Of a DNA stretch of 53,421 nt, positions 1-53,421 are shown one piece after another. Position numbers and translations under genes: made by a program. The notes beneath the pieces were generated by a model. That model made no database searches. It saw only the letters and a list, made by a program, of their open reading frames with translations, and was not told the origin of the DNA. Every line of letters begins with the position of its first letter. Positions within the stretch are counted from its first letter, which is position 1. The DNA comes from Candidatus Limnocylindria bacterium (lineage in GTDB: Bacteria; Chloroflexota; Limnocylindria; QHBO01), in assembly GCA_038322875.1 (NCBI GenBank), contig JBBQGI010000004.1:1-53421 (forward strand), read 5' to 3'.

Positions 1-723
1 CTCGGCAGTGAGGGCGCGAATCGCATCGGTCAGCTGGATCTCTCCCTCCGCGCCGCGCTGTGTCGTCTCCAGCTTGTCGAAGATCTTGGGGCTGAGGATG
101 TACCGCCCGAGCACGGCGAGGTCGGAGGGGGCATCGGCGACGGACGGCTTCTCGACGAGGTCCGCGATCTCGACGAGCCGGCCCTCCTCGCGCAGCGGAG
201 CCACGATCCCGTAGCGGCTCACGTCGTCGCGCGGCACGCGCGTCAGGGCGATCACCGAGCCGCGATGAGCGACGTACTGCTCGATCAACTGCTGCGTCAC
301 TGGCTTGCCGCCAGGGTTGAGCATCACGTCGTCCGAGAGGAGCACGGCGAACGGCTCGTCGCCGACCAGCTCCTTGGCCATCAGCACCGCGTGGCCAAGG
401 CCGAGCTGCTCCTTCTGATGCACAAAGGCGATCGGGCCAATCTCGGAGATGCGCCGCACCGCGCGCAGCATCTCGATGTCGCCCCGCTCCTCGAGCCAGC
501 TCTCCAGCGCCGGATCGGAGTCGAAATGCTCCTCGATGGTGCTCCGGCCGCTGGCGATGACGATGATGATCTGCTCGATCCCCGAGGCGACCGCCTCTTC
601 GACCGCGTACTGGATGATCGGCCGGTCGACCAGCGGGATCATCTCCTTGGGGATGGCCTTGGTCGCGGGCAGGAAGCGGGTGCCGAATCCGGCCGCGGGC
701 AGGACGGCCTTTCTGACGCGCAC
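1..723 (-). CDS. galU: UTP--glucose-1-phosphate uridylyltransferase (3' end runs off the window)
   Basis: Manual translation from GTG at 723 gives VRVRKAVLPAAGFGTRFLPATKAIPKEMIPLVDRPIIQYAVEEA, the GalU N-terminal signature. Absent from the ORF track because there is no stop in the window. Confidence 0.95.
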   Translation of the reverse strand, partial: MRVRKAVLPAAGFGTRFLPATKAIPKEMIPLVDRPIIQYAVEEAVASGIEQIIIVIASGRSTIEEHFDSDPALESWLEERGDIEMLRAVRRISEIGPIAFVHQKEQLGLGHAVLMAKELVGDEPFAVLLSDDVMLNPGGKPVTQQLIEQYVAHRGSVIALTRVPRDDVSRYGIVAPLREEGRLVEIADLVEKPSVADAPSDLAVLGRYILSPKIFDKLETTQRGAEGEIQLTDAIRALTAE

Positions 724-866
724 GGTGATGGGATCTCTCCTGGAGCGGATTGTCGTCGCGCAGCAGCGTGGCGGGTCTCAGGCTGCGCCGATGCGAGGAT
801 GCCTCACGGGCAGAGGAGTATACCAACGGCCACCCTCAAGCTCGGCGACGCTACAATCGCGAACCG

Positions 867-1361
867 ATGCTCAAGTCCCTGGTTCGAACCCTCAAGGGGC
901 CCAGCCGCGATCCGCGGATGGGCTACATCAGCCGCCCCCTGCCGCGCGACCTCCGCGACGAGCAGGTGCTCGCGGCACTGGAGATCGCCTTTGCCGGCGA
1001 CCCGAATCCCGACGCCCTGGTCGAGACGCTGCCTCCCGCCTTGAAGGAGGTCACCGGTCACGTCTACGAGGTGCTCGACCGCTCGGCAGGGGACGTGACC
1101 GGCACGTTCCGGCGCTCGCAGGTGATGATCCGTGACGGCGCGGTCGGCCTGTGGCCGGGCTACCAGGCCCGCGCCTACCCACTCCTGTCGACCTCCCGCA
1201 AGGCCGATGATGCACGGGCGGCGATCCTCGCAGCGGACGGCACGCCGGCAGATGCGCCGAGCCCCACCAATCCGGTCGGCAAGCCCGGGTGGGCTCCGCC
1301 GCCGGCGGTCGGCGACGGCGCCGGCGAGGACGCAGAAGCGCCCATCGACGAGACCGCGTAG
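867..1361 (+). CDS. Hypothetical protein, Pro/Ala-rich C-terminal tail
   Basis: ATG at 867 within ORF 750..1361; TACAAT -10-like box at 852-857; no family recognised. Confidence 0.65.
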   Translation: MLKSLVRTLKGPSRDPRMGYISRPLPRDLRDEQVLAALEIAFAGDPNPDALVETLPPALKEVTGHVYEVLDRSAGDVTGTFRRSQVMIRDGAVGLWPGYQARAYPLLSTSRKADDARAAILAADGTPADAPSPTNPVGKPGWAPPPAVGDGAGEDAEAPIDETA

Positions 1362-1541
1362 GTGGGCCGCCAGAACGTTCCGCGCGACCAGTGGCTGGAG
1401 CTCGGCGCCGAGTGCCCGCACTGCGGCGAGCGCGTCACCGAGGAGATGGTGTACTCCTGGCGCCCCGTCCCGGACGACCCGAAGCTGCTGCTCCTCTACT
1501 GCCCCGACTGCGGTGATCGAGTCGAGATCAATCACGTCTGA
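1362..1541 (+). CDS. Small Cys4 zinc-ribbon protein (59 aa)
   Basis: GTG immediately after the upstream TAG; translates to VGRQNVPRDQWLELGAECPHCGERVTEEMVYSWRPVPDDPKLLLLYCPDCGDRVEINHV with CPHC and CPDC; GC3-rich codons. Confidence 0.75.
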   Translation: MGRQNVPRDQWLELGAECPHCGERVTEEMVYSWRPVPDDPKLLLLYCPDCGDRVEINHV

Positions 1542-1542
1542 G

Positions 1543-1619
1543 TGGTGCCCCCAACCGGATTCGAACCGGTGATCTCCACCTTGAAAGGGTGGCGTCCTAG
1601 GCCTCTAGACGATGGGGGC
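1543..1619 (-). tRNA. tRNA-Glu (anticodon TTC), CCA encoded
   Basis: Reverse complement is GCCCCCATCGTCTAGAGGCCTAGGACGCCACCCTTTCAAGGTGGAGATCACCGGTTCGAATCCGGTTGGGGGCACCA: 7-bp acceptor stem, CCACC/GGTGG anticodon stem with TTC, GGTTCGAATCC T-arm. Confidence 0.97.
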
Positions 1620-1679
1620 GCGTGATCGCCCCATCGTAGCAAGGCATCGACGGGTGCCATCGGTCCAGCCCCGTCGGGA

Positions 1680-1988
1680 CTACAGGTAGAAGAGCACCAC
1701 CAGGATGACCGCCCCCGCCAGGGCGACCGCCGCCATCACGATCATCATCCCGCCGCCGAGCGCGATCCCGACCGACATGCCGGCCGATCGAGTGCGGTAC
1801 GCCCGCTGCGACCAGATCCACCCCTGGACGAACAGAAAGATGCCGATCGCCACCGCGATGAGCGCCGCGACCAGCATGGCTGCGGTCGAGAAGCCGGTGT
1901 CGTTGCCCAGGACCGCCATGACCGTCAGGCCGGCAGCGATCAGCAGGCCGACCAGGCCGATCACCACGTTTCGGAGAAAGGGATGCAT
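1680..1988 (-). CDS. Small membrane protein (about 3 TM helices), unknown function
   Basis: From ATG 1988 (MHPFLRNVVIGLVGLL...) the ORF is three hydrophobic stretches. Confidence 0.7.
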   Translation of the reverse strand: MHPFLRNVVIGLVGLLIAAGLTVMAVLGNDTGFSTAAMLVAALIAVAIGIFLFVQGWIWSQRAYRTRSAGMSVGIALGGGMMIVMAAVALAGAVILVVLFYL

Positions 1989-2049
1989 GGCGCCAAGCCT
2001 GCCTGCACCGATCTCCCTCGTCAAGGCGACCCGCTCGTAGACTGGCGCC

Positions 2050-3780
2050 ATGCCGTCGAGCGCGTTTGCCACCTTCGCCGAGACCGCCGAAGCGGTCGCC
2101 ACCACCACCTCGAAGCTGCGCAAACGCGACCTCCTGGCAGCCTACCTGCGCGATCTCCCGCCGGACGACGTGCCGATCGCCGCCACCTTCTTCGCGGGAC
2201 GGCCGCTCCCTGGAGCCGACAGGCTGGGGCTCGGCTGGGTGCAGCAGAGTCAGGCGCTCTCGGCCGCCACCGGTGCCGACGAGGCAATCCTCCACGCCGC
2301 CTACCTCCGCCACTCCGACTTTGGCGACGCCGCGGCCGAGCTCCTGGGTGGTCGCGGCCCGGCTGGCCACCGCCTCACCCTGGCCGACATGAACGCCGCG
2401 TTCCGCGCGATGAGCGATGCCGACAGCACGTCAGGGCGTGTCGCGGCGATGACGACGCTCTTCACCCGAGCGACCGCCGAGGAAGCTCGGTTCGTGGGAC
2501 GAATCGCCGCACGCGAGCTGCGCATCGGGCTGCGCGAGGGACTCCTCGAGGAGGCGATCGCGGCGGCCTTCGACCGCCCGATCGAGGCAGTCCGGCGGGC
2601 GCTCATGCTCGTCGGCGAGCCGGGCGAGGCTGCCGTGCTGGCGCGCGACAACCGACTCGCCGGGGCTGCCCTGCACCTGGGCCGCCCAATCCGCTTCATG
2701 CTGGCCACGCCGGTGGCCGACGCCGCCGAAGTGATGCGTCGGGTCGGCGACGAGGCATGGATCGAGGACAAGTACGACGGCATCCGTGCCCAGCTGCACC
2801 TGGCCGGCGGCGGAGCCCCGCCACAGCTCTTCTCGCGCGATCTGAATGACATCACGGTCTCCTTTCCCGAGGTGGCGGGTGTTGCCGCCGAGATCGGCCA
2901 TCGGCTGGTGATCGATGGGGAGCTGGTGCCATATCGGTCCGGATCGGTCCTTGACTTCGCCAGCCTGCAGACCCGCCTCGGTCGGGTCGACCCCAGCCCC
3001 GACGTGCTCGAGCAGGTGCCGGTGGTGCTGGTCGCGTTCGACCTACTGCACCTCGACGGACGCGACCTCCTCGAGAGGCCGCTGCGAGAGCGACGGGCAG
3101 CCCTCGAGGCCCTCAGCCTGCCGGAGCGGACCGGCGAACGGTTCCTCTATTCGCACCTGGCCAGCGCCCGCTCCGCGGACGAGGTGGAAGCGCATTTCGA
3201 CGATGCGCGCGAGCGGCGCAACGAAGGGCTGATGGTCAAGGATCCCGGATCGGACTACCAGCCTGGGCGCCGCGGACTCGGCTGGCTGAAATTGAAGAAG
3301 GCGCTCGCCACGCTCGACTGCGTGGTGGTCGGCGTCGAATGGGGCCATGGCAAGCGACGTGGCGTCCTCTCGGACTACACGTTTGCGGTGCGCGGCCCGG
3401 ACGGCGAGTCGCTGCTCACCATCGGCAAGGCCTATACCGGCCTGACCGATGTCGAGATCGCCGCCATGACCGAGCGCTTCAAGAAGATCACCCTGCGCGA
3501 CTTCGGGCGCTACCGCACCGTCGTCCCCGAAGTGGTGGTGGAGATCGCCTTCGATCGCATCATGCGCAGCAAACGCCACAAGAGCGGCTTCGCAATGCGC
3601 TTCCCGCGGATCGTGTGCATCCGCGATGACAAGACCTCAGCCGAGATCGACAGCCTGGGGACGGTGGAGAGGCTCTTCGCCGCCCAGGCGAGCGGTCGCA
3701 TCGTGCTGGCGCGTGGCGCGCGCGGGGAGACCGAGCGAATCGCGGCGACCGGAGAGATCGAGGGCGGAGGCGCCGGCTAA
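2050..3780 (+). CDS. lig: ATP-dependent DNA ligase (DNA-binding, adenylation and OB domains; LigB/archaeal-like)
   Basis: Motif I EDKYDG, motif III IDGEL, IIIa AFDLL, IV EGLMVK, V WLKLK, VI RFPRIVCIRDDK. Confidence 0.95.
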   Translation: MPSSAFATFAETAEAVATTTSKLRKRDLLAAYLRDLPPDDVPIAATFFAGRPLPGADRLGLGWVQQSQALSAATGADEAILHAAYLRHSDFGDAAAELLGGRGPAGHRLTLADMNAAFRAMSDADSTSGRVAAMTTLFTRATAEEARFVGRIAARELRIGLREGLLEEAIAAAFDRPIEAVRRALMLVGEPGEAAVLARDNRLAGAALHLGRPIRFMLATPVADAAEVMRRVGDEAWIEDKYDGIRAQLHLAGGGAPPQLFSRDLNDITVSFPEVAGVAAEIGHRLVIDGELVPYRSGSVLDFASLQTRLGRVDPSPDVLEQVPVVLVAFDLLHLDGRDLLERPLRERRAALEALSLPERTGERFLYSHLASARSADEVEAHFDDARERRNEGLMVKDPGSDYQPGRRGLGWLKLKKALATLDCVVVGVEWGHGKRRGVLSDYTFAVRGPDGESLLTIGKAYTGLTDVEIAAMTERFKKITLRDFGRYRTVVPEVVVEIAFDRIMRSKRHKSGFAMRFPRIVCIRDDKTSAEIDSLGTVERLFAAQASGRIVLARGARGETERIAATGEIEGGGAG

Positions 3781-3783
3781 GCT

Positions 3784-4542
3784 CTAGGCTGCCTTCGGCG
3801 AAGGCATACGTGCGCCGGTCGCTTCCATCTCGGATGCGCTGAGCACCGCCTCGACGAAGGCAGCCGCTCGTCGCGGGTCGAGCCGCTGCACGCGACCGAT
3901 GCTGGCAGCCCACCACGGGGCGTTGTCAGCGGTCACGACCTCGCCGATCGGCTCCTCCAGCACGACCTTGGTATAGGGACGCGGGAACACGATCGCGGGC
4001 GAGATCGCGACGGTCGAGTCGTCAAGGGTGGCACGCACCCAGCGCGCGACCGACTCGGCGACGGAATCGGCTTCGAACGACGGGTTGGTCATGGTCGGGA
4101 TCCAGCCCGAACGCGATCGCGTGTCGAACTCCCAGCCGCGGCCCCGCACCCGATACCGGCCACGCCAGCGCCGAGTGACGATGGCTCGCACGCCGGGAGG
4201 GCCGACCAGCAGCGCGGCCAGGTCCTCGGACACGCCCGGCAGGCGGGGCGCCAGGACGAGGGTGTAGGAATCATCGAAGGCAGACGCCAGGAGCTTGCCG
4301 AGGTCGTCGCCGATCGCCTCGCTGCGGCGCCGCATGCTCGCCACGGATCGCCAGGTCATGGCGCCGCCGACGCCGAGGGCCAGGGCCCCGGACAGGCAGA
4401 GCAGCGCGATCGGAGCGACACGGGTCGGTGGCAGGAGCGCCATCAGCAGCACCGACGTGGCTCCGACCACGAGCATCGCCAGCGCCACGGTCAGGGCGTG
4501 GTCGCGAAATCGTCGCGCGAGGGCAGGATGGATCAGTCGCAT
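3784..4542 (-). CDS. Membrane-anchored NERD-like protein with degenerate nuclease motif
   Basis: Two N-terminal TM helices, then LLVGPPGVRAIVTRRWRG resembling the NERD DxvvvGPxGvxvIExK core, and NPSFEA; GAGG RBS. Confidence 0.55.
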   Translation of the reverse strand: MRLIHPALARRFRDHALTVALAMLVVGATSVLLMALLPPTRVAPIALLCLSGALALGVGGAMTWRSVASMRRRSEAIGDDLGKLLASAFDDSYTLVLAPRLPGVSEDLAALLVGPPGVRAIVTRRWRGRYRVRGRGWEFDTRSRSGWIPTMTNPSFEADSVAESVARWVRATLDDSTVAISPAIVFPRPYTKVVLEEPIGEVVTADNAPWWAASIGRVQRLDPRRAAAFVEAVLSASEMEATGARMPSPKAA

Positions 4543-4571
4543 TGGTCACCTCTGGCTGCTAGGCTCATGGC

Positions 4572-5063
4572 ATGCCCACCACGGCCTCGGTGCTGGCCAC
4601 CGTCATCGAACCGCAGCGGGCGCTGCGAGTCGAGGTCCTCACCGGGACTGGATTCAGACTGACCTTCGACACGGGGGAGGCCGGCGACCTGCGTGCTGGC
4701 CCCGGACCCACCGAATCGGTCCTGGCCGCGCTCGCCGGCTGCACCTCGATGGATGTCGGCAGCATCCTGCGCAAGAAGCGCCAGCCAGCCGCCAGCTATC
4801 GCGTCGCGGTCACCGCCGAGAAGGCGGACGAGCACCCGCAGGTCTACACCAGCATCGTTATCGAGCACCAGGTCGCGGGTCAGGTCGAGCCCGATGCACT
4901 GCGCCGGGCGATCGAGCTGTCGGCCACGACCTACTGCCCCGTCAGCGCCATGCTCTCGCACTCCGTGCGCATCGAGCACCGCTATCGGCTGACTCGCGAA
5001 GGGCACGCCGAAGTCAGTGCGCTCGTGGCGATCACGGGGCCGGACGGTACCGACGTCCGCTGA
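4572..5063 (+). CDS. OsmC/YhfA family protein
   Basis: GPTESVLAALAGCTSMDV and ATTYCPVSAML with the two OsmC-family cysteines. Confidence 0.9.
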   Translation: MPTTASVLATVIEPQRALRVEVLTGTGFRLTFDTGEAGDLRAGPGPTESVLAALAGCTSMDVGSILRKKRQPAASYRVAVTAEKADEHPQVYTSIVIEHQVAGQVEPDALRRAIELSATTYCPVSAMLSHSVRIEHRYRLTREGHAEVSALVAITGPDGTDVR

Positions 5064-5187
5064 GGTCGTCATTCAACCAGTTTCCCGTCGAGATGCGCGT
5101 CCGGCTATGGCGTGATGGTCCTGCCGGCGTCGCGTCCTTTCGTTGAGATCGGCGTGATTGCGCGTCCGGTGTAGGATGGCGCCCTTC

Positions 5188-6111
5188 ATGGCACGCTCGA
5201 TGTGGCGCGGGGCGATCCAATTCGGACTGGTGACGATCCCCGTCAAGCTCTACCTGGCGACCGAGACCGGCGGGATCGGCTTCAACATGCTGCACGCCAG
5301 CTGTGGCACCCGGATCCAGATGAAGATCTACTGCCCGTTCCACGACGCGGTCGTGCCACGCTCGGAGACGGTCCGCGGCTACGAGTGGAGCAAGGGCCGC
5401 TACGTCGTCCTCGATGACACCGACTTCGAGGCCGTTCCGCTCAAGACGGTGCGCGCCATCGAGATCGAGATGGTGGTGGATGCCAAGCGCGAGGGCCAGG
5501 GGGTCGAGTTCGTGAAGCAGGCGTACTACCTCGAGCCGGACCCGATCGGCCACAAGGCGTTCGAGCTGTTGCGCCAGGTCCTTGCCGAGAAGGGCAAGAC
5601 CGCGATCTGCAAGATCGTGCTCAAGGACCGCGAGCAGCTCGCCGCCTTGAACCCGTACTCCAAGACGATGCTGCTGACCACCCTCCACTGGCCCGATGAG
5701 GTGCGCTCGATCGAGGAGCTCAACATCCCCCAAGAGGAGATCGAGGTCAAGCCGGCCGAGCGCAGGATGGCGGAGCAGCTGATCGAGTCGATGACCGGGG
5801 AGTTCAACGCGGACGACTTCCACGACAACTATCGGAAGGCGCTGATGGCCGTCATCGAGGCGAAGGTGGGAGGTGAGGCACCGGTCGCAGCCCAGAAGGT
5901 CGAGCCGACGCGTATCGGCGACCTGATGGCGGCGCTGGAGGCCAGTGTCGCGGCCGCGCGCGACGCGCGACGCGAGGGGGCCGCCAAGCCTGCCGCCGTC
6001 AAGGCGGCGAAGCCGGTTGCTGCCAAGGTCGCCAGGGCCACCAAGCCGGCTCGCGGGCGCGCCGGGAAGGACGACGAGGCACCCGCCGCGCGCCGCCGCA
6101 AGAGCGCCTAG
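5188..6111 (+). CDS. ku: Non-homologous end-joining protein Ku
   Basis: MARSMWRGAIQFGLVTIPVKLY N-terminus, YYLEP, LLTTLHWPDEVR, DLMAALEASV and a basic Ala/Lys/Pro tail. Confidence 0.97.
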   Translation: MARSMWRGAIQFGLVTIPVKLYLATETGGIGFNMLHASCGTRIQMKIYCPFHDAVVPRSETVRGYEWSKGRYVVLDDTDFEAVPLKTVRAIEIEMVVDAKREGQGVEFVKQAYYLEPDPIGHKAFELLRQVLAEKGKTAICKIVLKDREQLAALNPYSKTMLLTTLHWPDEVRSIEELNIPQEEIEVKPAERRMAEQLIESMTGEFNADDFHDNYRKALMAVIEAKVGGEAPVAAQKVEPTRIGDLMAALEASVAAARDARREGAAKPAAVKAAKPVAAKVARATKPARGRAGKDDEAPAARRRKSA

Positions 6112-6120
6112 CCCGCACCC

Positions 6121-6813
6121 GTGCCGGAGCAGCAGCTCCCACTCCCGGTCCACCCGACCAGCGAATCGCCCACTCGACGCCTGCCGTCTCGCGTCCTGCC
6201 CATGCAGGCCACCGATGTCGACGCGCCGTTCGACGATCCGGGCTACCTCTTCGAACCATGGTGGCCGGGCACCCGGGCGATCGCATTCAGCGAGCACGGC
6301 GTGCTCAGCCTGCAGGTCGCCGGCCTGGCCGACGGACTGGCTGCATTCCCGGAGCTGACCTCGATGCCGTCGCAGCTCGCCGAGGACGGGGTCGCCCTCG
6401 ACGGGACCCTCCTCGTGCTCGACGAGGCTGGGCGGCCGGATCCCGAGCTGTTGCGGGCGCGACTCGGGGGGCACGGCCTGCCGGGGCGGCCGGCCTACGT
6501 GGCGAGCGACCTGCTGTGGAGCGGCGGGCAGCCTGTGGTCGGCCGCTCATTCGCCGTGCGTCGGCGCTGGCTCGAGGCGATCCTGACCCCCGGCGACCGC
6601 GTCACTGTCGGCCGCGCGTATGTCGGAGACGGGACCGTGGTGGCCGAGGCGCTGGCCGCGCTCGGCATCGATGGACTGTCGGCCCGGCAGCTCTCGGCAC
6701 GCCATCGCGCCGGACCCGCGGGCGATGCCTGGCTGCGTGCGTCCCTCCTGCCGGCTGAACCGCGGCCCCGGCCGACCCTGGCGCTGATCCTGCGCCTCCC
6801 GCTGGGGGACTGA
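6121..6813 (+). CDS. ATP-dependent ligase adenylation-domain homologue, probably catalytically inactive
   Basis: LigD/LigC-like MQAT..PFDDPGYLFEP start, LDGTL, YVASDLL and DGLSAR, but motif I reads FEPWWPGTRA (no KxDG lysine) and no OB domain follows. Confidence 0.75.
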   Translation: MPEQQLPLPVHPTSESPTRRLPSRVLPMQATDVDAPFDDPGYLFEPWWPGTRAIAFSEHGVLSLQVAGLADGLAAFPELTSMPSQLAEDGVALDGTLLVLDEAGRPDPELLRARLGGHGLPGRPAYVASDLLWSGGQPVVGRSFAVRRRWLEAILTPGDRVTVGRAYVGDGTVVAEALAALGIDGLSARQLSARHRAGPAGDAWLRASLLPAEPRPRPTLALILRLPLGD

Positions 6814-6819
6814 GGGGTC

Positions 6820-7464
6820 TCAGCCGCCGGGCAGCAGCGCCAGCGCGCGCTCGAACTTGCTCGTGGGATCCGCCACGAGGCCTGGCACCGCCGCCAGCGC
6901 CGCCCCCAGGGGCGCCGGGTCGAGTCCGCCCTCAATGGCGCCTTCCTCCAGCTCCAGCTCCACGACCGCCAGGCGGCCAATCTCGACACCTTCGTGCAGG
7001 ATCCGCACGCGATCGAGGGAGAGGGTGCCCGCCGCCCGGCCGGCGAGTGATACCGAACGCTCCGTACGCTGTTGCTCGAGGCTGAACCGCTCGAGCAGCA
7101 CCCCGCCACTTGCCATCCCCTGCAGCAGCGCCCGAGCGGCCGATGGAGGCCATTCCGACGGCACGGGCCTGACGTCGGCGGGTCCCTCGACCTCCCGTCG
7201 GCGGTGGAGCAGGTCGCCCGGTTCATGCTCGGCGGGGCCCTTGAGCGAAACGATCGTCCGTCCCTCCCGGGTGCGCAGGCGGCACGCCCAACGGGCCTCC
7301 GAGAGCCGGAGATCGGCGGTGTCCAGGTAGCGGTCCCGCTCCTCCACGGTGCGTGGCGACCCGAGCATCGCCGGCCCCAGGCTGGCCGTGGCCGTCAAGG
7401 CCTCGAGCGGCCGCTCATCGGCGGCCCAGAATTTCAGCTCAGCTTCGATTCGACCGTCGGTCAC
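6820..7464 (-). CDS. CYTH-domain (triphosphate tunnel metalloenzyme) protein
   Basis: GTG 7464 overlaps the WYL stop (GTGA); ExExK motif IEAELKF, DRYLDTADLRL, RREVEG, VVELEL, SKFERAL. Confidence 0.85.
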   Translation of the reverse strand: MTDGRIEAELKFWAADERPLEALTATASLGPAMLGSPRTVEERDRYLDTADLRLSEARWACRLRTREGRTIVSLKGPAEHEPGDLLHRRREVEGPADVRPVPSEWPPSAARALLQGMASGGVLLERFSLEQQRTERSVSLAGRAAGTLSLDRVRILHEGVEIGRLAVVELELEEGAIEGGLDPAPLGAALAAVPGLVADPTSKFERALALLPGG

Positions 7465-8492
7465 GCCTGGTAGCGGCCCGACGCGCGCGCCACCATCGCG
7501 GCGACCGTCTCCCGCAGCTCGCTGGGAGCCAGCACCTCGACCGCATCCCCCCAGGACAGGATCCACGGGCGGATCTCGACGATGCCAGCCACGGTGACGG
7601 TCAGTTCGATACCGCCGCCGGGCAGCTCGATCAGCTTCTGCGAGCGGTGCCACACGGCCTCGCGCACGCGATGCGCCACCGAGGCGTCGAAGCGCAGCAC
7701 GACCTCGGCGGTCGCGGTCGTATCCGACGACCAGATGCCCCACGAATGGGCCAGCCAGCGGTCAGGGTCGAAATCATCGGGGATCTGGTAGCGGTCGGTC
7801 GTGATCGTCGAGCTCCGAATCCGCTCGACCTTGTACGTGCGCATGGCGTTGACCGTCTCGTCGAAACCGATCAGGTAGACGCTGCGCCCGGCGGCATCGG
7901 GCTCCAGGAAGTAGGGCTGCACGCGGGCGCGCCGGCGGTCACCCTCGCCTGGCTCGTAGTCGAACTCGACCACCCGCCCATCGGCCCAGGCCTGCGCGAC
8001 GTGCGCGAAGTTGCGGACGAACTCGTCGTTCGGCTTCGCTTCCCCCACGGTCAGCATCGTCGCGGTCACGTGGCGGGCGATCGGCTGCGGAAGCAAATGC
8101 GCCAGCTTCGTGAATGCGCTGACGACCGCCTGGTCGTACGCATCCGACCACCGCGCGATCAGCCGCGAGGCGAGGAACAGGACCACCGCTTCGGGCAGCG
8201 AGAGGTGGAGCGGCGGGAGGAAGTACTTCTTCTCGATCCCGTACCGTCCTTTGCCGGCCTGGAAGATCGGCATGGCGAGCTCGTCCTCCAGTGCGCGGAT
8301 GTCGCGGTAGACGGTCCGCGTTGTCATGCCGGTCAGGCTTGCAATCTCGGCGACGGGGACCCCGGCGTCGCCGCCGCCCCGGTCGTAGAGGATCGCCGCG
8401 ACGGAGAGGAGGCGGGCGAGGCGATCGCGCTTGCGAGAGAGCCGGTCGTCCGGCCCATCGTCGCCCCAGCCGCCCCAGTCATTCATGGTCAC
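7461..8492 (-). CDS. WYL-domain transcriptional regulator (HTH-WYL-WCX, PafB/PafC/DriD-like)
   Basis: HTH EIASLTGMTTRTVYRDIRAL; WYL region RVQPYFLE..VYLIGFD..RTYKVERI; WCX region EIRPWILSWGDAVEVLAPSELR. Confidence 0.92.
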   Translation of the reverse strand: MTMNDWGGWGDDGPDDRLSRKRDRLARLLSVAAILYDRGGGDAGVPVAEIASLTGMTTRTVYRDIRALEDELAMPIFQAGKGRYGIEKKYFLPPLHLSLPEAVVLFLASRLIARWSDAYDQAVVSAFTKLAHLLPQPIARHVTATMLTVGEAKPNDEFVRNFAHVAQAWADGRVVEFDYEPGEGDRRRARVQPYFLEPDAAGRSVYLIGFDETVNAMRTYKVERIRSSTITTDRYQIPDDFDPDRWLAHSWGIWSSDTTATAEVVLRFDASVAHRVREAVWHRSQKLIELPGGGIELTVTVAGIVEIRPWILSWGDAVEVLAPSELRETVAAMVARASGRYQA

Positions 8493-8498
8493 GGCTGC

Positions 8499-9227
8499 TC
8501 AGCTGCCCGATGCCGATGGTTCGACGCTTGGGCTGCCGCTGACCGATGGCGCCGGCGTGGGAGTCGGTGGAGGCACGCCGGGGAGGCCACCGAGCATGGC
8601 GAGGTTCTGGGCGTCGTCGGTCCCGATCATCAGGAACACGAGACCGTCCACCGCCCAGGTATAGACCCGCGTCCCGCGCACCGTGGCGTTGTCCTCAGGC
8701 CGCACCCAGACGACGTGGCCGGCGACGGTGGCCAGCATCCAGGCCTCGGGATGGAGGCCGGCGATCCCGACATAGCGGGCCGCCTCGGCCAGATACGGCT
8801 GGAGGTCGGAATTGGTTGCGAAGGGCGGGTTCATGCGCATCCCGAAGAGCGAAAGCCGCGGCCGCGAGACATACGCCAGCTGCAGCGTTCGGAAGCGTGT
8901 GCCGATCGCACCATAGACCTGGCCGATGTCGCCGGGCGTGATCGAGAAGTCGGTGATCGGCGGTATCTGCACCGCCTGGCCCGCGACCGTGGTCGGGATG
9001 AGGGCGACCAGCTCAGGATCCGCCGTGTTGCCGAAGATCGGGGTCGGCAACGGGGTCGGCAGGGGCGTCGCGGTCGGGGCCGGAGTCGCGGTCACGACCG
9101 GAATGGGACTCGGGGTCGGCGACGGCGATGAGCAGGCACCCATGGCCAGCATCATCAGGAGGATTGCGAAGGCCAGCGCCGGGGCGGTGCGCCGCCCGCG
9201 GGCAGCGTCCGGTCGGGTGGTCGGCAT
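8499..9227 (-). CDS. Putative lipoprotein with Pro/Thr-rich linkers
   Basis: Basic N-terminus, hydrophobic core, lipobox-like MGAC, then PTP repeats; TATCAT -10 box 9 nt upstream of ATG. Confidence 0.7.
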   Translation of the reverse strand: MPTTRPDAARGRRTAPALAFAILLMMLAMGACSSPSPTPSPIPVVTATPAPTATPLPTPLPTPIFGNTADPELVALIPTTVAGQAVQIPPITDFSITPGDIGQVYGAIGTRFRTLQLAYVSRPRLSLFGMRMNPPFATNSDLQPYLAEAARYVGIAGLHPEAWMLATVAGHVVWVRPEDNATVRGTRVYTWAVDGLVFLMIGTDDAQNLAMLGGLPGVPPPTPTPAPSVSGSPSVEPSASGS

Positions 9228-9265
9228 CGGGGCGCCATGATAGCGCGCCCGGCGGCCCGAGTTGC

Positions 9266-12200
9266 TCAGGCGGCTCCACGCTCCCGCTCCGGATCGTCAA
9301 CCTCGCGACGGCGCTGGCCGCGATCCGTCCGCGCCGCAACAACCGTGGCGAGCGCGCCGACCACATCCGGGCGGAATCGCCCACCGACGTCGGCGCGAAG
9401 CTCGGCGAGGGCAGCGGCGCGGCCGCCGCGCTTGGCGGTGGAGCTCGACATCAGGGTGTCGTAGGCATCGGCGACCGAGACGATCTGTGCGCCGGTCGAG
9501 GCTTCCTCCGGGCCGACGCCCGAACGGTGCTGCCGAACGATTCGCGCCGCCGGGCGGAGCGAGTGGATCGACTCCAGCTCGCTGGCTCCGAGGATGTCCA
9601 GGCTGTGCAGGCGAGCGGCCATCTCGATCTCCGTCACCTGGTCCGTGGAACAGCCCAGCTCGCCCGCAATCCGGACCGCCAGGTTGCCGACACGGTCGGC
9701 ATGGCCTCGCGCCGTCGGGTCGCGAGCATCGATGGATCGTGCCAGCGCCAGCAGGGCGTCGATGACACCGACGTCGCCCTCGTCGCCGGGCGTGCCGGAG
9801 ATGAGCGCCGAGTGCACGACCTGCCCCCCCGTCCCCGCGTCCGCCGGGAGCTGCAGGGCGGTGCGCGCCAAGCCGTCGAGGGTGCCGCGCAGGTGGCGCA
9901 TCTCGAGCGGGACTTCATTGGCCCGTACCACCTGGTCGCCGCCGGACTGCTTGCCGAAGTAGAGGGCGGTGTCGGCCGCCGCGATCAGGCCGTTCTTGTC
10001 GTCGCTGTCCTCGGGCAGGGTGGCGACACCGATCGAGATGGTGACCGGAGACGCGTCTTTGGCGGTCAACCGGAAGACAGCCATCCGAACGCGTTCCGCG
10101 ATAGCCATGGCGGCGTCGGCGTCGACCCCGGGCAGCACGAGGGCGAACTCATCGCCGCCGTACCGGAAGACGGAGTCATTCGACCGCGCGGCGCCATAGA
10201 TGGCGAGCCCAACCGCGTGCAGCAGGGCGTCGCCCGCTGGGTGGCCGAGCCGGTCGTTGTAGCCCTTGAACAGGTCGAGGTCCATCATCAGGAGCGAGAG
10301 CGGGCGCTGCCTGGCGCGCGAGCGCTTGCCGCGACCCGTGCCAGCGTGGGCGACGAATTCGTCGACCATCTCGCCGAGCATCCGCTGGAAGGCGCCATGA
10401 TTGCGCAGGCCGGTGAGGGCATCGGTGTCGGCCCGCTGGCTGACGGCATGATGTGCGTCGGCGTTGCGCAGTGCGATCGCACCCTGGCCGGCGAAGAGCT
10501 TGATGAGCTCGAAGTCGTTCTCGCTGAAGTAATTCCCTGAACCACCTACCCGCGAGATGTTCATGCAGCCGATCACCTCGCCTCCGCTGATCAGCGGCAC
10601 GACCGCCAGCGCCTCCGGGTCGGCCGGCGTCCCTGGGATCTGGACAGAACGGGGATCGTGCAGCGCGTCGTTTGCGAGCACCGGCTCCGCGTGATCGGTG
10701 GCCCAGCCCATCAGGCCACGCCCGAAGGGGACGACGTAGGCCATCACCTGCTCGGCGTGGCGCTCACGGGTCAGGACCGGCACGAGGACGTGATTCTCGG
10801 GATCCGCGCGGTAGATCGACAGGTTGTCGTAGTGGACCACCGAGCGGAGGCCGTCGGCGATTGTCTCCAGCACGTGCTGCTGGTCGAGGCTCGAGAGGAG
10901 GCGCTCGTTGATCTCGAGCAGGCGGCGCTGCGACTGCAGCTGACGGGCAAGCTCGGCCGATTGCAGCTCGAGCCGCTCGTAGGCCCCGGCGTTGGCGATC
11001 GCCTGGGCGGCGTAGCCGGCGAAGATGGTCATCGTCTGGAGGTCGTTGTTGCTGAACTGGTCCCTGCCGAGCTTGGAGAGCGCGACCACGCCGACCGCGC
11101 GGCCCTCGAATACCATCGGCACCACGAGCATCGACTCGTCGATGTCGTCGGTCCCCTCGATCGTGTGTCCCCGCATGTCGTTCAGTGCGTCGTTGATCAG
11201 AAGCGGCTCGCCATGCTCGGCAACCCAGCCGGTGAACGAGCCCTCGCCGATCTCCACCCGCAGCTTCTCGTGAAAATCCCCCTCCCCCAGCAGGCGATCG
11301 GTGAAGGCGATCGGCTCACAGAAGCCGGTCTCCCAGTTCACGAAGTAGACGCGGATGTCGTGGTAGGCGGCCAATGAGCTGGCCTCCGAGACGATCGCGT
11401 CGGCGATCGCCTGGACATCGGTCAGGCGGTTGAGGCGCGACGACAGGTCCTGGATCGAGCGAATTCGGGCGGCCTGGTCGGCGACCGAGCGGTAGAGGCG
11501 GGCGTTGCTGATGGCGACCGCAGCCTGGTTGGCGAACGACTGTGCGAGTGCGACCTCGTCATCGGGCCACTCGCGATCGCGCGTGTGGTAGAGACCGATG
11601 ATTCCCAGCGCCTGGTCGTGGATGACGAGGGGCACCAGGCAGGCGGTCTTGATCCCCTCTTCGCGATAGACCTTCTGCATGACGCCGACGCCGGCCCGCG
11701 AGTCGGCACCGCGCACCACCATCGAGCGGCGCTCCTTGGCGGCCTGCACGCCGACGGCGGTGGAGCCCCAGGTCAGCTGGTGTGCGACCGCATGGAAGTT
11801 GTCGCCGAGTCCACGGGCGGCGGCGACGTGGAAGGGATGCTCCCCTTCCTCGATCAGCCAGAGGCCGGCCTTCTCGGCGTCGAAGAGGGTTCGGGTCCGG
11901 TCGACGATGTCGTCGAGCACCGTGCTCAGGTCGAGCTGGCCGGCCAACTCCTGTGCCACGTGCCGCAGGGCGCGGGAGCGAGCCACCTCACGCTTGGCAC
12001 GGACCATGCTGCGGGCCATGGCCAGGTTGGCTCCAATCGCGTTGGCGACCATGCGCAGGAACGAGAGTGCGACCTCGGACAACGGCCCTCCCGGCTCGTC
12101 CTCCAGGACGAGCGCGCCAAGGATCTCGCCGGCGGCGCGCAGGGCGAGCTGCCGGCGCAGGGGGCCGACCTTGGCCTCGCCGCCCAGCTTCTCGGGCGCG

Positions 12201-12667
12201 CTCTCCGCGTCGGCGACACCATCCAGTGATTCGGGCGGGGAGGTCTGGTAGCCGGCGTGGGTCTCGAGGTGCAGGACCCCGTCGCCTCCTTCGCGGACCA
12301 CGTAGGCCGCCACGCGGGCGATTCGAAGGTGCGAGCGCAGTGCTTCGACCGCGGTCCGGCAGACGGCGGTCGCGTTCGCCGAGCCGCCGGCTCCCGAGGA
12401 GAGTCGCCCGAGCACCGCCAGCTCGACGGCGATGCGGTTGTCGCGCACTTCCGATCCGCCATTGTCAGAGCCCTCGGCGAGCAGGCGCTCGACGTCGCCG
12501 CTGCGATAGCGTCGGTCACCCCGGGCATTGATCCGGAAGGCCGGGAGACGGCCGGCATCGGTCCAGGAGCGGATGGTGTTGGGATGCACGCCGAGCAATG
12601 CGGCAGCCTGGGCGACGCTGACCAGCGCTCCCCGGTCCTCCCCTCGCTCGCGAGCCGATTGCGCCAC
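9266..12667 (-). CDS. Excisionase/MerR-like HTH + 4 GAF + GGDEF + degenerate HD-GYP signalling protein
   Basis: N-terminal VSVAQAAALLGVHPNTIRSWTDAGRL..GDRRY; four GAF repeats; DALTGL, DLDLFKGYND.LGH, RSND I-site and YGGDEF; C-terminal HADRV..ARLHS..ADAYD. Confidence 0.9.
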   Translation of the reverse strand: MAQSARERGEDRGALVSVAQAAALLGVHPNTIRSWTDAGRLPAFRINARGDRRYRSGDVERLLAEGSDNGGSEVRDNRIAVELAVLGRLSSGAGGSANATAVCRTAVEALRSHLRIARVAAYVVREGGDGVLHLETHAGYQTSPPESLDGVADAESAPEKLGGEAKVGPLRRQLALRAAGEILGALVLEDEPGGPLSEVALSFLRMVANAIGANLAMARSMVRAKREVARSRALRHVAQELAGQLDLSTVLDDIVDRTRTLFDAEKAGLWLIEEGEHPFHVAAARGLGDNFHAVAHQLTWGSTAVGVQAAKERRSMVVRGADSRAGVGVMQKVYREEGIKTACLVPLVIHDQALGIIGLYHTRDREWPDDEVALAQSFANQAAVAISNARLYRSVADQAARIRSIQDLSSRLNRLTDVQAIADAIVSEASSLAAYHDIRVYFVNWETGFCEPIAFTDRLLGEGDFHEKLRVEIGEGSFTGWVAEHGEPLLINDALNDMRGHTIEGTDDIDESMLVVPMVFEGRAVGVVALSKLGRDQFSNNDLQTMTIFAGYAAQAIANAGAYERLELQSAELARQLQSQRRLLEINERLLSSLDQQHVLETIADGLRSVVHYDNLSIYRADPENHVLVPVLTRERHAEQVMAYVVPFGRGLMGWATDHAEPVLANDALHDPRSVQIPGTPADPEALAVVPLISGGEVIGCMNISRVGGSGNYFSENDFELIKLFAGQGAIALRNADAHHAVSQRADTDALTGLRNHGAFQRMLGEMVDEFVAHAGTGRGKRSRARQRPLSLLMMDLDLFKGYNDRLGHPAGDALLHAVGLAIYGAARSNDSVFRYGGDEFALVLPGVDADAAMAIAERVRMAVFRLTAKDASPVTISIGVATLPEDSDDKNGLIAAADTALYFGKQSGGDQVVRANEVPLEMRHLRGTLDGLARTALQLPADAGTGGQVVHSALISGTPGDEGDVGVIDALLALARSIDARDPTARGHADRVGNLAVRIAGELGCSTDQVTEIEMAARLHSLDILGASELESIHSLRPAARIVRQHRSGVGPEEASTGAQIVSVADAYDTLMSSSTAKRGGRAAALAELRADVGGRFRPDVVGALATVVAARTDRGQRRREVDDPERERGAA

Positions 12668-12817
12668 TGCGCGCTCCTGTCCGATGCCTCAGGCGGCCCT
12701 GCCAGCGATTGGAACATCTGGTAGGTGCCGTGCATCAGATGGTAGAAGTGGGTAGGCGTGTCCCCGATACCCCGTTCGTACCGATTTGACCCGGTACCAG
12801 CGGCCTCCGCAGCGTGC

Positions 12818-13579
12818 TCAGCCGACGAGGAAAGCCCAGCCGGCGAGGATTGCGGCCGCTCCGAGGAGCGCGAAGGCGATGGCGAGCAGCACGGTGCCGC
12901 CCAGCATCAACCTGGACCGTGGACCGCCCAGCAACCGCATGGCATCGTCGAGTTCGAGGCTGGTGATGACGTAGCCGCCCCGCGGGGGCATCAGGGTCAC
13001 TAGGCCTTCTTCGTCGCGGCGCACCACGGCGAGCACGAGCAGGCGGTCGATGACGCTCAGCATCCGGGTGGTGGCCCGGGCCCGCCGCAGCGCCCCCTGC
13101 TCTTCGGTCACCCGCGACATCGCAGCGCCATACGACTCCTCGAGCTCGTCGGGGGAACCGTCCCAGACGTGTGGCAGCACGACCAGGGGATCGGCCGCGG
13201 ATGCGGGGTCGATCGACAGCGATCCGTCGTGGTCCCATAGCTGGAACGACCGGGTCTCACGCAACCGCTCGATGCTGCGCCAGCCCCCTCGCGCCGGCAT
13301 CACCTGCACATCGCGGTGGAAGGCCACCAGGCGATCATCGTCCCGCGTGACGATCGGCTCGGCGCAGCGAATGCGGCCGATGACGCGCACCGGTCGCGGT
13401 GGCAGGGGATCCCCTGGCTCGATGTCGAGCAGCTCTCCGACCCGCACCTCGTGAGCGCCGGCCAGGCGGCGCGCCATCGCCGGCCGTGCTCCCGAGCGGC
13501 GCACCAACAGCAGCCCGGCGGCCAGCACCAGCAGCCCGCCCAGCGTCAGCCACAGGGGAACGGCGAGGGAGGCTGGCAT
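12818..13579 (-). CDS. Membrane protein, TM-soluble domain-TM; possibly GIDE (MUL1-type)-like
   Basis: TM helices at both ends; PVRVIGRIRC and SFQLWDHDGSLSIDP resemble GIDE-domain proteins by eye only. Confidence 0.5.
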   Translation of the reverse strand: MPASLAVPLWLTLGGLLVLAAGLLLVRRSGARPAMARRLAGAHEVRVGELLDIEPGDPLPPRPVRVIGRIRCAEPIVTRDDDRLVAFHRDVQVMPARGGWRSIERLRETRSFQLWDHDGSLSIDPASAADPLVVLPHVWDGSPDELEESYGAAMSRVTEEQGALRRARATTRMLSVIDRLLVLAVVRRDEEGLVTLMPPRGGYVITSLELDDAMRLLGGPRSRLMLGGTVLLAIAFALLGAAAILAGWAFLVG

Positions 13580-13745
13580 CGGAGGCCGATTATCCACCGA
13601 TAAGCGGCAGGTAAGCGCTCTTCGTCAGGCTGCCCGCAGTCATCGGCGCGCGTCCCGACGCCGACTGTGCATATAGAGGAGGATCTGTCGCCACCGGAGC
13701 GCATGTCGTTGTCGTTCATCACCCGACCACGCTACGGAGATCCCC

Positions 13746-14762
13746 ATGTCCGCATCGCTCGGCGCTGTAGCGCGCCGTCATCTTCCCGGCCGTCCGCACC
13801 GACTCGGCTCCGTCGCCGCCTTCCCGCTCATCCTCGCAATGCTGGCCGTCGGCATGGCGTCTGCCGACCTTCCGCCGGCCCTTCATCTCGATGCCGCCGA
13901 CGCAGCGCGCGCCGGCATGACCATCCGCCTCGTCGCGCGTCCGCTGCTCGGATCCGAGCTGATCGAGGTGGATTCGCCATCGATGGCGCGGGCGGCAGGC
14001 AGCTTGCTGGCCGTATCGCCGGATGGCAGCCAGGCTGCGCTCGCCGACCGCGTTGGGGAGCTGTCAGGCCAGCTCACGCTCGCCAGCGCCGATGGCTCGC
14101 AGCTTCGACTGCATCTGCCGGGCCTGCTGGCGGCCGGGTTCGCCCCGGATGGCCAGTGGCTCGCCGTCATCGACGGCCGCGGCGCGCTGTGGCGGGTGAC
14201 CACCGGGAGCGGCGAGGCGGCACTCCTTGCCGATGGGCCCTTCCTGGGCTCCCCGATCGTGCGAGCCGACGGATCCCTGCTCCTGCTCTCGGTCCCCTCG
14301 GTCGAGGCGCCGTACGGGTCGCAGCTCGTGCAGGTCGCGGCGTCTGACGGCGCAGCGACGCCCATTACCCACGACGTGCTGGTGTATGCCGCCTTCCCGC
14401 TGGCCGATGGTGGCATTGCTGTGGTTGCTCACGAGCCGGGTCGGACCGTGGTCCGGTCGATTGGCCCCGGCGACGAGGCGTTGCTGGCGGACCTGGGTCC
14501 GGATGTCGTCAACGTGGCCGTGGCGCCGGATGGGCGCCGGATTGCGTACGAGGCGACGGGGAGCGGGATCTACGTGATCGATGGACCTGGAAGCGGTCCG
14601 CGAAGCCTCGGCGGCGGGTCGCACCCCTGCTTCGGGGCCGATGCATCGGCGCTGCTGGTTCGGCGCGGAGCCGGTACCGTCGCGCTCGCACTGGACGGAT
14701 CGGTGCTGGCGACCACCGACCACGTGGCCGGCCTCGCCGGGGCCGTCGGGTGCCTGTCATGA
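13746..14762 (+). CDS. Secreted beta-propeller (TolB/WD40-like) protein
   Basis: Signal-peptide-like segment; repeated blades AVSPDG, FAPDGQWL, VAPDGRRIAY; GGAGA RBS. Confidence 0.75.
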   Translation: MSASLGAVARRHLPGRPHRLGSVAAFPLILAMLAVGMASADLPPALHLDAADAARAGMTIRLVARPLLGSELIEVDSPSMARAAGSLLAVSPDGSQAALADRVGELSGQLTLASADGSQLRLHLPGLLAAGFAPDGQWLAVIDGRGALWRVTTGSGEAALLADGPFLGSPIVRADGSLLLLSVPSVEAPYGSQLVQVAASDGAATPITHDVLVYAAFPLADGGIAVVAHEPGRTVVRSIGPGDEALLADLGPDVVNVAVAPDGRRIAYEATGSGIYVIDGPGSGPRSLGGGSHPCFGADASALLVRRGAGTVALALDGSVLATTDHVAGLAGAVGCLS

Positions 14763-15763
14763 GCGCCAACTTGCGACGCTGGGCCGCATCGTTCCTCGTG
14801 CAGCTGGCCCTGATCGGCCTGGTTGCCGTCCCGGTGCATGCCAGCGACGACTACACGCTCCCCTTCTACAACCCGGGCGTCACGATGAGCTATGGCGTCG
14901 ACCGCGACCGCACGCTGAACCGCCAGCTCGACTGGACCGGACAGGTCTGGAACGACGGGCAGACCCACTCCGGACGGGTCTACGACCAGCACACCGGCGT
15001 CGATTACCCGATGGCGCTGCGCAGCGAGGTTGCGGCGGCGAAAGATGGGACCGTGATCGACGAGGAGGGGGGATACGGGACGACGCAGTACGGATCATTC
15101 GGCAACTTCGTGCTGCTGCAGCATTCGGACGGGCGTCGGACCCTCTACTACCACCTCGCCAGCGCGGCCGACGGTGGCCTTGCGGTTGGGAACGGGGTTG
15201 CCGTGGTTGCGGGACAGGCGATCGGCCGCTCCGGCTGCAGCGGCAACTGCCATGGCCCGCACCTCCATTTCGAGATGCTGGCCTGGAATTCGGCGGCCAG
15301 CGCCTACCAGACGGTCGATCCCCTCGCGGAGCGACGATGGACCACGTGGCCCGGCCGCATCCCGTTCGACGCGTCCTACGTTCGGGAGAGCAACGGTGGC
15401 ACTGAGGTGATCCGCCGGGGCCAGACGATCACGCACTGGGTCGAGTTCCGGAACACCGGTGGCCGGACCTGGCGGAACACCGGCAGCGGCCGGCGGATCG
15501 GACTGGGGACGTGGAGCCCGGCGGCGCACGCGTCGGGGTTCAAGGCCACCGACTGGCCGTCCACCTGGGTGGCGACCTTCCTGGATGCGTCGTCGGTGCC
15601 GCCCAACGGCGTGGGTCGATTCACGTTCGGCCTGCGTGGTTCGCCGGCGCCGGGCAGCTACCGGGAAACGTTCAACCTGATCGCCGAGTCGGTTCGCTGG
15701 TTCGACCACGGACGGCTGGGCAACTACTACGTGCCGATCGTGGTGTCGAATGCCACGCAGTAA
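14759..15763 (+). CDS. Secreted M23 metallopeptidase with C-terminal NBR1/FW-like Ig domain
   Basis: HTGVD and HLH zinc motifs, GNFV..QH, YYHL; C-terminal VEFRNTG..TW..VPP..GRFTF..PGSYRETF; ATGA overlap with the upstream gene. Confidence 0.88.
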   Translation: MSANLRRWAASFLVQLALIGLVAVPVHASDDYTLPFYNPGVTMSYGVDRDRTLNRQLDWTGQVWNDGQTHSGRVYDQHTGVDYPMALRSEVAAAKDGTVIDEEGGYGTTQYGSFGNFVLLQHSDGRRTLYYHLASAADGGLAVGNGVAVVAGQAIGRSGCSGNCHGPHLHFEMLAWNSAASAYQTVDPLAERRWTTWPGRIPFDASYVRESNGGTEVIRRGQTITHWVEFRNTGGRTWRNTGSGRRIGLGTWSPAAHASGFKATDWPSTWVATFLDASSVPPNGVGRFTFGLRGSPAPGSYRETFNLIAESVRWFDHGRLGNYYVPIVVSNATQ

Positions 15764-15787
15764 TACCGATCAGGGGAGGAGCTGTTG

Positions 15788-16240
15788 ATGCGGCGTCGAC
15801 TGGTCCTTTCGCTGATGCTGCTTGCCGCCGCTGGTGCGGCCTGCAGCATGACGTCGGGTTCCGGGTCGCCCGGCGCGAGCACGGTCGGGGACCGGTCGGA
15901 GGGGTTGGCCACGGGCACGCCTCCCTCCGCAGAGTCTTCGGCCGAGCGCCTGCCGCTGCCGAGCGCGTTTCCCGTCCTGGAGGGCGCCGTACCCGAGCCG
16001 ATGCCGGACGACGACGTCGGCCTGATCGGACTGTGGACAAGCGATCGGGTCGGTTCGGCCGCATACGACTTCTACGTCATGGCGCTGCCCCCCGCCGGCT
16101 ATCCGATCATCGGGGTGTATCCGGGTGGAGAGTTCGCGCAGATCCGCTTCGCGGTCGCGGATGGCGCGATCTGGCAGATGGTCGCGCACCGGGGCTTGAG
16201 CGGCCGCGTGACGATCGAGATTCGGCAGGACCGGCCCTAG
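15788..16240 (+). CDS. Putative lipoprotein
   Basis: GGGGAGGAG RBS; MRRRLVLSLMLLAAAGAAC lipobox-like signal. Confidence 0.7.
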   Translation: MRRRLVLSLMLLAAAGAACSMTSGSGSPGASTVGDRSEGLATGTPPSAESSAERLPLPSAFPVLEGAVPEPMPDDDVGLIGLWTSDRVGSAAYDFYVMALPPAGYPIIGVYPGGEFAQIRFAVADGAIWQMVAHRGLSGRVTIEIRQDRP

Positions 16241-16740
16241 GGCACAGGCTCGGCGGCCAGGCTGGCGCGCCTCGCGCCGGCCGCTCGCTGCAGGTCCTGC
16301 GGATCGACGCGGAAGACCGCATCGGGCCGTCCGGCGGCGGCCCACACCTCGTCCTGCGCGAGAAGGTGTTCGTCGATCAGGACCGGCAGTGGGCGCGCGT
16401 GGCCGAGCGGCGGTACGCCACCGATCGCGTACCCGGTCGCCGCCCGCACCTCGTTGCCGTCGGCGCGCCGGACCTGCGCGGCCCCCATGACCGAGGCCAG
16501 CCGCGCCGGGTCGAGGCGGTCAGCCCCGGAGACCAGCGCCACGACGGGTTCGCCGTCGACCATGAAGACGAGCGACTTCACGATCTGCGCCACGTTGCAG
16601 CCGACGGCGCGCGCCGCGTCCTCGGCGGTACGAGTGCCTTCGGGAAAGCGCTCCACCTCGATCTGCAGGCCGGCGTCCGCCGCGGCCTGCACGACGCGCA
16701 GGACCGTTGGATGGAGAGGCTCGTCGCGGGGTGCTGTCAC
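16237..16740 (-). CDS. YbaK/EbsC family aminoacyl-tRNA editing protein
   Basis: TRTAEDAARAVGC, IVKSLVF (conserved Lys), GYAIGGVPPLGH, WAAAG. Confidence 0.92.
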   Translation of the reverse strand: MTAPRDEPLHPTVLRVVQAAADAGLQIEVERFPEGTRTAEDAARAVGCNVAQIVKSLVFMVDGEPVVALVSGADRLDPARLASVMGAAQVRRADGNEVRAATGYAIGGVPPLGHARPLPVLIDEHLLAQDEVWAAAGRPDAVFRVDPQDLQRAAGARRASLAAEPVP

Positions 16741-16788
16741 CGCCGGATGATCGCATGCGTGCTACCCTCGGCGGGACAACCCCAAGAG

Positions 16789-16873
16789 CGACAGGGGAGC
16801 GCGCAAGCGCTGAGAGTGCGGGAAGGCCGCAGACCCTCGAACCTGATCTGGGTCATGCCAGCGAAGGGAGTCG
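16789..16873 (+). promoter_or_regulatory. TPP riboswitch
   Basis: GGGGAGC..GCTGAGAG..ACCCTCGAACCTGATCTGGGTCATGCCAGCGAAGGGAG matches the THI-box core; P1 CGAC/GTCG; extended -10 TGCTACCCT at 16760-16768. Confidence 0.95.
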
Positions 16874-16875
16874 GA

Positions 16876-17526
16876 GTGAAAGCAATCGTGGTGGCCGGCG
16901 GCGATGCCGCGCCGGAGGACGCTGCCCTGCTCGCTGGCGCGGAGCTGGTGGTCGCGGCCGACTCGGGCGCCACCTGGCTGGCCGGCCTCGGCGTTCGCCC
17001 CGACGTGGTGATCGGCGATATGGACTCCGTCGACGCATCCCTCCTTGAACGCCTGGAGGCCGATGGTGTCGCGATCGACCGTCACGCGGCGGACAAGGAC
17101 GCCTCCGATGCGGAGCTGGCCGTCGGGCGCGCCATCGGCGCCGGGGCGACCGAAGTCCTGATCCTGGGGGCACTGGGCGGGGAGCGGCTCGACCATGAGC
17201 TGGCGAATCTCCTCCTGCTGGCCGATCACGCATGGAATCAGGCCGCCCTGCGCATCGTGCGAGGTCCCACGACCGTGCGGGCGCTGGGGAGCGGCGACGA
17301 GCTCGAGCTCACCGGCGTCCTCGGCGATCTTGTCACTCTTCTTTCGCTCGGCGCAGACGCGACGGGCGTGCGCACCCGAGGGCTGCGCTATCCGCTGAAC
17401 GGCGAGACGCTCAAGGCAGGTCGCTCGCGCGGCCTGTCAAACCTGGTGACACAGGCACCGGCATCGGTCTCGCTCGAGGCCGGGACATTGCTGGTGATCG
17501 AAACGCGAAAGGGGTTCGGCACATGA
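16876..17526 (+). CDS. thiN: Thiamine diphosphokinase
   Basis: From GTG 16876: VVAADSGA, PDVVIGDMDS, KDASDAELA, GERLDHELAN, GLRYPL, RGLSN. Confidence 0.93.
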   Translation: MKAIVVAGGDAAPEDAALLAGAELVVAADSGATWLAGLGVRPDVVIGDMDSVDASLLERLEADGVAIDRHAADKDASDAELAVGRAIGAGATEVLILGALGGERLDHELANLLLLADHAWNQAALRIVRGPTTVRALGSGDELELTGVLGDLVTLLSLGADATGVRTRGLRYPLNGETLKAGRSRGLSNLVTQAPASVSLEAGTLLVIETRKGFGT

Positions 17527-18119
17527 CGATCGTCGAGGAGATGGGCCGGGGCCGGTGGCGCACCGTGGATATCGTCCTGGCGGCCGTCCTGGCGGTCGCC
17601 TTCGGTGCGGTCTTCCAGGCATGGAACCTGCTATGGGTGGCACTCCTCCCCGCCTTCGTCGCGGTGCCGCCGTTGCAGGGATTCATGTACGGCGTCTGGC
17701 TCCTGCCCGCGGTGCTGGTGCCGCTGGTCGTCCGACGACCAGGTGCGGCCCTCCTCGGCGAGGGCGTGGCCGGGGTCGCATCGGCCCTCTTCGGGGCGCC
17801 ATGGGGGCTGCTCATCATCGTCTACGGGCTGGCGCAGGGGGGCGCGGCGGAGATCGTCTTTGCAATGTTCCTCTACCGGCGCTGGGGGCTCTCGACCGCC
17901 TTGCTGGCCGGGGCGGCGGCCGGCGCAGCCGCCGTACTGCTCGACCTGGCGATCTTCTACCCGACCTGGTCGGCTGGGTTCCAGGTCCTGTACGCCGTCC
18001 TGGTGATCCCCAGCGCGACCGTCGTAGCGGGGGTCGGCGCGTGGCTATTGGTGCGCGCGCTGGCCGCCACCGGCGTGCTCGGAGCGTTCCCCGCAGGGCG
18101 CGATCAGCCCGAGGTTTGA
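17523..18119 (+). CDS. ykoE: ECF transporter S component (YkoE, thiamine/HMP-related)
   Basis: WRTVDIVLAAVLAVAFG, RRPGAALLGE, QGGAAEIVF; TPP-riboswitch operon. Confidence 0.9.
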   Translation: MTIVEEMGRGRWRTVDIVLAAVLAVAFGAVFQAWNLLWVALLPAFVAVPPLQGFMYGVWLLPAVLVPLVVRRPGAALLGEGVAGVASALFGAPWGLLIIVYGLAQGGAAEIVFAMFLYRRWGLSTALLAGAAAGAAAVLLDLAIFYPTWSAGFQVLYAVLVIPSATVVAGVGAWLLVRALAATGVLGAFPAGRDQPEV

Positions 18120-18123
18120 CGCG

Positions 18124-19560
18124 CTGACCGACCCCGCCGGCATCGAGGCTCGCGGCTGGGGCTGGCGGCACCCAGGCCGGCGGGCGTGGGCGCTGCGCGG
18201 CGTGGACCTGCGGATCGAGCCAGGCGAGCGGGTGATGCTGCTCGGCGCCTCCGGATCGGGAAAGTCGACGCTGCTGGCGGGGCTGGCGGGACTGCTGGAG
18301 GGCGGCGAGTCCGAGGGCGGGCTGCTCGTCGATGGGCTCGATCCGCGCGTTGCGCGCGAGCGAACCGGGATCGTCTTCCAGGACCCGGAGTCGCAACTGG
18401 TCATGGCACGCGCCGGCGACGAAGTGGCCTTCGGGCTGGAGAATCGATGCGTCCCGCCCGAGGAGATCTGGCCGCGCGTGGATGCCGCCCTGGCGGCGGT
18501 CGGATTCGCGTACGGGCGCGATCGCCCGACGGATGCCCTCTCCGGCGGAGAGCAGCAGCGCCTGGCGCTGGCCGGGACATTGGTTCTGGAGCCGGGGCTG
18601 CTGCTGCTCGACGAGCCGACCGCCAATCTCGATCCCGACGGAGCGGCGCTGATCCGGGAGGCACTTGCCCGCGTCGGAGCGGCGAGCCGTCGGACCATGG
18701 TCCTGGTCGAGCACCGCGTGGCGGGCTCGCTGTCGCTCGTCGATCGCGTGATCGTGCTGCAGGCCGGTGGCGGCGTGATCGCCGACGGACCACCCGACGC
18801 GGTCTTCGCCCGGCACGGCGGCGAGCTGGCCGAGGCGGGCATCTGGGTCCCCGGCCATCCCCTGCCGATCCCCGCGCGAAACACGAGCGCGTCCCCGAAG
18901 CCGGTGCTGATCGCCGAAGGGGTCGGCTACCGCTTCCCGGCGGAGGAGCGCATGTCGGTTGGACCGCTCGACCTTGCGTTGCGTTCGTCGGAGGCGCTAG
19001 CGATCGTGGGGCCGAACGGCTCGGGCAAGTCGACCCTCGCGCTGCTGCTCGGCGGCCTGTTGCGGCCGAGCATCGGCACCGTGAGCCTGGGCGGCGAACC
19101 GATCTGGCGCTGGCGGGCGGAGCGGCTGGCGCGACGGATCGGATCGGTCTTCCAGGATCCCGAGCATCAATTCCTGACGGGCCGGGTCGTCGACGAGCTG
19201 ACCCTTGGGCCGTTGCGCGCCGGCCTCTCGGTCCGTGCGGCTCGGGAGCGGGCCGACTCCCTCCTGGCGCGGCTGCACCTCGAAGCCCTGGCCGAGGCAA
19301 ACCCGTTCACCCTGTCGGGTGGCGAGAAGCGTCGCCTGTCGGTCGCCACCGCACTGGCCGCCGAGCCCTCGGTCCTGATCCTGGACGAGCCCACCTTCGG
19401 GCAGGACCGGCGCACGGCCGTCGAACTGCTCGACCTGCTGGCCGGGCTGCGCGACCAGGGGGCGGCGGTCTGCTTCGTCACCCATGACGCGCCGTTCGCG
19501 CAAGCGCTCGCCGACCGCACCATTCGACTGGCCGGCCAGTCGCCGGACCAGAGCCCATGA
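18124..19560 (+). CDS. ykoD: ECF transporter double ATPase (YkoD); start codon uncertain
   Basis: Two Walker A motifs (GASGSGKS, GPNGSGKS), LSGGE twice, LDEP twice. The family-like ARGWGWRH segment lies upstream of the first canonical start (GTG 18202); an in-frame CTG is at 18124. Confidence 0.88.
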   Translation: MTDPAGIEARGWGWRHPGRRAWALRGVDLRIEPGERVMLLGASGSGKSTLLAGLAGLLEGGESEGGLLVDGLDPRVARERTGIVFQDPESQLVMARAGDEVAFGLENRCVPPEEIWPRVDAALAAVGFAYGRDRPTDALSGGEQQRLALAGTLVLEPGLLLLDEPTANLDPDGAALIREALARVGAASRRTMVLVEHRVAGSLSLVDRVIVLQAGGGVIADGPPDAVFARHGGELAEAGIWVPGHPLPIPARNTSASPKPVLIAEGVGYRFPAEERMSVGPLDLALRSSEALAIVGPNGSGKSTLALLLGGLLRPSIGTVSLGGEPIWRWRAERLARRIGSVFQDPEHQFLTGRVVDELTLGPLRAGLSVRAARERADSLLARLHLEALAEANPFTLSGGEKRRLSVATALAAEPSVLILDEPTFGQDRRTAVELLDLLAGLRDQGAAVCFVTHDAPFAQALADRTIRLAGQSPDQSP

Positions 19561-20300
19561 GGCGCTTCACGCCGCTGCGGGCGGCTCCCGAGGCCCTGCT
19601 GGCGCGTGCCAACCCGCTCGCCAAGCTGGGCGCTGCGGCGATCCTGATGGCGCTCCTCTTCGTGGCCCAGGGGCCGCTTCCGCCGGCCATCGTGCTGGCG
19701 GGCCTGGCCGTGGCGGTGCCGCTCACCGGCCTGTCACCGGGCGCCCTGTTGCGTCGCAGCTGGCCGCTCCTCGCGGCTGCCCTCTCGGTCGGCGTGCTGA
19801 ACGTCGTCCTGGCGCCGGGTGGCAGTCGCAACCTGATGACCGGCCTCGCGCTCGGCATGCGCCTCTTGGGGATCGCGTTCGCCGGCGTCCTGGCGCTGGC
19901 CAGCACCGACCCAACCGACCTAGCCGATTCACTCCAGCAGCAGGCCCGACTCTCTCCGCGGTTGGCGGTCGGTGTCCTGGCCGCCGTCCGAATGCTGCCG
20001 ATCATGGCGATCGAATGGCAGATCCTCGGGATGGCGCGGAGGGCGCGCGGCGTCACTGCCGGCTGGTCACCCATCGCCGCGGCGCGGCTCCTCTTCGGAA
20101 TGCTGCTGGCCCTGCTGGTCGGCGCGGTGCGCCGTGCTACCCGCCTGGCGACCGCGATGGAGGCTCGAGGATTCGGTGCCGGAGATCGCCGCACTATCGC
20201 CCGCCCGCTGCGGATGCATGCTCGCGACTGGATCCTCGTCGGCTCTGCCGCCGGCCTGGCCGCCGTCGCGATGGGCGTCAGCGTCGCCGCGGGGAGCTGA
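19557..20300 (+). CDS. ykoC: ECF transporter T component (YkoC)
   Basis: NPLAKL, STDPTDLADSL, AMEARGF motif. Confidence 0.9.
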   Translation: MRRFTPLRAAPEALLARANPLAKLGAAAILMALLFVAQGPLPPAIVLAGLAVAVPLTGLSPGALLRRSWPLLAAALSVGVLNVVLAPGGSRNLMTGLALGMRLLGIAFAGVLALASTDPTDLADSLQQQARLSPRLAVGVLAAVRMLPIMAIEWQILGMARRARGVTAGWSPIAAARLLFGMLLALLVGAVRRATRLATAMEARGFGAGDRRTIARPLRMHARDWILVGSAAGLAAVAMGVSVAAGS

Positions 20301-20329
20301 CGCTTCGTGCTGGGCTAGATTAGTGTCCG

Positions 20330-21529
20330 ATGATCCGCAAGACGCCGTTTCACGAACGCACCAGCGAGCTCAACGGGACCGGCCTCTGGCAGCACTGGTC
20401 CGGCCATCTGGCCGCCAACCGCTACCAGGTCTCGGACAAGTTCGAGTACTTCGCCGTCCGCAACGCGGCCGGCATCTTCGACACGTCGCCTCTCTACAAG
20501 TACCGGATCGCCGGTCGCGACAGCGAGCGATTCCTCTCCGGCATGCTGGCCCGTGACATCCGTGCCTGCCCACCGGGCCAGGCTCAGTACACGACCTGGC
20601 TGGACGAGCGCGGATTCGTGATCGAGGACGGCGTCATTCAGCATCGCGGACCTGATGAGTTCCTGCTGACCTCAGCGGAGCCGAATTTCGCCTGGTTTGC
20701 GGACCGCGTCGGGCGCCAGGCCGTGACTCTGGAGGAGGTGAGCCTGGACATCGGCGCGCTGGCGATCCAGGGCCCACGCTCACGCGACCTCCTTGCCACG
20801 CTGGTGCCCGCCGTTGCCCGCCTCCCGTTCTTCGGGCTCACCACGGGCAGCATCGGTGGCCGTCCAGTGACCGTCTCGCGGACCGGCTACACCGGGGACC
20901 TGGGCTATGAGGTATGGGTCGAGGCTGCAGACGCTCTCACCGTGTGGGACGCGCTGTGGGAGGCGGTCGATGGCCACGGCGTCCTGCCGTACGGGCTGGC
21001 CGCCCTCTACATGCTGCGCATCGAGGCCGGCCTGCTGCTGCTGGCGGTCGACTTCGACTCGACCCGCTTTGCGTTCAACGACGCGCAGCGGTCCACTCCG
21101 CTCGAGCTCGGCTGGGCATGGATGTTCAAGGGCCTCGAGGACGACGACCGCCCATTCATCGGCCGCCGCGCGCTCGAGCACGAGCGCACGGAGAAGACCT
21201 CGCGCTGGCGTATGGTGGGCCTGGTGGTGGACTGGCAGGACTACGATCGCGTCTTCTCGCGGGCCGGACTGATCCCGCCCAAGGCGCACGCGCCCGTCCA
21301 CGAGGACTGGATGGTCTATGACGCAGAGCGTGCCCGGGTGGGCTACGCCACCAGCTTCATGTACTCACCAATCCTGCAGCAGCACATCGCCCTCGCCCGC
21401 GTGCGCCCTGACCTGGCGAAGCCCGGAACGCGAGTCTCCCTGGAGTTCACGGTGGACCACCATTACGAGCAGGTGGCGGCGCACGTCGCCCGGCTGCCCC
21501 TCTACAGCCCGGAGCGCAAGACGGCGTGA
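20330..21529 (+). CDS. GcvT-like aminomethyltransferase/THF-dependent demethylase family protein
   Basis: AVRNAAGIFDTSPL, VIEDG, SRTGYTGDLGYE, LRIEAG, TPLELG. Confidence 0.9.
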   Translation: MIRKTPFHERTSELNGTGLWQHWSGHLAANRYQVSDKFEYFAVRNAAGIFDTSPLYKYRIAGRDSERFLSGMLARDIRACPPGQAQYTTWLDERGFVIEDGVIQHRGPDEFLLTSAEPNFAWFADRVGRQAVTLEEVSLDIGALAIQGPRSRDLLATLVPAVARLPFFGLTTGSIGGRPVTVSRTGYTGDLGYEVWVEAADALTVWDALWEAVDGHGVLPYGLAALYMLRIEAGLLLLAVDFDSTRFAFNDAQRSTPLELGWAWMFKGLEDDDRPFIGRRALEHERTEKTSRWRMVGLVVDWQDYDRVFSRAGLIPPKAHAPVHEDWMVYDAERARVGYATSFMYSPILQQHIALARVRPDLAKPGTRVSLEFTVDHHYEQVAAHVARLPLYSPERKTA

Positions 21530-23133
21530 GCATGGACCGATACGACGCCATCGTGATCGGCGGCGGCCACAACGGCCTGGTGAATGGCGCCTACCTGGCC
21601 CGCGGCGGGATGAGGACGCTCATCCTCGAGCAGCGCCACCTGGTTGGCGGCGCGGCGATCACCGAGGAGCTGCGCCCCGGCTTCTGGTTCACGACATTCA
21701 GCTATGCCCTTTCGCTGCTGAGGCCCCAGATCATCCACGAGCTGGAGCTGCCGAAGCACGGCTTCACGCCGTTGCTCATGTCGTCGAAGTTCGCACCGAC
21801 CGAAGGCGGCGAGTCCCTCTGGTTTACCCAGAATCACGACGAGAACCTGCGCGAGATCGCTCGCATCTCCCCTCACGACGCCGACGCGTACCAGCAGTAC
21901 AGCCACGACCTCGACCGGGTCTGCCAGGCGATCAAGCCGCTTCTCGACATGGTCCCGCCCGACCCGCTCAGCGACGATCCTGAGGAGTTGTTGGCCCTGG
22001 CCGGGCTCGGTGCCCGCTTCCGGGCCCTCGATCGGCGCACGTTCCACAACGCGATCCGTCTCCTGACCGGCAGCGCGGCGGACTTCCTGGATGACTACTT
22101 CGAGTCGGAGCTGCTGAAGGGCTGGATCGCGTCGTCGGGGATCATCGGCTCGAAGGTCAGCCCTCGCTCGGCCGGCTCCGGCCTCGTGCTCCTGTTCCAC
22201 TCGCTGGGGGAGCACGACGGGTCGTTCGGGACGTGGGCGTTCCACAAGGGGGGCAACGGCGGCTTCACCCAGGTGCTTGCCCGCGCCGCGGAGGCGTTCG
22301 GCGCCGAGATTCGGCTTGACGCGGGAGTCGAACGGCTGCTGACCAGCGACGGTCGGGCGACCGGCGTCGTGCTGCGCGACGGGACCGAGCTGCATGCTGA
22401 GGTGGTGGTCAGCGCGCTCGACCCGCGTCGCACGTTCCTGGACATGGTGGATCCGCGGGAGCTGCCCGACGACCTGGTCGAGGATATCCGCCGCCTGAAG
22501 TTCCAGGGCACGTCATCGAAGGTGAACTTCGCGCTCGACGGCCTGCCCGTTTACCCGCCACTGGCGGATCGCAACGGGGAGATGTTCCGCGGCTTCCTGA
22601 ACATCGGCCCCTCGATCGACTATCTCGAACATGCCTTCGACGACGCGAAGTACGGCTGGTACAGCCAGAACCCGTACATCGACGCCGCGATCCAATCGAC
22701 GATCGACCCTGACATGGCGCCAGCCGGCAAGCACGTCATGTCGTGCTTCATCCAGTACACGTCCTATCACCTGCGGGAGAGTGACTGGGACGCCGAGCGG
22801 GAGAACCTCGGCAACCGGGTGCAAGCCACCCTCGAGCGCTATTTCCCGGGGTTCGGCAACCTCGTGCTCCAGCGCGAGGTTGTGACGCCGCTGGACATCG
22901 AGCGGACCATCGGGCTCAGCGAGGGCAACATCTTTGCGGGCGAGCTGTTCGCGCCGCAGATGTTCTTCCTCCGGCCGGCTCCCGGCTGGGCGCAGTACCG
23001 CACGCCGATTCACGGCTACTACCAGTGCGGCTCGGGGACGCATCCTGGCGGCGGGGTGATGGGTGCGCCGGGACGGCTCGCCGCCGGGCAGATCCTCCGC
23101 GATCGATCCGCAGCGGCCCATCGTTCGCCCTGA
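21526..23133 (+). CDS. FAD-dependent oxidoreductase, phytoene desaturase-like (PYROXD2-type)
   Basis: IGGGHNGLVNGAYLA Rossmann motif, GGAAITEE, GNIFAGEL, YQCGSGTHPGGGVMGAPG; GTGA overlap with the upstream gene. Confidence 0.88.
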   Translation: MSMDRYDAIVIGGGHNGLVNGAYLARGGMRTLILEQRHLVGGAAITEELRPGFWFTTFSYALSLLRPQIIHELELPKHGFTPLLMSSKFAPTEGGESLWFTQNHDENLREIARISPHDADAYQQYSHDLDRVCQAIKPLLDMVPPDPLSDDPEELLALAGLGARFRALDRRTFHNAIRLLTGSAADFLDDYFESELLKGWIASSGIIGSKVSPRSAGSGLVLLFHSLGEHDGSFGTWAFHKGGNGGFTQVLARAAEAFGAEIRLDAGVERLLTSDGRATGVVLRDGTELHAEVVVSALDPRRTFLDMVDPRELPDDLVEDIRRLKFQGTSSKVNFALDGLPVYPPLADRNGEMFRGFLNIGPSIDYLEHAFDDAKYGWYSQNPYIDAAIQSTIDPDMAPAGKHVMSCFIQYTSYHLRESDWDAERENLGNRVQATLERYFPGFGNLVLQREVVTPLDIERTIGLSEGNIFAGELFAPQMFFLRPAPGWAQYRTPIHGYYQCGSGTHPGGGVMGAPGRLAAGQILRDRSAAAHRSP

Positions 23134-23143
23134 TCGCCACCGC

Positions 23144-24127
23144 ATGGCCCGATCCGAAGAGCTGAGCGTCCGGGCCGGCGACGCGCACCTCGCAGCGACC
23201 CTCCTACTGCCGGACGAGCCTCCATCCGGGGACGCCGGCGGCCGCTACCCAAGTGTCCTGCTGCTCCCCTCCTGGCTGCCTCGGGATCGGGACGGTGGCT
23301 ACGACCGCATCGGGCATGCGTCCTGGTTCGCACCCGCGACTGAGTCAGACAGCCGCCGACCGGGGCTGCTGGCGCGGCTGGCCGACGCGTTCGCCACGCG
23401 CGGCGTTGCCTCGCTGCGCGCCGATCCGCGCGGCTGCGGCCGCTCCGAGGGAAGCTGGGAGGAGGTCACGCTCTTCGCCAGGATCGACGACGCCCGGGAC
23501 ATGGTCGCCGCCATGCGCAGCCGCAGCGAGCTCGACCTGCGGCGGACCGGGATCGTCGGGCACGGGGAGGGAGCCGGGATCGCCCTGTCGGTCGCGATCG
23601 GCGATCCGGCGATCTCGGCGCTGACCCTCATCGGCGCATCGGCCCGGTCTTGGCGTGACACGCTGCGACGCGCCGCGGCCGTTCGTGGTCGGACCGGAAC
23701 CGACCACGAGCACCCGATCGTGGCCGCGCTCGACCAGTGGAGCGAGGACCTTATCGAGCGCGCCGAGCGACGGGAGCCGAGCTTCGAGCTGCGGCTGCGC
23801 GGCGGCACTTCGGTCACCCTTTCGCTCTCCCCGCTGGAGCAGGCGATCCACACCCCTCCGCTCGCCCTGGCCACGATGCTGCATCGGTCCGTTGCGCTGG
23901 TCCATGGCGACCAGGACGCCTGGAGCGATCCGGATGAGTCGGGGCTGCTCGCGACGGCGCTGGCGCTCGGGGGAGAGCCCGGCGCGGTCCGGATCGTTTC
24001 CGGAGCGGGACACGACCTGGCCGAGGCGAACGATGACCTGATCGGGGAGCTGGCCGCGGACTTGACCGCGCGCCTGCTGCCCCGGGAGCTGCCGCCCCTG
24101 CTGCTCGCGATCGAGCAGATGGGGTGA
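23144..24127 (+). CDS. Alpha/beta-hydrolase-fold protein lacking the nucleophilic Ser
   Basis: DPRGCGRSEG, GIVGHGEG (in place of GHSEG), VHGDQD, AGHDL. Confidence 0.75.
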   Translation: MARSEELSVRAGDAHLAATLLLPDEPPSGDAGGRYPSVLLLPSWLPRDRDGGYDRIGHASWFAPATESDSRRPGLLARLADAFATRGVASLRADPRGCGRSEGSWEEVTLFARIDDARDMVAAMRSRSELDLRRTGIVGHGEGAGIALSVAIGDPAISALTLIGASARSWRDTLRRAAAVRGRTGTDHEHPIVAALDQWSEDLIERAERREPSFELRLRGGTSVTLSLSPLEQAIHTPPLALATMLHRSVALVHGDQDAWSDPDESGLLATALALGGEPGAVRIVSGAGHDLAEANDDLIGELAADLTARLLPRELPPLLLAIEQMG

Positions 24128-24142
24128 GGTAGCATGCCTCGC

Positions 24143-24607
24143 ATGAGTCGACCCGAACCGGGTGACGCGGTGCCCCCCTTCGAGATGACCGCGGACGACG
24201 GCTCAGTCGTGTCGAGCCAAAGCCTCGCCGGGAAGCGATACGTCATCTACTTTTATCCCCAGGACGACACCGCCGGCTGCACGCGCCAGGCATGCTCAAT
24301 GCGCGACAACTTCGGGCGGGTGACCGCCACCGGGGTCGAGGTCTTCGGCGTCTCCCCCGACTCGGTCGTCAGCCACGTGAAGTTCCGTGACAAGTACGAC
24401 CTGCCGTTCCGGCTGCTGTCCGACGAGGGCCACAGGGTTGCGGACGCCTTTGGCACCTGGATCGAGAAGGCCTTCGCCGGCAAGACCTACATGGGCGTCG
24501 AGCGCACCTCGTTCATCATCGGTCGCGATGGCCGGATCGAGCACGTGCTGCCCAAGGTCAAGGCGGGCGAGCACGTCGACCTGCTGATGGAGCGGTTGGC
24601 GGCATGA
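24143..24607 (+). CDS. bcp: Peroxiredoxin, BCP/PrxQ family
   Basis: YFYPQDDTAGCTRQACSMRD, GVSPDS, ERTSFII. Confidence 0.93.
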   Translation: MSRPEPGDAVPPFEMTADDGSVVSSQSLAGKRYVIYFYPQDDTAGCTRQACSMRDNFGRVTATGVEVFGVSPDSVVSHVKFRDKYDLPFRLLSDEGHRVADAFGTWIEKAFAGKTYMGVERTSFIIGRDGRIEHVLPKVKAGEHVDLLMERLAA

Positions 24608-24750
24608 TCTGGACCGCCGTCGCCGTCGTCCTGGTCGCCTGGTTCATTGGCCTGGTGCTGCAGCTCGGGCCGCTCGTCAACCTGCTCCTGGTGGTCGCCG
24701 CCGTGCTCCTGGTGGTACAGGTCATCAACGAGCGCGAAGCGGAGTCGTGA
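24604..24750 (+). CDS. Small membrane protein, lmo0937/DUF5670-like (48 aa)
   Basis: ATGA overlap with bcp; translates to MIWTAVAVVLVAWFIGLVLQLGPLVNLLLVVAAVLLVVQVINEREAES. Confidence 0.75.
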   Translation: MIWTAVAVVLVAWFIGLVLQLGPLVNLLLVVAAVLLVVQVINEREAES

Positions 24751-24917
24751 GCGCAGCCTGGGCGCATCTAGCCTGGCGCTCGCTGCCGGTCGTGCTGGTG
24801 GTGGCCTGGTTTCTGGCCCTGATCGGCGGCTTCAGCTATGGCGGGCTGGTCCACCTCCTCCTGCTCGCTGCGGTCGTCAGCTTCGCGTTTCAGGCAGTAG
24901 GCGACTCCCCGGGCTGA
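24747..24917 (+). CDS. Small membrane protein, lmo0937/DUF5670-like (56 aa)
   Basis: GTGA overlap; contains VVLVVAWFLALIGGFSYGGLVHLLLLAAVV. Confidence 0.7.
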   Translation: MSAAWAHLAWRSLPVVLVVAWFLALIGGFSYGGLVHLLLLAAVVSFAFQAVGDSPG

Positions 24918-24977
24918 CGCTGCGCGGTGTGCAATGGGACGGCCTAGCTGTCGCGGAGGTGGCTAGGCTTGTGAATC

Positions 24978-26069
24978 ATGCGATTCCTCCATTTCGCGGA
25001 CCTGCACCTCGACGCTCCCTTCGCCTGGGCACGGCCAGAGACGGCTCGCCGTCGGCGCCGGAATCGCCGCGAAACGCTCACCGCCATCCTGAAGCTGGCC
25101 GACGAAGAGCGCGTTGACGGGATCCTGAGCGCCGGCGACCTGTTCGAGCACGAGCGCTTCACGCCCGACACGGTCGCCTTCCTGCGCGAGAGCTTCGCCC
25201 GCACCGACCGGCCGATCTACCTCACCCCTGGCAATCACGACTGGTACTCGGCGCGCAGCCCGTATGCGCTGGTTGACTGGAGCCCCAACGTCCACCTCTT
25301 CACCGAAGCCCGGCTGACTCCCGTCGAGCTCGCCGACGGGCTGACCCTGTGGGGTGCGGCGCATCGCGCACCGGCCAACACCGGCCCCTTCTTCGCCGAC
25401 TTCCGAGCCGATCGCGGCGGCGTGCACCTCGCCCTGGCGCACGCCTCAGAGCGCAGCGCGCTCCCCTTCCAGGAGTCGGGCAAGGAGCTGCACGCCCCCT
25501 TCGATGCCGGCGAGCTTGAGGCGGCCGGGATCGATCACGCCTTCCTGGGGCACTACCACGTGGCCCGCGACCGCGACCGGTACACCTATCCCGGCAACCC
25601 CGATCCACTCGAGTTCGGCGAGTCGGACGGGCGGGGCATCGTGCTCACAACAGTGGCCGCGGATGGCACCGTCACCCGCGACCGCCGCTCGGTCGCCGTC
25701 AGCCAGGTGCACGACATCGCCGTGGCACTCGACGGATGCCTTCACCTCGACGACCTGCGCGATCGGGTCAGCGGGGCGATCGCCGAACTCTCCGGATCGG
25801 TGCGCATCACCCTCAATGGGGAAGTGCCGGCGGACCTGCCGATCGAGCCGCGCACGCTCGGCGCGCTCGGCGATCACCTCGACGGCCTGGTGGTGCGCGC
25901 CGGCGCCCTGGTGCCGGCCTACGACCTGGACGCGATCAAGGCCGAGACCACCGTGCGCGGCCAGTTCGCGCGCGATGCCCTGCTCATCGAAGATGAGGAT
26001 CGCCGGCGCAAGGTGCTCATCACCGGCCTGCGCGCGCTCGAAGGTCGTCGCGACCTCGAGGTGGCCTGA
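24978..26069 (+). CDS. sbcD: Mre11/SbcD (YhaO-like) metallophosphoesterase nuclease
   Basis: HFADLHLD, AGDLFE, PGNHD, LGHYH, YPGNP. Confidence 0.9.
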   Translation: MRFLHFADLHLDAPFAWARPETARRRRRNRRETLTAILKLADEERVDGILSAGDLFEHERFTPDTVAFLRESFARTDRPIYLTPGNHDWYSARSPYALVDWSPNVHLFTEARLTPVELADGLTLWGAAHRAPANTGPFFADFRADRGGVHLALAHASERSALPFQESGKELHAPFDAGELEAAGIDHAFLGHYHVARDRDRYTYPGNPDPLEFGESDGRGIVLTTVAADGTVTRDRRSVAVSQVHDIAVALDGCLHLDDLRDRVSGAIAELSGSVRITLNGEVPADLPIEPRTLGALGDHLDGLVVRAGALVPAYDLDAIKAETTVRGQFARDALLIEDEDRRRKVLITGLRALEGRRDLEVA

Positions 26070-26070
26070 G

Positions 26071-28611
26071 ATGTGGATCGAACGGGTCATCGCGCGGGCG
26101 TTCGGCCCGCTCCACGACGAGACGCTGCACCTTGGCGAGGGGATGAATGTCATCGGCGGCCCAAATGAGGCCGGCAAGACGAGTTGGCATGCGGCTACGC
26201 GCCTGGCGCTGACCGGCGTGCGACGCGGTCCCGGCCGCACCAAAGAGGTTGCCTCGGTGATCGAGCGCCACCGCCCGTGGGACTCCCCGGACCGTTGGGA
26301 GGTGGAGGCGCGCCTGCACCTGGCCGATGGCCGCGCGGTCGATATCAGCCAGGACCTGGCGGGCAAGGTCGCCTGCCGAGCGCGAGACGTGGTGCTCGGG
26401 GACGACCTCTCGAGCGAGATCATCAACGACGGGACGCCGGACGCGACCATCTGGCTCGGACTGGACCGTGAGTCGTTCGCCGCAGTCGCGGCGGTGAGCC
26501 AGGCCCAGATCATGGCGGTCGCGGAGAGCGCGACCGGCCTCCAGGAGCAGATGCAGCGAGCGGCGGCGACGCGAGGAACGGACGCAACCGCGGCACAGGC
26601 GATCGAGCGGCTCAAGGCGTTTCGCAAGGAGTCCGTCGGAGCCGTCCGGGTCGGCGCCGCGGGCCCGCTTTGGGCAGCCATGCGTGAGCAGGAGGCGGCC
26701 GACGCCGTCCTCGTGGAGGCGCAACGGTCGCACGCGGGATATCTGGATCGCGAGGCCATGCTCGAGGCGGCCTCGCACGAGCACCAGGCCGCCGAGCATG
26801 AGCTGACCGTGGCCGAGGCCGCGCTGGCGGTGCGCGAGGCCACCCAGCTCGCCGAGCGCGCGCAGCGAGCGGCAGCCCTGGCGGCGAGCCATGCGGGTCC
26901 GCCCGCCACCCTGGCGCGGCGTGACGAGCTGGCCGACGAGGTGGCCGCTGCCATCGATTCCTGGCGCAGGCGTCCCTCCCCGGTCCCCCTGACCGGCCCC
27001 ACCGCCGCAGAACTGGAAGCGCAGCTGGCGGCAATCCCCGCGGTCCCAGAGGGAGATCGGCGGCCGGATCGCTCGGTCATAGACGCAGCACGGACCTTCG
27101 ACCTCGCCGAGGACGCGCTGCGCCAGCACCTCGACCGGGCAGCGGTTGCCGACAATCCAACACCCGCCGTCCAGCCCACGTCTCGTCCGTCGAGCCTTCC
27201 CATCGTGGCGGCCGCTGTCGCGGCGATCGCCGGCATCGGGCTGGTGGCGATAGGCCAGGGATTTGCCGGCATCGGGCTGCTGGGCGTCGCGGCCGCGCTC
27301 GGGGCATGGGTGGTCCGGGGACGCGTCGTCTCCGGCGACGCACCCGACGAGCGGGCGGCCGACGAGCTCCTCGCGCGAGCAGCCACTGATTGGGAGGCCC
27401 GGGCACAGAACCTGCGTCTCGCCGCGCAGCAGGCCGATGAGGGCCTGCGTGTCGCTCTCCGAGCACGAGCAGCATCGGACGACGGTGACCTGTCGGCTGT
27501 GTTGGCGGCATATGAGCTCGTCTGTGCACAGCGCGAGGACGTGGCCCGCCTGGCGGCCGGGGCCGAAGCCCTGCGCCGGGCGATCGAGGCGCGGCATGCC
27601 GCCCAGGACGCCACCGCGCGGGCGGAACTGGCCGCGGCCGAAACAGATACCGCGCTGCGGGCTGCGGCACAGCGCCTCGGGGAGGCCGACGCCGGCAGCG
27701 CTCAATCCGTCGTCGAGCGCCTTGTCGCCTGGCAGGGGCGGCGCGCCGAGCAGGCCCGCGCCAGCGAGGTCGCGATCCGCGAGTGGCAGGAGCTCCAGGG
27801 CCTCCTTGGGGGCGGGACGCTGGCCGAGCTCCAGGCCGAGGCGGAGCGGCGCGCACAGGTTGCGGCGCGACTGGCGCGGCGGGTCGGCGACGACGCGATC
27901 ATCCCGGTTGCCGTCGATTCAGAGGTCGCGCTCACCGCCGCTCGCGCGGAGGCCTCCCGCTCCAAGGGGGTGCTTGATGAGCTCAGCGGGGAGCTCCGTC
28001 TGCTGGCCACCTCGTTGCCCGATGTCGCCGAGGCCGAGGAGCGAGCCGGTGCCGTGCGCGCCGAGCTGGGACGGGTCCAGAACCTGGCGGCGGTGATCGA
28101 CGAGACCCTGACGCTGCTGGAGGCAGCCGAGCGCCGCGTGCATCGCGACCTGGCGCCCATCCTGACCGCCTCCGTCCAGCGCCACCTGCCGGCGATCACC
28201 GGCGGCGCGTACGTCGAGGTCGGTATGAATCCGCGGGACCTGTCGGTCGACGTCAAGGAGGCGCGCACGGGCCAATGGCGCGACGCGCGGCTGCTCTCCG
28301 AAGGAACGCGCGAGCAGATCTACCTCCTCCTGCGGGTGGCCATGGCCGAGCACCTGGTGACCACCGACGAGATGGCGCCGCTCCTTCTCGACGAGGTGAC
28401 CGCGCAATCGGATCCCGAGCGAAAGCTCCGCATGCTCGACGTCCTGCACGCGCTCAGCGCGGATCGGCAGGTGATCCTCTTCAGCCACGACGCCGAGGTG
28501 ATGGACTGGGCGGCGCTGGCGCTGCGCGATCCCCGGGATCGGCTGGTCCGGCTGGGTACCGACATTCCCACCGTCACGCCGACCCCCCTGGCCGCGGCCG
28601 CCATCGGCTGA
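26071..28611 (+). CDS. Rad50/SbcC-like (YhaN-type) ATPase with coiled coils and an internal TM hairpin
   Basis: Walker A GPNEAGKT, signature LSEGTREQ, Walker B LLLDE, FSH; hydrophobic hairpin LPIVAAAVAAIAGIGLVAIG..IGLLGVAAALGAWVV. Confidence 0.88.
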   Translation: MWIERVIARAFGPLHDETLHLGEGMNVIGGPNEAGKTSWHAATRLALTGVRRGPGRTKEVASVIERHRPWDSPDRWEVEARLHLADGRAVDISQDLAGKVACRARDVVLGDDLSSEIINDGTPDATIWLGLDRESFAAVAAVSQAQIMAVAESATGLQEQMQRAAATRGTDATAAQAIERLKAFRKESVGAVRVGAAGPLWAAMREQEAADAVLVEAQRSHAGYLDREAMLEAASHEHQAAEHELTVAEAALAVREATQLAERAQRAAALAASHAGPPATLARRDELADEVAAAIDSWRRRPSPVPLTGPTAAELEAQLAAIPAVPEGDRRPDRSVIDAARTFDLAEDALRQHLDRAAVADNPTPAVQPTSRPSSLPIVAAAVAAIAGIGLVAIGQGFAGIGLLGVAAALGAWVVRGRVVSGDAPDERAADELLARAATDWEARAQNLRLAAQQADEGLRVALRARAASDDGDLSAVLAAYELVCAQREDVARLAAGAEALRRAIEARHAAQDATARAELAAAETDTALRAAAQRLGEADAGSAQSVVERLVAWQGRRAEQARASEVAIREWQELQGLLGGGTLAELQAEAERRAQVAARLARRVGDDAIIPVAVDSEVALTAARAEASRSKGVLDELSGELRLLATSLPDVAEAEERAGAVRAELGRVQNLAAVIDETLTLLEAAERRVHRDLAPILTASVQRHLPAITGGAYVEVGMNPRDLSVDVKEARTGQWRDARLLSEGTREQIYLLLRVAMAEHLVTTDEMAPLLLDEVTAQSDPERKLRMLDVLHALSADRQVILFSHDAEVMDWAALALRDPRDRLVRLGTDIPTVTPTPLAAAAIG

Positions 28612-28671
28612 TCCGGGACTCGGCTGCTAGGATTCCGGGACCTCTCATCCGGCCCACGTTGCAGTGAACCG

Positions 28672-29391
28672 ATGCCCAACGACCGCCTCCCGACACCTGA
28701 ACGCGTCCTGGTCGTCGCCGCGCATCCCGACGACATCGAGTTCGGGGCCGCGGGGACGGTGGCGCGCTGGGTCGGGGAGGGAGCCGAGATCCGATACCTG
28801 TTGATGACCCGCGGTGACAAAGGCAGCGACAACCCCGACGCCGACCCTGTGGCTCTCGCAGCCCTGCGGGAGAACGAGCAGCGAGCGGCCGCCGCGGAGA
28901 TCGGTGTAACTGCGGTCGAATTCCTGGATGAGCCCGACGGACAGGTCGAGCCCACCCTGCGGCTGCGGGAGCGCGTGACCCGCGCCATCCGCGCCTTTCG
29001 CCCGGAGATCGTGATGAGCCACGATCCCACCGTGCTCTTCGTGAACAACGAGTGGATCAATCATCCGGACCATCGGGCAGTCGGCACTGTCGTGGTCGAC
29101 GCGGTCTTCCCCACGGCCCGCGACCCGCTCAACTTTCCGGAGCACCTGGCCGCCGGGCTCGGCGCCTGGAAGGTGGCCGAGCTCTTCCTCTGGAGCACCA
29201 ACGATGCAAACCAGTTGGTCGACATTGGGGGCACGCTGGAGCGCAAGATCGCCGCCCTGGCGCACCACGTCAGCCAGTTCAGGGACTTTGGAGAGACCGC
29301 CCGCTGGCTGCGCAGCGGAGCCGAGGAGCTCGGCGAGCGGGCCGGCTACCCGGCGGCGGAGGGGTTCCGACGGGTGATGCTCGCGCGATGA
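28672..29391 (+). CDS. PIG-L/LmbE family deacetylase
   Basis: AHPDDIE, REN E, HPDH; extended -10 TGCTAGGAT at 28625-28633. Confidence 0.92.
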   Translation: MPNDRLPTPERVLVVAAHPDDIEFGAAGTVARWVGEGAEIRYLLMTRGDKGSDNPDADPVALAALRENEQRAAAAEIGVTAVEFLDEPDGQVEPTLRLRERVTRAIRAFRPEIVMSHDPTVLFVNNEWINHPDHRAVGTVVVDAVFPTARDPLNFPEHLAAGLGAWKVAELFLWSTNDANQLVDIGGTLERKIAALAHHVSQFRDFGETARWLRSGAEELGERAGYPAAEGFRRVMLAR

Positions 29392-31334
29392 CACCAGCGC
29401 GCGGCAGGGCGCGGATCGTCTGCTGGCTGCTGCTCGGCGCGATGCTGCTCGCGGCCTGCGCACCAGCCACTCCCGAGCCGAGTGCCGGCGCATCGGCGAC
29501 GCCATCTCCCACCTCTCAGGCAGCCGATGCCGCGCAGCTGGTGGCCCGCAAATTCGTCGCCAATTGGCGTGGCCGCCGCTATGAGCGGATGGTCGAGCTG
29601 ATCGCACCCCACGATCGAGAAGGCACCGCTCCGGATGCGATAGCCGCCCTCCTCAGTCGATTCGATCAGCTGGCCGGCGTAACGCGCCTGGTCGCGGTGG
29701 CGGGCTCCCCGTTCCCGACCAGCGTGTCGAGCGATGACGCCCGACTGGGCCCATCCCCCGCCTACGAGGTCCCGATCAGCCTCGACTTCGAAACCAACCG
29801 CTTTGGCCCCGTCTCCTTTCGACGGATGCTCACCCTGACCCAGGGCGCCGACGGGTGGCACGCGCGTTGGCGACCGTCCCTCCTCTTTCCACAGCTCGGC
29901 GACGGCGACAGCCTGTCGCTGCAGCGAACGGTGAGCCCTCGCGGTCGCATCGTGTCGGTCGATGGCTCCGTCTTTGCCGAGACGCGCGAGGACGGCATGC
30001 GGGTCTATCCCCAGGAATCGCTCGCCGGCCAGACGATTGGGTACGTCGCGCCGGTGACGGCCGACGAGGTGGCGGCGCTCCCCCCGACGGCGGACTACGA
30101 GGCCGGTGACCTGATGGGGCGCAGCGGCCTGGAGCAGGGAGCGGAGGATCTGTTGCGCGGCAGTCCCGGCCTCGCCCTGCAGGCGGTCCCGCCCAGTGGC
30201 GATCCCGTGCCGCTTCTGGAGCGCGCAATGATCCCGGGCGCGGACGTGTCAATAACGATCCGGGCGAACATCCAGGCCACCGCCGAGGCTGCCCTGGCCC
30301 CGTACGTCGATGCCGCCACGGCGGTGATCGACCCGAAGAGCGGCGACGTCTGGGCGCTCGCTTCGGCTCCGAGCTTCAATCCGAACTCGATGACCATTGG
30401 CACCACCCTGGCCGGAGCACAGCTGACCAAGGCGACCGAGGGTGCCCGATTCAATCGCGCCGTGCTGGCTGCATACCCCGCCGGGTCGAGCTTCAAGCCG
30501 TTCACCCTGCTCGCCGCCTTGAAGACCGGCGTGGCCAGTCGTGCGACCCGCATGTCGTGCTTGGGCACCTGGACCTTCCAGGGCTTCACCTTCCACAACT
30601 ACAAGGATCACACCCTGGGGGGCAGCGTCTCGCTCGCCGAGGCGATGGCCTTCAGCTGCAACACGACCTACATGCCGCTCTCGATCAAGGTCTGGGACGC
30701 GGACCGTACGGCGCTGACGAACCTGGTCGAGCAATTCGGCTTCGGCCAGTCAGCCGGCATGGCCCACCTCGCCGACAACCCCGGAATCCTGCCCGACGCC
30801 GCCTACTTCGAGGTGACCAAGCGTGGCAACGGCGGCTACTCGCCGTACGGGCCGTTCGACCAGATCCAGCTTGCGATCGGGCAGGGCTCCTTCCTCGGCA
30901 CGCCGCTGCAGCTCGCCAACGCCTACGCAGCGTTCGGCAATGGTGGAATCCTGTGGCAGCCGCGGATCGTGACCCAGGCGGTGCTCCCCGCCGGGAAGGT
31001 CGTCGAAGCCATCGCGCCGCACGTCGTGCGCCAGGTCGACATCGCGCCCGAGCAGCTCGACTACCTGGCGGAGACGCTCCACGCAGTCAGCACCCTCTCG
31101 TACGGCACGGCGCATCGCGCCTTCGCCGGCTTCGGGATCCCGGTTGCCGGCAAGAGCGGCACCGCCGAGACCGGCACGCCCAGGCCGGACGCATGGTTCC
31201 CCGCCTATGCGCCGATCGGCGGCGCCGAGATCGCGGTCGCCACGGTCCTGGTCCACGTGAAGCTGGCGACCGGTGGCACCGATGCGGCGCCTCTCGTTCG
31301 ACGGGTGATGGCCCGCTACTTCACCGACAGATAG
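29388..31334 (+). CDS. Class B penicillin-binding protein (NTF2/MecA_N-like + transpeptidase), lipoprotein-like
   Basis: LLAAC lipobox; PRGRI; SxxK (SSFK), SxN (SCN), KSGT. Confidence 0.9.
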   Translation: MTPARGRARIVCWLLLGAMLLAACAPATPEPSAGASATPSPTSQAADAAQLVARKFVANWRGRRYERMVELIAPHDREGTAPDAIAALLSRFDQLAGVTRLVAVAGSPFPTSVSSDDARLGPSPAYEVPISLDFETNRFGPVSFRRMLTLTQGADGWHARWRPSLLFPQLGDGDSLSLQRTVSPRGRIVSVDGSVFAETREDGMRVYPQESLAGQTIGYVAPVTADEVAALPPTADYEAGDLMGRSGLEQGAEDLLRGSPGLALQAVPPSGDPVPLLERAMIPGADVSITIRANIQATAEAALAPYVDAATAVIDPKSGDVWALASAPSFNPNSMTIGTTLAGAQLTKATEGARFNRAVLAAYPAGSSFKPFTLLAALKTGVASRATRMSCLGTWTFQGFTFHNYKDHTLGGSVSLAEAMAFSCNTTYMPLSIKVWDADRTALTNLVEQFGFGQSAGMAHLADNPGILPDAAYFEVTKRGNGGYSPYGPFDQIQLAIGQGSFLGTPLQLANAYAAFGNGGILWQPRIVTQAVLPAGKVVEAIAPHVVRQVDIAPEQLDYLAETLHAVSTLSYGTAHRAFAGFGIPVAGKSGTAETGTPRPDAWFPAYAPIGGAEIAVATVLVHVKLATGGTDAAPLVRRVMARYFTDR

Positions 31335-31347
31335 CGGGGCGGTTGCT

Positions 31348-31377
31348 TTGACACCTGCTCCCCGTGACGGATACCAT
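31348..31377 (+). promoter_or_regulatory. Sigma70-type promoter of the oxidoreductase-Rieske/cytb operon
   Basis: TTGACA (31348-31353), 18-nt spacer, TACCAT (31372-31377). Confidence 0.75.
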
Positions 31378-31430
31378 CGAGCCGCCGCTGAATCGCTTCG
31401 GCAACCCGTGGTGAAACCCGCTCTGCGACT

Positions 31431-33410
31431 GTGCCAGTGATCTCCGCCAACGCCATCCCGCTGAGATTCCAGACCGCCGAGGTCGGCGTGGACTGGCTCC
31501 AGTGCAATATCGAGTGCCAGGAAGGCTGCCCGGTCAATACCAATTGCCGGGGCTACCTGATGCTGGCCGCCGAGGGCCGGTTCGAGGAGGGCTACATCCT
31601 GGCCCGGGACCCGAACCCGGTCGCGGCCATCTGTGGCTACGTGTGCAGCGCCCCCTGCGAGAAGGCCTGCCGCCGCGGCGACATCGACAAGCCCCTCTCG
31701 ATCAGGGCCATGAAGCGCTTCCTGGTCGACTGGCATTACGGCAACAACATGCCGGACAACGTCGTGGTCGCGGAGCCGAGCGGGAAGAGCGTGGGCGTCA
31801 TCGGTGCCGGACCTGCCGGCCTGACGGTCGCCAAGGAGCTGGCCAGCTACGGCCACAAGGTCGACATCTACGAGGCGCTGCCGTCCGGCGGCGGGACCTG
31901 CCTGATCGGCGTTCCGGCCTTTCGGCTGCCGCGCGACGTGATCGAGCTGGACGTGAACTGGGTCGCCAAGCACGGCGTCGACTTCCACTACAACGTCGAG
32001 GTCGGGCGCGACATCACCCTCGACCAGCTGCGTGAGCGTCATGACGCGGTCGTGGTCTCTGCCGGCTGCATGTACCCGGTCGCCATGAACGTTCCAGGCG
32101 AGGAGCTCGATGGCGTGATCTACGGCGTCGACTTCCTGAAGCGTGCAAACCTGGGCGAGGAGCAGTGGGTCGGCGATCACGTTGTGATCGTGGGCGGCGG
32201 CTATACCGCCATGGACTCGGCACGCACCGCGCTGCGCATCGGCGCCAAGACCAGCACCATCGTCTACCGCCGTGGACCCGAGGAGATGGTGGTCGACGAG
32301 GAGGAGCAGCACGAGACCCGCTTCGAGGGCGTCAAGTTCGATTTCTTCAGCTCGCCGGTCGGCATCGTCAGCGATGACGCCGGGCACGTCACTGGGATCA
32401 CCTTCCAGCGCACGCGCCTCGGCCCGCCCGATGCCAGCGGACGTCGCAGTGCCGAGCCGATCGCGGGCAGCGACTTCACGCTGCCATGCGACATGGTCAT
32501 CCCGTGCACCAGCCAGGCATCCGACAACAACGTGCTGGGCGAGTACGGCGCCAAGCTGAACCGCCACCTGGGCGTCACCGATACCCGCGAGTTCGTGCCG
32601 GGCGGATCTGTCTCGTCGTGGCGAACGCCACCGCTCAACGGCACCACTCCGGTCGGCCCGGACGGCAAGAAGTACAACGCGCTGCAGTTCGAGCTCGCGC
32701 GTGGCTACGTCGTCGCCCAGGCGGACACGTTCCAGACCAGCGTCTCCGGGATCTTCGCCTGCGGCGACTTCGTGACCGGCCCGGCCACCATCATCGAGGC
32801 TGCCGGACGAGGACGACGCACCGCGCGCGCCGTCGACCGTTGGCTGCTCGGCGTGCGCGGGGCCGAGCTCGAGGAGCTGCCGGTCATCAACCGGGCCGTC
32901 ATCACCCAGGCGCTCGAGCACGACATGCCCGACAAGTACGAGGCGATCGAGCGCCAGCACATCCCCATGGCCCCGCCCGAGATGCGCCGCGACTTCACCT
33001 CCCTGGTGGAGGTGGGCTACGACACGCGCAGCGCCATCTCCGAAGGGCAGCGCTGCCTCCAGTGCAATCACAACATCAACATCGACGGGCCGCGCTGTAT
33101 CCTGTGCGGGCTCTGCGCCGATGTCTGCCCCGAGGGCGTGATCTACATGATCGACAAGGGGCAGGTCGGCGGCGACGACCCGGAGATCGACCTCTTCCAG
33201 TCATGGCCGCGGGGAATCGCCATGATCATCGACGAAGAGCGCTGCATCCGGTGCAACCTCTGCGTCGAGCGGTGTCCGACCAACTGCATCACCATGGACC
33301 GCCTCGAGCTCGAGCGAATCACGCCTGACGGAAAGGTGCTCTTGGAGAGCTACAAGGACAACGTGCTGGGGCAGATCGGCCAGGAGGCCGGCATGGCGGT
33401 CCAGCGATGA
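31431..33410 (+). CDS. NAD(P)H/FAD-dependent Fe-S oxidoreductase (GltD/NfnB/DsrL-like) with C-terminal 2x[4Fe-4S] domain
   Basis: [21 protein letters not shown]; GAGPAG; GGGYTA; YRR; ACGDFVTGP; RCLQC; [12 protein letters not shown] and [12 protein letters not shown]; no signal peptide. Confidence 0.9.
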
Positions 33411-34141
33411 CCTTCCCAGGGCCGGGCGACCTGATCCGGGTCGTCAAGGAGTCGGCGGCCTGGCGCAGCCTCTTCCGCCAACCCTATCCGACCACCAGTC
33501 GCACCCGCGCCCTGGCGGTGATGAACAACGTCTTCCTGCACCTGCACCCGGTGCGCGTCAAGAAGCACGCGGTGCGCTACACCTACACCTTCTGCCTGGG
33601 CGGGGTCAGCTTCTTCCTGTTCCTGGTGCTGACCGTCACCGGCGTCTACCTGATGTTCTTCTATGTGCCGTCGGTGACACGCGCCTACCAGGACATCCTG
33701 TCGATCGAGAACTCGGTCGCCTTCGGCTCGTTCGTGCGCAACATGCACCGCTGGGGCGCGCACCTGATGGTGCTCACCGTCTTCCTGCACATGATCCGGG
33801 TCTTCTACCACGGGGCCTACAAGCCGCCGCGCGAGTTCAACTGGCTGATCGGCGTGATCCTCCTCTTCTGCACGTTGTGGCTGAGCTTCACCGGCTACCT
33901 CCTGCCATGGGACCAGATCGCGTTCTGGGCGATCACGGTCGGCTCGCAGATGGCCACCTACGCGCCGCTGCTCAGCAAGGAGTCGAGCTTCATCCTTCTC
34001 GGCGGGGTGGAGGTCGGCCAGGGGACCCTGATCCGCTTCTACGTCATGCACGTGATCGCATTCCCGTTGATCACCGCCATCCTGATGGTCGTCCACTTCT
34101 GGAGGATCCGGAAGGACGGCGGCATCTCAGGCCCGGTCTGA
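33407..34141 (+). CDS. petB: Cytochrome b6-type subunit (N-terminal half of a split cytochrome b)
   Basis: FCLGG (heme ci Cys); heme His pairs MHRWG..FLH (14 apart) and MHV..VVHF (15 apart, b6-like); GYLLPWDQ; GISGP end. Confidence 0.92.
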
Positions 34142-34160
34142 GAAGAGCCGAGGTAGACCG

Positions 34161-34775
34161 ATGACCATCGAGAAGCGACCAAATGCGACGGCCGACAAGA
34201 ACGCGCCGACCCAGGCGCCGCGCCTCCCTGCCGTCGAGCGCGATCGTGGACCGAAGCTGCCCGGCCCGCCCGGCGTGCCGGGGACCGAGCGCTTCCGGCT
34301 GCTCGCCTACGTCAAGCAGGAGTCGATGGTGCGCGTCGACAAGCGCCCCGACGAGACGGTCCTGACCTGGCCGCACCTGCTGCGCGCCGAGTTCCTGATG
34401 GCGCTCCTGATCACCGTCCTGCTGGTCGTCGCCTCGGTCTTCATCGCCGCCCCGCTCGAGGAGATGGCGAACGCCGGCGTGACGCCGCACGTGGCCAAGG
34501 CGCCGTGGTACTTCCTCGGGCTGCAGGAGCTGCTCAGCTACTTCAATGCCACCGTCGGTGGCGTGCTGCTCCCGACTCTCTACCTGGTCGGCCTGGCGAT
34601 CATCCCGTATGTCGACCGCTCGCCGTACAAGGCGGCCCGTGACCGCAAGACGATCTGGGTCTTCTTCCTGGCGCTGATGCTGGGCGGGCTGCTGATCACC
34701 CTCATCGGCTCGTTCTTCCGCGGCCCCGGCTGGAACTGGGTCTGGCCCTGGGACGGGCTCTACTTCACGCTATGA
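34161..34775 (+). CDS. petD: Subunit IV (PetD/QcrC-like C-terminal half of cytochrome b)
   Basis: TWPHLL; TPHVAKAPWYFLGLQELL (PEWY-equivalent); IIPYVDRS. Confidence 0.88.
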   Translation: MTIEKRPNATADKNAPTQAPRLPAVERDRGPKLPGPPGVPGTERFRLLAYVKQESMVRVDKRPDETVLTWPHLLRAEFLMALLITVLLVVASVFIAAPLEEMANAGVTPHVAKAPWYFLGLQELLSYFNATVGGVLLPTLYLVGLAIIPYVDRSPYKAARDRKTIWVFFLALMLGGLLITLIGSFFRGPGWNWVWPWDGLYFTL

Positions 34776-35386
34776 GCCACCTGCCGACCTACGGCGAGGT
34801 ACCCGGGCGGCCGGTCGGCGAGATGACCAGGCGCAACTTCATGCGCCGCATCTTCTGGGTCGGCGCCGGCCTGCTCTCGATCGAATTCCTGGCGGGCACC
34901 GTCAACTTCCTGTGGCCGAATGTGCGCAGCGGCCTCGGCGGCAAGTTCACGATCGGCAAGGCCGCCGACATCGCCAGCGCGCAGCCGACCTGGACCGAGG
35001 GGCAGCCATTCGCCTTCGCCAAGGCGCGCGTCTTCTTCATCAATGTTCCGGCGTCGGAGTCGCTCGTCAGCGGCAGCAACGAGAAGGTGGCGGATCCGGG
35101 CGCCAGCGTCCTGGCGCTCTACCGCAAGTGCCCGCACCTCGGCTGCAACATCCCGCCGCTGTGCGATAAGAGCCTCTGGTTCGAGTGCCTCTGCCACGGC
35201 AGCAAGTACACCATCATCGGCGAGAAGCGAGCCGGTCCGGCGCCGCGCGGGATGGATCGCTTCGCCGTCACCGTGACCGATGGCACCTACGGGATCGACA
35301 CAAGCTCACTCGTCGCCGGACCGCCCATCGGCACCGCCACCTTCGACCCGCGCGACACGACCACGATTCCGCACTGCGCGGCCTGA
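34772..35386 (+). CDS. petC: Rieske [2Fe-2S] subunit with Tat signal/anchor
   Basis: TRRNFM twin-arginine motif plus TM; CPHLGC and CLCHGSKY; GPAPRGM. Confidence 0.92.
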   Translation: MSHLPTYGEVPGRPVGEMTRRNFMRRIFWVGAGLLSIEFLAGTVNFLWPNVRSGLGGKFTIGKAADIASAQPTWTEGQPFAFAKARVFFINVPASESLVSGSNEKVADPGASVLALYRKCPHLGCNIPPLCDKSLWFECLCHGSKYTIIGEKRAGPAPRGMDRFAVTVTDGTYGIDTSSLVAGPPIGTATFDPRDTTTIPHCAA

Positions 35387-35389
35387 GCA

Positions 35390-36238
35390 ATGCGGATCAA
35401 GACGCTCGGCATCGTCCTGATGAGCGCCATGGCCCTCTTCACCGCCTTCTACTGGGTCACCGACCCGGCTCGTCGCGAGAGCGCCTACGAGAACCAGGTC
35501 AAGGAGCTGGTCGCCTACGGCGAGGAGATGTTTGGGCCGCCGACCGCGGCGAACGACCATACCGCCAACTGTGCCGCCTGCCATGGCGCCGACGGGACCG
35601 GCGGCCCCGTCGGTGACACCGGCCGAGTGGCGCCGAACCTCCACTCGTCGAGCATCTACGACAAGCTGAAGGCCCAGAACGGCGGCTCGTTCACCGACAT
35701 CCGCAAGCCGGGCGATCCGCCCGACTACGTCAACCTGGTGATCCGCTTTGGCGGCGTAGTCGTCTCCGGCGACGTCAACTCTCCGATGCCGGCCTGGAGC
35801 TCAGAGATTGGCGGCGCGCTGACGATCAACCAGATCGACGCCCTCACCGCACTCGTCGAGACCTGGGCGCTGGAGGCCGGTGCGCTGCCGCGGGTCGACG
35901 TGCCCGATACCGTCGAGGCAGGCCAGAAGGTCTACACCGACTCAGGGTGCGGCGGCTGTCACGGGCCGCAGCTGGCGGGGATCCCGGGCACGTTCCCGAG
36001 CCTGGAGAACATCGGCAACCAGCCCGTCACCGAGCTGCCGACGCCGATCAGCCACCTCGACCAGCTGCAGGCCGACTACGCGGCCGACGCGCGCGCCTTC
36101 CTCGATCGTTGGATTCGCGACTCGGCGGTGAACTACAACGACGGCACCGCGACCGGCATGCCCGTGCACCCAGAAGGGAAGATCAGCAAATCGGCCCTGC
36201 AGGCCCTGATCACCTTCCTCTTGAGCCAGAAGCAGTGA
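35390..36238 (+). CDS. Membrane-anchored diheme cytochrome c
   Basis: N-terminal TM; CAACH and CGGCH; distal Met candidates in SPMPAW and TGMP. Confidence 0.9.
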   Translation: MRIKTLGIVLMSAMALFTAFYWVTDPARRESAYENQVKELVAYGEEMFGPPTAANDHTANCAACHGADGTGGPVGDTGRVAPNLHSSSIYDKLKAQNGGSFTDIRKPGDPPDYVNLVIRFGGVVVSGDVNSPMPAWSSEIGGALTINQIDALTALVETWALEAGALPRVDVPDTVEAGQKVYTDSGCGGCHGPQLAGIPGTFPSLENIGNQPVTELPTPISHLDQLQADYAADARAFLDRWIRDSAVNYNDGTATGMPVHPEGKISKSALQALITFLLSQKQ

Positions 36239-36245
36239 GGCGCTC

Positions 36246-36821
36246 ATGACCGCCTACACCGTCCCGCCGCGCCGCGACCTGATCTCACGCGTCGCCCGCG
36301 AGATCGACGACTTCATGAGCTGGATGCTCTACGGCTCGGAGACGTGGCTGGTCGCGCTGCTGAAGGGCGTCCCCTTGCTGCTCTTCATCTACTTTGCGCT
36401 GGGCTACATCCCCAACTACGCGAACACCATCACGACCCTCTACCTGGGCTTCGGCAAGGACGTCGGCTTCCTGGTGGCAGTGGTGCTGATCGGCGGGCCG
36501 ACCTTTACCCTAATCCTGATCCTGGCCCTGTGGACCCAGGCGGCCCGTGGTCGCCGCGGCTTCGCCTGGTCGCTGATCAGGTTCCTGGACTTCCTGCAAT
36601 ACGTCGCGGTCGTGCTGGCGATCATCCCGTTCATGCTCTTCAACCTGGCCGGCGGCAGCCTCATCCCGCCGCTCTTTCCGCTACAGGCGCTGGCGCTCGG
36701 CGCGATGGCGGTTGGCGGCGGGGCGATGGGCCTCGCCTACCTGTACTTCGAATACCGCCGCATCAGCCGACGCGAGGCTGAGACTGCCGCCGCTGCGACC
36801 GCCGCCTGGCGCGGCGGATAG
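36246..36821 (+). CDS. Integral membrane protein of unknown function (about 4 TM)
   Basis: 7 nt after the cytochrome c stop; four hydrophobic segments. Confidence 0.8.
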   Translation: MTAYTVPPRRDLISRVAREIDDFMSWMLYGSETWLVALLKGVPLLLFIYFALGYIPNYANTITTLYLGFGKDVGFLVAVVLIGGPTFTLILILALWTQAARGRRGFAWSLIRFLDFLQYVAVVLAIIPFMLFNLAGGSLIPPLFPLQALALGAMAVGGGAMGLAYLYFEYRRISRREAETAAAATAAWRGG

Positions 36822-37174
36822 CTCGCCCCACGACCAGCTCCCGGCTGCTCCTCGCCCATCTCGCCTGGTCGCTTCTGGTCCTCGCCCTCGCCGGCGCCCT
36901 GGTCGGCGTGGAGGTGGGCAGCGCCTGTCCCCCCGGTGGGCCACTCGCCTTCGGCGATTGCCTGCGGGTACGGCCCTTCGCGCTGGGCGTGCTGGGCCTG
37001 GCCGCTGTCCTCTACGTCGCCGGCCTGTCGGCCGTGCTCGCCTGGGTCGGTCGCCTACAGCGCCGCGGCGTGGCCGATCGCAGGGCGGCGCGCGACTGGT
37101 ACATGCTGGCCGCAGTCGTCGGGCTGCCGGTGGCTCCTCTCCTCGCATTCACCCTCGTCTCGGCGCTCCGGTAG
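36818..37174 (+). CDS. Small membrane protein (about 3 TM); start uncertain (ATA 36818 or GTG 36908)
   Basis: The frame is open upstream of GTG 36908 and encodes a further TM helix (LLLAHLAWSLLVLALAGALVGV); Cys pair in CPPGGPLAFGDC. Confidence 0.6.
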   Translation: MARPTTSSRLLLAHLAWSLLVLALAGALVGVEVGSACPPGGPLAFGDCLRVRPFALGVLGLAAVLYVAGLSAVLAWVGRLQRRGVADRRAARDWYMLAAVVGLPVAPLLAFTLVSALR

Positions 37175-37183
37175 CATAGCCGC

Positions 37184-38638
37184 ATGACCTCGGCCAGCTC
37201 GGATGTCCTCCTCGCCAGCCTGAACGGGACCGCACGCATCGCGGGCTCGCGCCTGGAGGTGAGCGATGCTCCGCGCTTCCGGGCCGAGGCGATCGACTGG
37301 CTGGTCGAAGATGCGGTCTTCAACCCCGATGAGGCCCTGCGCGATGCCGCGCGCTGGCTGATCTGGAGCGCCTCGCAGGCGCTCGGCTGCGGCTCGACCA
37401 GCATCTACGACCTGTATATGGCGCGCGGCCGCGGCGACTTCCCACCGAGGCGCTTCACGATCCCGGCCATCAACGTGCGTGCTGCCGCCTACCTGACCGC
37501 GCGCCAGGCGTTCACCGCCGCGCTCGAGCGAGATGCCGGTGCGGTCATCTTCGAGATCGCCAAGTCCGAGATGTCCTACACCGACCAGCGCCCCGCCGAA
37601 TACGCCGCGGTCATCCTGGCCGCGGCGATCCGCTCGGGCTGGCTCGGGCCGGTCTTCCTGCAGGGTGACCATTTCCAGTTCAACGCCACGAAATGGGCGG
37701 CCGATCCGGGCGACGAGATGAGCGGCCTCAAGCAGCTCACCAGCGAGGCGGTGGCGGCCGGATTCCTGAACATCGACATCGACAGCAGCACGCTGGTCGA
37801 CCTTTCCAGGCCGAGCGTGGCGGAGCAGCAGGCGCTCAACGCCACCAACACCGCGGAGCTGACGGAGCTGATCCGCTTCATCCAGCCTGATGGCGTGACG
37901 ATCAGCATCGGCGGCGAGATCGGTGAGGTGGGGAAGGCCAACTCCACCGAGGAGGAGCTGCGCGCCTACCTTGGCGGCTATTTCGGAATCCTGCACGGCT
38001 CGGGCCTGCCGGGGATCAGCAAGGTGAGCATCCAGACCGGCACCAGCCACGGAGGCGTCGTGCTGCCTGACGGCAGCGTGGCGGAGGTGAGCATCGACTT
38101 CGACACCATGCAGCGCCTCTCGACGGTGGCGCGCGACGAGTACGGCCTGGCCGGTGCGGTCCAGCACGGCGCGAGCACCCTGCCGGATGAGGCGTTCCAC
38201 CACTTCCCCTTGAATGGCACCGCGGAGATCCACCTGGCCACCGGCTTCCAGAACATCCTGTATGACGACGGCGGGCTGCCCGCTGCAGTCCGCGCCGAAA
38301 TGATGGCCTGGTGCCTCGCCCACTGCGCGGACGAGCGCAAGCCCGGCGAGACCGATGAGCAGTTCCTGTACAAGACGCGCAAGAAGGCGATCGGGCCGTT
38401 CAAGCAGGCGCTCTGGACCCTCCCCGCCGATGCTGAGGCGCAGATCGGCGCCAACCTGCACGCCAAGTTCGGCCTGCTCTTCGACGAGCTGGGGATCGCC
38501 GGCACGCGCTCGGTGGTGGACCGATGGGTGACAATCCCCGACCTGCCGCGACCCCTGCCGGTGGCGCTGGGCGGTGGGGCGGAGCGGGCCGAGTTGGCGG
38601 GGGCATCGGCCTTCGAGGACGACGGGTCAGGCGAGTAG
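37184..38638 (+). CDS. fba: Class II fructose-bisphosphate aldolase (long form)
   Basis: PAINVR, FEIAKSE, QGDH, GGEIGEVG, GTSHGG, VQHGAST, EIHLATGFQN. Confidence 0.88.
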   Translation: MTSASSDVLLASLNGTARIAGSRLEVSDAPRFRAEAIDWLVEDAVFNPDEALRDAARWLIWSASQALGCGSTSIYDLYMARGRGDFPPRRFTIPAINVRAAAYLTARQAFTAALERDAGAVIFEIAKSEMSYTDQRPAEYAAVILAAAIRSGWLGPVFLQGDHFQFNATKWAADPGDEMSGLKQLTSEAVAAGFLNIDIDSSTLVDLSRPSVAEQQALNATNTAELTELIRFIQPDGVTISIGGEIGEVGKANSTEEELRAYLGGYFGILHGSGLPGISKVSIQTGTSHGGVVLPDGSVAEVSIDFDTMQRLSTVARDEYGLAGAVQHGASTLPDEAFHHFPLNGTAEIHLATGFQNILYDDGGLPAAVRAEMMAWCLAHCADERKPGETDEQFLYKTRKKAIGPFKQALWTLPADAEAQIGANLHAKFGLLFDELGIAGTRSVVDRWVTIPDLPRPLPVALGGGAERAELAGASAFEDDGSGE

Positions 38639-38660
38639 CAACCGTCGTGGCGTCGCCGTC

Positions 38661-38826
38661 CACATCGTCAGCCTATTACCTCCCGTGCTGCATCGGCACA
38701 TTTGGCCCTGCTGGCGTGCGCTTTCAGCACCTGGCGTGCTGCCACAAGGCGCAAACAGACGGATTCGACCCGAGGAACAGCCCCCGCGTGCTGTAGTAGC
38801 ACCATGGGTAATAGGCCGGCGTTGTG
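38661..38826 (+). ncRNA. Candidate 6S-like RNA (long rod with central bubble)
   Basis: 38661-38680 pairs with 38807-38826 (includes a perfect GCCTATTACC/GGTAATAGGC); inner stem GTGCTGC..CGGCAC/GTGCTG..GTAGCAC; asymmetric bubble; apical GCGCTTT/AAGGCGC and CAGCAC/GTGCTG. G.U pairs favour the + strand. Confidence 0.6.
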
Positions 38827-38837
38827 AGCCGGGCACG

Positions 38838-38868
38838 AAGAAGCCCCGGTGGTGGGCCGGGGCTTCTT
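38838..38868. terminator. 12-bp hairpin, probable (bidirectional) terminator
   Basis: AAGAAGCCCCGG-TGGTGGG-CCGGGGCTTCTT lying between the RNA candidate (+) and erpA (-). Confidence 0.7.
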
Positions 38869-38890
38869 AGGGTGTGGAGTCGAATGCAGA

Positions 38891-39322
38891 CTAGTGGCAG
38901 CCGCCTGCCTTGGCAGGGGAGCCATCTGTGTTGAAGGAGGAGCCGCACGAGCAGCTGCTCACCGCGTTGGGGTTGTTGATCGCGAAGCCGGAGCCCATCA
39001 GCGAGTCGACGTAGTCGATCTCGGCGCCGGCCACGTGCTGGGCGCTGAAGGCGTCGATCACGATCGGCACGCCGGCGTGGTCCTCGACGCGGTCATCCTC
39101 TGCGAACTTGTCGTCGAACGCCAGGCCGTAGCTGTAGCCGGAGCATCCGCCGCTCTTGACGAAGAGGCGCAGGGCCGCATCGGCCTTGCCTTCGCGCGAG
39201 CGCAGCTCCTGCACCTTGACCGCGGCCGCCTCGGTCATGCTGACCAGCAGCTCGGTCGTGGGTGCGGGAGCGACGGCCGGAGCCGAAGGGGCTGTCTGCG
39301 GCGTCGATTCAGTCATCGTCAT
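38891..39322 (-). CDS. erpA: A-type Fe-S carrier (ErpA/IscA/HesB)
   Basis: SGGCSGYSY, IDYVDSLMGSGF, NPNA..CSCGSSF; GAGGAG RBS. Confidence 0.93.
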   Translation of the reverse strand: MTMTESTPQTAPSAPAVAPAPTTELLVSMTEAAAVKVQELRSREGKADAALRLFVKSGGCSGYSYGLAFDDKFAEDDRVEDHAGVPIVIDAFSAQHVAGAEIDYVDSLMGSGFAINNPNAVSSCSCGSSFNTDGSPAKAGGCH

Positions 39323-39383
39323 GGGATCGGTCTTCTCCTCTGGCGCGGTGTGCGCCGCGTCGCTCGGAACGTACGCTTCGGAA

Positions 39384-39392
39384 AGTATAGCA
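39384..39392 (-). promoter_or_regulatory. Extended -10 promoter element for erpA
   Basis: TGCTATACT on the minus strand about 60 nt upstream of the start. Confidence 0.6.
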
Positions 39393-39575
39393 GCGGTGCC
39401 GGTTAAGCTCGCAATGCCCCGATCGGGTCATCTTGAGCAGCGTCCCTACCGTGGGGACAGTCGTGCCCAACCCTGATAGTGCCAATTGAACCGCTTGGGC
39501 GTCGCGCGCACAATGCGCTCGCAACCGATTGGACCGCCTGGCGCGTCTGACCGGTATGCGGGCGCGAGGGAAGTA

Positions 39576-40565
39576 ATGCGACGTTCGATGCTCGCGGTGG
39601 CCGTGCTGAGCGCTTGTGTCGCAACCGGATGTGCCTCCCGGTTTGGGGTCGACCAGTCCGGCAGCCCGCCGCCGACGACCTCGCCCCTCCCGACGACGCC
39701 CGGTGCTCCGCCCGACGAGCCCGGCCAAGTGGTCCAGGCGTACGGCGACGCGCATCCTGACGAGTTTGCCGGCGTCTACTTCGACCTTGAGAACGGGGAC
39801 CGACTGGTCGCTCGATTCACCGGCAACCTTGACGTTCATCAACAGGCGCTCGACGCCCTGCTCGGTTCGCCGGATCGCGTGCTCGTGCAGGGCGCGGTCT
39901 TCACCGCGGCGGCCCTGCAAAGGATCGTGGATGCGATCTTCAGCCATCACCAGCAGCTCGCCGATCAGGGAATCAACCTCTTGAGTGGAGGGGTGGACGT
40001 CATCGGGAACCAGGTCCAGGTCGGGGCGAAGAGCGACGATCCGCAGGCTAAGAGCACGCTGCAGGGGTACGGTCCACCCGGCACCATCGTCGCGGTCGTC
40101 TACCCGGCCGACAAGCCATGGACCCAGCCGAGCGAGGGACCCGGCTGGCGCCTGCTTGGCGCTTTCGACTCCGATCTGCCGTACACGGTCGCGGTCGCGA
40201 CCGATCGCCCCGGGCTCATGACGGAGTGGGAGCGATATGGGTTGCCGGGCGCTCCGCCGGCCTGGGACCCGTCGCGGGAGGTGGTTCTCATCCTAAGCGA
40301 CGCCCATGGCAGCAGCTGTCCCGAGCTGCGCCTCGACGGCGTGGTGATGGACGTCGCCGCCCGGCTGGTGTACGGCGAGTTCTCGGACCCGTATCAGCCT
40401 CGCGCATGCACGGCCGATCTGGCGGGCGGAAAGACGTTCGTCATGGCCGTCGAGAAGGACCTGTTGCCGCCCTCGCCATTCACCCTTCGGCTCCACGAGA
40501 AGCCGATCGGCTGTGAGCCGGACTGTGGCTCAGGCCCGTCAACACTCGACGTCGACCTTCGCTGA
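39576..40565 (+). CDS. Putative lipoprotein (protease-prodomain-like and PrcB-like segments)
   Basis: MRRSMLAVAVLSACVATGC lipobox-like signal; Pro-rich linker; domain similarity by eye only. Confidence 0.6.
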   Translation: MRRSMLAVAVLSACVATGCASRFGVDQSGSPPPTTSPLPTTPGAPPDEPGQVVQAYGDAHPDEFAGVYFDLENGDRLVARFTGNLDVHQQALDALLGSPDRVLVQGAVFTAAALQRIVDAIFSHHQQLADQGINLLSGGVDVIGNQVQVGAKSDDPQAKSTLQGYGPPGTIVAVVYPADKPWTQPSEGPGWRLLGAFDSDLPYTVAVATDRPGLMTEWERYGLPGAPPAWDPSREVVLILSDAHGSSCPELRLDGVVMDVAARLVYGEFSDPYQPRACTADLAGGKTFVMAVEKDLLPPSPFTLRLHEKPIGCEPDCGSGPSTLDVDLR

Positions 40566-40652
40566 GGCTGTGGCGGGCTTGCAGGTCAGCCATTCATTCC
40601 GTCGGGCGCCCGGTACACTCATCTCCCACCTGACGCAGCGAGGCACTGACGC

Positions 40653-41852
40653 GTGAAGCTTGCCAGCCGCATGGAGCGGATCGGAACCGAGACCGCCTTC
40701 GAGGCCGCCGCGCGCGCTCGGGCGCTGGAGGCGACCGGCCGCGACGTGATCCACCTGGAGATTGGTGAGCCAGACTTCGACACTCCGCGCCACGTCAGCG
40801 AGGCCGCAAGCCACGCTCTCCTCGACGAGAAGATGACGCACTACCCGCCGGCCGTCGGGATCGCACCGTTGCGAGCGGCCCTGGCCGCAGACGCCAAGCG
40901 CTGGAAGGGGATCGACGCCACGCCGGAGCAGGTGGTCGTCACGCCCGGCGCCAAGCCGATCATGTTCTACGCGATGCTTGCCCTGATCGACGAGGGCGAC
41001 GAAGTCATCTACCCGAATCCCGGCTTCCCGATCTACGAGAGCATGGCCCGCTACGTGGGCGGGGTGGCGGTTCCGGCGCCGCTGCGCGAGGCCAACGACT
41101 TCCGGATGGACGTCGCCGAGATGGCCTCGCTGGTGACCGATCGCACCCGGATGATCGTCACCAACTCGCCGCACAACCCGACGGGGTCGATCCTCACCCC
41201 CGACGACCAGCGCGAGATCGGGCGGCTCGCGGTCGAGCACGACCTGGTCGTCCTGGCCGATGAGATCTACGGCCGTCTCCAGTACGAGGGCGAGCCGCTG
41301 TCGATCGCGACGCTGCCAGGGATGGCGGAGCGGACAATTACGCTCGATGGCTTCAGCAAGACGTTCGCGATGACCGGCTGGCGGCTCGGGTACGGGATCG
41401 TGCCGACCTGGCTCATGCCGGCTTTCTCGGCCCTCGTGATCAACTCCGTGAGCGGCACCAACGCCTTCGCGCAGGCCGGCGCCGTGGTCGCGCTGACCGG
41501 GCCGCAGGACGCCGCCGACGCCATGCGCGCCGAGTTCATCGCGCGGCGGTCGCTGATCGTGGACGGCTTCAATGCCATCCCCGGCGTCACCTGCGTCATG
41601 CCCCACGGCGCCTTCTACGCCTTCCCAAACATGAGCTCGTTCGGCCGCCGCAGCAACGAGATCGCCGACCACCTCCTCTACGACGCGGGCGTCTGCGGCC
41701 TCTCCGGCACCTCGTTCGGCACGTACGGCGAGGGCTACCTGCGCTTCAGCTATGCCAATTCGCGCGAGAAGATCAGCGCGGCGCTGGAGCGGATCGGCGA
41801 GTCGCTGGCGAAGCTCGAGCGGACCGGCGAGCTCGTCGGCGCATCGGCCTAG
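40653..41852 (+). CDS. PLP-dependent aminotransferase class I/II (aspartate aminotransferase-like)
   Basis: IGEPDF, NSPHNPTG, DEIY, GFSKTFAMTGWRLG. Confidence 0.95.
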   Translation: MKLASRMERIGTETAFEAAARARALEATGRDVIHLEIGEPDFDTPRHVSEAASHALLDEKMTHYPPAVGIAPLRAALAADAKRWKGIDATPEQVVVTPGAKPIMFYAMLALIDEGDEVIYPNPGFPIYESMARYVGGVAVPAPLREANDFRMDVAEMASLVTDRTRMIVTNSPHNPTGSILTPDDQREIGRLAVEHDLVVLADEIYGRLQYEGEPLSIATLPGMAERTITLDGFSKTFAMTGWRLGYGIVPTWLMPAFSALVINSVSGTNAFAQAGAVVALTGPQDAADAMRAEFIARRSLIVDGFNAIPGVTCVMPHGAFYAFPNMSSFGRRSNEIADHLLYDAGVCGLSGTSFGTYGEGYLRFSYANSREKISAALERIGESLAKLERTGELVGASA

Positions 41853-41861
41853 CCAGGATCG

Positions 41862-44231
41862 ATGACGACCATCCAGCAGCGGACGGCGGATCGCCTCTAC
41901 GACGAGGCGGCCGGCTCGTTCGAGCACTGGGACCTGCTGCGCGAGGTCATCGACGAGTCGATCGACCTGGCCCTGAACTACCGCCAGAGCGGGCACCCCG
42001 GTGGCTCGCGGTCGAAGGTCCACATGTTCCTCGCCCTGCTCCTGTCCGGTGCGATGCGCTGGGACATCCGCAGGCCGTGGCGGCCGTTCGGGGATCGGTT
42101 CGTGCTCTCGGCCGGCCACACCGTGCCGCTCATCTATGCGACGCTCGCGGTGCTCAACGAGGTCATGCGGGCCCGTGCGGAGCGCGATCCCAACCCCGAA
42201 TTCGCCTTCCCCGATGACGGTCGCTGGGCGCTCACCTGGGAGGACCTCCTCAAGCTCCGGCATCGCGGCGGCCTCCCCGGCCACGCCGAGATGGAGGGCA
42301 AGACGCTCTTCCTGAAGTTCAACACCGGGCCGTCGGGCCATGGCATGCCGCCATCTGCCGGCGAAGCGGTGGCGCTCAAGCTCGCCGGCGCGGAGGAGGT
42401 AAAGGTCTTCGTGGTCGAAGGCGAGGGCGGCCTGACCCCCGGCGCCAGCCACGAGACGCGCAACTCGGCCTGGGGGCTCGGGCTCAACAACCTCGTCTTC
42501 CTGCTCGACTGGAACGACTATGGGATCGACGACCCGGCCGTCTCGTCAGTCGTGCCGGGCACGCCCGAGAGCTGGTTCACCGCCTACTCCTGGCGCGTGA
42601 ACGGGACCATGGAAGGGTCGGCATGGGCGCCGGTGACGCGTGCGGTGCTGGAGGCAGCGCGAGGCGAGAACCCGGATCGGGTCCCATCGGTCGCCTGGTT
42701 CAAGACGCGCAAGGGACGCGGCTATGGCAAGTACGACAACAAGAGCCACGGGTCGCCGCACGCCATGAACTCGCCCGAGTTCTGGGCGATCCGCAAGGAG
42801 TTCATGGAGCGCCACGGGGTGACCTACGCCGGCGTCGATGAGCCGGCACCCACGGACCCCGCCGAACGGGAGGCCCAGGCACGCCACAACTTCGGCGTGG
42901 CGATGGGCGTCCTGCGCAGCCGGACCGACGTGGTCGACGCCATCTCAGACCGGCTGGTCGAGGTTGCCGCCAGCGTCCCGGACCACCCCGCGGGCTTCAA
43001 CCTGGGTGGCCACGGCGCGGAGATCTTCAGCGACCCGCGCCTGACAGACGTCCACGCCTACCCCCCGGAGATCTGGAAGCAGCCGGGCGAGAAAGCCCCG
43101 AACCGGGCTGCCCTGGCTGCCTGGGGCTCATGGGTCAACGCCTATGCCAAGGCCGAGTACGGTCGCCCGCTCTTCATCGTCTGCTCGGCTGACCTGGCCG
43201 ATTCGACCAACATCATCGGCTTCGCGAAGGACTTTGGCGACATGCCGGGCTGGGGCTGGTACAACCGGGAGACGAACCCGCGCGGCACCCTCCTGCCGCA
43301 GCAGATCACCGAGTTCACGAACTCCGGCGTCACCGTGGGCATCGCCACCGTCAACCTGGCAGATGACCCGATGACCTCCTTCAACGGCTTCTGGGCCGCC
43401 TGCTCCACCTACGGCTCATTCTCGTACCTCAAGTACGGACCGATGCGCCTCTTCTCCCAGCTCGCCCAGGACTCCGAGCTGAAGCTCGGCAAGGTGATCT
43501 GGGTGGCGGGGCACTCCGGTCCCGAGACTGCCGAGGACTCTCGGACCCACTTCGGCATCTTCGCGACCGGCGTCACGCAGCTCTTCCCCGAGGGGCACGT
43601 CATCGACCTGCATCCATGGGAGTACAACGAGGTGCCGGTCGTGCTGGCCGCCGCGCTGGCGACCGATGTGCCGATCATCGCCCTGCACCTGACGCGGCCT
43701 GCCGTCGACATCCCGGACCGGGCGGCGCTGGGCATGGCCTCGCATTTCGAGGCGGCACGCGGGGCGTACCTGATCCGGGACGTGGCCCCGGGCACGGTCT
43801 CTGCCGGGACCGTCTACGTCCAGGGCACGGTGACCACGGCCAACGTCGTGAAGTCGCTGCCCGAGCTCGACCAGCGCGGCATCAACGTACGGATCGTGGC
43901 CTGCATCTCGCCGCAGCTCTTCCGCCGCCAGGACGCTGACTACCGGGAGGGAATCTGCTCCGCTTCGGACAAGTGGAGCGGGATGGCGATCACCAACCGC
44001 GCCTTCAAGCTGATGACCGACTTCGTGGAAGGACCGATCGCCAGGGAGTACTCGCTCTCATCGGACTGGGATGATCGCTGGCGGACCGGCGGCACCGTGG
44101 ACGAGGTGATGGACGAGGCGCACCTGGGACCGGGGCACATCCTGGAGGCAATCCAGCGCTACGCGGCGGATCGCGAGACGCGTCATGCGCGGCTGAAGGA
44201 GATCGTGGCCGGCGTCGATGACGCAGACTAG
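41862..44231 (+). CDS. tkt: Transketolase (divergent, single chain)
   Basis: SGHPGGS, FVLSAGH, LPGH, TGPSGHG, GEG..WND TPP motif, SADLADS, HSGPE..RTH. Confidence 0.85.
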   Translation: MTTIQQRTADRLYDEAAGSFEHWDLLREVIDESIDLALNYRQSGHPGGSRSKVHMFLALLLSGAMRWDIRRPWRPFGDRFVLSAGHTVPLIYATLAVLNEVMRARAERDPNPEFAFPDDGRWALTWEDLLKLRHRGGLPGHAEMEGKTLFLKFNTGPSGHGMPPSAGEAVALKLAGAEEVKVFVVEGEGGLTPGASHETRNSAWGLGLNNLVFLLDWNDYGIDDPAVSSVVPGTPESWFTAYSWRVNGTMEGSAWAPVTRAVLEAARGENPDRVPSVAWFKTRKGRGYGKYDNKSHGSPHAMNSPEFWAIRKEFMERHGVTYAGVDEPAPTDPAEREAQARHNFGVAMGVLRSRTDVVDAISDRLVEVAASVPDHPAGFNLGGHGAEIFSDPRLTDVHAYPPEIWKQPGEKAPNRAALAAWGSWVNAYAKAEYGRPLFIVCSADLADSTNIIGFAKDFGDMPGWGWYNRETNPRGTLLPQQITEFTNSGVTVGIATVNLADDPMTSFNGFWAACSTYGSFSYLKYGPMRLFSQLAQDSELKLGKVIWVAGHSGPETAEDSRTHFGIFATGVTQLFPEGHVIDLHPWEYNEVPVVLAAALATDVPIIALHLTRPAVDIPDRAALGMASHFEAARGAYLIRDVAPGTVSAGTVYVQGTVTTANVVKSLPELDQRGINVRIVACISPQLFRRQDADYREGICSASDKWSGMAITNRAFKLMTDFVEGPIAREYSLSSDWDDRWRTGGTVDEVMDEAHLGPGHILEAIQRYAADRETRHARLKEIVAGVDDAD

Positions 44232-44238
44232 GGGGGCC

Positions 44239-44442
44239 ATGTCGGACAGCAACTCACACCCGTACGAGCATCAGCCGCCGCGCCGCCCGACGCACCTGGC
44301 GCGCCGCACGACGCCGCCCCCGGAACATCCCGCCCCACCGAGCCTGCGAATCCTGGGGTATGTGGGCCTGGCGCTGACCGCGGTGGTTGTTGCGCTCGCG
44401 GTGCCGTACATCATCGGTTACCTGATCCAGGCGATCAGGTAG
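44239..44442 (+). CDS. Small single-TM membrane protein
   Basis: ATG 7 nt after the tkt stop; Pro-rich N-terminus and a C-terminal TM helix. Confidence 0.55.
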   Translation: MSDSNSHPYEHQPPRRPTHLARRTTPPPEHPAPPSLRILGYVGLALTAVVVALAVPYIIGYLIQAIR

Positions 44443-44448
44443 CTGCGC

Positions 44449-45207
44449 TCAGGCGCGGGCGGTCCAGACCAGGACGCCGTCGCCGGAGACCTTGACCCTG
44501 GGCCGCACCAGCGGTGGCAGATCCAATGGGTACGCCTGCGAGTCGCCGTGATACCCGCTGCCTGCGGACCACGCGTCGCTCCCGTTGGCGAGGTGCCCCG
44601 ACAGATCGAAGCTGGCGCCGTGGCACGGGCAGCGCAGATCCTTCCACCTCGGCCGGTAGGCGAGGGTGCAGCCCATGTGCGTGCAGACCGAGCTGAGGGC
44701 GCGGATCGTGCCGGCATTGTTCACCACGTAGCCGTCGAATGCGGCGGTCGAGAAGCGGACCGCGGCGCCCTCGGGCAGGTCGGCCAGGGTTGCCACCGCG
44801 ACCCACTCGCCGTTCGCGACGAGGGAGCCGTAGGAATCGACCAGCGGACGAGTGGCCGGACGCAGGATCGAGAGCCCCACGGCTCCGGCGGCCAGGCCCG
44901 CGGCCGCTCCCAGCCCGACCCGCAGCAGGTCGCGACGGCTCAGTCGGATGCGCTGGATCGGCGCCGCCGGCGGCGCCAAGCCCTGGACCGATGCGATCCC
45001 CGCATCGGCGTCGCGCATCCGCAGGCGGAGCTGCTCCACGAACGCGGAATCCGGCTCACCGCGGGTCACATCGCCGGCGGCTGACAGCTCGGCGGCCAGG
45101 CGGGCCATCTGCGCCTCGGCGCCACTGATTTCGTCGGGCGCGGGGCGACTTCCCGCAAGGAGCGCATCCACGAGGCGGTCGAAGGCCTCGGTGGGGTCGT
45201 CAGCCAT
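44449..45207 (-). CDS. Putative anti-sigma factor fused to a Tat-exported Rieske [2Fe-2S] domain
   Basis: About 85-aa helical N-terminus with PDSAFVEQLRLRM; internal LSRRDLL plus TM; CTHMGC and CPCHGASF; start overlaps the sigma stop. Confidence 0.75.
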   Translation of the reverse strand: MADDPTEAFDRLVDALLAGSRPAPDEISGAEAQMARLAAELSAAGDVTRGEPDSAFVEQLRLRMRDADAGIASVQGLAPPAAPIQRIRLSRRDLLRVGLGAAAGLAAGAVGLSILRPATRPLVDSYGSLVANGEWVAVATLADLPEGAAVRFSTAAFDGYVVNNAGTIRALSSVCTHMGCTLAYRPRWKDLRCPCHGASFDLSGHLANGSDAWSAGSGYHGDSQAYPLDLPPLVRPRVKVSGDGVLVWTARA

Positions 45208-45733
45208 CGGCTTCCACCGTCAGGAGCGCCGCCTTGCGCAGGGCGCGGTACTGCAGGACCTTGGCATTGCCGTTGCTGACCCCCAGCCGATCGGCCGTCT
45301 CGGCCACCGAGAGGCGGTGCAGGAATCGCAGCTCCAGGACTCTGGCGTACTGCGCCGGCAGGCGCTTCAGCAGCCGGTGCACCGCGGTGGCGGCGCGATC
45401 CGCATCGGCATCCGAGGAGGGATTGGCCGGTGGCTCGACTGGCTCCCAGGCGCCCGCAACCTGGTCGACGCGGATCTGCGGCAGCCGGTAGAAGGCGCGC
45501 CAGTAATCCGCCACCGCGTTCTGAGCCACCCGGTACAGCCAGGCGCCGATCTGCGGCGCGGGGCGATCGACGTCGAGCTGTTCGACGGCCCGCATGAAGA
45601 CCTGTGCGGTCAGGTCCTCGGCATCCGGGCGGTTGCCGACGCGCGCGTAGACGAACCGATGGATGGGGGTGACGTACTCCTCGTAGATCGCCTCGAAGCG
45701 CGTGCGGGGGAGCGCGGTCTCAGGCTCGGCCAT
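45200..45733 (-). CDS. ECF RNA polymerase sigma factor
   Basis: FEAIYEEY, DAEDLTAQVF, AWLYRVAQNAVADYWR, LELRF..SVAETA..LG..KVLQYRAL. Confidence 0.95.
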   Translation of the reverse strand: MAEPETALPRTRFEAIYEEYVTPIHRFVYARVGNRPDAEDLTAQVFMRAVEQLDVDRPAPQIGAWLYRVAQNAVADYWRAFYRLPQIRVDQVAGAWEPVEPPANPSSDADADRAATAVHRLLKRLPAQYARVLELRFLHRLSVAETADRLGVSNGNAKVLQYRALRKAALLTVEADG

Positions 45734-45762
45734 GCATATCGGGTACGCCGGGGGTTACGCGG

Positions 45763-46260
45763 CTAGGCGTCGCGCGGGCGGAGCGGCGCGAGGAGCGCCG
45801 CGATCTCCTCCAGGAAGTTGGCATCGGTCTGGTCGTAGGCGGCCAGGTCCGATCCGTCGATGTCGATCTCGCCGACCACCTGGCCCTCGCTGAAGATCGG
45901 CACCACGATCTCGCTCCGCGTCGTGGTGAAGCAGGCGAGGTAGCGGGGATCGGCGTTCACGTCGTCGACGATCTCCGTCTGGCCCGATGCCGCGGCCGCG
46001 CCGCAGATCCCCACTCCGATTGGGATGCGCGTGTGCTCGGTCGCCTCGGGACCGGTCCACGGACCGAGCACGAGCTCAGCGCCGGAGGCATCGACCCAGT
46101 AGATCCCGACCCAGTCGTAGTGGGCGAAGCGGTCGTGGAGCAGGTCCACCGCGCGCTGGGCGGCGGCCTCGGGGCCGGGCGCCTCGGCGATGGCGGAGCG
46201 GATCAGGTTGAGGGCGTCACCGTGCTCGACGGGGCGCTCCTCGGCGACCGCGTGACTCAC
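45763..46260 (-). CDS. msrC: Stand-alone GAF protein, free methionine-(R)-sulfoxide reductase-like
   Basis: WVGIY, LGPWTG, IPIGVGICG, YLAC, SEIVVP, EIDID; GTG 46260 overlaps the HxlR stop. Confidence 0.8.
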   Translation of the reverse strand: MSHAVAEERPVEHGDALNLIRSAIAEAPGPEAAAQRAVDLLHDRFAHYDWVGIYWVDASGAELVLGPWTGPEATEHTRIPIGVGICGAAAASGQTEIVDDVNADPRYLACFTTTRSEIVVPIFSEGQVVGEIDIDGSDLAAYDQTDANFLEEIAALLAPLRPRDA

Positions 46261-46652
46261 TGCGTCGGCGCCCAGCGGTCCGCCCAGCGGTCGATGCGCG
46301 CGATGGCGCGGCGGAGGTCCGAGCCCTTGTCGGTGAGCGAGTACTCGACCCAGGGCGGCACCTCGGAGATCATGATGCGATCGACCAGGCCCTCGTCCTC
46401 GAGCAGCTTGAGGCGCTGCGAGAGGGTCGCCGAGTTGGCGCCACCGAGGGCGTCCTGCAGCTCGCAGAAGCGCTGGGTCCGCTCGCCGAGCGACCGGACG
46501 ATGCGCATCACCCACTTCTGGCCGAGGACGTTGAGCGCAGCCGTGGCGGCGCACTCGCTGCGCTGGGCTGCCGCTCTTCGCTCGGCGCGGGAACGGTGCG
46601 ACGTCCGGGGCGACGACGCTCCCGGCAACGCGTGCGGGGCGGGCTCGATCAT
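46257..46652 (-). CDS. HxlR-family winged-helix transcriptional regulator
   Basis: C..TAALNVLGQKWVMRIV, RFCELQ, LSQRLKLLEDEGLVDR, PPWVEYSLTDKG; start approximate. Confidence 0.9.
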   Translation of the reverse strand: MIEPAPHALPGASSPRTSHRSRAERRAAAQRSECAATAALNVLGQKWVMRIVRSLGERTQRFCELQDALGGANSATLSQRLKLLEDEGLVDRIMISEVPPWVEYSLTDKGSDLRRAIARIDRWADRWAPTQ

Positions 46653-46697
46653 CAGGCGGCGGACGATAGCACCGCCCTCCAATCGCTGCAATCGTGC

Positions 46698-47117
46698 CTA
46701 GCGAACGTGGACCGTGGTGTGCATCGACGCGTGGATGGTGCAGGTGAACCGATAGTCTCCCGGCAGGTGAAAGGTCACCGCTGTGCTGCCGTGAGGAGGG
46801 AGCCGCTGGCGCGCGCACGCGTTATCGGCCGCATGGCCCGAGACACCCTCGGTGACGGTGTGAGAGGTGTCGTCAAGGCTGACGAAGGCGACCGCATCCT
46901 CGGCGTCTACCGTCACCGCCGGTCCGAAGGCGCGGTCCTGCAGGTTGATGGTGGCGTTTGCCCGGGCTCCCGGCGCGAGCTCGCAGCGCGCGCTCGGCTC
47001 CAGGCTCCCCGTTGGCTGGGGAGTGCTCGCAGTCTCCGCCAGGTCCCCGGTGACGGCAACGGCCAGCAGCAGTACGGCGGCACCGGCCACGGCGATGGCC
47101 AGGCGGACTCTGCTCAT
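46698..47117 (-). CDS. Secreted cupredoxin (type 1 blue copper protein)
   Basis: Signal peptide; SHTVT His and CTIHASM (Cys/His/Met) ligand loop; PGDYRF. Confidence 0.85.
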   Translation of the reverse strand: MSRVRLAIAVAGAAVLLLAVAVTGDLAETASTPQPTGSLEPSARCELAPGARANATINLQDRAFGPAVTVDAEDAVAFVSLDDTSHTVTEGVSGHAADNACARQRLPPHGSTAVTFHLPGDYRFTCTIHASMHTTVHVR

Positions 47118-47133
47118 AAACTGCTCCTCGAGG

Positions 47134-48195
47134 CTACGCGTCCCCCTGCTGGGCCGGAGCGACGGGAAGCGAATCGTAGCCCTTCCAGCGGTAGATCAGC
47201 GTCGATACGGTCCAGCTGACTACAAAGATGCCGATGATGGCGAGACCGATGAACCCAAAGTCCAGGTTTGCCACGAAGTCCCAGAGGCCGCCGCGCAGGT
47301 GCAGCCTGTCGGCGACGATCGAGAGCACCTCCACGCCGCCGACGGCGAAGGCGATCAGCACCGAGACCAGGGTGATGTTCAGGTTGTAGTAGAGCTTGCG
47401 AATCGGCTTCACGTAGGCCCAGCCGTAGGCGCCCAGCATCAGGACCCCGTCGGTCGCATCGACCAGGGACATGCCCGCCGCGAAGAGGGCGGGGAGCACC
47501 AGGATGAAGGCGATCGGCACGTGGTTGGCGCCGGTGGTGGCGGCCAGGCCCAGGAGCGCAACCTCGGATGCGGTGTCGAAGCCGAGGCCGAACAGCAGGC
47601 CGAGCGGATACATGTGCCAGCTGTGACGAATGGCACGCAGCATCGGGCGGAAGAGGCGGGCCAGCAGGCCGCGGCTGTTCAGGAACTCCTCGAGCGTCTC
47701 CTCGCTGTAGGCACCGCCTCGTGAGACGCGCCGGAACATGCGGTAGACGTCGATCAGCACGATCAGGTTGATGAGCCCGATGATCAGCAGGAACGCCGCC
47801 GACACGCTGGTGCCGATGAGGCCGCCGATCTCCTGGAAGGCCGGGATGTCGGTGATCACCGAGGCCGAGATGGCGATCACCACCGACAGCGCGACCACGA
47901 TGGTGGAGTGACCGAGCGAGAAGAAGAGCCCGACCCCCACCGGCCGCTGCCCGTCGGACATCAGCTTGCGGGTGGTGTTGTCGATCGCCGCGATGTGGTC
48001 GGCATCGACGGCGTGGCGCAGCCCGAAGGTGTAGGCGAGGAACGCGGTCGGGAGGAGGATCGGGTAGGAGATCGACGCGGCCAGCGCGAGGCCCCACGCC
48101 ACGAGGTTGAAGGCGAACAGGAAGGCGTACATCCGCACGATGCGGGCCCGGATCGGGCCTGGGGTGCGCAGGAGACGGAGAGCGCTGTCGACCAT
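47134..48195 (-). CDS. High-affinity nickel/cobalt permease (NiCoT, HoxN/NixA family)
   Basis: GLRHAVDADHIAAID, FSLGHSTIV, LFGLGFDTASE, GMSLVDATDG. Confidence 0.95.
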   Translation of the reverse strand: MVDSALRLLRTPGPIRARIVRMYAFLFAFNLVAWGLALAASISYPILLPTAFLAYTFGLRHAVDADHIAAIDNTTRKLMSDGQRPVGVGLFFSLGHSTIVVALSVVIAISASVITDIPAFQEIGGLIGTSVSAAFLLIIGLINLIVLIDVYRMFRRVSRGGAYSEETLEEFLNSRGLLARLFRPMLRAIRHSWHMYPLGLLFGLGFDTASEVALLGLAATTGANHVPIAFILVLPALFAAGMSLVDATDGVLMLGAYGWAYVKPIRKLYYNLNITLVSVLIAFAVGGVEVLSIVADRLHLRGGLWDFVANLDFGFIGLAIIGIFVVSWTVSTLIYRWKGYDSLPVAPAQQGDA

Positions 48196-48211
48196 CGGTT
48201 CCTCCGCCGGG

Positions 48212-48253
48212 ATTCTAGTGGCGAAACGGGGCTTACTGCAATCCCTTGCAGTA
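48212..48253 (-). promoter_or_regulatory. NiCoT promoter with overlapping palindromic operator candidate
   Basis: Minus-strand TTGCAG-N18-TAGAAT; perfect inverted repeat TACTGCAA-TCCC-TTGCAGTA (48234-48253) covers the -35. Confidence 0.6.
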
Positions 48254-48301
48254 GCGATCTGCTGCTAGAGTACGGGGGAACGCACAGCCCGCATCACATA
48301 T

Positions 48302-48330
48302 TTGACTGCCCTGCGCGGGGGTCGCACACT
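48302..48330 (+). promoter_or_regulatory. Candidate sigma70 promoter for the ccm operon
   Basis: TTGACT-N17-CACACT. Confidence 0.45.
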
Positions 48331-48369
48331 CACGCTCGATCCAACATCCGCCCTCGCCCCTTGTCGAGC

Positions 48370-49149
48370 ATGCCGCAGACCACCATCTACGTCGCGCCCC
48401 GGCTCGCCGGGACGCTGGGGACCATCCCACCGGCCATCGCCACCGATGAGCTCGCGCGCCTCTTCGGTCGCAGCGCCGCGCTGGCGGGTGTCTCGCTGAC
48501 GGTCGAGATGGGCCGCACGGTCGCCCTGCTGGGGCCTAATGGGGCGGGGAAGACCACGCTGCTGCGGATCTGCGCCACAGCCGTCCAACCCTCCTTCGGC
48601 ACGCTGGCGATCGACGGCATCGATGCGCTGCTCTACCCGGAGCAGGTCCGGCCGCGCGTCGTCTATCTCTCGCACGCCACGGCCCACTACGACGATCTGA
48701 GCGCCGAGGAGAACCTTCGGTTCGCGGCGGTCATGTTCGGCTGGGGCGTCCGCGAGGGAGCGGGCGTGGCGCGTGAGGCGCTCGACACGGTTGGGCTGGC
48801 TTCCGTCGCCGGCGCGCGGGTCCGCACCTTTTCGGCCGGCATGCGCAAGCGCCTGGCGCTCGCCCGTGTTCTGGTCGCGCGTCCCTCACTTCTCCTGCTG
48901 GACGAGCCGCATGCCGCGCTGGACGATGACGGCATGGCGCTCGTCGACCGGCTGATCGGCCTCTGGCATGAGGCGGGGGTGACCGTGATGGTCGCCTCGC
49001 ACCAGTCGGAGCGGGTTGTCGGACTGGCCGATGCCACCGTCCGCCTCGACGGCGGCCTGCTGGCCGAGGTGACCGGCGCCGGCGTCAGTGCCGGACCGGT
49101 GGGAGCGTCGGCGCGTCCCCGCGCGATCGCGGTCGGGACGGATCGTTGA
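48370..49149 (+). CDS. ccmA: Heme exporter ATP-binding protein CcmA
   Basis: GPNGAGKTT, FSAGMRKRLALAR, LLDEP; first gene of the ccm operon. Confidence 0.9.
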   Translation: MPQTTIYVAPRLAGTLGTIPPAIATDELARLFGRSAALAGVSLTVEMGRTVALLGPNGAGKTTLLRICATAVQPSFGTLAIDGIDALLYPEQVRPRVVYLSHATAHYDDLSAEENLRFAAVMFGWGVREGAGVAREALDTVGLASVAGARVRTFSAGMRKRLALARVLVARPSLLLLDEPHAALDDDGMALVDRLIGLWHEAGVTVMVASHQSERVVGLADATVRLDGGLLAEVTGAGVSAGPVGASARPRAIAVGTDR

Positions 49150-49835
49150 ACGACCTGCGTCGCGGCCTCACTGTGGCGCTGGCCATCGCGCGCAAGGACG
49201 CTCTCTCCGAGCTGCGCGGAAGGCAGGCGGCCGGCTCGACGCTCTTCTTCGCCGCCATCGTGCTGCTCCTCTTCGGTTTCGCGCTCGGACCCGACTCGCG
49301 GCGCCTGGCCGAGGCGGCGCCCGGCCTGCTCTGGCTGGCGATCGTCTTCGGCGGCCTCCTGACGGTGGCACGCCTCCACCAGCTGGAGGCCGATGACGGG
49401 GCGCTCGAGCAGCTCGCCCTCTACCCGGTTGACCGGCGCGCGATCTACGCCGGCAAGGCGCTCGCCGGCGCGGCGGCCATGCTCGTGCTCGGCGGCCTGC
49501 TGCTGCCGGTGGTGGCCATCCTGTACGCGATCCCGATCGGGGCGGCCTGGCTGCCGCTGCTGGTCGCCGTGCTGCTGGGAGCCATCGGCTTTGGGGCGGT
49601 CGGCACCGCCTACGCCGGGCTGACGGTGCGCATGCGCGCCCGCGAGGTGATGCTACCGCTCCTGATGCTGCCGATCGTGGCGCCGCTCCTGCTGGCCGCC
49701 GTGAAGGCCACCGTGGCCGCGCTCGCCGGCGATCCGCTCGGCGAGCTGGGATCCTGGCTGCAGCTGCTGCTCGCTTTCGACGTCATCATGCTCGTCGTCG
49801 GAGCCGGCACCTACGGCTTCCTGCTGGAGGAGTGA
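49146..49835 (+). CDS. ccmB: Heme exporter permease CcmB
   Basis: IARKDALSELR, APGLLWLA, REVMLPLLMLPIVAP. Confidence 0.92.
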   Translation: MNDLRRGLTVALAIARKDALSELRGRQAAGSTLFFAAIVLLLFGFALGPDSRRLAEAAPGLLWLAIVFGGLLTVARLHQLEADDGALEQLALYPVDRRAIYAGKALAGAAAMLVLGGLLLPVVAILYAIPIGAAWLPLLVAVLLGAIGFGAVGTAYAGLTVRMRAREVMLPLLMLPIVAPLLLAAVKATVAALAGDPLGELGSWLQLLLAFDVIMLVVGAGTYGFLLEE

Positions 49836-50572
49836 TGAGAACCCGCGTCCTGGGCTTCGTGGCGCTGACGGCCGTGATTGCGGCGACGATCAACGGCCTC
49901 TTCATCGTGCCGGCTGATCTCAACCAGGGCGATGCCCAGCGGATCATGTACGTGCACGTCGCATCGGCCTGGCTGGCATATGCCTCGTTCGGGGTCACCG
50001 CGCTGGCCGGGATCGGCTACCTGATCTGGCGCGACCTTCGACTGGATGCCGTCGCGCTGGCGGGAGCGGAGGTGGGCGTGATCTTCACGGCCTTCGCGAT
50101 CTGGGGCGGGATGATGTGGGGCCGCCCGGTGTGGGGCGTCTACTGGCAGTGGGAGGACCCGCGGCTGACCACCACCGCCCTGCTGCTGGCGCTGTACATC
50201 GGCTATCTCCTGCTGCGACGACTCACCGATGACCCGCCGCGCCGCGCCGCGCGCGCCGCGGTGGTCGGCCTGATCGCCGCGGTCGACATCCCCATCGTCC
50301 ACTTCAGCGTGATCTGGTGGCGCGGCCTGCACCAGGGCGCGACGATCGGCGATCCGGCGAAGATCCTCAATCCGAGCGCTCCGCTGCAGTTCGTGCTGGC
50401 GCTGCTCGGGATGCTCGGCGCCTTCACGCTGGCCTGGGTCTACCTGATGATCCGCCGCTACCAGCTGGCCAGGCTGGAATGGCGGCTCGAGGAGGACGCC
50501 CGCCTGGGCCGCGTCAACGCGGCGCGCCGTGCCGGCGCTCCCGTCAGCGCGAGCGAGGAGCCGGCCCGATGA
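49835..50572 (+). CDS. ccmC: Heme exporter/chaperone CcmC
   Basis: IMYVHV, WGRPVWGVYWQWEDPRLT (WWD domain), VHFSVIWW.LHQ. Confidence 0.95.
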   Translation: MRTRVLGFVALTAVIAATINGLFIVPADLNQGDAQRIMYVHVASAWLAYASFGVTALAGIGYLIWRDLRLDAVALAGAEVGVIFTAFAIWGGMMWGRPVWGVYWQWEDPRLTTTALLLALYIGYLLLRRLTDDPPRRAARAAVVGLIAAVDIPIVHFSVIWWRGLHQGATIGDPAKILNPSAPLQFVLALLGMLGAFTLAWVYLMIRRYQLARLEWRLEEDARLGRVNAARRAGAPVSASEEPAR

Positions 50573-50712
50573 TGGACGTTGGCTTCGTGATCGCCGGATA
50601 CGGGGTGATCCTGGGCGGCATCGCGCTCTACGCCGCGTTCCTGGTTCGGCGGTTGCGCACCGCCCGCAACGCCGAGGCTGATTCCGCGCCACCCGTCGAC
50701 CGACTGCGATGA
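50569..50712 (+). CDS. ccmD: CcmD-like small membrane protein
   Basis: 47 aa, one TM then a basic stretch, between ccmC and ccmE with ATGA overlaps. Confidence 0.7.
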   Translation: MMDVGFVIAGYGVILGGIALYAAFLVRRLRTARNAEADSAPPVDRLR

Positions 50713-51166
50713 CCCTGGCGCGTCCGGTCCTGCCGCCCCTGCCGCCGCGTGGGCGTCGCTGGGGTGTCCTGCTGGGAGTGGCGGTGGTTGTGGCGGTGAT
50801 CGCCTATCTCGCGCTGAGCAGCGTCGGCAACGCACTCGTCTATTACGTCACGCCCACCGAACTGCTGGCACGCGGCGACTACGCCATGGACCACCCCGTC
50901 CGAGTGGGCGGCCTCGTGAAGGTGGGGAGCGTGATCGAAGACCCAGCCGGCCTGACCTTTACGCTGACGGACGGCACGACCGAGTTGACGGTCCGCAGCA
51001 CGGCGCTGCCCACGCGGTCATTCCGCGAAGGAGCCGGCGCGGTGGTCGAGGGGACGCTCAACGTCGAAGGTCTGTTCGAGGCATCGCAGGTGATCGTCAA
51101 GCACGACGAGAACTACGTCGCGCCGTCGCCGGGGGAGCTTCCGACCGAGGGGTTCGACCCCGGCAC

Positions 51167-51170
<4 letters not shown>
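50709..51170 (+). CDS. ccmE: Heme chaperone CcmE
   Basis: LVYYVTPTE, VRVGGLV, FREGAGAVVEG, KHDENY (HxxxY). Confidence 0.95.
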
Positions 51171-53149
<1,979 letters not shown>

Positions 53150-53152
53150 CCC

Positions 53153-53421
53153 ATGGCTGCAAGCGCACCACGCGGCACGCTCGTTCGCTGGCTGGTGGTT
53201 CCGCTCGTGGTCCTGCCGCTGGGCTGGCTGCTCTTCCGCGGGCTCGGCAGTGATCCGCGCGAGATCCGCTCGCCCCTGATCGGCCAACCGCTGCCCTCCT
53301 TCTCGGCATCAACCCTGGACGGAGCGACCCTCTCTTCCGACCAGCTGACAGGCAAGGTGACGGTGGTGAACGTATGGGCCAGCTGGTGCCCGCCGTGCGT
53401 TGACGAGCACCCGGTGCTGCT
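53153..53421 (+). CDS. ccmG: CcmG/TlpA thiol-disulfide oxidoreductase (partial, runs off the window)
   Basis: MAASAPRGTLVRWLVVPL..SPLIGQPLPSF..VVNVWASWCPPCVDEHP. Confidence 0.9.
   Translation, partial: MAASAPRGTLVRWLVVPLVVLPLGWLLFRGLGSDPREIRSPLIGQPLPSFSASTLDGATLSSDQLTGKVTVVNVWASWCPPCVDEHPVL

Follow-up and report, generated by a model that had tools for sequence, protein, structure and literature searches.

Anammox bacteria reportedly possess Rieske/cytochrome b complexes that include an NAD(P) oxidoreductase subunit, as described by Kartal in 2013 and de Almeida in 2016. In Kuenenia the complexes of this kind are Kustd1480-1485 and Kuste4569-4574 (Hauser 2025, PMC12954380). A second described group is the APWY clade of Kao and Hunte 2014 (PMC4122944), the subfamily G of Dibrova 2013/2017 (PMC5600118), which includes Geobacter ExtOPQ. 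This clade has a split small cytochrome b, an APWY Qo motif and a Rieske protein of Mid+ to high predicted potential, all shared by the operon described here, and is found patchily over many phyla including Chloroflexi. Large Fe-S proteins that bind NAD(P) have been described as co-occurring with it. A preliminary description of the present locus had raised the prospect that the same operon was already characterized; the gene association has indeed been published (PMC5600118, PMC4122944), while the literature yielded no such operon characterized biochemically.

The window analyzed here, meaning the whole 53,421-nucleotide stretch of DNA, contains a single plus-strand operon at about 31348-37174, in which seven ORFs encode a flavoprotein, cytochrome b, subunit IV, a Rieske protein, a diheme cytochrome c and two membrane proteins (Table 1). 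The host is a soil or freshwater member of the Limnocylindria (Chloroflexota). The gene order is as first described, and Pfam and NCBIfam back the gene identities. The operon very likely falls within the NAD(P)-oxidoreductase-linked Rieske/cytochrome b family, and the predicted complex is one of the APWY clade (subfamily G) already published.

Table 1. Features of the operon and its 3' flank, with window coordinates
Feature	Position	Strand	Basis
Sigma-70-like promoter, -35 TTGACA (31348-31353), 18-nt spacer, -10 TACCAT (31372-31377)	31348..31377	+	consensus match, alignment of relatives
Cytoplasmic NADPH flavo-Fe-S protein, 657 aa	31437..33410	+	Pfam, NCBIfam, PDB matches, AF2/Foldseek, motifs
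Four-helix b6-type cytochrome b, 244 aa, APWY clade / subfamily G	33407..34141	+	PF00033 1.5e-43; NF040969; alignments
Subunit IV, 204 aa, 3 TM helices	34161..34775	+	PF00032
Tat-exported Rieske [2Fe-2S] protein, 204 aa	34772..35386	+	PF00355, motifs
Membrane-anchored diheme class I cytochrome c, 282 aa	35390..36238	+	PF00034, two matched stretches
191-aa membrane protein, ~4 TM helices	36246..36821	+	TM prediction, synteny
88-aa membrane protein, 2 TM helices	36908..37174	+	TM segments, synteny
Class II aldolase-like gene, 10 nt 3' of the 88-aa gene	37184..38638	+	PF01116, 40 bits
IscA/HesB-type Fe-S assembly gene, convergent with the operon	38891..39322	-	PF01521

Two ATGA overlaps noted previously are real, one between the flavoprotein and cytochrome b genes (cgATGAcc, 33407-33410) and one between the subunit IV and Rieske genes (ctATGAgc, 34772-34775), and both gene pairs are translationally coupled. 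The placement of the Rieske gene after subunit IV, which had been remarked on as unusual, is conserved in Limnocylindria, Acidimicrobiia, Ardenticatenales and locus L087. The claim of one strong promoter holds in part: the -10 element (ACGGRTASCATCG) is kept at the same position in six relatives (L001-L006, alignment A3), most of which also retain a TTG... -35 element, but the consensus TTGACA-18-TACCAT has a sole match within 31000-38800 where 0.7 are expected in shuffles, so the match alone is not significant.

The conserved start of the flavoprotein is the GTG at 31437 (657 aa) and not the GTG at 31431 (659 aa). Pfam and NCBIfam identify Fer4_20, Pyr_redox_2 and a C-terminal dicluster Fer4, corresponding to an NfnL/GltD-type 2x[4Fe-4S] domain at the N-terminus, an FAD site, and a ferredoxin domain with 2x[4Fe-4S] at the C-terminus. 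Eight N-terminal cysteines and two CxxCxxCxxxCP motifs provide enough Cys for four Fe-S clusters, and the nucleotide site reads V-Y-R-R, a motif which indicates NADP(H). No signal peptide or TM helix was found in the flavoprotein, the sole hydrophobic stretch flagged being the Fe-S motif itself. Domains and motifs thus bear out the architecture first proposed for this protein. The best sequence and fold matches are to NfnABC/StnABC (Bfu family) and to the NfnB/NfnL subunits of NfnSL/NfnAB, with PDB sequence matches to NfnABC NfnA (9n5u_A, 1e-96) and T. maritima NfnB (4ylf_B, 2e-84). An AF2 model (pLDDT 85.8) gave 9n5u_A, 8oh5_C and 9bov_A as best Foldseek matches, the first with a TM-score of 0.67 over the whole query.

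These modules share with the window flavoprotein the N-terminal two-cluster domain, the FAD site and the NADPH YRR site. Unlike them, the window flavoprotein has neither NfnB/C or NfnA/S partners nor an Fdh/NuoG-like domain, and instead carries the small C-terminal ferredoxin domain, while its gene is linked to those for membrane cytochromes. Its homology to bifurcating NfnB/NfnL, together with a flavin domain flanked by two separate cluster-bearing domains, could suggest flavin-based bifurcation as the preliminary description had considered. In one such scheme the FAD would divide the electrons of NADPH, some passing through the N-terminal clusters to a soluble low-potential ferredoxin and the others through the C-terminal clusters to the membrane hemes or quinone, as a functional analogue of FixABCX. 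Reduction of menaquinone plus ferredoxin by NADPH would be energetically feasible. However, the operon lacks a ferredoxin gene and an NfnA/S-like gene, the best structural matches are the large subunits of NfnABC/StnABC, in which the NfnL-like module is a non-bifurcating NADPH port where FAD serves a single electron path (PMC12018979), and AlphaFold3 models of the anammox complexes contain one linear chain of four clusters (PMC12954380). We therefore judge both the flavin split and its two proposed outlets to be highly improbable, and the single-path port of the closest solved relatives fits a linear electron wire.

The cytochrome b passes the NCBIfam ExtP model NF040969 with 296 bits (cut-off 290). 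Subunit IV scores 62 bits against the ExtQ cut-off of 150 and the Rieske protein is below the ExtO model, so the label 'selenite/tellurite reduction operon ExtP' denotes family-level resemblance only. In Geobacter the ext cluster lacks a flavoprotein, which the window operon has, and contains multiheme cytochromes together with a porin and a rhodanese (PMC5877670). Heme b ligands are His114/128/215/230 with the b6-type 14-residue spacing in helix D, and the heme cn (ci) cysteine, seen previously, is Cys63 in the motif F-C63-L-G-G (CxGG). The conserved motif N-V-F-L-H45-L-H-P places His45 in an N-terminal extension, the Pfam domain starting later at residue 58. This residue is equivalent to His62 of Kustd1481, the numbering having been checked via Arg266/Lys267 of WRVRKDGG, and the R-K pair is kept in the window as WRIRKDGG. 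In the anammox complexes the His62-equivalent and R-K residues are proposed to hold an extra interface heme, known from AlphaFold3 models by another group only (PMC12954380). His45 is found in 54/54 linked cytochromes b, a conservation that is new from the present analysis.

Cytochrome b6f resembles the window complex in its four-helix cytochrome b, b6-type heme spacing, cn Cys and separate three-helix subunit IV, and cyanobacterial/chloroplast b6f with bound FNR also has an NADP(H) flavoenzyme proposed at the n-side. The differences are that the window Qo site is APWY instead of PEWY, that cytochrome f and PetG/L/M/N genes were not found, that its flavoenzyme is an operon-encoded NfnL/GltD-type Fe-S protein instead of a plant-type FNR, and that its cytochrome b has the extension with His45. 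In subunit IV the Qo motif reads K-A-P-W-Y-F. A subunit IV was detected at 52 of the surveyed loci, and all of these have KAPWY except L035, which has KAAWY; a further motif of the window protein, W-P-H-L-L-R-A-E77-F, contains Glu77 and His72. The Rieske protein has a TRRNFMR Tat signal, box I CPHLGC and box II CLCHGSKY. Box II is of CHGS-Y or CHGS-F type in 52/53 loci, which by a two-residue rule (PMC4122944, also drawn from PMC12954380) corresponds to a Mid+ to high-potential Rieske. The window 'S-Y' protein is accordingly predicted to be high-potential, its potential being inferred from these two residues; two anammox Rieske proteins have been measured at +303 and +335 mV (PMC12954380). The cytochrome c has heme motifs CAACH at 61 and CGGCH at 187 behind an N-terminal hydrophobic anchor segment, and matches the QcrC model weakly (39 bits, cut-off 200). 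Actinobacterial bcc (QcrCAB) likewise uses an anchored diheme c as its high-potential outlet in a presumed menaquinone-using bacterium, but its cytochrome b is of the long PDWY type whereas that of the window is split and APWY type (PMC4122944).

A survey with a flavoprotein profile recovered 80 loci, and in 53 of these, from about ten phyla, genes for cytochrome b, subunit IV and Rieske protein adjoin the flavoprotein. The same stand-alone flavoprotein architecture is found at 59 loci: 53 show the linkage, 2 are truncated by contig ends and the other 4 lack it; three of four further representatives at ~40% identity are also linked. Three gene orders occur: F-B-IV-R, F-R-B-IV and R-B-F-IV. The link between flavoprotein and cytochrome b is thus not due to chance, and this neighborhood conservation supports a flavoprotein dedicated to partnership with the Rieske/cytochrome b genes. 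It would be possible for the flavoprotein to be a soluble NADPH:one-electron-carrier reductase merely co-transcribed with the bc genes, since close homologs occur without cytochrome b: Thermomicrobiales L018 and L020 have an N-terminal rubredoxin-like domain instead, P0244 adjoins a nitroreductase gene, and those of L059 and L072 are likewise unlinked. We consider this very unlikely, as the adjacency has persisted across the phyla and gene orders, the flavoprotein and cytochrome b genes overlap at stop and start, nucleotide motif and cn Cys co-vary between the partners, and all subunits of Kuste4569-4574 are reported to co-migrate (PMC12954380).

In this co-variation the cn Cys is present in 22/23 YRR (NADPH-type) loci and 0/34 xLE types, so that it is confined to partners of NADPH-type flavoproteins. 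In another large clade the flavoprotein motif is NADH-like (C/S-L-E) and the cytochrome b lacks the cn Cys. This pairing, and the NADH-like, cn-less clade, are new from the present analysis. The cn Cys is missing from 34/54 linked cytochromes b, all 34 paired with an NADH-like flavoprotein, and cn-centered input therefore cannot be general; the earlier proposal of heme ci as the coupling point falls in this respect, His45 being the universal residue.

The anammox clusters had been named as relatives, and the Brocadia locus L080, counterpart of Kustd1480-1485, proved orthologous to the window operon. Identities to the window proteins are 38% for the flavoprotein (E 1e-133), 56% for cytochrome b (ortholog of Kustd1481), 42% for subunit IV and 28% for Rieske. 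Both systems have the CxGG cn Cys, APWY Qo motif, Ser-type Rieske box II and YRR, as well as the His45/His62 and R-K residues. They differ in gene order (F-B-IV-R in the window, R-B-F-IV in Brocadia), in subunit IV TM helices (3 against 5 in anammox) and in N-terminal cluster-domain Cys (8 against 5). The window has a diheme class I cytochrome c and no HAO-like partner, where anammox bacteria have hexa- or octaheme cytochromes, and its Limnocylindria host lacks anammox metabolism and adds two lineage-specific membrane proteins.

The explanation we favor, tentatively and as somewhat short of an even proposition, is that quinol bifurcation at Qo drives NADP+ reduction. The operon would encode one b6f-like APWY-clade membrane complex with the NADP(H)-binding flavo-Fe-S subunit on its cytoplasmic face. 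Menaquinol would be oxidized at the Qo site (APWY motif), one electron passing downhill to the high-potential Rieske cluster, the anchored diheme cytochrome c and a terminal oxidase, while the other would be pushed through hemes bp and bn. Instead of returning to quinone, part or all of this second flow would exit to the cytoplasmic side through heme cn and/or the extra heme held by His45 at the dimer interface, and reach FAD and NADP+ along a wire of four [4Fe-4S] clusters. The overall reaction (quinol, oxidized cytochrome c and NADP+) would be reversible; if this is true, with oxygen pulling on cytochrome c, NADPH could be made without spending proton-motive force. Phyla carrying the operon presumably use menaquinone, and if so the excess driving force would fit a very low-potential b-heme branch. 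NADP+ reduction is favored by the linkage in its three gene orders with translational coupling, by orthology to the anammox complex, by the Rieske box II type, and by retention of His45, R-K and the four-cluster Cys, features used for an NAD(P)H-producing model (PMC12954380).

Against NADP+ reduction, Limnocylindria and Acidobacteria, presumably aerobic and heterotrophic, have other sources of NAD(P)H, so that a requirement for reducing NAD(P)+ with quinol is not evident. Moreover, the cn Cys, subunit IV Glu77 and His72 and cytochrome b His54 are kept, the last three conserved within the cn-bearing type, making a working n-side quinone site possible, which would short-circuit NADP+ reduction; a histidine close to cn has been noted as fitting for quinone reduction (PMC12954380). 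The same residues speak for the main rival, in which the flavoprotein oxidizes NADPH and feeds electrons through four clusters to heme cn/bn, reducing menaquinone at the n-side site. It would thereby combine complex III with a non-pumping NADPH dehydrogenase built into the same assembly, working as an NADPH:cytochrome c oxidoreductase, by analogy with the input from FNR/ferredoxin that is proposed for b6f during cyclic electron flow. Such feeding is thermodynamically downhill, heterotrophic hosts need reduced nucleotides oxidized, and in the aerobic heterotrophic phyla of the NADH-like sister clade NADH oxidation is an obvious need. It is nevertheless rather unlikely in our view: a simple NDH-2 could do the same job, the majority of linked complexes lack heme cn as noted above, the predicted high-potential Rieske in presumed menaquinone-using phyla is left unexplained (PMC4122944), and the energy loss has been argued to make the route unlikely in anammox bacteria (PMC12954380). 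The cofactor path of NADP+ reduction could also run backwards, with reduced cytochrome c and NADPH electrons converging at Qo to reduce menaquinone, and high-potential periplasmic donors thereby feeding the quinone pool. We give little credence to either part, because the operon has a diheme c only and no periplasmic substrate oxidoreductase, its neighboring genes are housekeeping, and NADPH would be spent on quinone without evident benefit for an aerobic heterotroph.

The 191-aa and 88-aa membrane proteins have no Pfam or NCBIfam family match and are lineage-specific. None of the 120 listed among 612 homologs of the 191-aa protein carries an informative name, and the few of these for which an organism is given come almost entirely from Chloroflexota/Limnocylindria; among surveyed loci the gene is found downstream solely in L001-L006. 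The 88-aa gene is conserved across L001-L005 (L006 ends before reaching it) and is called in L081 too. The aldolase-like gene, syntenic in L001-L005, L081 and L082 and missing outside the closest relatives, may be co-transcribed with the operon. The IscA/HesB-type family beyond it recurs beside the flavoprotein homolog in L018 and L087.

Seven closely packed open reading frames lie on the forward strand between 31348 and 37174, in a window of about 69% G+C whose proteins have as their nearest relatives, among the matches listed, MAG proteins labelled Chloroflexota or Candidatus Limnocylindria. Direct reading of the window bears out the preliminary description as a whole, in its reading frames, its ATGA overlaps and its sequence motifs. 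The stop codon of the flavoprotein gene overlaps the start of the cytochrome b gene in an ATGA, as does that of the subunit IV gene with the start of the Rieske gene, and the remaining gaps in the operon are 19, 3, 7 and 86 nt. The flavoprotein contains the nucleotide motif VYRR, eight N-terminal cysteines and two CxxCxxCxxxCP motifs, and neither a signal peptide nor a transmembrane helix is predicted for it, the former as had been claimed. Cytochrome b carries the expected heme cn (heme ci) cysteine in F-C63-L-G-G, with haem ligands His114, His128, His215 and His230 in b6-type spacing. The Rieske protein has its Tat motif, TRRNFMR, and the cytochrome c is indeed a dihaem protein, with CAACH and CGGCH motifs and an N-terminal anchor.

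The promoter proposed for the operon stands in part: the site was matched once where 0.7 matches are expected by chance, but its -10 block is conserved in position in an alignment of the region upstream of the gene in six relatives, which makes the site probably real. A GTG codon is the start of the flavoprotein both by the upstream alignment and by the genes called on near-identical contigs, and an Rfam scan of the operon leader gave no match.

Features of the window and of related loci (positions in related loci are those of the locus)
Feature	Position (strand)	Size	Details
tRNA-Glu gene	1543-1619 (-)		anticodon TTC
TPP riboswitch	16783-16886 (+)		RF00059, 67 bits, gathering score 54
Four upstream genes	24978-31334 (+)		SbcD/Mre11-like phosphoesterase, SbcC/SMC-like ATPase, PIG-L family deacetylase, PBP2-type transpeptidase
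Promoter-like site	31348-31377		TTGACA-18-TACCAT
Flavoprotein	from 31437 (659-aa form from 31431) (+)	657/659 aa	Fer4_20 (N-terminal cluster domain), Pyr_redox_2 (FAD and NAD(P) domains), C-terminal dicluster ferredoxin domain (Pfam, NCBIfam)
N-terminal cluster domain	31431-31680	residues 25-80	Cys 25, 29, 33, 39, 68, 72, 76, 80
Cytochrome b	33407-34141 (+)	244 aa	PF00033
Subunit IV	(+)	204 aa	PF00032, separate gene
Rieske protein	(+)	204 aa	Pfam/NCBIfam match
Cytochrome c	(+)	282 aa	two stretches matched (Pfam/NCBIfam)
Membrane protein	36246-36821 (+)	191 aa	about 4 TM helices, no family match
Membrane protein	36908-37174 (+)	88 aa	2 TM helices, no family match
Class II aldolase-like gene	37184-38638 (+)	484 aa	weak PF01116 match
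IscA/HesB-type gene, window	38891-39322 (-)		PF01521
IscA/HesB-type gene, L018 (Thermomicrobiales)	12228-12689		PF01521
IscA/HesB-type gene, L087	3687-4052		PF01521
Flavoprotein homolog, L018	9713-11806		rubredoxin-like domain, PF21349
EB_dh gene, L087	11844-12884		ethylbenzene dehydrogenase gamma-like, haem b
Flavoprotein P0246, L088	1429-3621		N-terminal receiver domain

The association of the flavoprotein with cytochrome b was surveyed across genomes. A search of 1.84 billion cluster representatives returned 3756 relatives of the flavoprotein at E <=1e-30, and about one third of the best 150 have the stand-alone architecture of roughly 600 residues with a C-terminal dicluster domain. The relatives listed by homolog searches with the flavoprotein and cytochrome b were all at least 83% identical and say little about distribution. 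Using an 11-sequence profile (A2) we retrieved 80 flavoprotein loci from contigs representing one genome per species, and searched their six-frame reading frames with the window proteins. Cytochrome b, subunit IV and the Rieske protein directly adjoin the flavoprotein in 53 of the 80 loci. Of the 27 without this linkage, 21 differ from the window in architecture, being for example truncated matches or long fusions of the Fdh/Hdr type. The architecture of the window is found in 59 loci, of which 53 are linked, two lie at a contig edge (one with a Rieske match at the edge) and four are unlinked. Three gene orders occur: flavoprotein, cytochrome b, subunit IV, Rieske, as in the window, in Limnocylindria, Acidimicrobiia and Ardenticatenales; flavoprotein, Rieske, cytochrome b, subunit IV in many Acidobacteriota, Victivallales, Planctomycetia, Abyssobacteria, Zixibacteria and Verrucomicrobia; and Rieske, cytochrome b, flavoprotein, subunit IV in Brocadia. 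The partnership that had been proposed from the window is, judged by this conserved linkage, real and conserved, and the earlier interpretation is supported in part.

Three of four further representatives at about 40% identity are also linked to cytochrome b: one has the gene order of the window and a dihaem cytochrome c, one a receiver domain, and one a fused cytochrome b and an octahaem cytochrome c. The fourth adjoins a nitroreductase gene. In L087, one of these further loci and with the operon order of the window, an EB_dh gene follows the dihaem cytochrome c. The flavoprotein of L088 is of the YRR type, linked to cytochrome b and fused to an N-terminal response-regulator receiver domain, which hints that the complex could be under phosphorylation control in that lineage.

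The K-A-P-W-Y-F Qo motif of subunit IV places the window in the APWY clade, defined by this motif by Kao and Hunte (PMC4122944), of which, according to those authors, no member had been characterised in vitro or in vivo. Wherever a subunit IV was detected in a linked locus, Brocadia among them, it has KAPWY, with the sole exception of L035 (KAAWY). The clade corresponds to subfamily G of Dibrova et al., described as short cytochromes b with large NAD(P)-binding Fe-S proteins in planctomycete operons and "in many other cases" (PMC5600118), and the window shares with it the APWY motif, a short four-helix cytochrome b, four His ligands, a separate subunit IV and an S-Y box II. Within it, the two anammox complexes Kustd1480-1485 and Kuste4569-4574 have been studied best. 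Like these, the window has an NfnL/GltD-type FAD/NAD(P) Fe-S protein in the bc operon, orthologous to Kustd1483/Kuste4570; in the window its gene lies directly upstream and is translationally coupled. The Brocadia locus of our survey has the gene order of Kustd, and its proteins are identical to those of the window at 56% (cytochrome b), 38% over 619 residues (flavoprotein, E 1e-133), 42% (subunit IV) and 28% (Rieske). The window differs from the anammox type in its subunit IV, which has three transmembrane helices instead of five and extends 87 residues past the Qo motif (189 in Brocadia), and in its two CxxCH motifs, where the anammox complexes have hexa- or octahaem cytochromes c, with an HAO-like subunit or none. 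By its clade and its identities to Brocadia the operon is a new member of a kind already described, and not a new kind. Our literature search found a structure or assay of any such complex only in the work of Hauser et al. (PMC12954380), and nothing relevant on respiration in Limnocylindria. Co-migration of the flavoprotein with the membrane subunits has been reported in Kuenenia only (PMC12954380), and we allow a slender chance that the flavoprotein and the bc complex are not physically coupled.

Several better-known systems were considered and set aside. The heme cn CxGG cysteine is shared with cytochrome b6f (PetBDCA), but a canonical b6f complex does not fit: the motif is APWY and not PEWY, a dihaem class I cytochrome c replaces cytochrome f, and the extra membrane proteins match no family. 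The NfnB-like module is shared with the NfnAB/NfnSL transhydrogenase, but a gene for an NfnA/S-like partner (FNR-like, [2Fe-2S]) is absent from the operon and from within 10 kb in close relatives. The GltD/gltA models for glutamate synthase score far below their cut-offs (e.g. 311 against 472) and GltB is not nearby, and the actinobacterial bcc complex was rejected on a weak QcrC match. In the case of Geobacter ExtOPQ, the ExtP model NF040969 is passed marginally (296 bits, cut-off 290), ExtQ scores 62 against 150 and ExtO gives no match; rhodanese, porin and multihaem genes were not found at the locus, and the Geobacter ext cluster itself has no flavoprotein (PMC5877670). The marginal NF040969 pass is the origin of the PGAP name "selenite/tellurite reduction operon b-type cytochrome ExtP" on public homologs. 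Since the margin is only 6 bits and the other ext genes are absent, this label is misleading for the window cytochrome b and its homologs, and we flag it here.

Two features of cytochrome b bear on how electrons might pass between the complex and the flavoprotein. The Pfam cytochrome b domain is preceded by an N-terminal motif, N-V-F-L-H45-L-H-P, and His45 is present in all 54 linked cytochromes b. In the Brocadia ortholog its equivalent is residue 62 and the R-K of WRVRKDGG is at 266/267; the R-K of WRIRKDGG in the window aligns with Arg266/Lys267 of Kustd1481. AlphaFold3 models (PMC12954380) place a novel b haem at the dimer interface, for which His62 and Arg266/Lys267 of Kustd1481 are proposed as ligand and charge partners, so the window, by alignment, keeps the residues proposed for this extra haem. 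The heme cn cysteine is more restricted. It occurs in 20 of the 54 linked cytochromes b, only in Limnocylindria and Brocadia, as well as in L087 and L088; none of the 34 cytochromes b in the other clade has it. The suggestion that heme cn is the universal coupling site is thus not upheld.

The presence of the cysteine follows the nucleotide motif of the flavoprotein. Of 23 cases with V-Y-R-R, 22 have a cn cysteine and one, L086 (YRR but TWGLGG), does not; (C/S/A)-L-E goes with its absence in 34 of 34. In Rossmann folds, an acidic residue at the end of beta-2 is NAD(H)-like and arginines suit the 2'-phosphate of NADP(H), from which we infer that V-Y-R-R marks NADP(H) and (C/S/A)-L-E an NAD(H)-like specificity. 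Conservation of Glu77 of subunit IV (W-P-H-L-L-R-A-E-F) is likewise seen in the cn-bearing type, Brocadia (RKEF) among them, whereas the position varies in the other type; it fits the axial Glu ligand in the models of Hauser et al. (PMC12954380). Such conservation of residues near cn in the type found in the window, the NADH-like motif in the sister clade and the presumably heterotrophic hosts all speak for the main rival to the mechanism that we favour below, in which NADPH would feed the n-side quinone site, the same wire being put to the opposite use, as suggested for FNR and b6f. We consider this rather unlikely; sequence alone cannot fix the direction of electron flow.

The main argument from sequence for the opposite direction is energetic. 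The phyla that carry this clade presumably use menaquinone, and the Rieske proteins have box II motifs CHGS-Y (in the window, as CLCHGSKY, and in Limnocylindria) or CHGS-F in 52 of 53 loci; the S-Y or S-F type predicts a Mid+ to high potential. The same range is predicted for the partner Rieske proteins of the APWY clade, for which reverse operation has been suggested (PMC4122944), and anammox Rieske proteins have been measured at +303 and +335 mV (PMC12954380). For the window complex we regard reverse confurcation as very unlikely. A predicted high-potential Rieske cluster throughout phyla that presumably use menaquinone favours the mechanism proposed for the anammox enzymes, as it would supply enough driving force to push a second electron to about -320 mV, a surplus that an ordinary Q cycle does not need. 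Quinol would be oxidised at Qo, the first electron passing to the high-potential Rieske cluster, the dihaem cytochrome c and an oxidase, and the second through bp and bn to cn and/or the His45 haem and on through four [4Fe-4S] clusters and FAD to NADP+. We favour this anammox-type mechanism tentatively, at a little short of an even chance.

The flavoprotein itself gives further indications of its role. Its sequence matches in the PDB are, in order, NfnA of Thermococcus NfnABC (1e-96), Caldicellulosiruptor NfnABC and Sporomusa StnC, followed later by T. maritima NfnB (2e-84), P. furiosus NfnL and GltD. Modelled by AF2 from a diverse alignment (A1), the flavoprotein reached a pLDDT of 85.8 and a pTM of 0.86, with disorder confined to an inserted loop (379-423) and the C-terminal tail, and Foldseek aligned it over its whole length to the same PDB proteins with TM-scores of 0.65-0.67. 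Flavin-based bifurcation of the Nfn type, with ferredoxin, is very unlikely, since the corresponding module in NfnABC is a plain NADPH port, an NfnA/S partner is absent at the window locus and the anammox models contain a linear chain of four clusters. The eight cysteines of the N-terminal cluster domain are present in all Limnocylindria, against five in Brocadia and Thermomicrobiales and six in most other linked homologs, so that cluster content or ligation may differ between lineages.

In an NJ tree the linked flavoproteins separate from the fused modules with mixed support. The clade of Acidobacteria, PVC and Acidimicrobiia and that of Limnocylindria each have 100% bootstrap, the grouping of Limnocylindria, Brocadia and Thermomicrobiales has 46%, and the split of all linked-type from fused sequences has 58%. 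The window flavoprotein groups with Brocadia and apart from the fused GltD-like modules, but with bootstraps of only 46-58% the cytochrome-b-linked flavoproteins are not established as one monophyletic group. Homologs from Thermomicrobiales nest beside Limnocylindria and are not linked to cytochrome b. They include the nearest Chloroflexota homologs outside Limnocylindria (L018 and L020, Thermomicrobiales / Sphaerobacteraceae), where cytochrome b does not adjoin the gene and the flavoprotein has an N-terminal rubredoxin-like domain (PF21349), which suggests one NADPH module serving a different one-electron partner. As these unlinked homologs carry the rubredoxin-like domain instead, the flavoprotein is, on this comparison, a module able to serve other one-electron partners.

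If the flavoprotein is truly wired to the low-potential haem chain, then bc complexes exceed the Q cycle and could take quinol oxidation directly to NAD(P)H, or the reverse, and models of redox balance and energy yield would change for bacteria that are among the most abundant in soil and fresh water. On the widest reading, which we think rather unlikely, NAD(P)-coupled bc complexes would represent a third way of operating Rieske/cytochrome b enzymes, widespread and not an anammox curiosity. They would come in two matched versions, an NADP(H) flavoprotein with heme cn and an NAD(H) flavoprotein without it, both with the N-terminal-His extra haem as outlet, and Qo bifurcation would let abundant aerobic phyla of soil and fresh water (Limnocylindria, Acidobacteriota, Acidimicrobiia and the Planctomycetota-Verrucomicrobiota group) make NAD(P)H directly from quinol at no cost in proton-motive force. 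The value of the findings lies in the breadth of distribution, in the two matched subtypes with His45 in every linked cytochrome b, and in the minimal subunit composition. The near-perfect pairing of nucleotide motif and cn cysteine and this constant His45 provide handles for mutational and spectroscopic tests. The window version has the simplest composition among those surveyed, with five core subunits, a dihaem cytochrome c, a subunit IV of three helices and no HAO-like partner. Across the survey the periplasmic cytochrome varies, from one CxxCH in Limnocylindria outside the subclade of the window, through two haems within it, to 6-10 in Brocadia, Acidobacteriota and the PVC group. With so few subunits the window version may be an easier target than the anammox complexes for expression, structure and assays, and a question of long standing, that of NAD(P)-coupled bc complexes, could become easier to test.

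Both small membrane proteins are conserved only in the closest relatives (L001-L006). The larger has only 612 homologs; none of the 120 listed bears an informative name, and nearly all of the few that carry an organism label are Chloroflexota/Limnocylindria. The operon is flanked by housekeeping genes: an SbcCD-like pair, a PIG-L deacetylase, a PBP transpeptidase, an aldolase-like gene, IscA, an aminotransferase and a transketolase-like gene. The four upstream genes are syntenic in the near-identical contigs L081-L083. The aldolase-like gene begins 10 nt past the last membrane-protein gene. Its synteny extends to the closest relatives, and it may therefore share a transcript with the respiratory operon. 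In three separate lineages the flavoprotein gene has an IscA/HesB-type Fe-S assembly gene no more than a few kb away, which may be a dedicated helper for inserting clusters into the four-cluster flavoprotein. Elsewhere in the window are a TPP riboswitch, far upstream and unrelated to the operon, and a tRNA-Glu gene.

Follow-up and report, generated by a model that had tools for sequence, protein, structure and literature searches.

Pairs of ECF sigma and anti-sigma factors are a main route by which bacteria sense conditions outside the cytoplasm, and to our knowledge the signal sensed by most ECF groups is not known. Redox-sensing examples have been described, and the sensors of the RsrA, RshA and ChrR type and of the SigK-RskA type are cytoplasmic and rely on zinc-thiolate or disulfide chemistry. 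Among Rieske proteins, actinobacterial QcrA contains an internal Tat motif and is inserted by the Tat pathway with an uncleaved signal anchor. RsbN, the anti-sigma factor of BldN, consists of three helices and one transmembrane segment with a class III anti-sigma domain and has been reported from Streptomyces only (PMC6101532). The small Rieske protein PetC3, in which Ser is replaced by Ala and Tyr by Phe, has an Em of +135 mV compared with approximately +300 mV for GSxY Rieske proteins, and an Em of +160 mV was measured for the Chlorobaculum tepidum Rieske protein (PMC10172866). Our literature search for ECF or anti-sigma factors together with Rieske proteins returned only incidental co-mentions with no such system described, and the main text of the ECF reclassification paper, in both versions, contained no mention of Rieske. 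The original prediction for the locus studied here, which was made from the DNA sequence, had stated that no characterised example was known, and we likewise found no describing paper. As far as the literature was searched, an exported Fe-S cluster acting as an anti-sigma sensor is undescribed.

The window analysed in this study is a stretch of 53,421 nucleotides from a Candidatus Limnocylindria bacterium, and the features of interest are collected in Table 1. Judging from sequence comparisons, we consider it moderately probable that two overlapping genes in this window encode a cognate ECF sigma factor and anti-sigma factor, the latter of which would carry an exported, low-potential [2Fe-2S] Rieske domain as its sensor.

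Table 1. Positions of the gene pair, its predicted parts and the neighbouring features in the window.
Feature	Position	Strand	Basis or remark
ECF sigma factor gene	45200..45733	minus	ORF, 177 aa
Anti-sigma-like partner gene (head, twin-arginine motif, hydrophobic segment, Rieske)	44449..45207	minus	ORF, 252 aa
Predicted cytoplasmic N-terminal domain, aa 1-76, three helices	44980..45207	minus	AlphaFold2 and conservation
Twin arginine R91-R92 within SRRDLLR	44932..44937	minus	Conservation in 241 members
Hydrophobic segment, aa 97-115	44863..44919	minus	Kyte-Doolittle
Rieske domain, aa 134-252, predicted to be exported	44452..44808	minus	Pfam PF00355
GAF-domain protein, free methionine-R-sulfoxide reductase (fRMsr) type	45763..46260	minus	Pfam GAF; directly upstream of sigma
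HxlR-family transcription regulator (start codon uncertain)	46257..46691	minus	Pfam HxlR, E 8e-25
Amicyanin-like cupredoxin, type-1 copper ligands (H...C-x2-H-x2-M)	46698..47117	minus	Pfam Copper-bind, Cupredoxin_1
Promoter-like element CGTAACCCCCGGCGTA	45744..45759	minus	10 nt upstream of sigma ATG

Profile matches identified the product of the upstream gene as an ECF (group IV) sigma-70 factor, with Pfam Sigma70_r2 at residues 16-80 (E 2e-11), Sigma70_r4_2 at residues 117-167 (E 7e-12) and a score of 76.5 bits against the NCBIfam model TIGR02937 (cutoff 42.9). Its best NCBIfam match was the BldN family (TIGR02952 / ECF121) at 114.3 bits (cutoff 206.45), while its actinobacterial homologue reached 71 bits; by this measure, BldN is the closest family, but the sigma factor is not a member of it. 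The best solved relative was the sigma-BldN chain 6dxo_A (E 2.8e-21), and the actinobacterial sigma factors possess an N-terminal extension resembling the BldN pro-sequence (PMC7826278). The locus resembles sigma-BldN/RsbN (ECF121, PDB 6DXO) in several further respects. In both, the partner gene lies directly downstream of the sigma gene, and the layout predicted for the partner agrees with that of RsbN, with three cytoplasmic helices with variable linkers, a single hydrophobic segment and an extracytoplasmic domain. In contrast, the partner showed no sequence or fold match to RsbN, whose outer domain is 272 residues of unknown fold, whereas that of the partner is a Rieske [2Fe-2S] domain that follows a twin-arginine motif.

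The original prediction had described the pair as two genes overlapping by 8 nt and the partner as a helical cytoplasmic domain with a PxxxFxxxLR segment, an internal twin-arginine motif with one transmembrane helix, and a complete Rieske domain whose GASF box lacks the Ser and Tyr of GSxY. Each of these features was recovered in our analysis. In particular, the sigma stop and the partner start overlap at 45200-45207, and the order of cytoplasmic helical head, one hydrophobic segment and exported domain supports a layout of the single-pass anti-sigma type, as read from the protein sequence. Two ORFs of like size, at 3784-5072 and 11926-13238, were considered as second copies of the pair and rejected; their translations are unrelated.

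The C-terminal part of the partner is, by its sequence features, a bc-type Rieske [2Fe-2S] domain. Pfam PF00355 matched residues 134-209 with 50.8 bits (cutoff 20.3), and both boxes were present, CTHMGC at 175-180 and CPCHGASF at 193-200, with the ligands C175, H177, C193 and H196 and the disulfide pair C180/C195. Five of these six residues were invariant in all 241 family members, and H196 was kept in 240. Box II reads G-A-S-F in the partner and GA(S/T)F across the 241 members, as in PetC3, and thus differs from the high-potential signature G-S-x-Y. The closest solved chains were 8hn2 (the C. tepidum Rieske protein) and 5cxm (PetC3), with E values of only 1e-9 to 1e-10. The partner shares with both proteins the minimal bc-type fold of approximately 110 residues, the disulfide cysteines and the Ser to Ala replacement in box II, and with PetC3 also the Tyr to Phe replacement. 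In contrast, PetC3 has a lipoprotein signal and neither a cytoplasmic head nor a linked sigma gene, and the sequence identity is low. Given the small bc-type fold, the stabilising disulfide and a GA(S/T)F box like that of PetC3, the cluster of the partner probably has a low potential, roughly +100 to +160 mV by analogy.

The partner was also compared with the Rieske subunits of cytochrome complexes. Similar to bc1/b6f Rieske subunits and actinobacterial QcrA, it has a twin-arginine motif before a hydrophobic segment and a predicted Fe-S domain on the outer face. Unlike them, it has no adjoining cytochrome b gene, and its scores of 38.5 bits against PetC (cutoff 250) and 32.3 bits against QcrA (cutoff 275) in NCBIfam were far below the cutoffs, so that a role as a cytochrome bc1/b6f Rieske subunit was rejected. 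A bc-type respiratory Rieske protein is encoded 9 kb away at 34772-35386 and keeps both Ser and Tyr in its box, CLCHGSKY.

Between the head and the Rieske domain, SRRDLLR at residues 90-96 followed by VGLGAAAGLAAGAVGLSIL at 97-115 agrees with the sequence pattern of a Tat substrate (S/T-R-R-x-F/L-L-K/R and a moderately hydrophobic stretch), although Pfam TAT_signal scored 14.1 bits, below its cutoff of 22.7. The segment has the highest 19-residue Kyte-Doolittle mean in the partner (1.9), is the sole segment of its kind, and is flanked by R96 and R116, with the positive charge concentrated N-terminally. R92 was found in all 241 members and R91 in 239. From these properties, residues 97-115 may represent a Tat h-region that anchors the protein in the membrane, or possibly a signal that is cleaved off. 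A possible cleavage by signal peptidase would part the sensor from the head, which counts against the cognate pair proposed here. As a variant of the anti-sigma reading, we weighed an export-coupled release, which we judge distinctly unlikely. Here, the first ~115 residues would be a cleavable Tat signal peptide with a sigma-binding cytoplasmic extension; only a folded, cluster-loaded Rieske domain would pass Tat proofreading, and proteolysis after export, by signal peptidase and then by a signal-peptide or site-2 protease, would free the sigma factor, whose activity would report Fe-S loading and Tat flux and not an external signal. The composition of the hydrophobic segments is in line with such cleavage, as they are rich in Ala, Gly and Thr and contain many small-x-small sites typical of cleavable Tat signals, and in the actinobacterial members they are weakly hydrophobic and only ~17 residues long. 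The invariant or nearly invariant twin arginine also fits, as does the finding that PetC3, the closest characterised small Rieske protein, is released from its signal and lipid-anchored (PMC10172866). However, the release of one sigma molecule for each exported molecule in an autoregulated operon would lead to unchecked positive feedback, and the 19-residue window segment, with its hydropathy and its arginines on both sides, could anchor the protein stably as in bc-type Rieske subunits.

The N-terminal head was predicted by AlphaFold2 to form three amphipathic helices (5-17, 30-44 and 54-74; pLDDT 67, pTM 0.35) with variable linkers, followed by the single hydrophobic segment. A model of the whole partner built with 28 close homologues was used for secondary structure only because it was poor (pLDDT 50). 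Across the 241 members, the conserved head residues were L16, R21, P22, P52, F56, L60 and R61, with the P52-F56-L60-R61 segment nearly invariant, and the conservation of the head equalled that of the Rieske domain. A profile of the head retrieved 36 matches from 1.84 billion representatives. Among the matches inspected, every intact one longer than ~185 aa ended in a Rieske domain, and none carried any other sensor domain. The head is thus tied to one sensor type, unlike many modular anti-sigma heads, which counts against an anti-sigma function.

Comparisons of the head with known domains gave no relative. Searched alone against a word-indexed sequence database, it matched nothing beyond fragments of its own family, and a 24-sequence profile and its members found no meaningful match among PDB sequences or in Pfam, the best stray matches being Cmr (E 0.27) and scattered single-member Pfam hits. 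Foldseek of the head model against the PDB likewise gave no fold match (best E = 4). Profile searches against PDB sequences and Pfam and the fold comparison alike detected no similarity to anti-sigma domains of class I, II or III. A class I domain (RseA, RsiW, ChrR; zf-HC2) was rejected in particular, as there was no Pfam or PDB-sequence match, three helices are predicted instead of four, and the head lacks the HxxxCxxC motif and contains neither Cys nor His.

The pair was conserved. In all 80 Limnocylindria (Chloroflexota) loci fetched, the sigma gene lay directly upstream of the partner gene on the same strand, with sigma orthologues 61-86% identical and partners diverging to as little as 54% identity. 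The same 8-nt overlap was present in 68 of the 80 loci, a count that rests on our assignment of start codons. Distant partners (~30-35% identity), among them those of the cultured Actinomycetota Catenulispora acidiphila DSM 44928, Streptacidiphilus and Streptomyces sp., were also preceded by an ECF sigma gene, with a 4-nt overlap. In C. acidiphila (CP001700), the sigma gene is at 2856524-2857120, the Rieske gene at 2857117-2857815 and the cupredoxin gene at 2855741-2856280. In all, the pair was found in two phyla and a third, unplaced clade. Among the 28 non-Limnocylindria loci with enough upstream sequence, the sigma gene adjoined the partner gene in 26; in one of the remaining two (L093), the sigma gene was in the same cluster, and in the other (L118), it was absent and the partner copy had lost its 5' end. 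As a control, loci with only a relative of the Rieske domain and no N-terminal domain were inspected, and a sigma gene was nearby in 1 of 44. Sigma linkage thus tracks the N-terminal domain and not the Rieske fold. No other candidate anti-sigma gene was conserved beside the sigma gene at the loci compared.

The pairing is not chance. The notion that the adjacency is an accident of gene order within one lineage, with no functional meaning, could draw on the wide conservation of the neighbouring genes among the 80 Limnocylindria loci, where aminotransferase, transketolase-like and ccm genes also remain near the pair and much of the synteny may be simple collinearity. We regard this notion as extremely improbable, and the loci outside Limnocylindria together with the control already contradict it: the same pairing recurs in Actinomycetota and the third clade amid entirely different flanking genes, the overlap of stop and start codons has been preserved, and an upstream element is common to the loci. 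The original prediction would have been contradicted by a Rieske gene that is not conserved beside ECF genes; its retention beside an orthologous ECF sigma gene, translationally coupled through overlapping codons, across two phyla and a third clade is the opposite result.

Upstream of the pair, the fRMsr-type protein matched methionine-R-sulfoxide reductase PDB 3mmh (E 1e-31) as well as yeast YKL069W and E. coli YebR, and its gene was present in 79 of the 80 Limnocylindria loci. The HxlR gene was present in 71 of the 80, and its product showed a weak NCBIfam match, below the cutoff, to the redox regulators RrpB and RrpA. The cupredoxin, which gave a weak NCBIfam match to amicyanin, is of the class whose genes keep company with the pair in both phyla. 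The cupredoxin of the actinobacterial module matched 42 of the 80 Limnocylindria loci (34-46% identity among the rows inspected), and from locus to locus the cupredoxin gene is variously placed divergent to the pair, upstream, downstream, or between the sigma and Rieske genes. Additionally, the modules of Actinomycetota hold a Tat-signal metallophosphoesterase and a small membrane protein.

This company raises the alternative that the Rieske protein is a working electron carrier, for example as the partner of the cupredoxin in an extracytoplasmic redox chain. It would be co-transcribed with the sigma factor governing the module, its head would serve export, assembly or docking, and the sigma factor would be controlled otherwise. 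We consider this alternative rather unlikely, although the intact Rieske domain retains all catalytic-type features, the cupredoxin travels along in both phyla and the metallophosphoesterase and small membrane protein do so in Actinomycetota, the head has no detectable homology to anti-sigma domains, and the BldN-pro-sequence-like extension of the actinobacterial sigma factors offers another possible layer of control (PMC7826278). Against it, the other genes of the module are shuffled, yet the Rieske gene stays right behind the sigma gene, their codons overlapping, in all but two loci; the linkage to sigma follows the N-terminal domain; the one copy without a sigma gene has lost its N-terminus; and small Rieske carriers such as PetC3 (110 aa) have no conserved cytoplasmic helical head of 75 residues.

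A promoter-like element fills most of the 29-nt gap between the fRMsr and sigma genes, and this was the only match to the element in the 53-kb window. Of 79 Limnocylindria loci, 77 had it just ahead of the sigma gene; ahead of the cupredoxin gene it was found in 28 of 45, compared with a background of ~0.06 matches per kb. In Actinomycetota, the related GTGTAACCC-N6-CTAT precedes both the sigma and the cupredoxin operons. The element is directional, present in both phyla and rare elsewhere. Its first box, CGTAAC, is identical to the BldN -35 hexamer. An autoregulated ECF promoter is expected to have an AAC-containing -35 box and a CGT-type -10 box, ~16-17 nt apart. The element does not fit a simple -35/-10 promoter because its invariant second box lies only 6-7 nt after GTAAC, although a weaker sGTGA/CGATG box was found where a -10 box would be expected. 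The Limnocylindria element abuts the start codon. For the closely spaced boxes, a -24/-12 geometry of the sigma-54 kind was considered and rejected, since the sequences are unlike a sigma-54 promoter. Matches downstream of the Rieske gene in three loci (L006, L019 and L060) were coding coincidences on the antisense strand of a small convergent membrane gene.

The distribution of the element bears on the targets of the sigma factor. The petBDC, ccm and erpA genes had been put forward as candidates, but we found no support for them within the window because the sole copy of the element there precedes the sigma gene and the actinobacterial form GTAACCC-N6-CTATC gave 0 matches at up to 2 mismatches. 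The consistent companion carrying the element is instead the cupredoxin gene, of which the window copy has none. Whereas BldN targets chaplins and rodlins, the likely target here would be a cupredoxin operon.

For a cognate pair with a Rieske sensor, we propose the following mechanism. The membrane-seated partner would hold its three-helix head in the cytoplasm and keep the BldN-like sigma factor from RNA polymerase, while the Tat pathway would carry the folded, cofactor-loaded Rieske domain across the membrane by means of the internal twin-arginine motif and hydrophobic segment. A change in the state of the cluster, which an extracytoplasmic partner may oxidise or reduce and which oxidants or copper may damage or remove, would inactivate or destabilise the anti-sigma-like protein and free the sigma factor, which would then transcribe its own operon and, in most relatives, also the amicyanin-like cupredoxin operon. 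We infer sigma binding by the head, Tat export, retention by the anchor, sensing by the cluster and the release step from the arrangement described above. The signal may be redox state, Fe-S supply or Tat load.

A redox-active group of the partner would decide the release of an ECF sigma factor, as in the known redox sensors RsrA, RshA and ChrR (zinc-binding ZAS type) and SigK-RskA. The fRMsr and HxlR-type genes give the Limnocylindria neighbourhood an oxidative-stress flavour. In contrast to the known sensors, the partner is predicted to carry its redox centre, an Fe-S cluster, on the extracytoplasmic side of the membrane. More tentatively, and with less confidence than in the cognate pair itself, the sequences suggest that the partner could be the first anti-sigma factor with an Fe-S cluster sensor outside the membrane and the first to be Tat-inserted, with a head akin in design to class III, reading redox state, oxidants or copper, possibly through electron exchange with the cupredoxin. 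If true, this would be a new signalling chemistry, based on a one-electron redox centre with an added sensitivity to oxidants and copper, and signalling would become linked to Tat export and to the assembly of Fe-S clusters. The pair may also provide a first entry point to the function of the small PetC3-type Rieske proteins. The idea is directly testable because cultured carriers exist and both a target operon (cupredoxin) and a promoter element can be named as candidates. The pair is widespread in soil Chloroflexota and Actinomycetota, with hundreds of members annotated only as 'Rieske (2Fe-2S) protein', and the family is also present in cultured Kitasatospora strains.

The ORF reading, Pfam searches and models confirmed every feature on which the pairing of an ECF sigma factor with a Rieske-bearing, anti-sigma-like partner had originally been proposed: the 8-nt overlap between sigma stop and partner start, the helical head, the twin arginine, the hydrophobic segment, the full Rieske domain and its GASF box. 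The top NCBIfam family for the sigma factor was the BldN family, at 114 bits and thus below the cutoff of 206, and its nearest solved relative was sigma-BldN in the RsbN complex (6dxo_A, E 2.8e-21). In the partner, three helices were modelled in the N-terminal head (residues 5-17, 30-44 and 54-74), followed by the Tat-type motif SRRDLLR (residues 90-96), the sole strongly hydrophobic stretch of the protein (residues 97-115) and a Rieske domain (Pfam, 50.8 bits) that contained the boxes CTHMGC and CPCHGASF and kept both bc-type disulfide cysteines.

Features of the window discussed in the text, in order of position
Feature	Position	Strand	Basis or remark
Respiratory-type cluster	33407-36238	+	Rieske and cytochrome c
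Rieske protein with its own Tat motif and CLCHGSKY box	34772-35386	+	Within the respiratory-type cluster
Cytochrome c	35390-36238	+	After the respiratory-type Rieske gene
Transketolase-like protein, 789 aa	41862-44231	+	Weak, split matches to Transketolase_N, pyrimidine-binding and C-terminal domains
Membrane protein, 74 aa	44218-44442	+	Converges on the Rieske gene, 6 nt between stops
Partner (Rieske protein), 252 aa, four-part	44449-45207	-	ORF reading, modelled helices, Pfam Rieske
Sigma factor, 177 aa, minimal ECF type	45200-45733	-	Pfam Sigma70_r2 and Sigma70_r4_2
CGTAAC-type element, single copy	45744-45759	-	Within the 29-nt intergenic gap 5' of the sigma gene
Free methionine-R-sulfoxide reductase (GAF type) and HxlR-family regulator	45763-46691	-	Between cupredoxin and sigma genes
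NiCoT-type nickel/cobalt transporter	47134-48195	-	Pfam NicO, E 6e-103
Presumed cytochrome c maturation genes (ccmA-, B-, C-, E- and F-like)	48400-53149	+	Divergent from the NiCoT gene

The partner had many close homologues of full length; wherever the source named an organism it was a Chloroflexota MAG, and the titles of genome-contig records added Limnocylindria. When one genome was scanned for each species, 80 loci were obtained, mostly titled Limnocylindria, Chloroflexota or Chloroflexia. An orthologous sigma gene was located directly upstream on the same strand in all 80, with the 8-nt overlap retained in 68 (start codons as assigned in this analysis). Because these genomes are broadly collinear, this linkage alone is weak evidence. 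When a profile of the head was compared with 1.84 billion representative proteins, only 36 hits were obtained; the intact hits of more than about 185 aa that were read all had the partner architecture, and the other long hits were frameshifted or truncated gene calls. The N-terminal domain thus appears to be restricted to the Rieske-partner architecture. Three distant members with 30-35% identity each had an upstream ECF sigma gene with a 4-nt overlap, and a profile built from them revealed hundreds more family members. Among the latter were Catenulispora acidiphila DSM 44928, C. subtropica, several Streptacidiphilus, Kitasatospora, Streptomyces sp. and Actinocrinis.

The sigma-Rieske pair was constant in Catenulispora, Streptomyces and Streptacidiphilus, while the flanking genes differed. 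The sigma gene adjoined the Rieske gene in 26 of the 28 distant-clade loci, metagenomic and genomic, that had enough upstream sequence, and the expectation that the Rieske gene would be conserved beside ECF genes therefore held in these loci as well as in the 80 scanned ones. At one locus (L093), the sigma gene belonged to the same cluster but lay three genes away. L118 (3462-4106), alone among the family loci, had no sigma gene; its Rieske frame lacked a start codon and about the first 15 codons, and this copy is probably a decaying orphan. These cross-phylum data rule out pure chance or collinearity as the cause of the pairing. As a control, we inspected 44 loci that encode only a Rieske-domain relative lacking the N-terminal domain; a sigma gene was nearby in only one, indicating that the sigma link goes with the N-terminal domain. 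The Rieske protein may alternatively be a mere electron carrier that is co-transcribed with its regulator. From the genomic data, we infer binding between the two proteins, and a cognate sigma/anti-sigma pair is the best-supported reading.

Two observations concern the sigma genes themselves. If the called starts are correct, the actinobacterial sigma factors (L084, 5408-6004, from C. acidiphila, and others) appear to carry an N-terminal extension of ~35 residues, which recalls the BldN pro-sequence and would then be a second control layer. At one Limnocylindria locus (L007, 7462-8760), the sigma reading frame, which differs from that of the Rieske gene, had no stop for 432 codons; an error of sequencing or assembly close to the sigma stop, and not a fusion, is the probable cause.

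An alignment of 241 members from both phyla showed that the cluster ligands C175, H177 and C193 and the disulfide pair C180 and C195 were present in all members, and the fourth ligand, H196, in 240; G-A-(S/T)-F in box II was essentially fixed. The twin arginines R91 and R92 were found in 239 and 241 members, respectively. Within the head, P22 and F56 were invariant, L16 and L60 were each found in 240 members, and R21, P52 and R61 in more than 95%. The head thus combined three conserved amphipathic helices, the third with a hydrophobic stripe and conserved arginines, with interhelix linkers that varied in length and sequence. AlphaFold2 predicted the helices with confidence but not their packing (pLDDT 67, pTM 0.35). 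Profiles of the head gave no matches among PDB sequences or Pfam, and a Foldseek search with its model revealed no related fold; the resemblance to the class III anti-sigma domain of RsbN, which was described with the same helix and linker pattern (PMC6101532), is therefore one of design only. In the proposed mechanism, the three-helix cytoplasmic head would hold the BldN-like sigma factor, and the Tat-exported, low-potential, disulfide-bearing Rieske domain would be the sensor. Alternatively, a cleavable Tat signal may make up the N-terminal ~115 residues, with an extension that binds the sigma factor; release of the sigma factor would then report on export and on the loading of the cofactor.

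The best solved matches to the partner Rieske domain were the small Rieske protein of Chlorobaculum tepidum (8hn2) and Synechocystis PetC3 (5cxm). Both share its Ser-to-Ala change in box II, and the Tyr-to-Phe change is common to the partner and PetC3. Their potentials are +160 mV and +135 mV, respectively, versus about +300 mV for GSxY Rieske proteins (PMC10172866). In contrast to the partner, the respiratory-type Rieske protein of the window retains the CLCHGSKY box. The two ORFs preceding the latter are presumably parts of cytochrome b.

As an ECF sigma/anti-sigma system, the pair would be known in kind, and its novelty would lie in the cofactor of the sensor and in the route of export. Our literature search, which did not extend to the ECF Hub group descriptions, found no description of a Rieske-bearing anti-sigma factor or of an ECF group defined by one. 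Public annotation of family members gave no hint of a sigma/anti-sigma role; the distant members, wherever named, were called only 'Rieske (2Fe-2S) protein' or b6-f/ferredoxin subunit.

In Actinomycetota, the pair adjoined a three-gene set encoding an amicyanin-like cupredoxin, a metallophosphoesterase and a small membrane protein, which was placed divergently, upstream on the same strand, downstream or between the sigma and Rieske genes. In C. acidiphila (CP001700; L084, 3295-4628) and homologues, the metallophosphoesterase N-terminus (MSRRQLLRHAGWFGSAVVL) reads like a Tat signal, and the multi-helix membrane protein of 130 aa had no family match. The usual order in Limnocylindria was cupredoxin, HxlR-type regulator, GAF protein, sigma and Rieske, with the order sigma, Rieske, cupredoxin and GAF in one subclade of three loci (L050, L052 and L054). 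The actinobacterial cupredoxin matched the Limnocylindria cupredoxin in 42 of the 80 loci, with 34-46% identity among the rows inspected; the two are homologous. The HxlR-family regulator of the window has the N-terminal Cys that typifies the redox-sensing members of its family. The GAF protein is of the free methionine-R-sulfoxide reductase type (3mmh, E 1e-31); both genes were kept in most Limnocylindria loci and absent from the actinobacterial module. The NiCoT gene precedes the cupredoxin gene by 16 nt on the same strand and was found in only 10 of the 80 loci. Together, the companions hint at extracytoplasmic redox, oxidant or metal stress: a blue copper protein occurs throughout, Limnocylindria add methionine-sulfoxide repair and an HxlR-type regulator, and a nickel/cobalt transporter adjoins in the window.

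A directional element with fixed spacing, GTGTAACCC-N6-CTAT(C/T), was present upstream of both the sigma and the cupredoxin operons in Actinomycetota (27 instances). Its Limnocylindria form, CGTAAC-N6-CGTA, gave 112 hits in 2 Mb counted on both strands; it was located just 5' of the sigma gene in 77 of 79 loci, 5' of the cupredoxin gene in 28 of 45 and 5' of a divergent CHRD-domain gene in three. Three of the four leftover hits (the fourth being in L031) were rejected as coding coincidences. In the L050, L052 and L054 subclade, a third, minus-strand copy ~165 nt upstream of the sigma gene faces the divergent gene, which encodes an exported CHRD-domain protein (Pfam CHRD, E 5e-16) and is a possible additional regulon member.

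The first box of the element is identical to the -35 hexamer of the BldN consensus, CGTAAC-N16-CGTTGA (PMC2375139), and a weaker sGTGA/CGATG box was found at the expected -10 position. The second box (CGTA or CTAT) is invariant and lies just 6-7 nt after GTAAC, within the would-be promoter spacer, and the Limnocylindria element ends 10-14 nt ahead of the sigma ATG, so that the sigma transcript may be leaderless. Because of this middle box and the near-contact with the start codon, we treated the element as a shared cis element, which fits sigma autoregulation and a cupredoxin target, and not as a mapped promoter. The window scan found no copy before the local cupredoxin gene, the petBDC-like genes, the ccm-like run or other genes. 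The respiratory and haem-maturation targets (petBDC, ccm) of the original prediction thus gained no support, since the only copy precedes the sigma gene and the companions point elsewhere. A further conserved box, GCGTCAAAT, was located in Limnocylindria 10-12 nt 5' of those copies of the element that lie near the cupredoxin gene (e.g., in L024, ~80 nt ahead of the inferred start of that gene). Read on the opposite strand, as ATTTGACGC, the box includes the -35-like hexamer TTGACG, and it may serve as a divergent promoter of the housekeeping type or as the site of a regulator.

Among the other neighbours, the ccm-like run was kept in 39-55 related loci and the transketolase-like gene in 48 of 80. 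The 74-aa membrane protein had no match in a Pfam search, and in some loci its conserved ...PYIIGYL... coding sequence mimics GTAAC-N6-GTA on the opposite strand.
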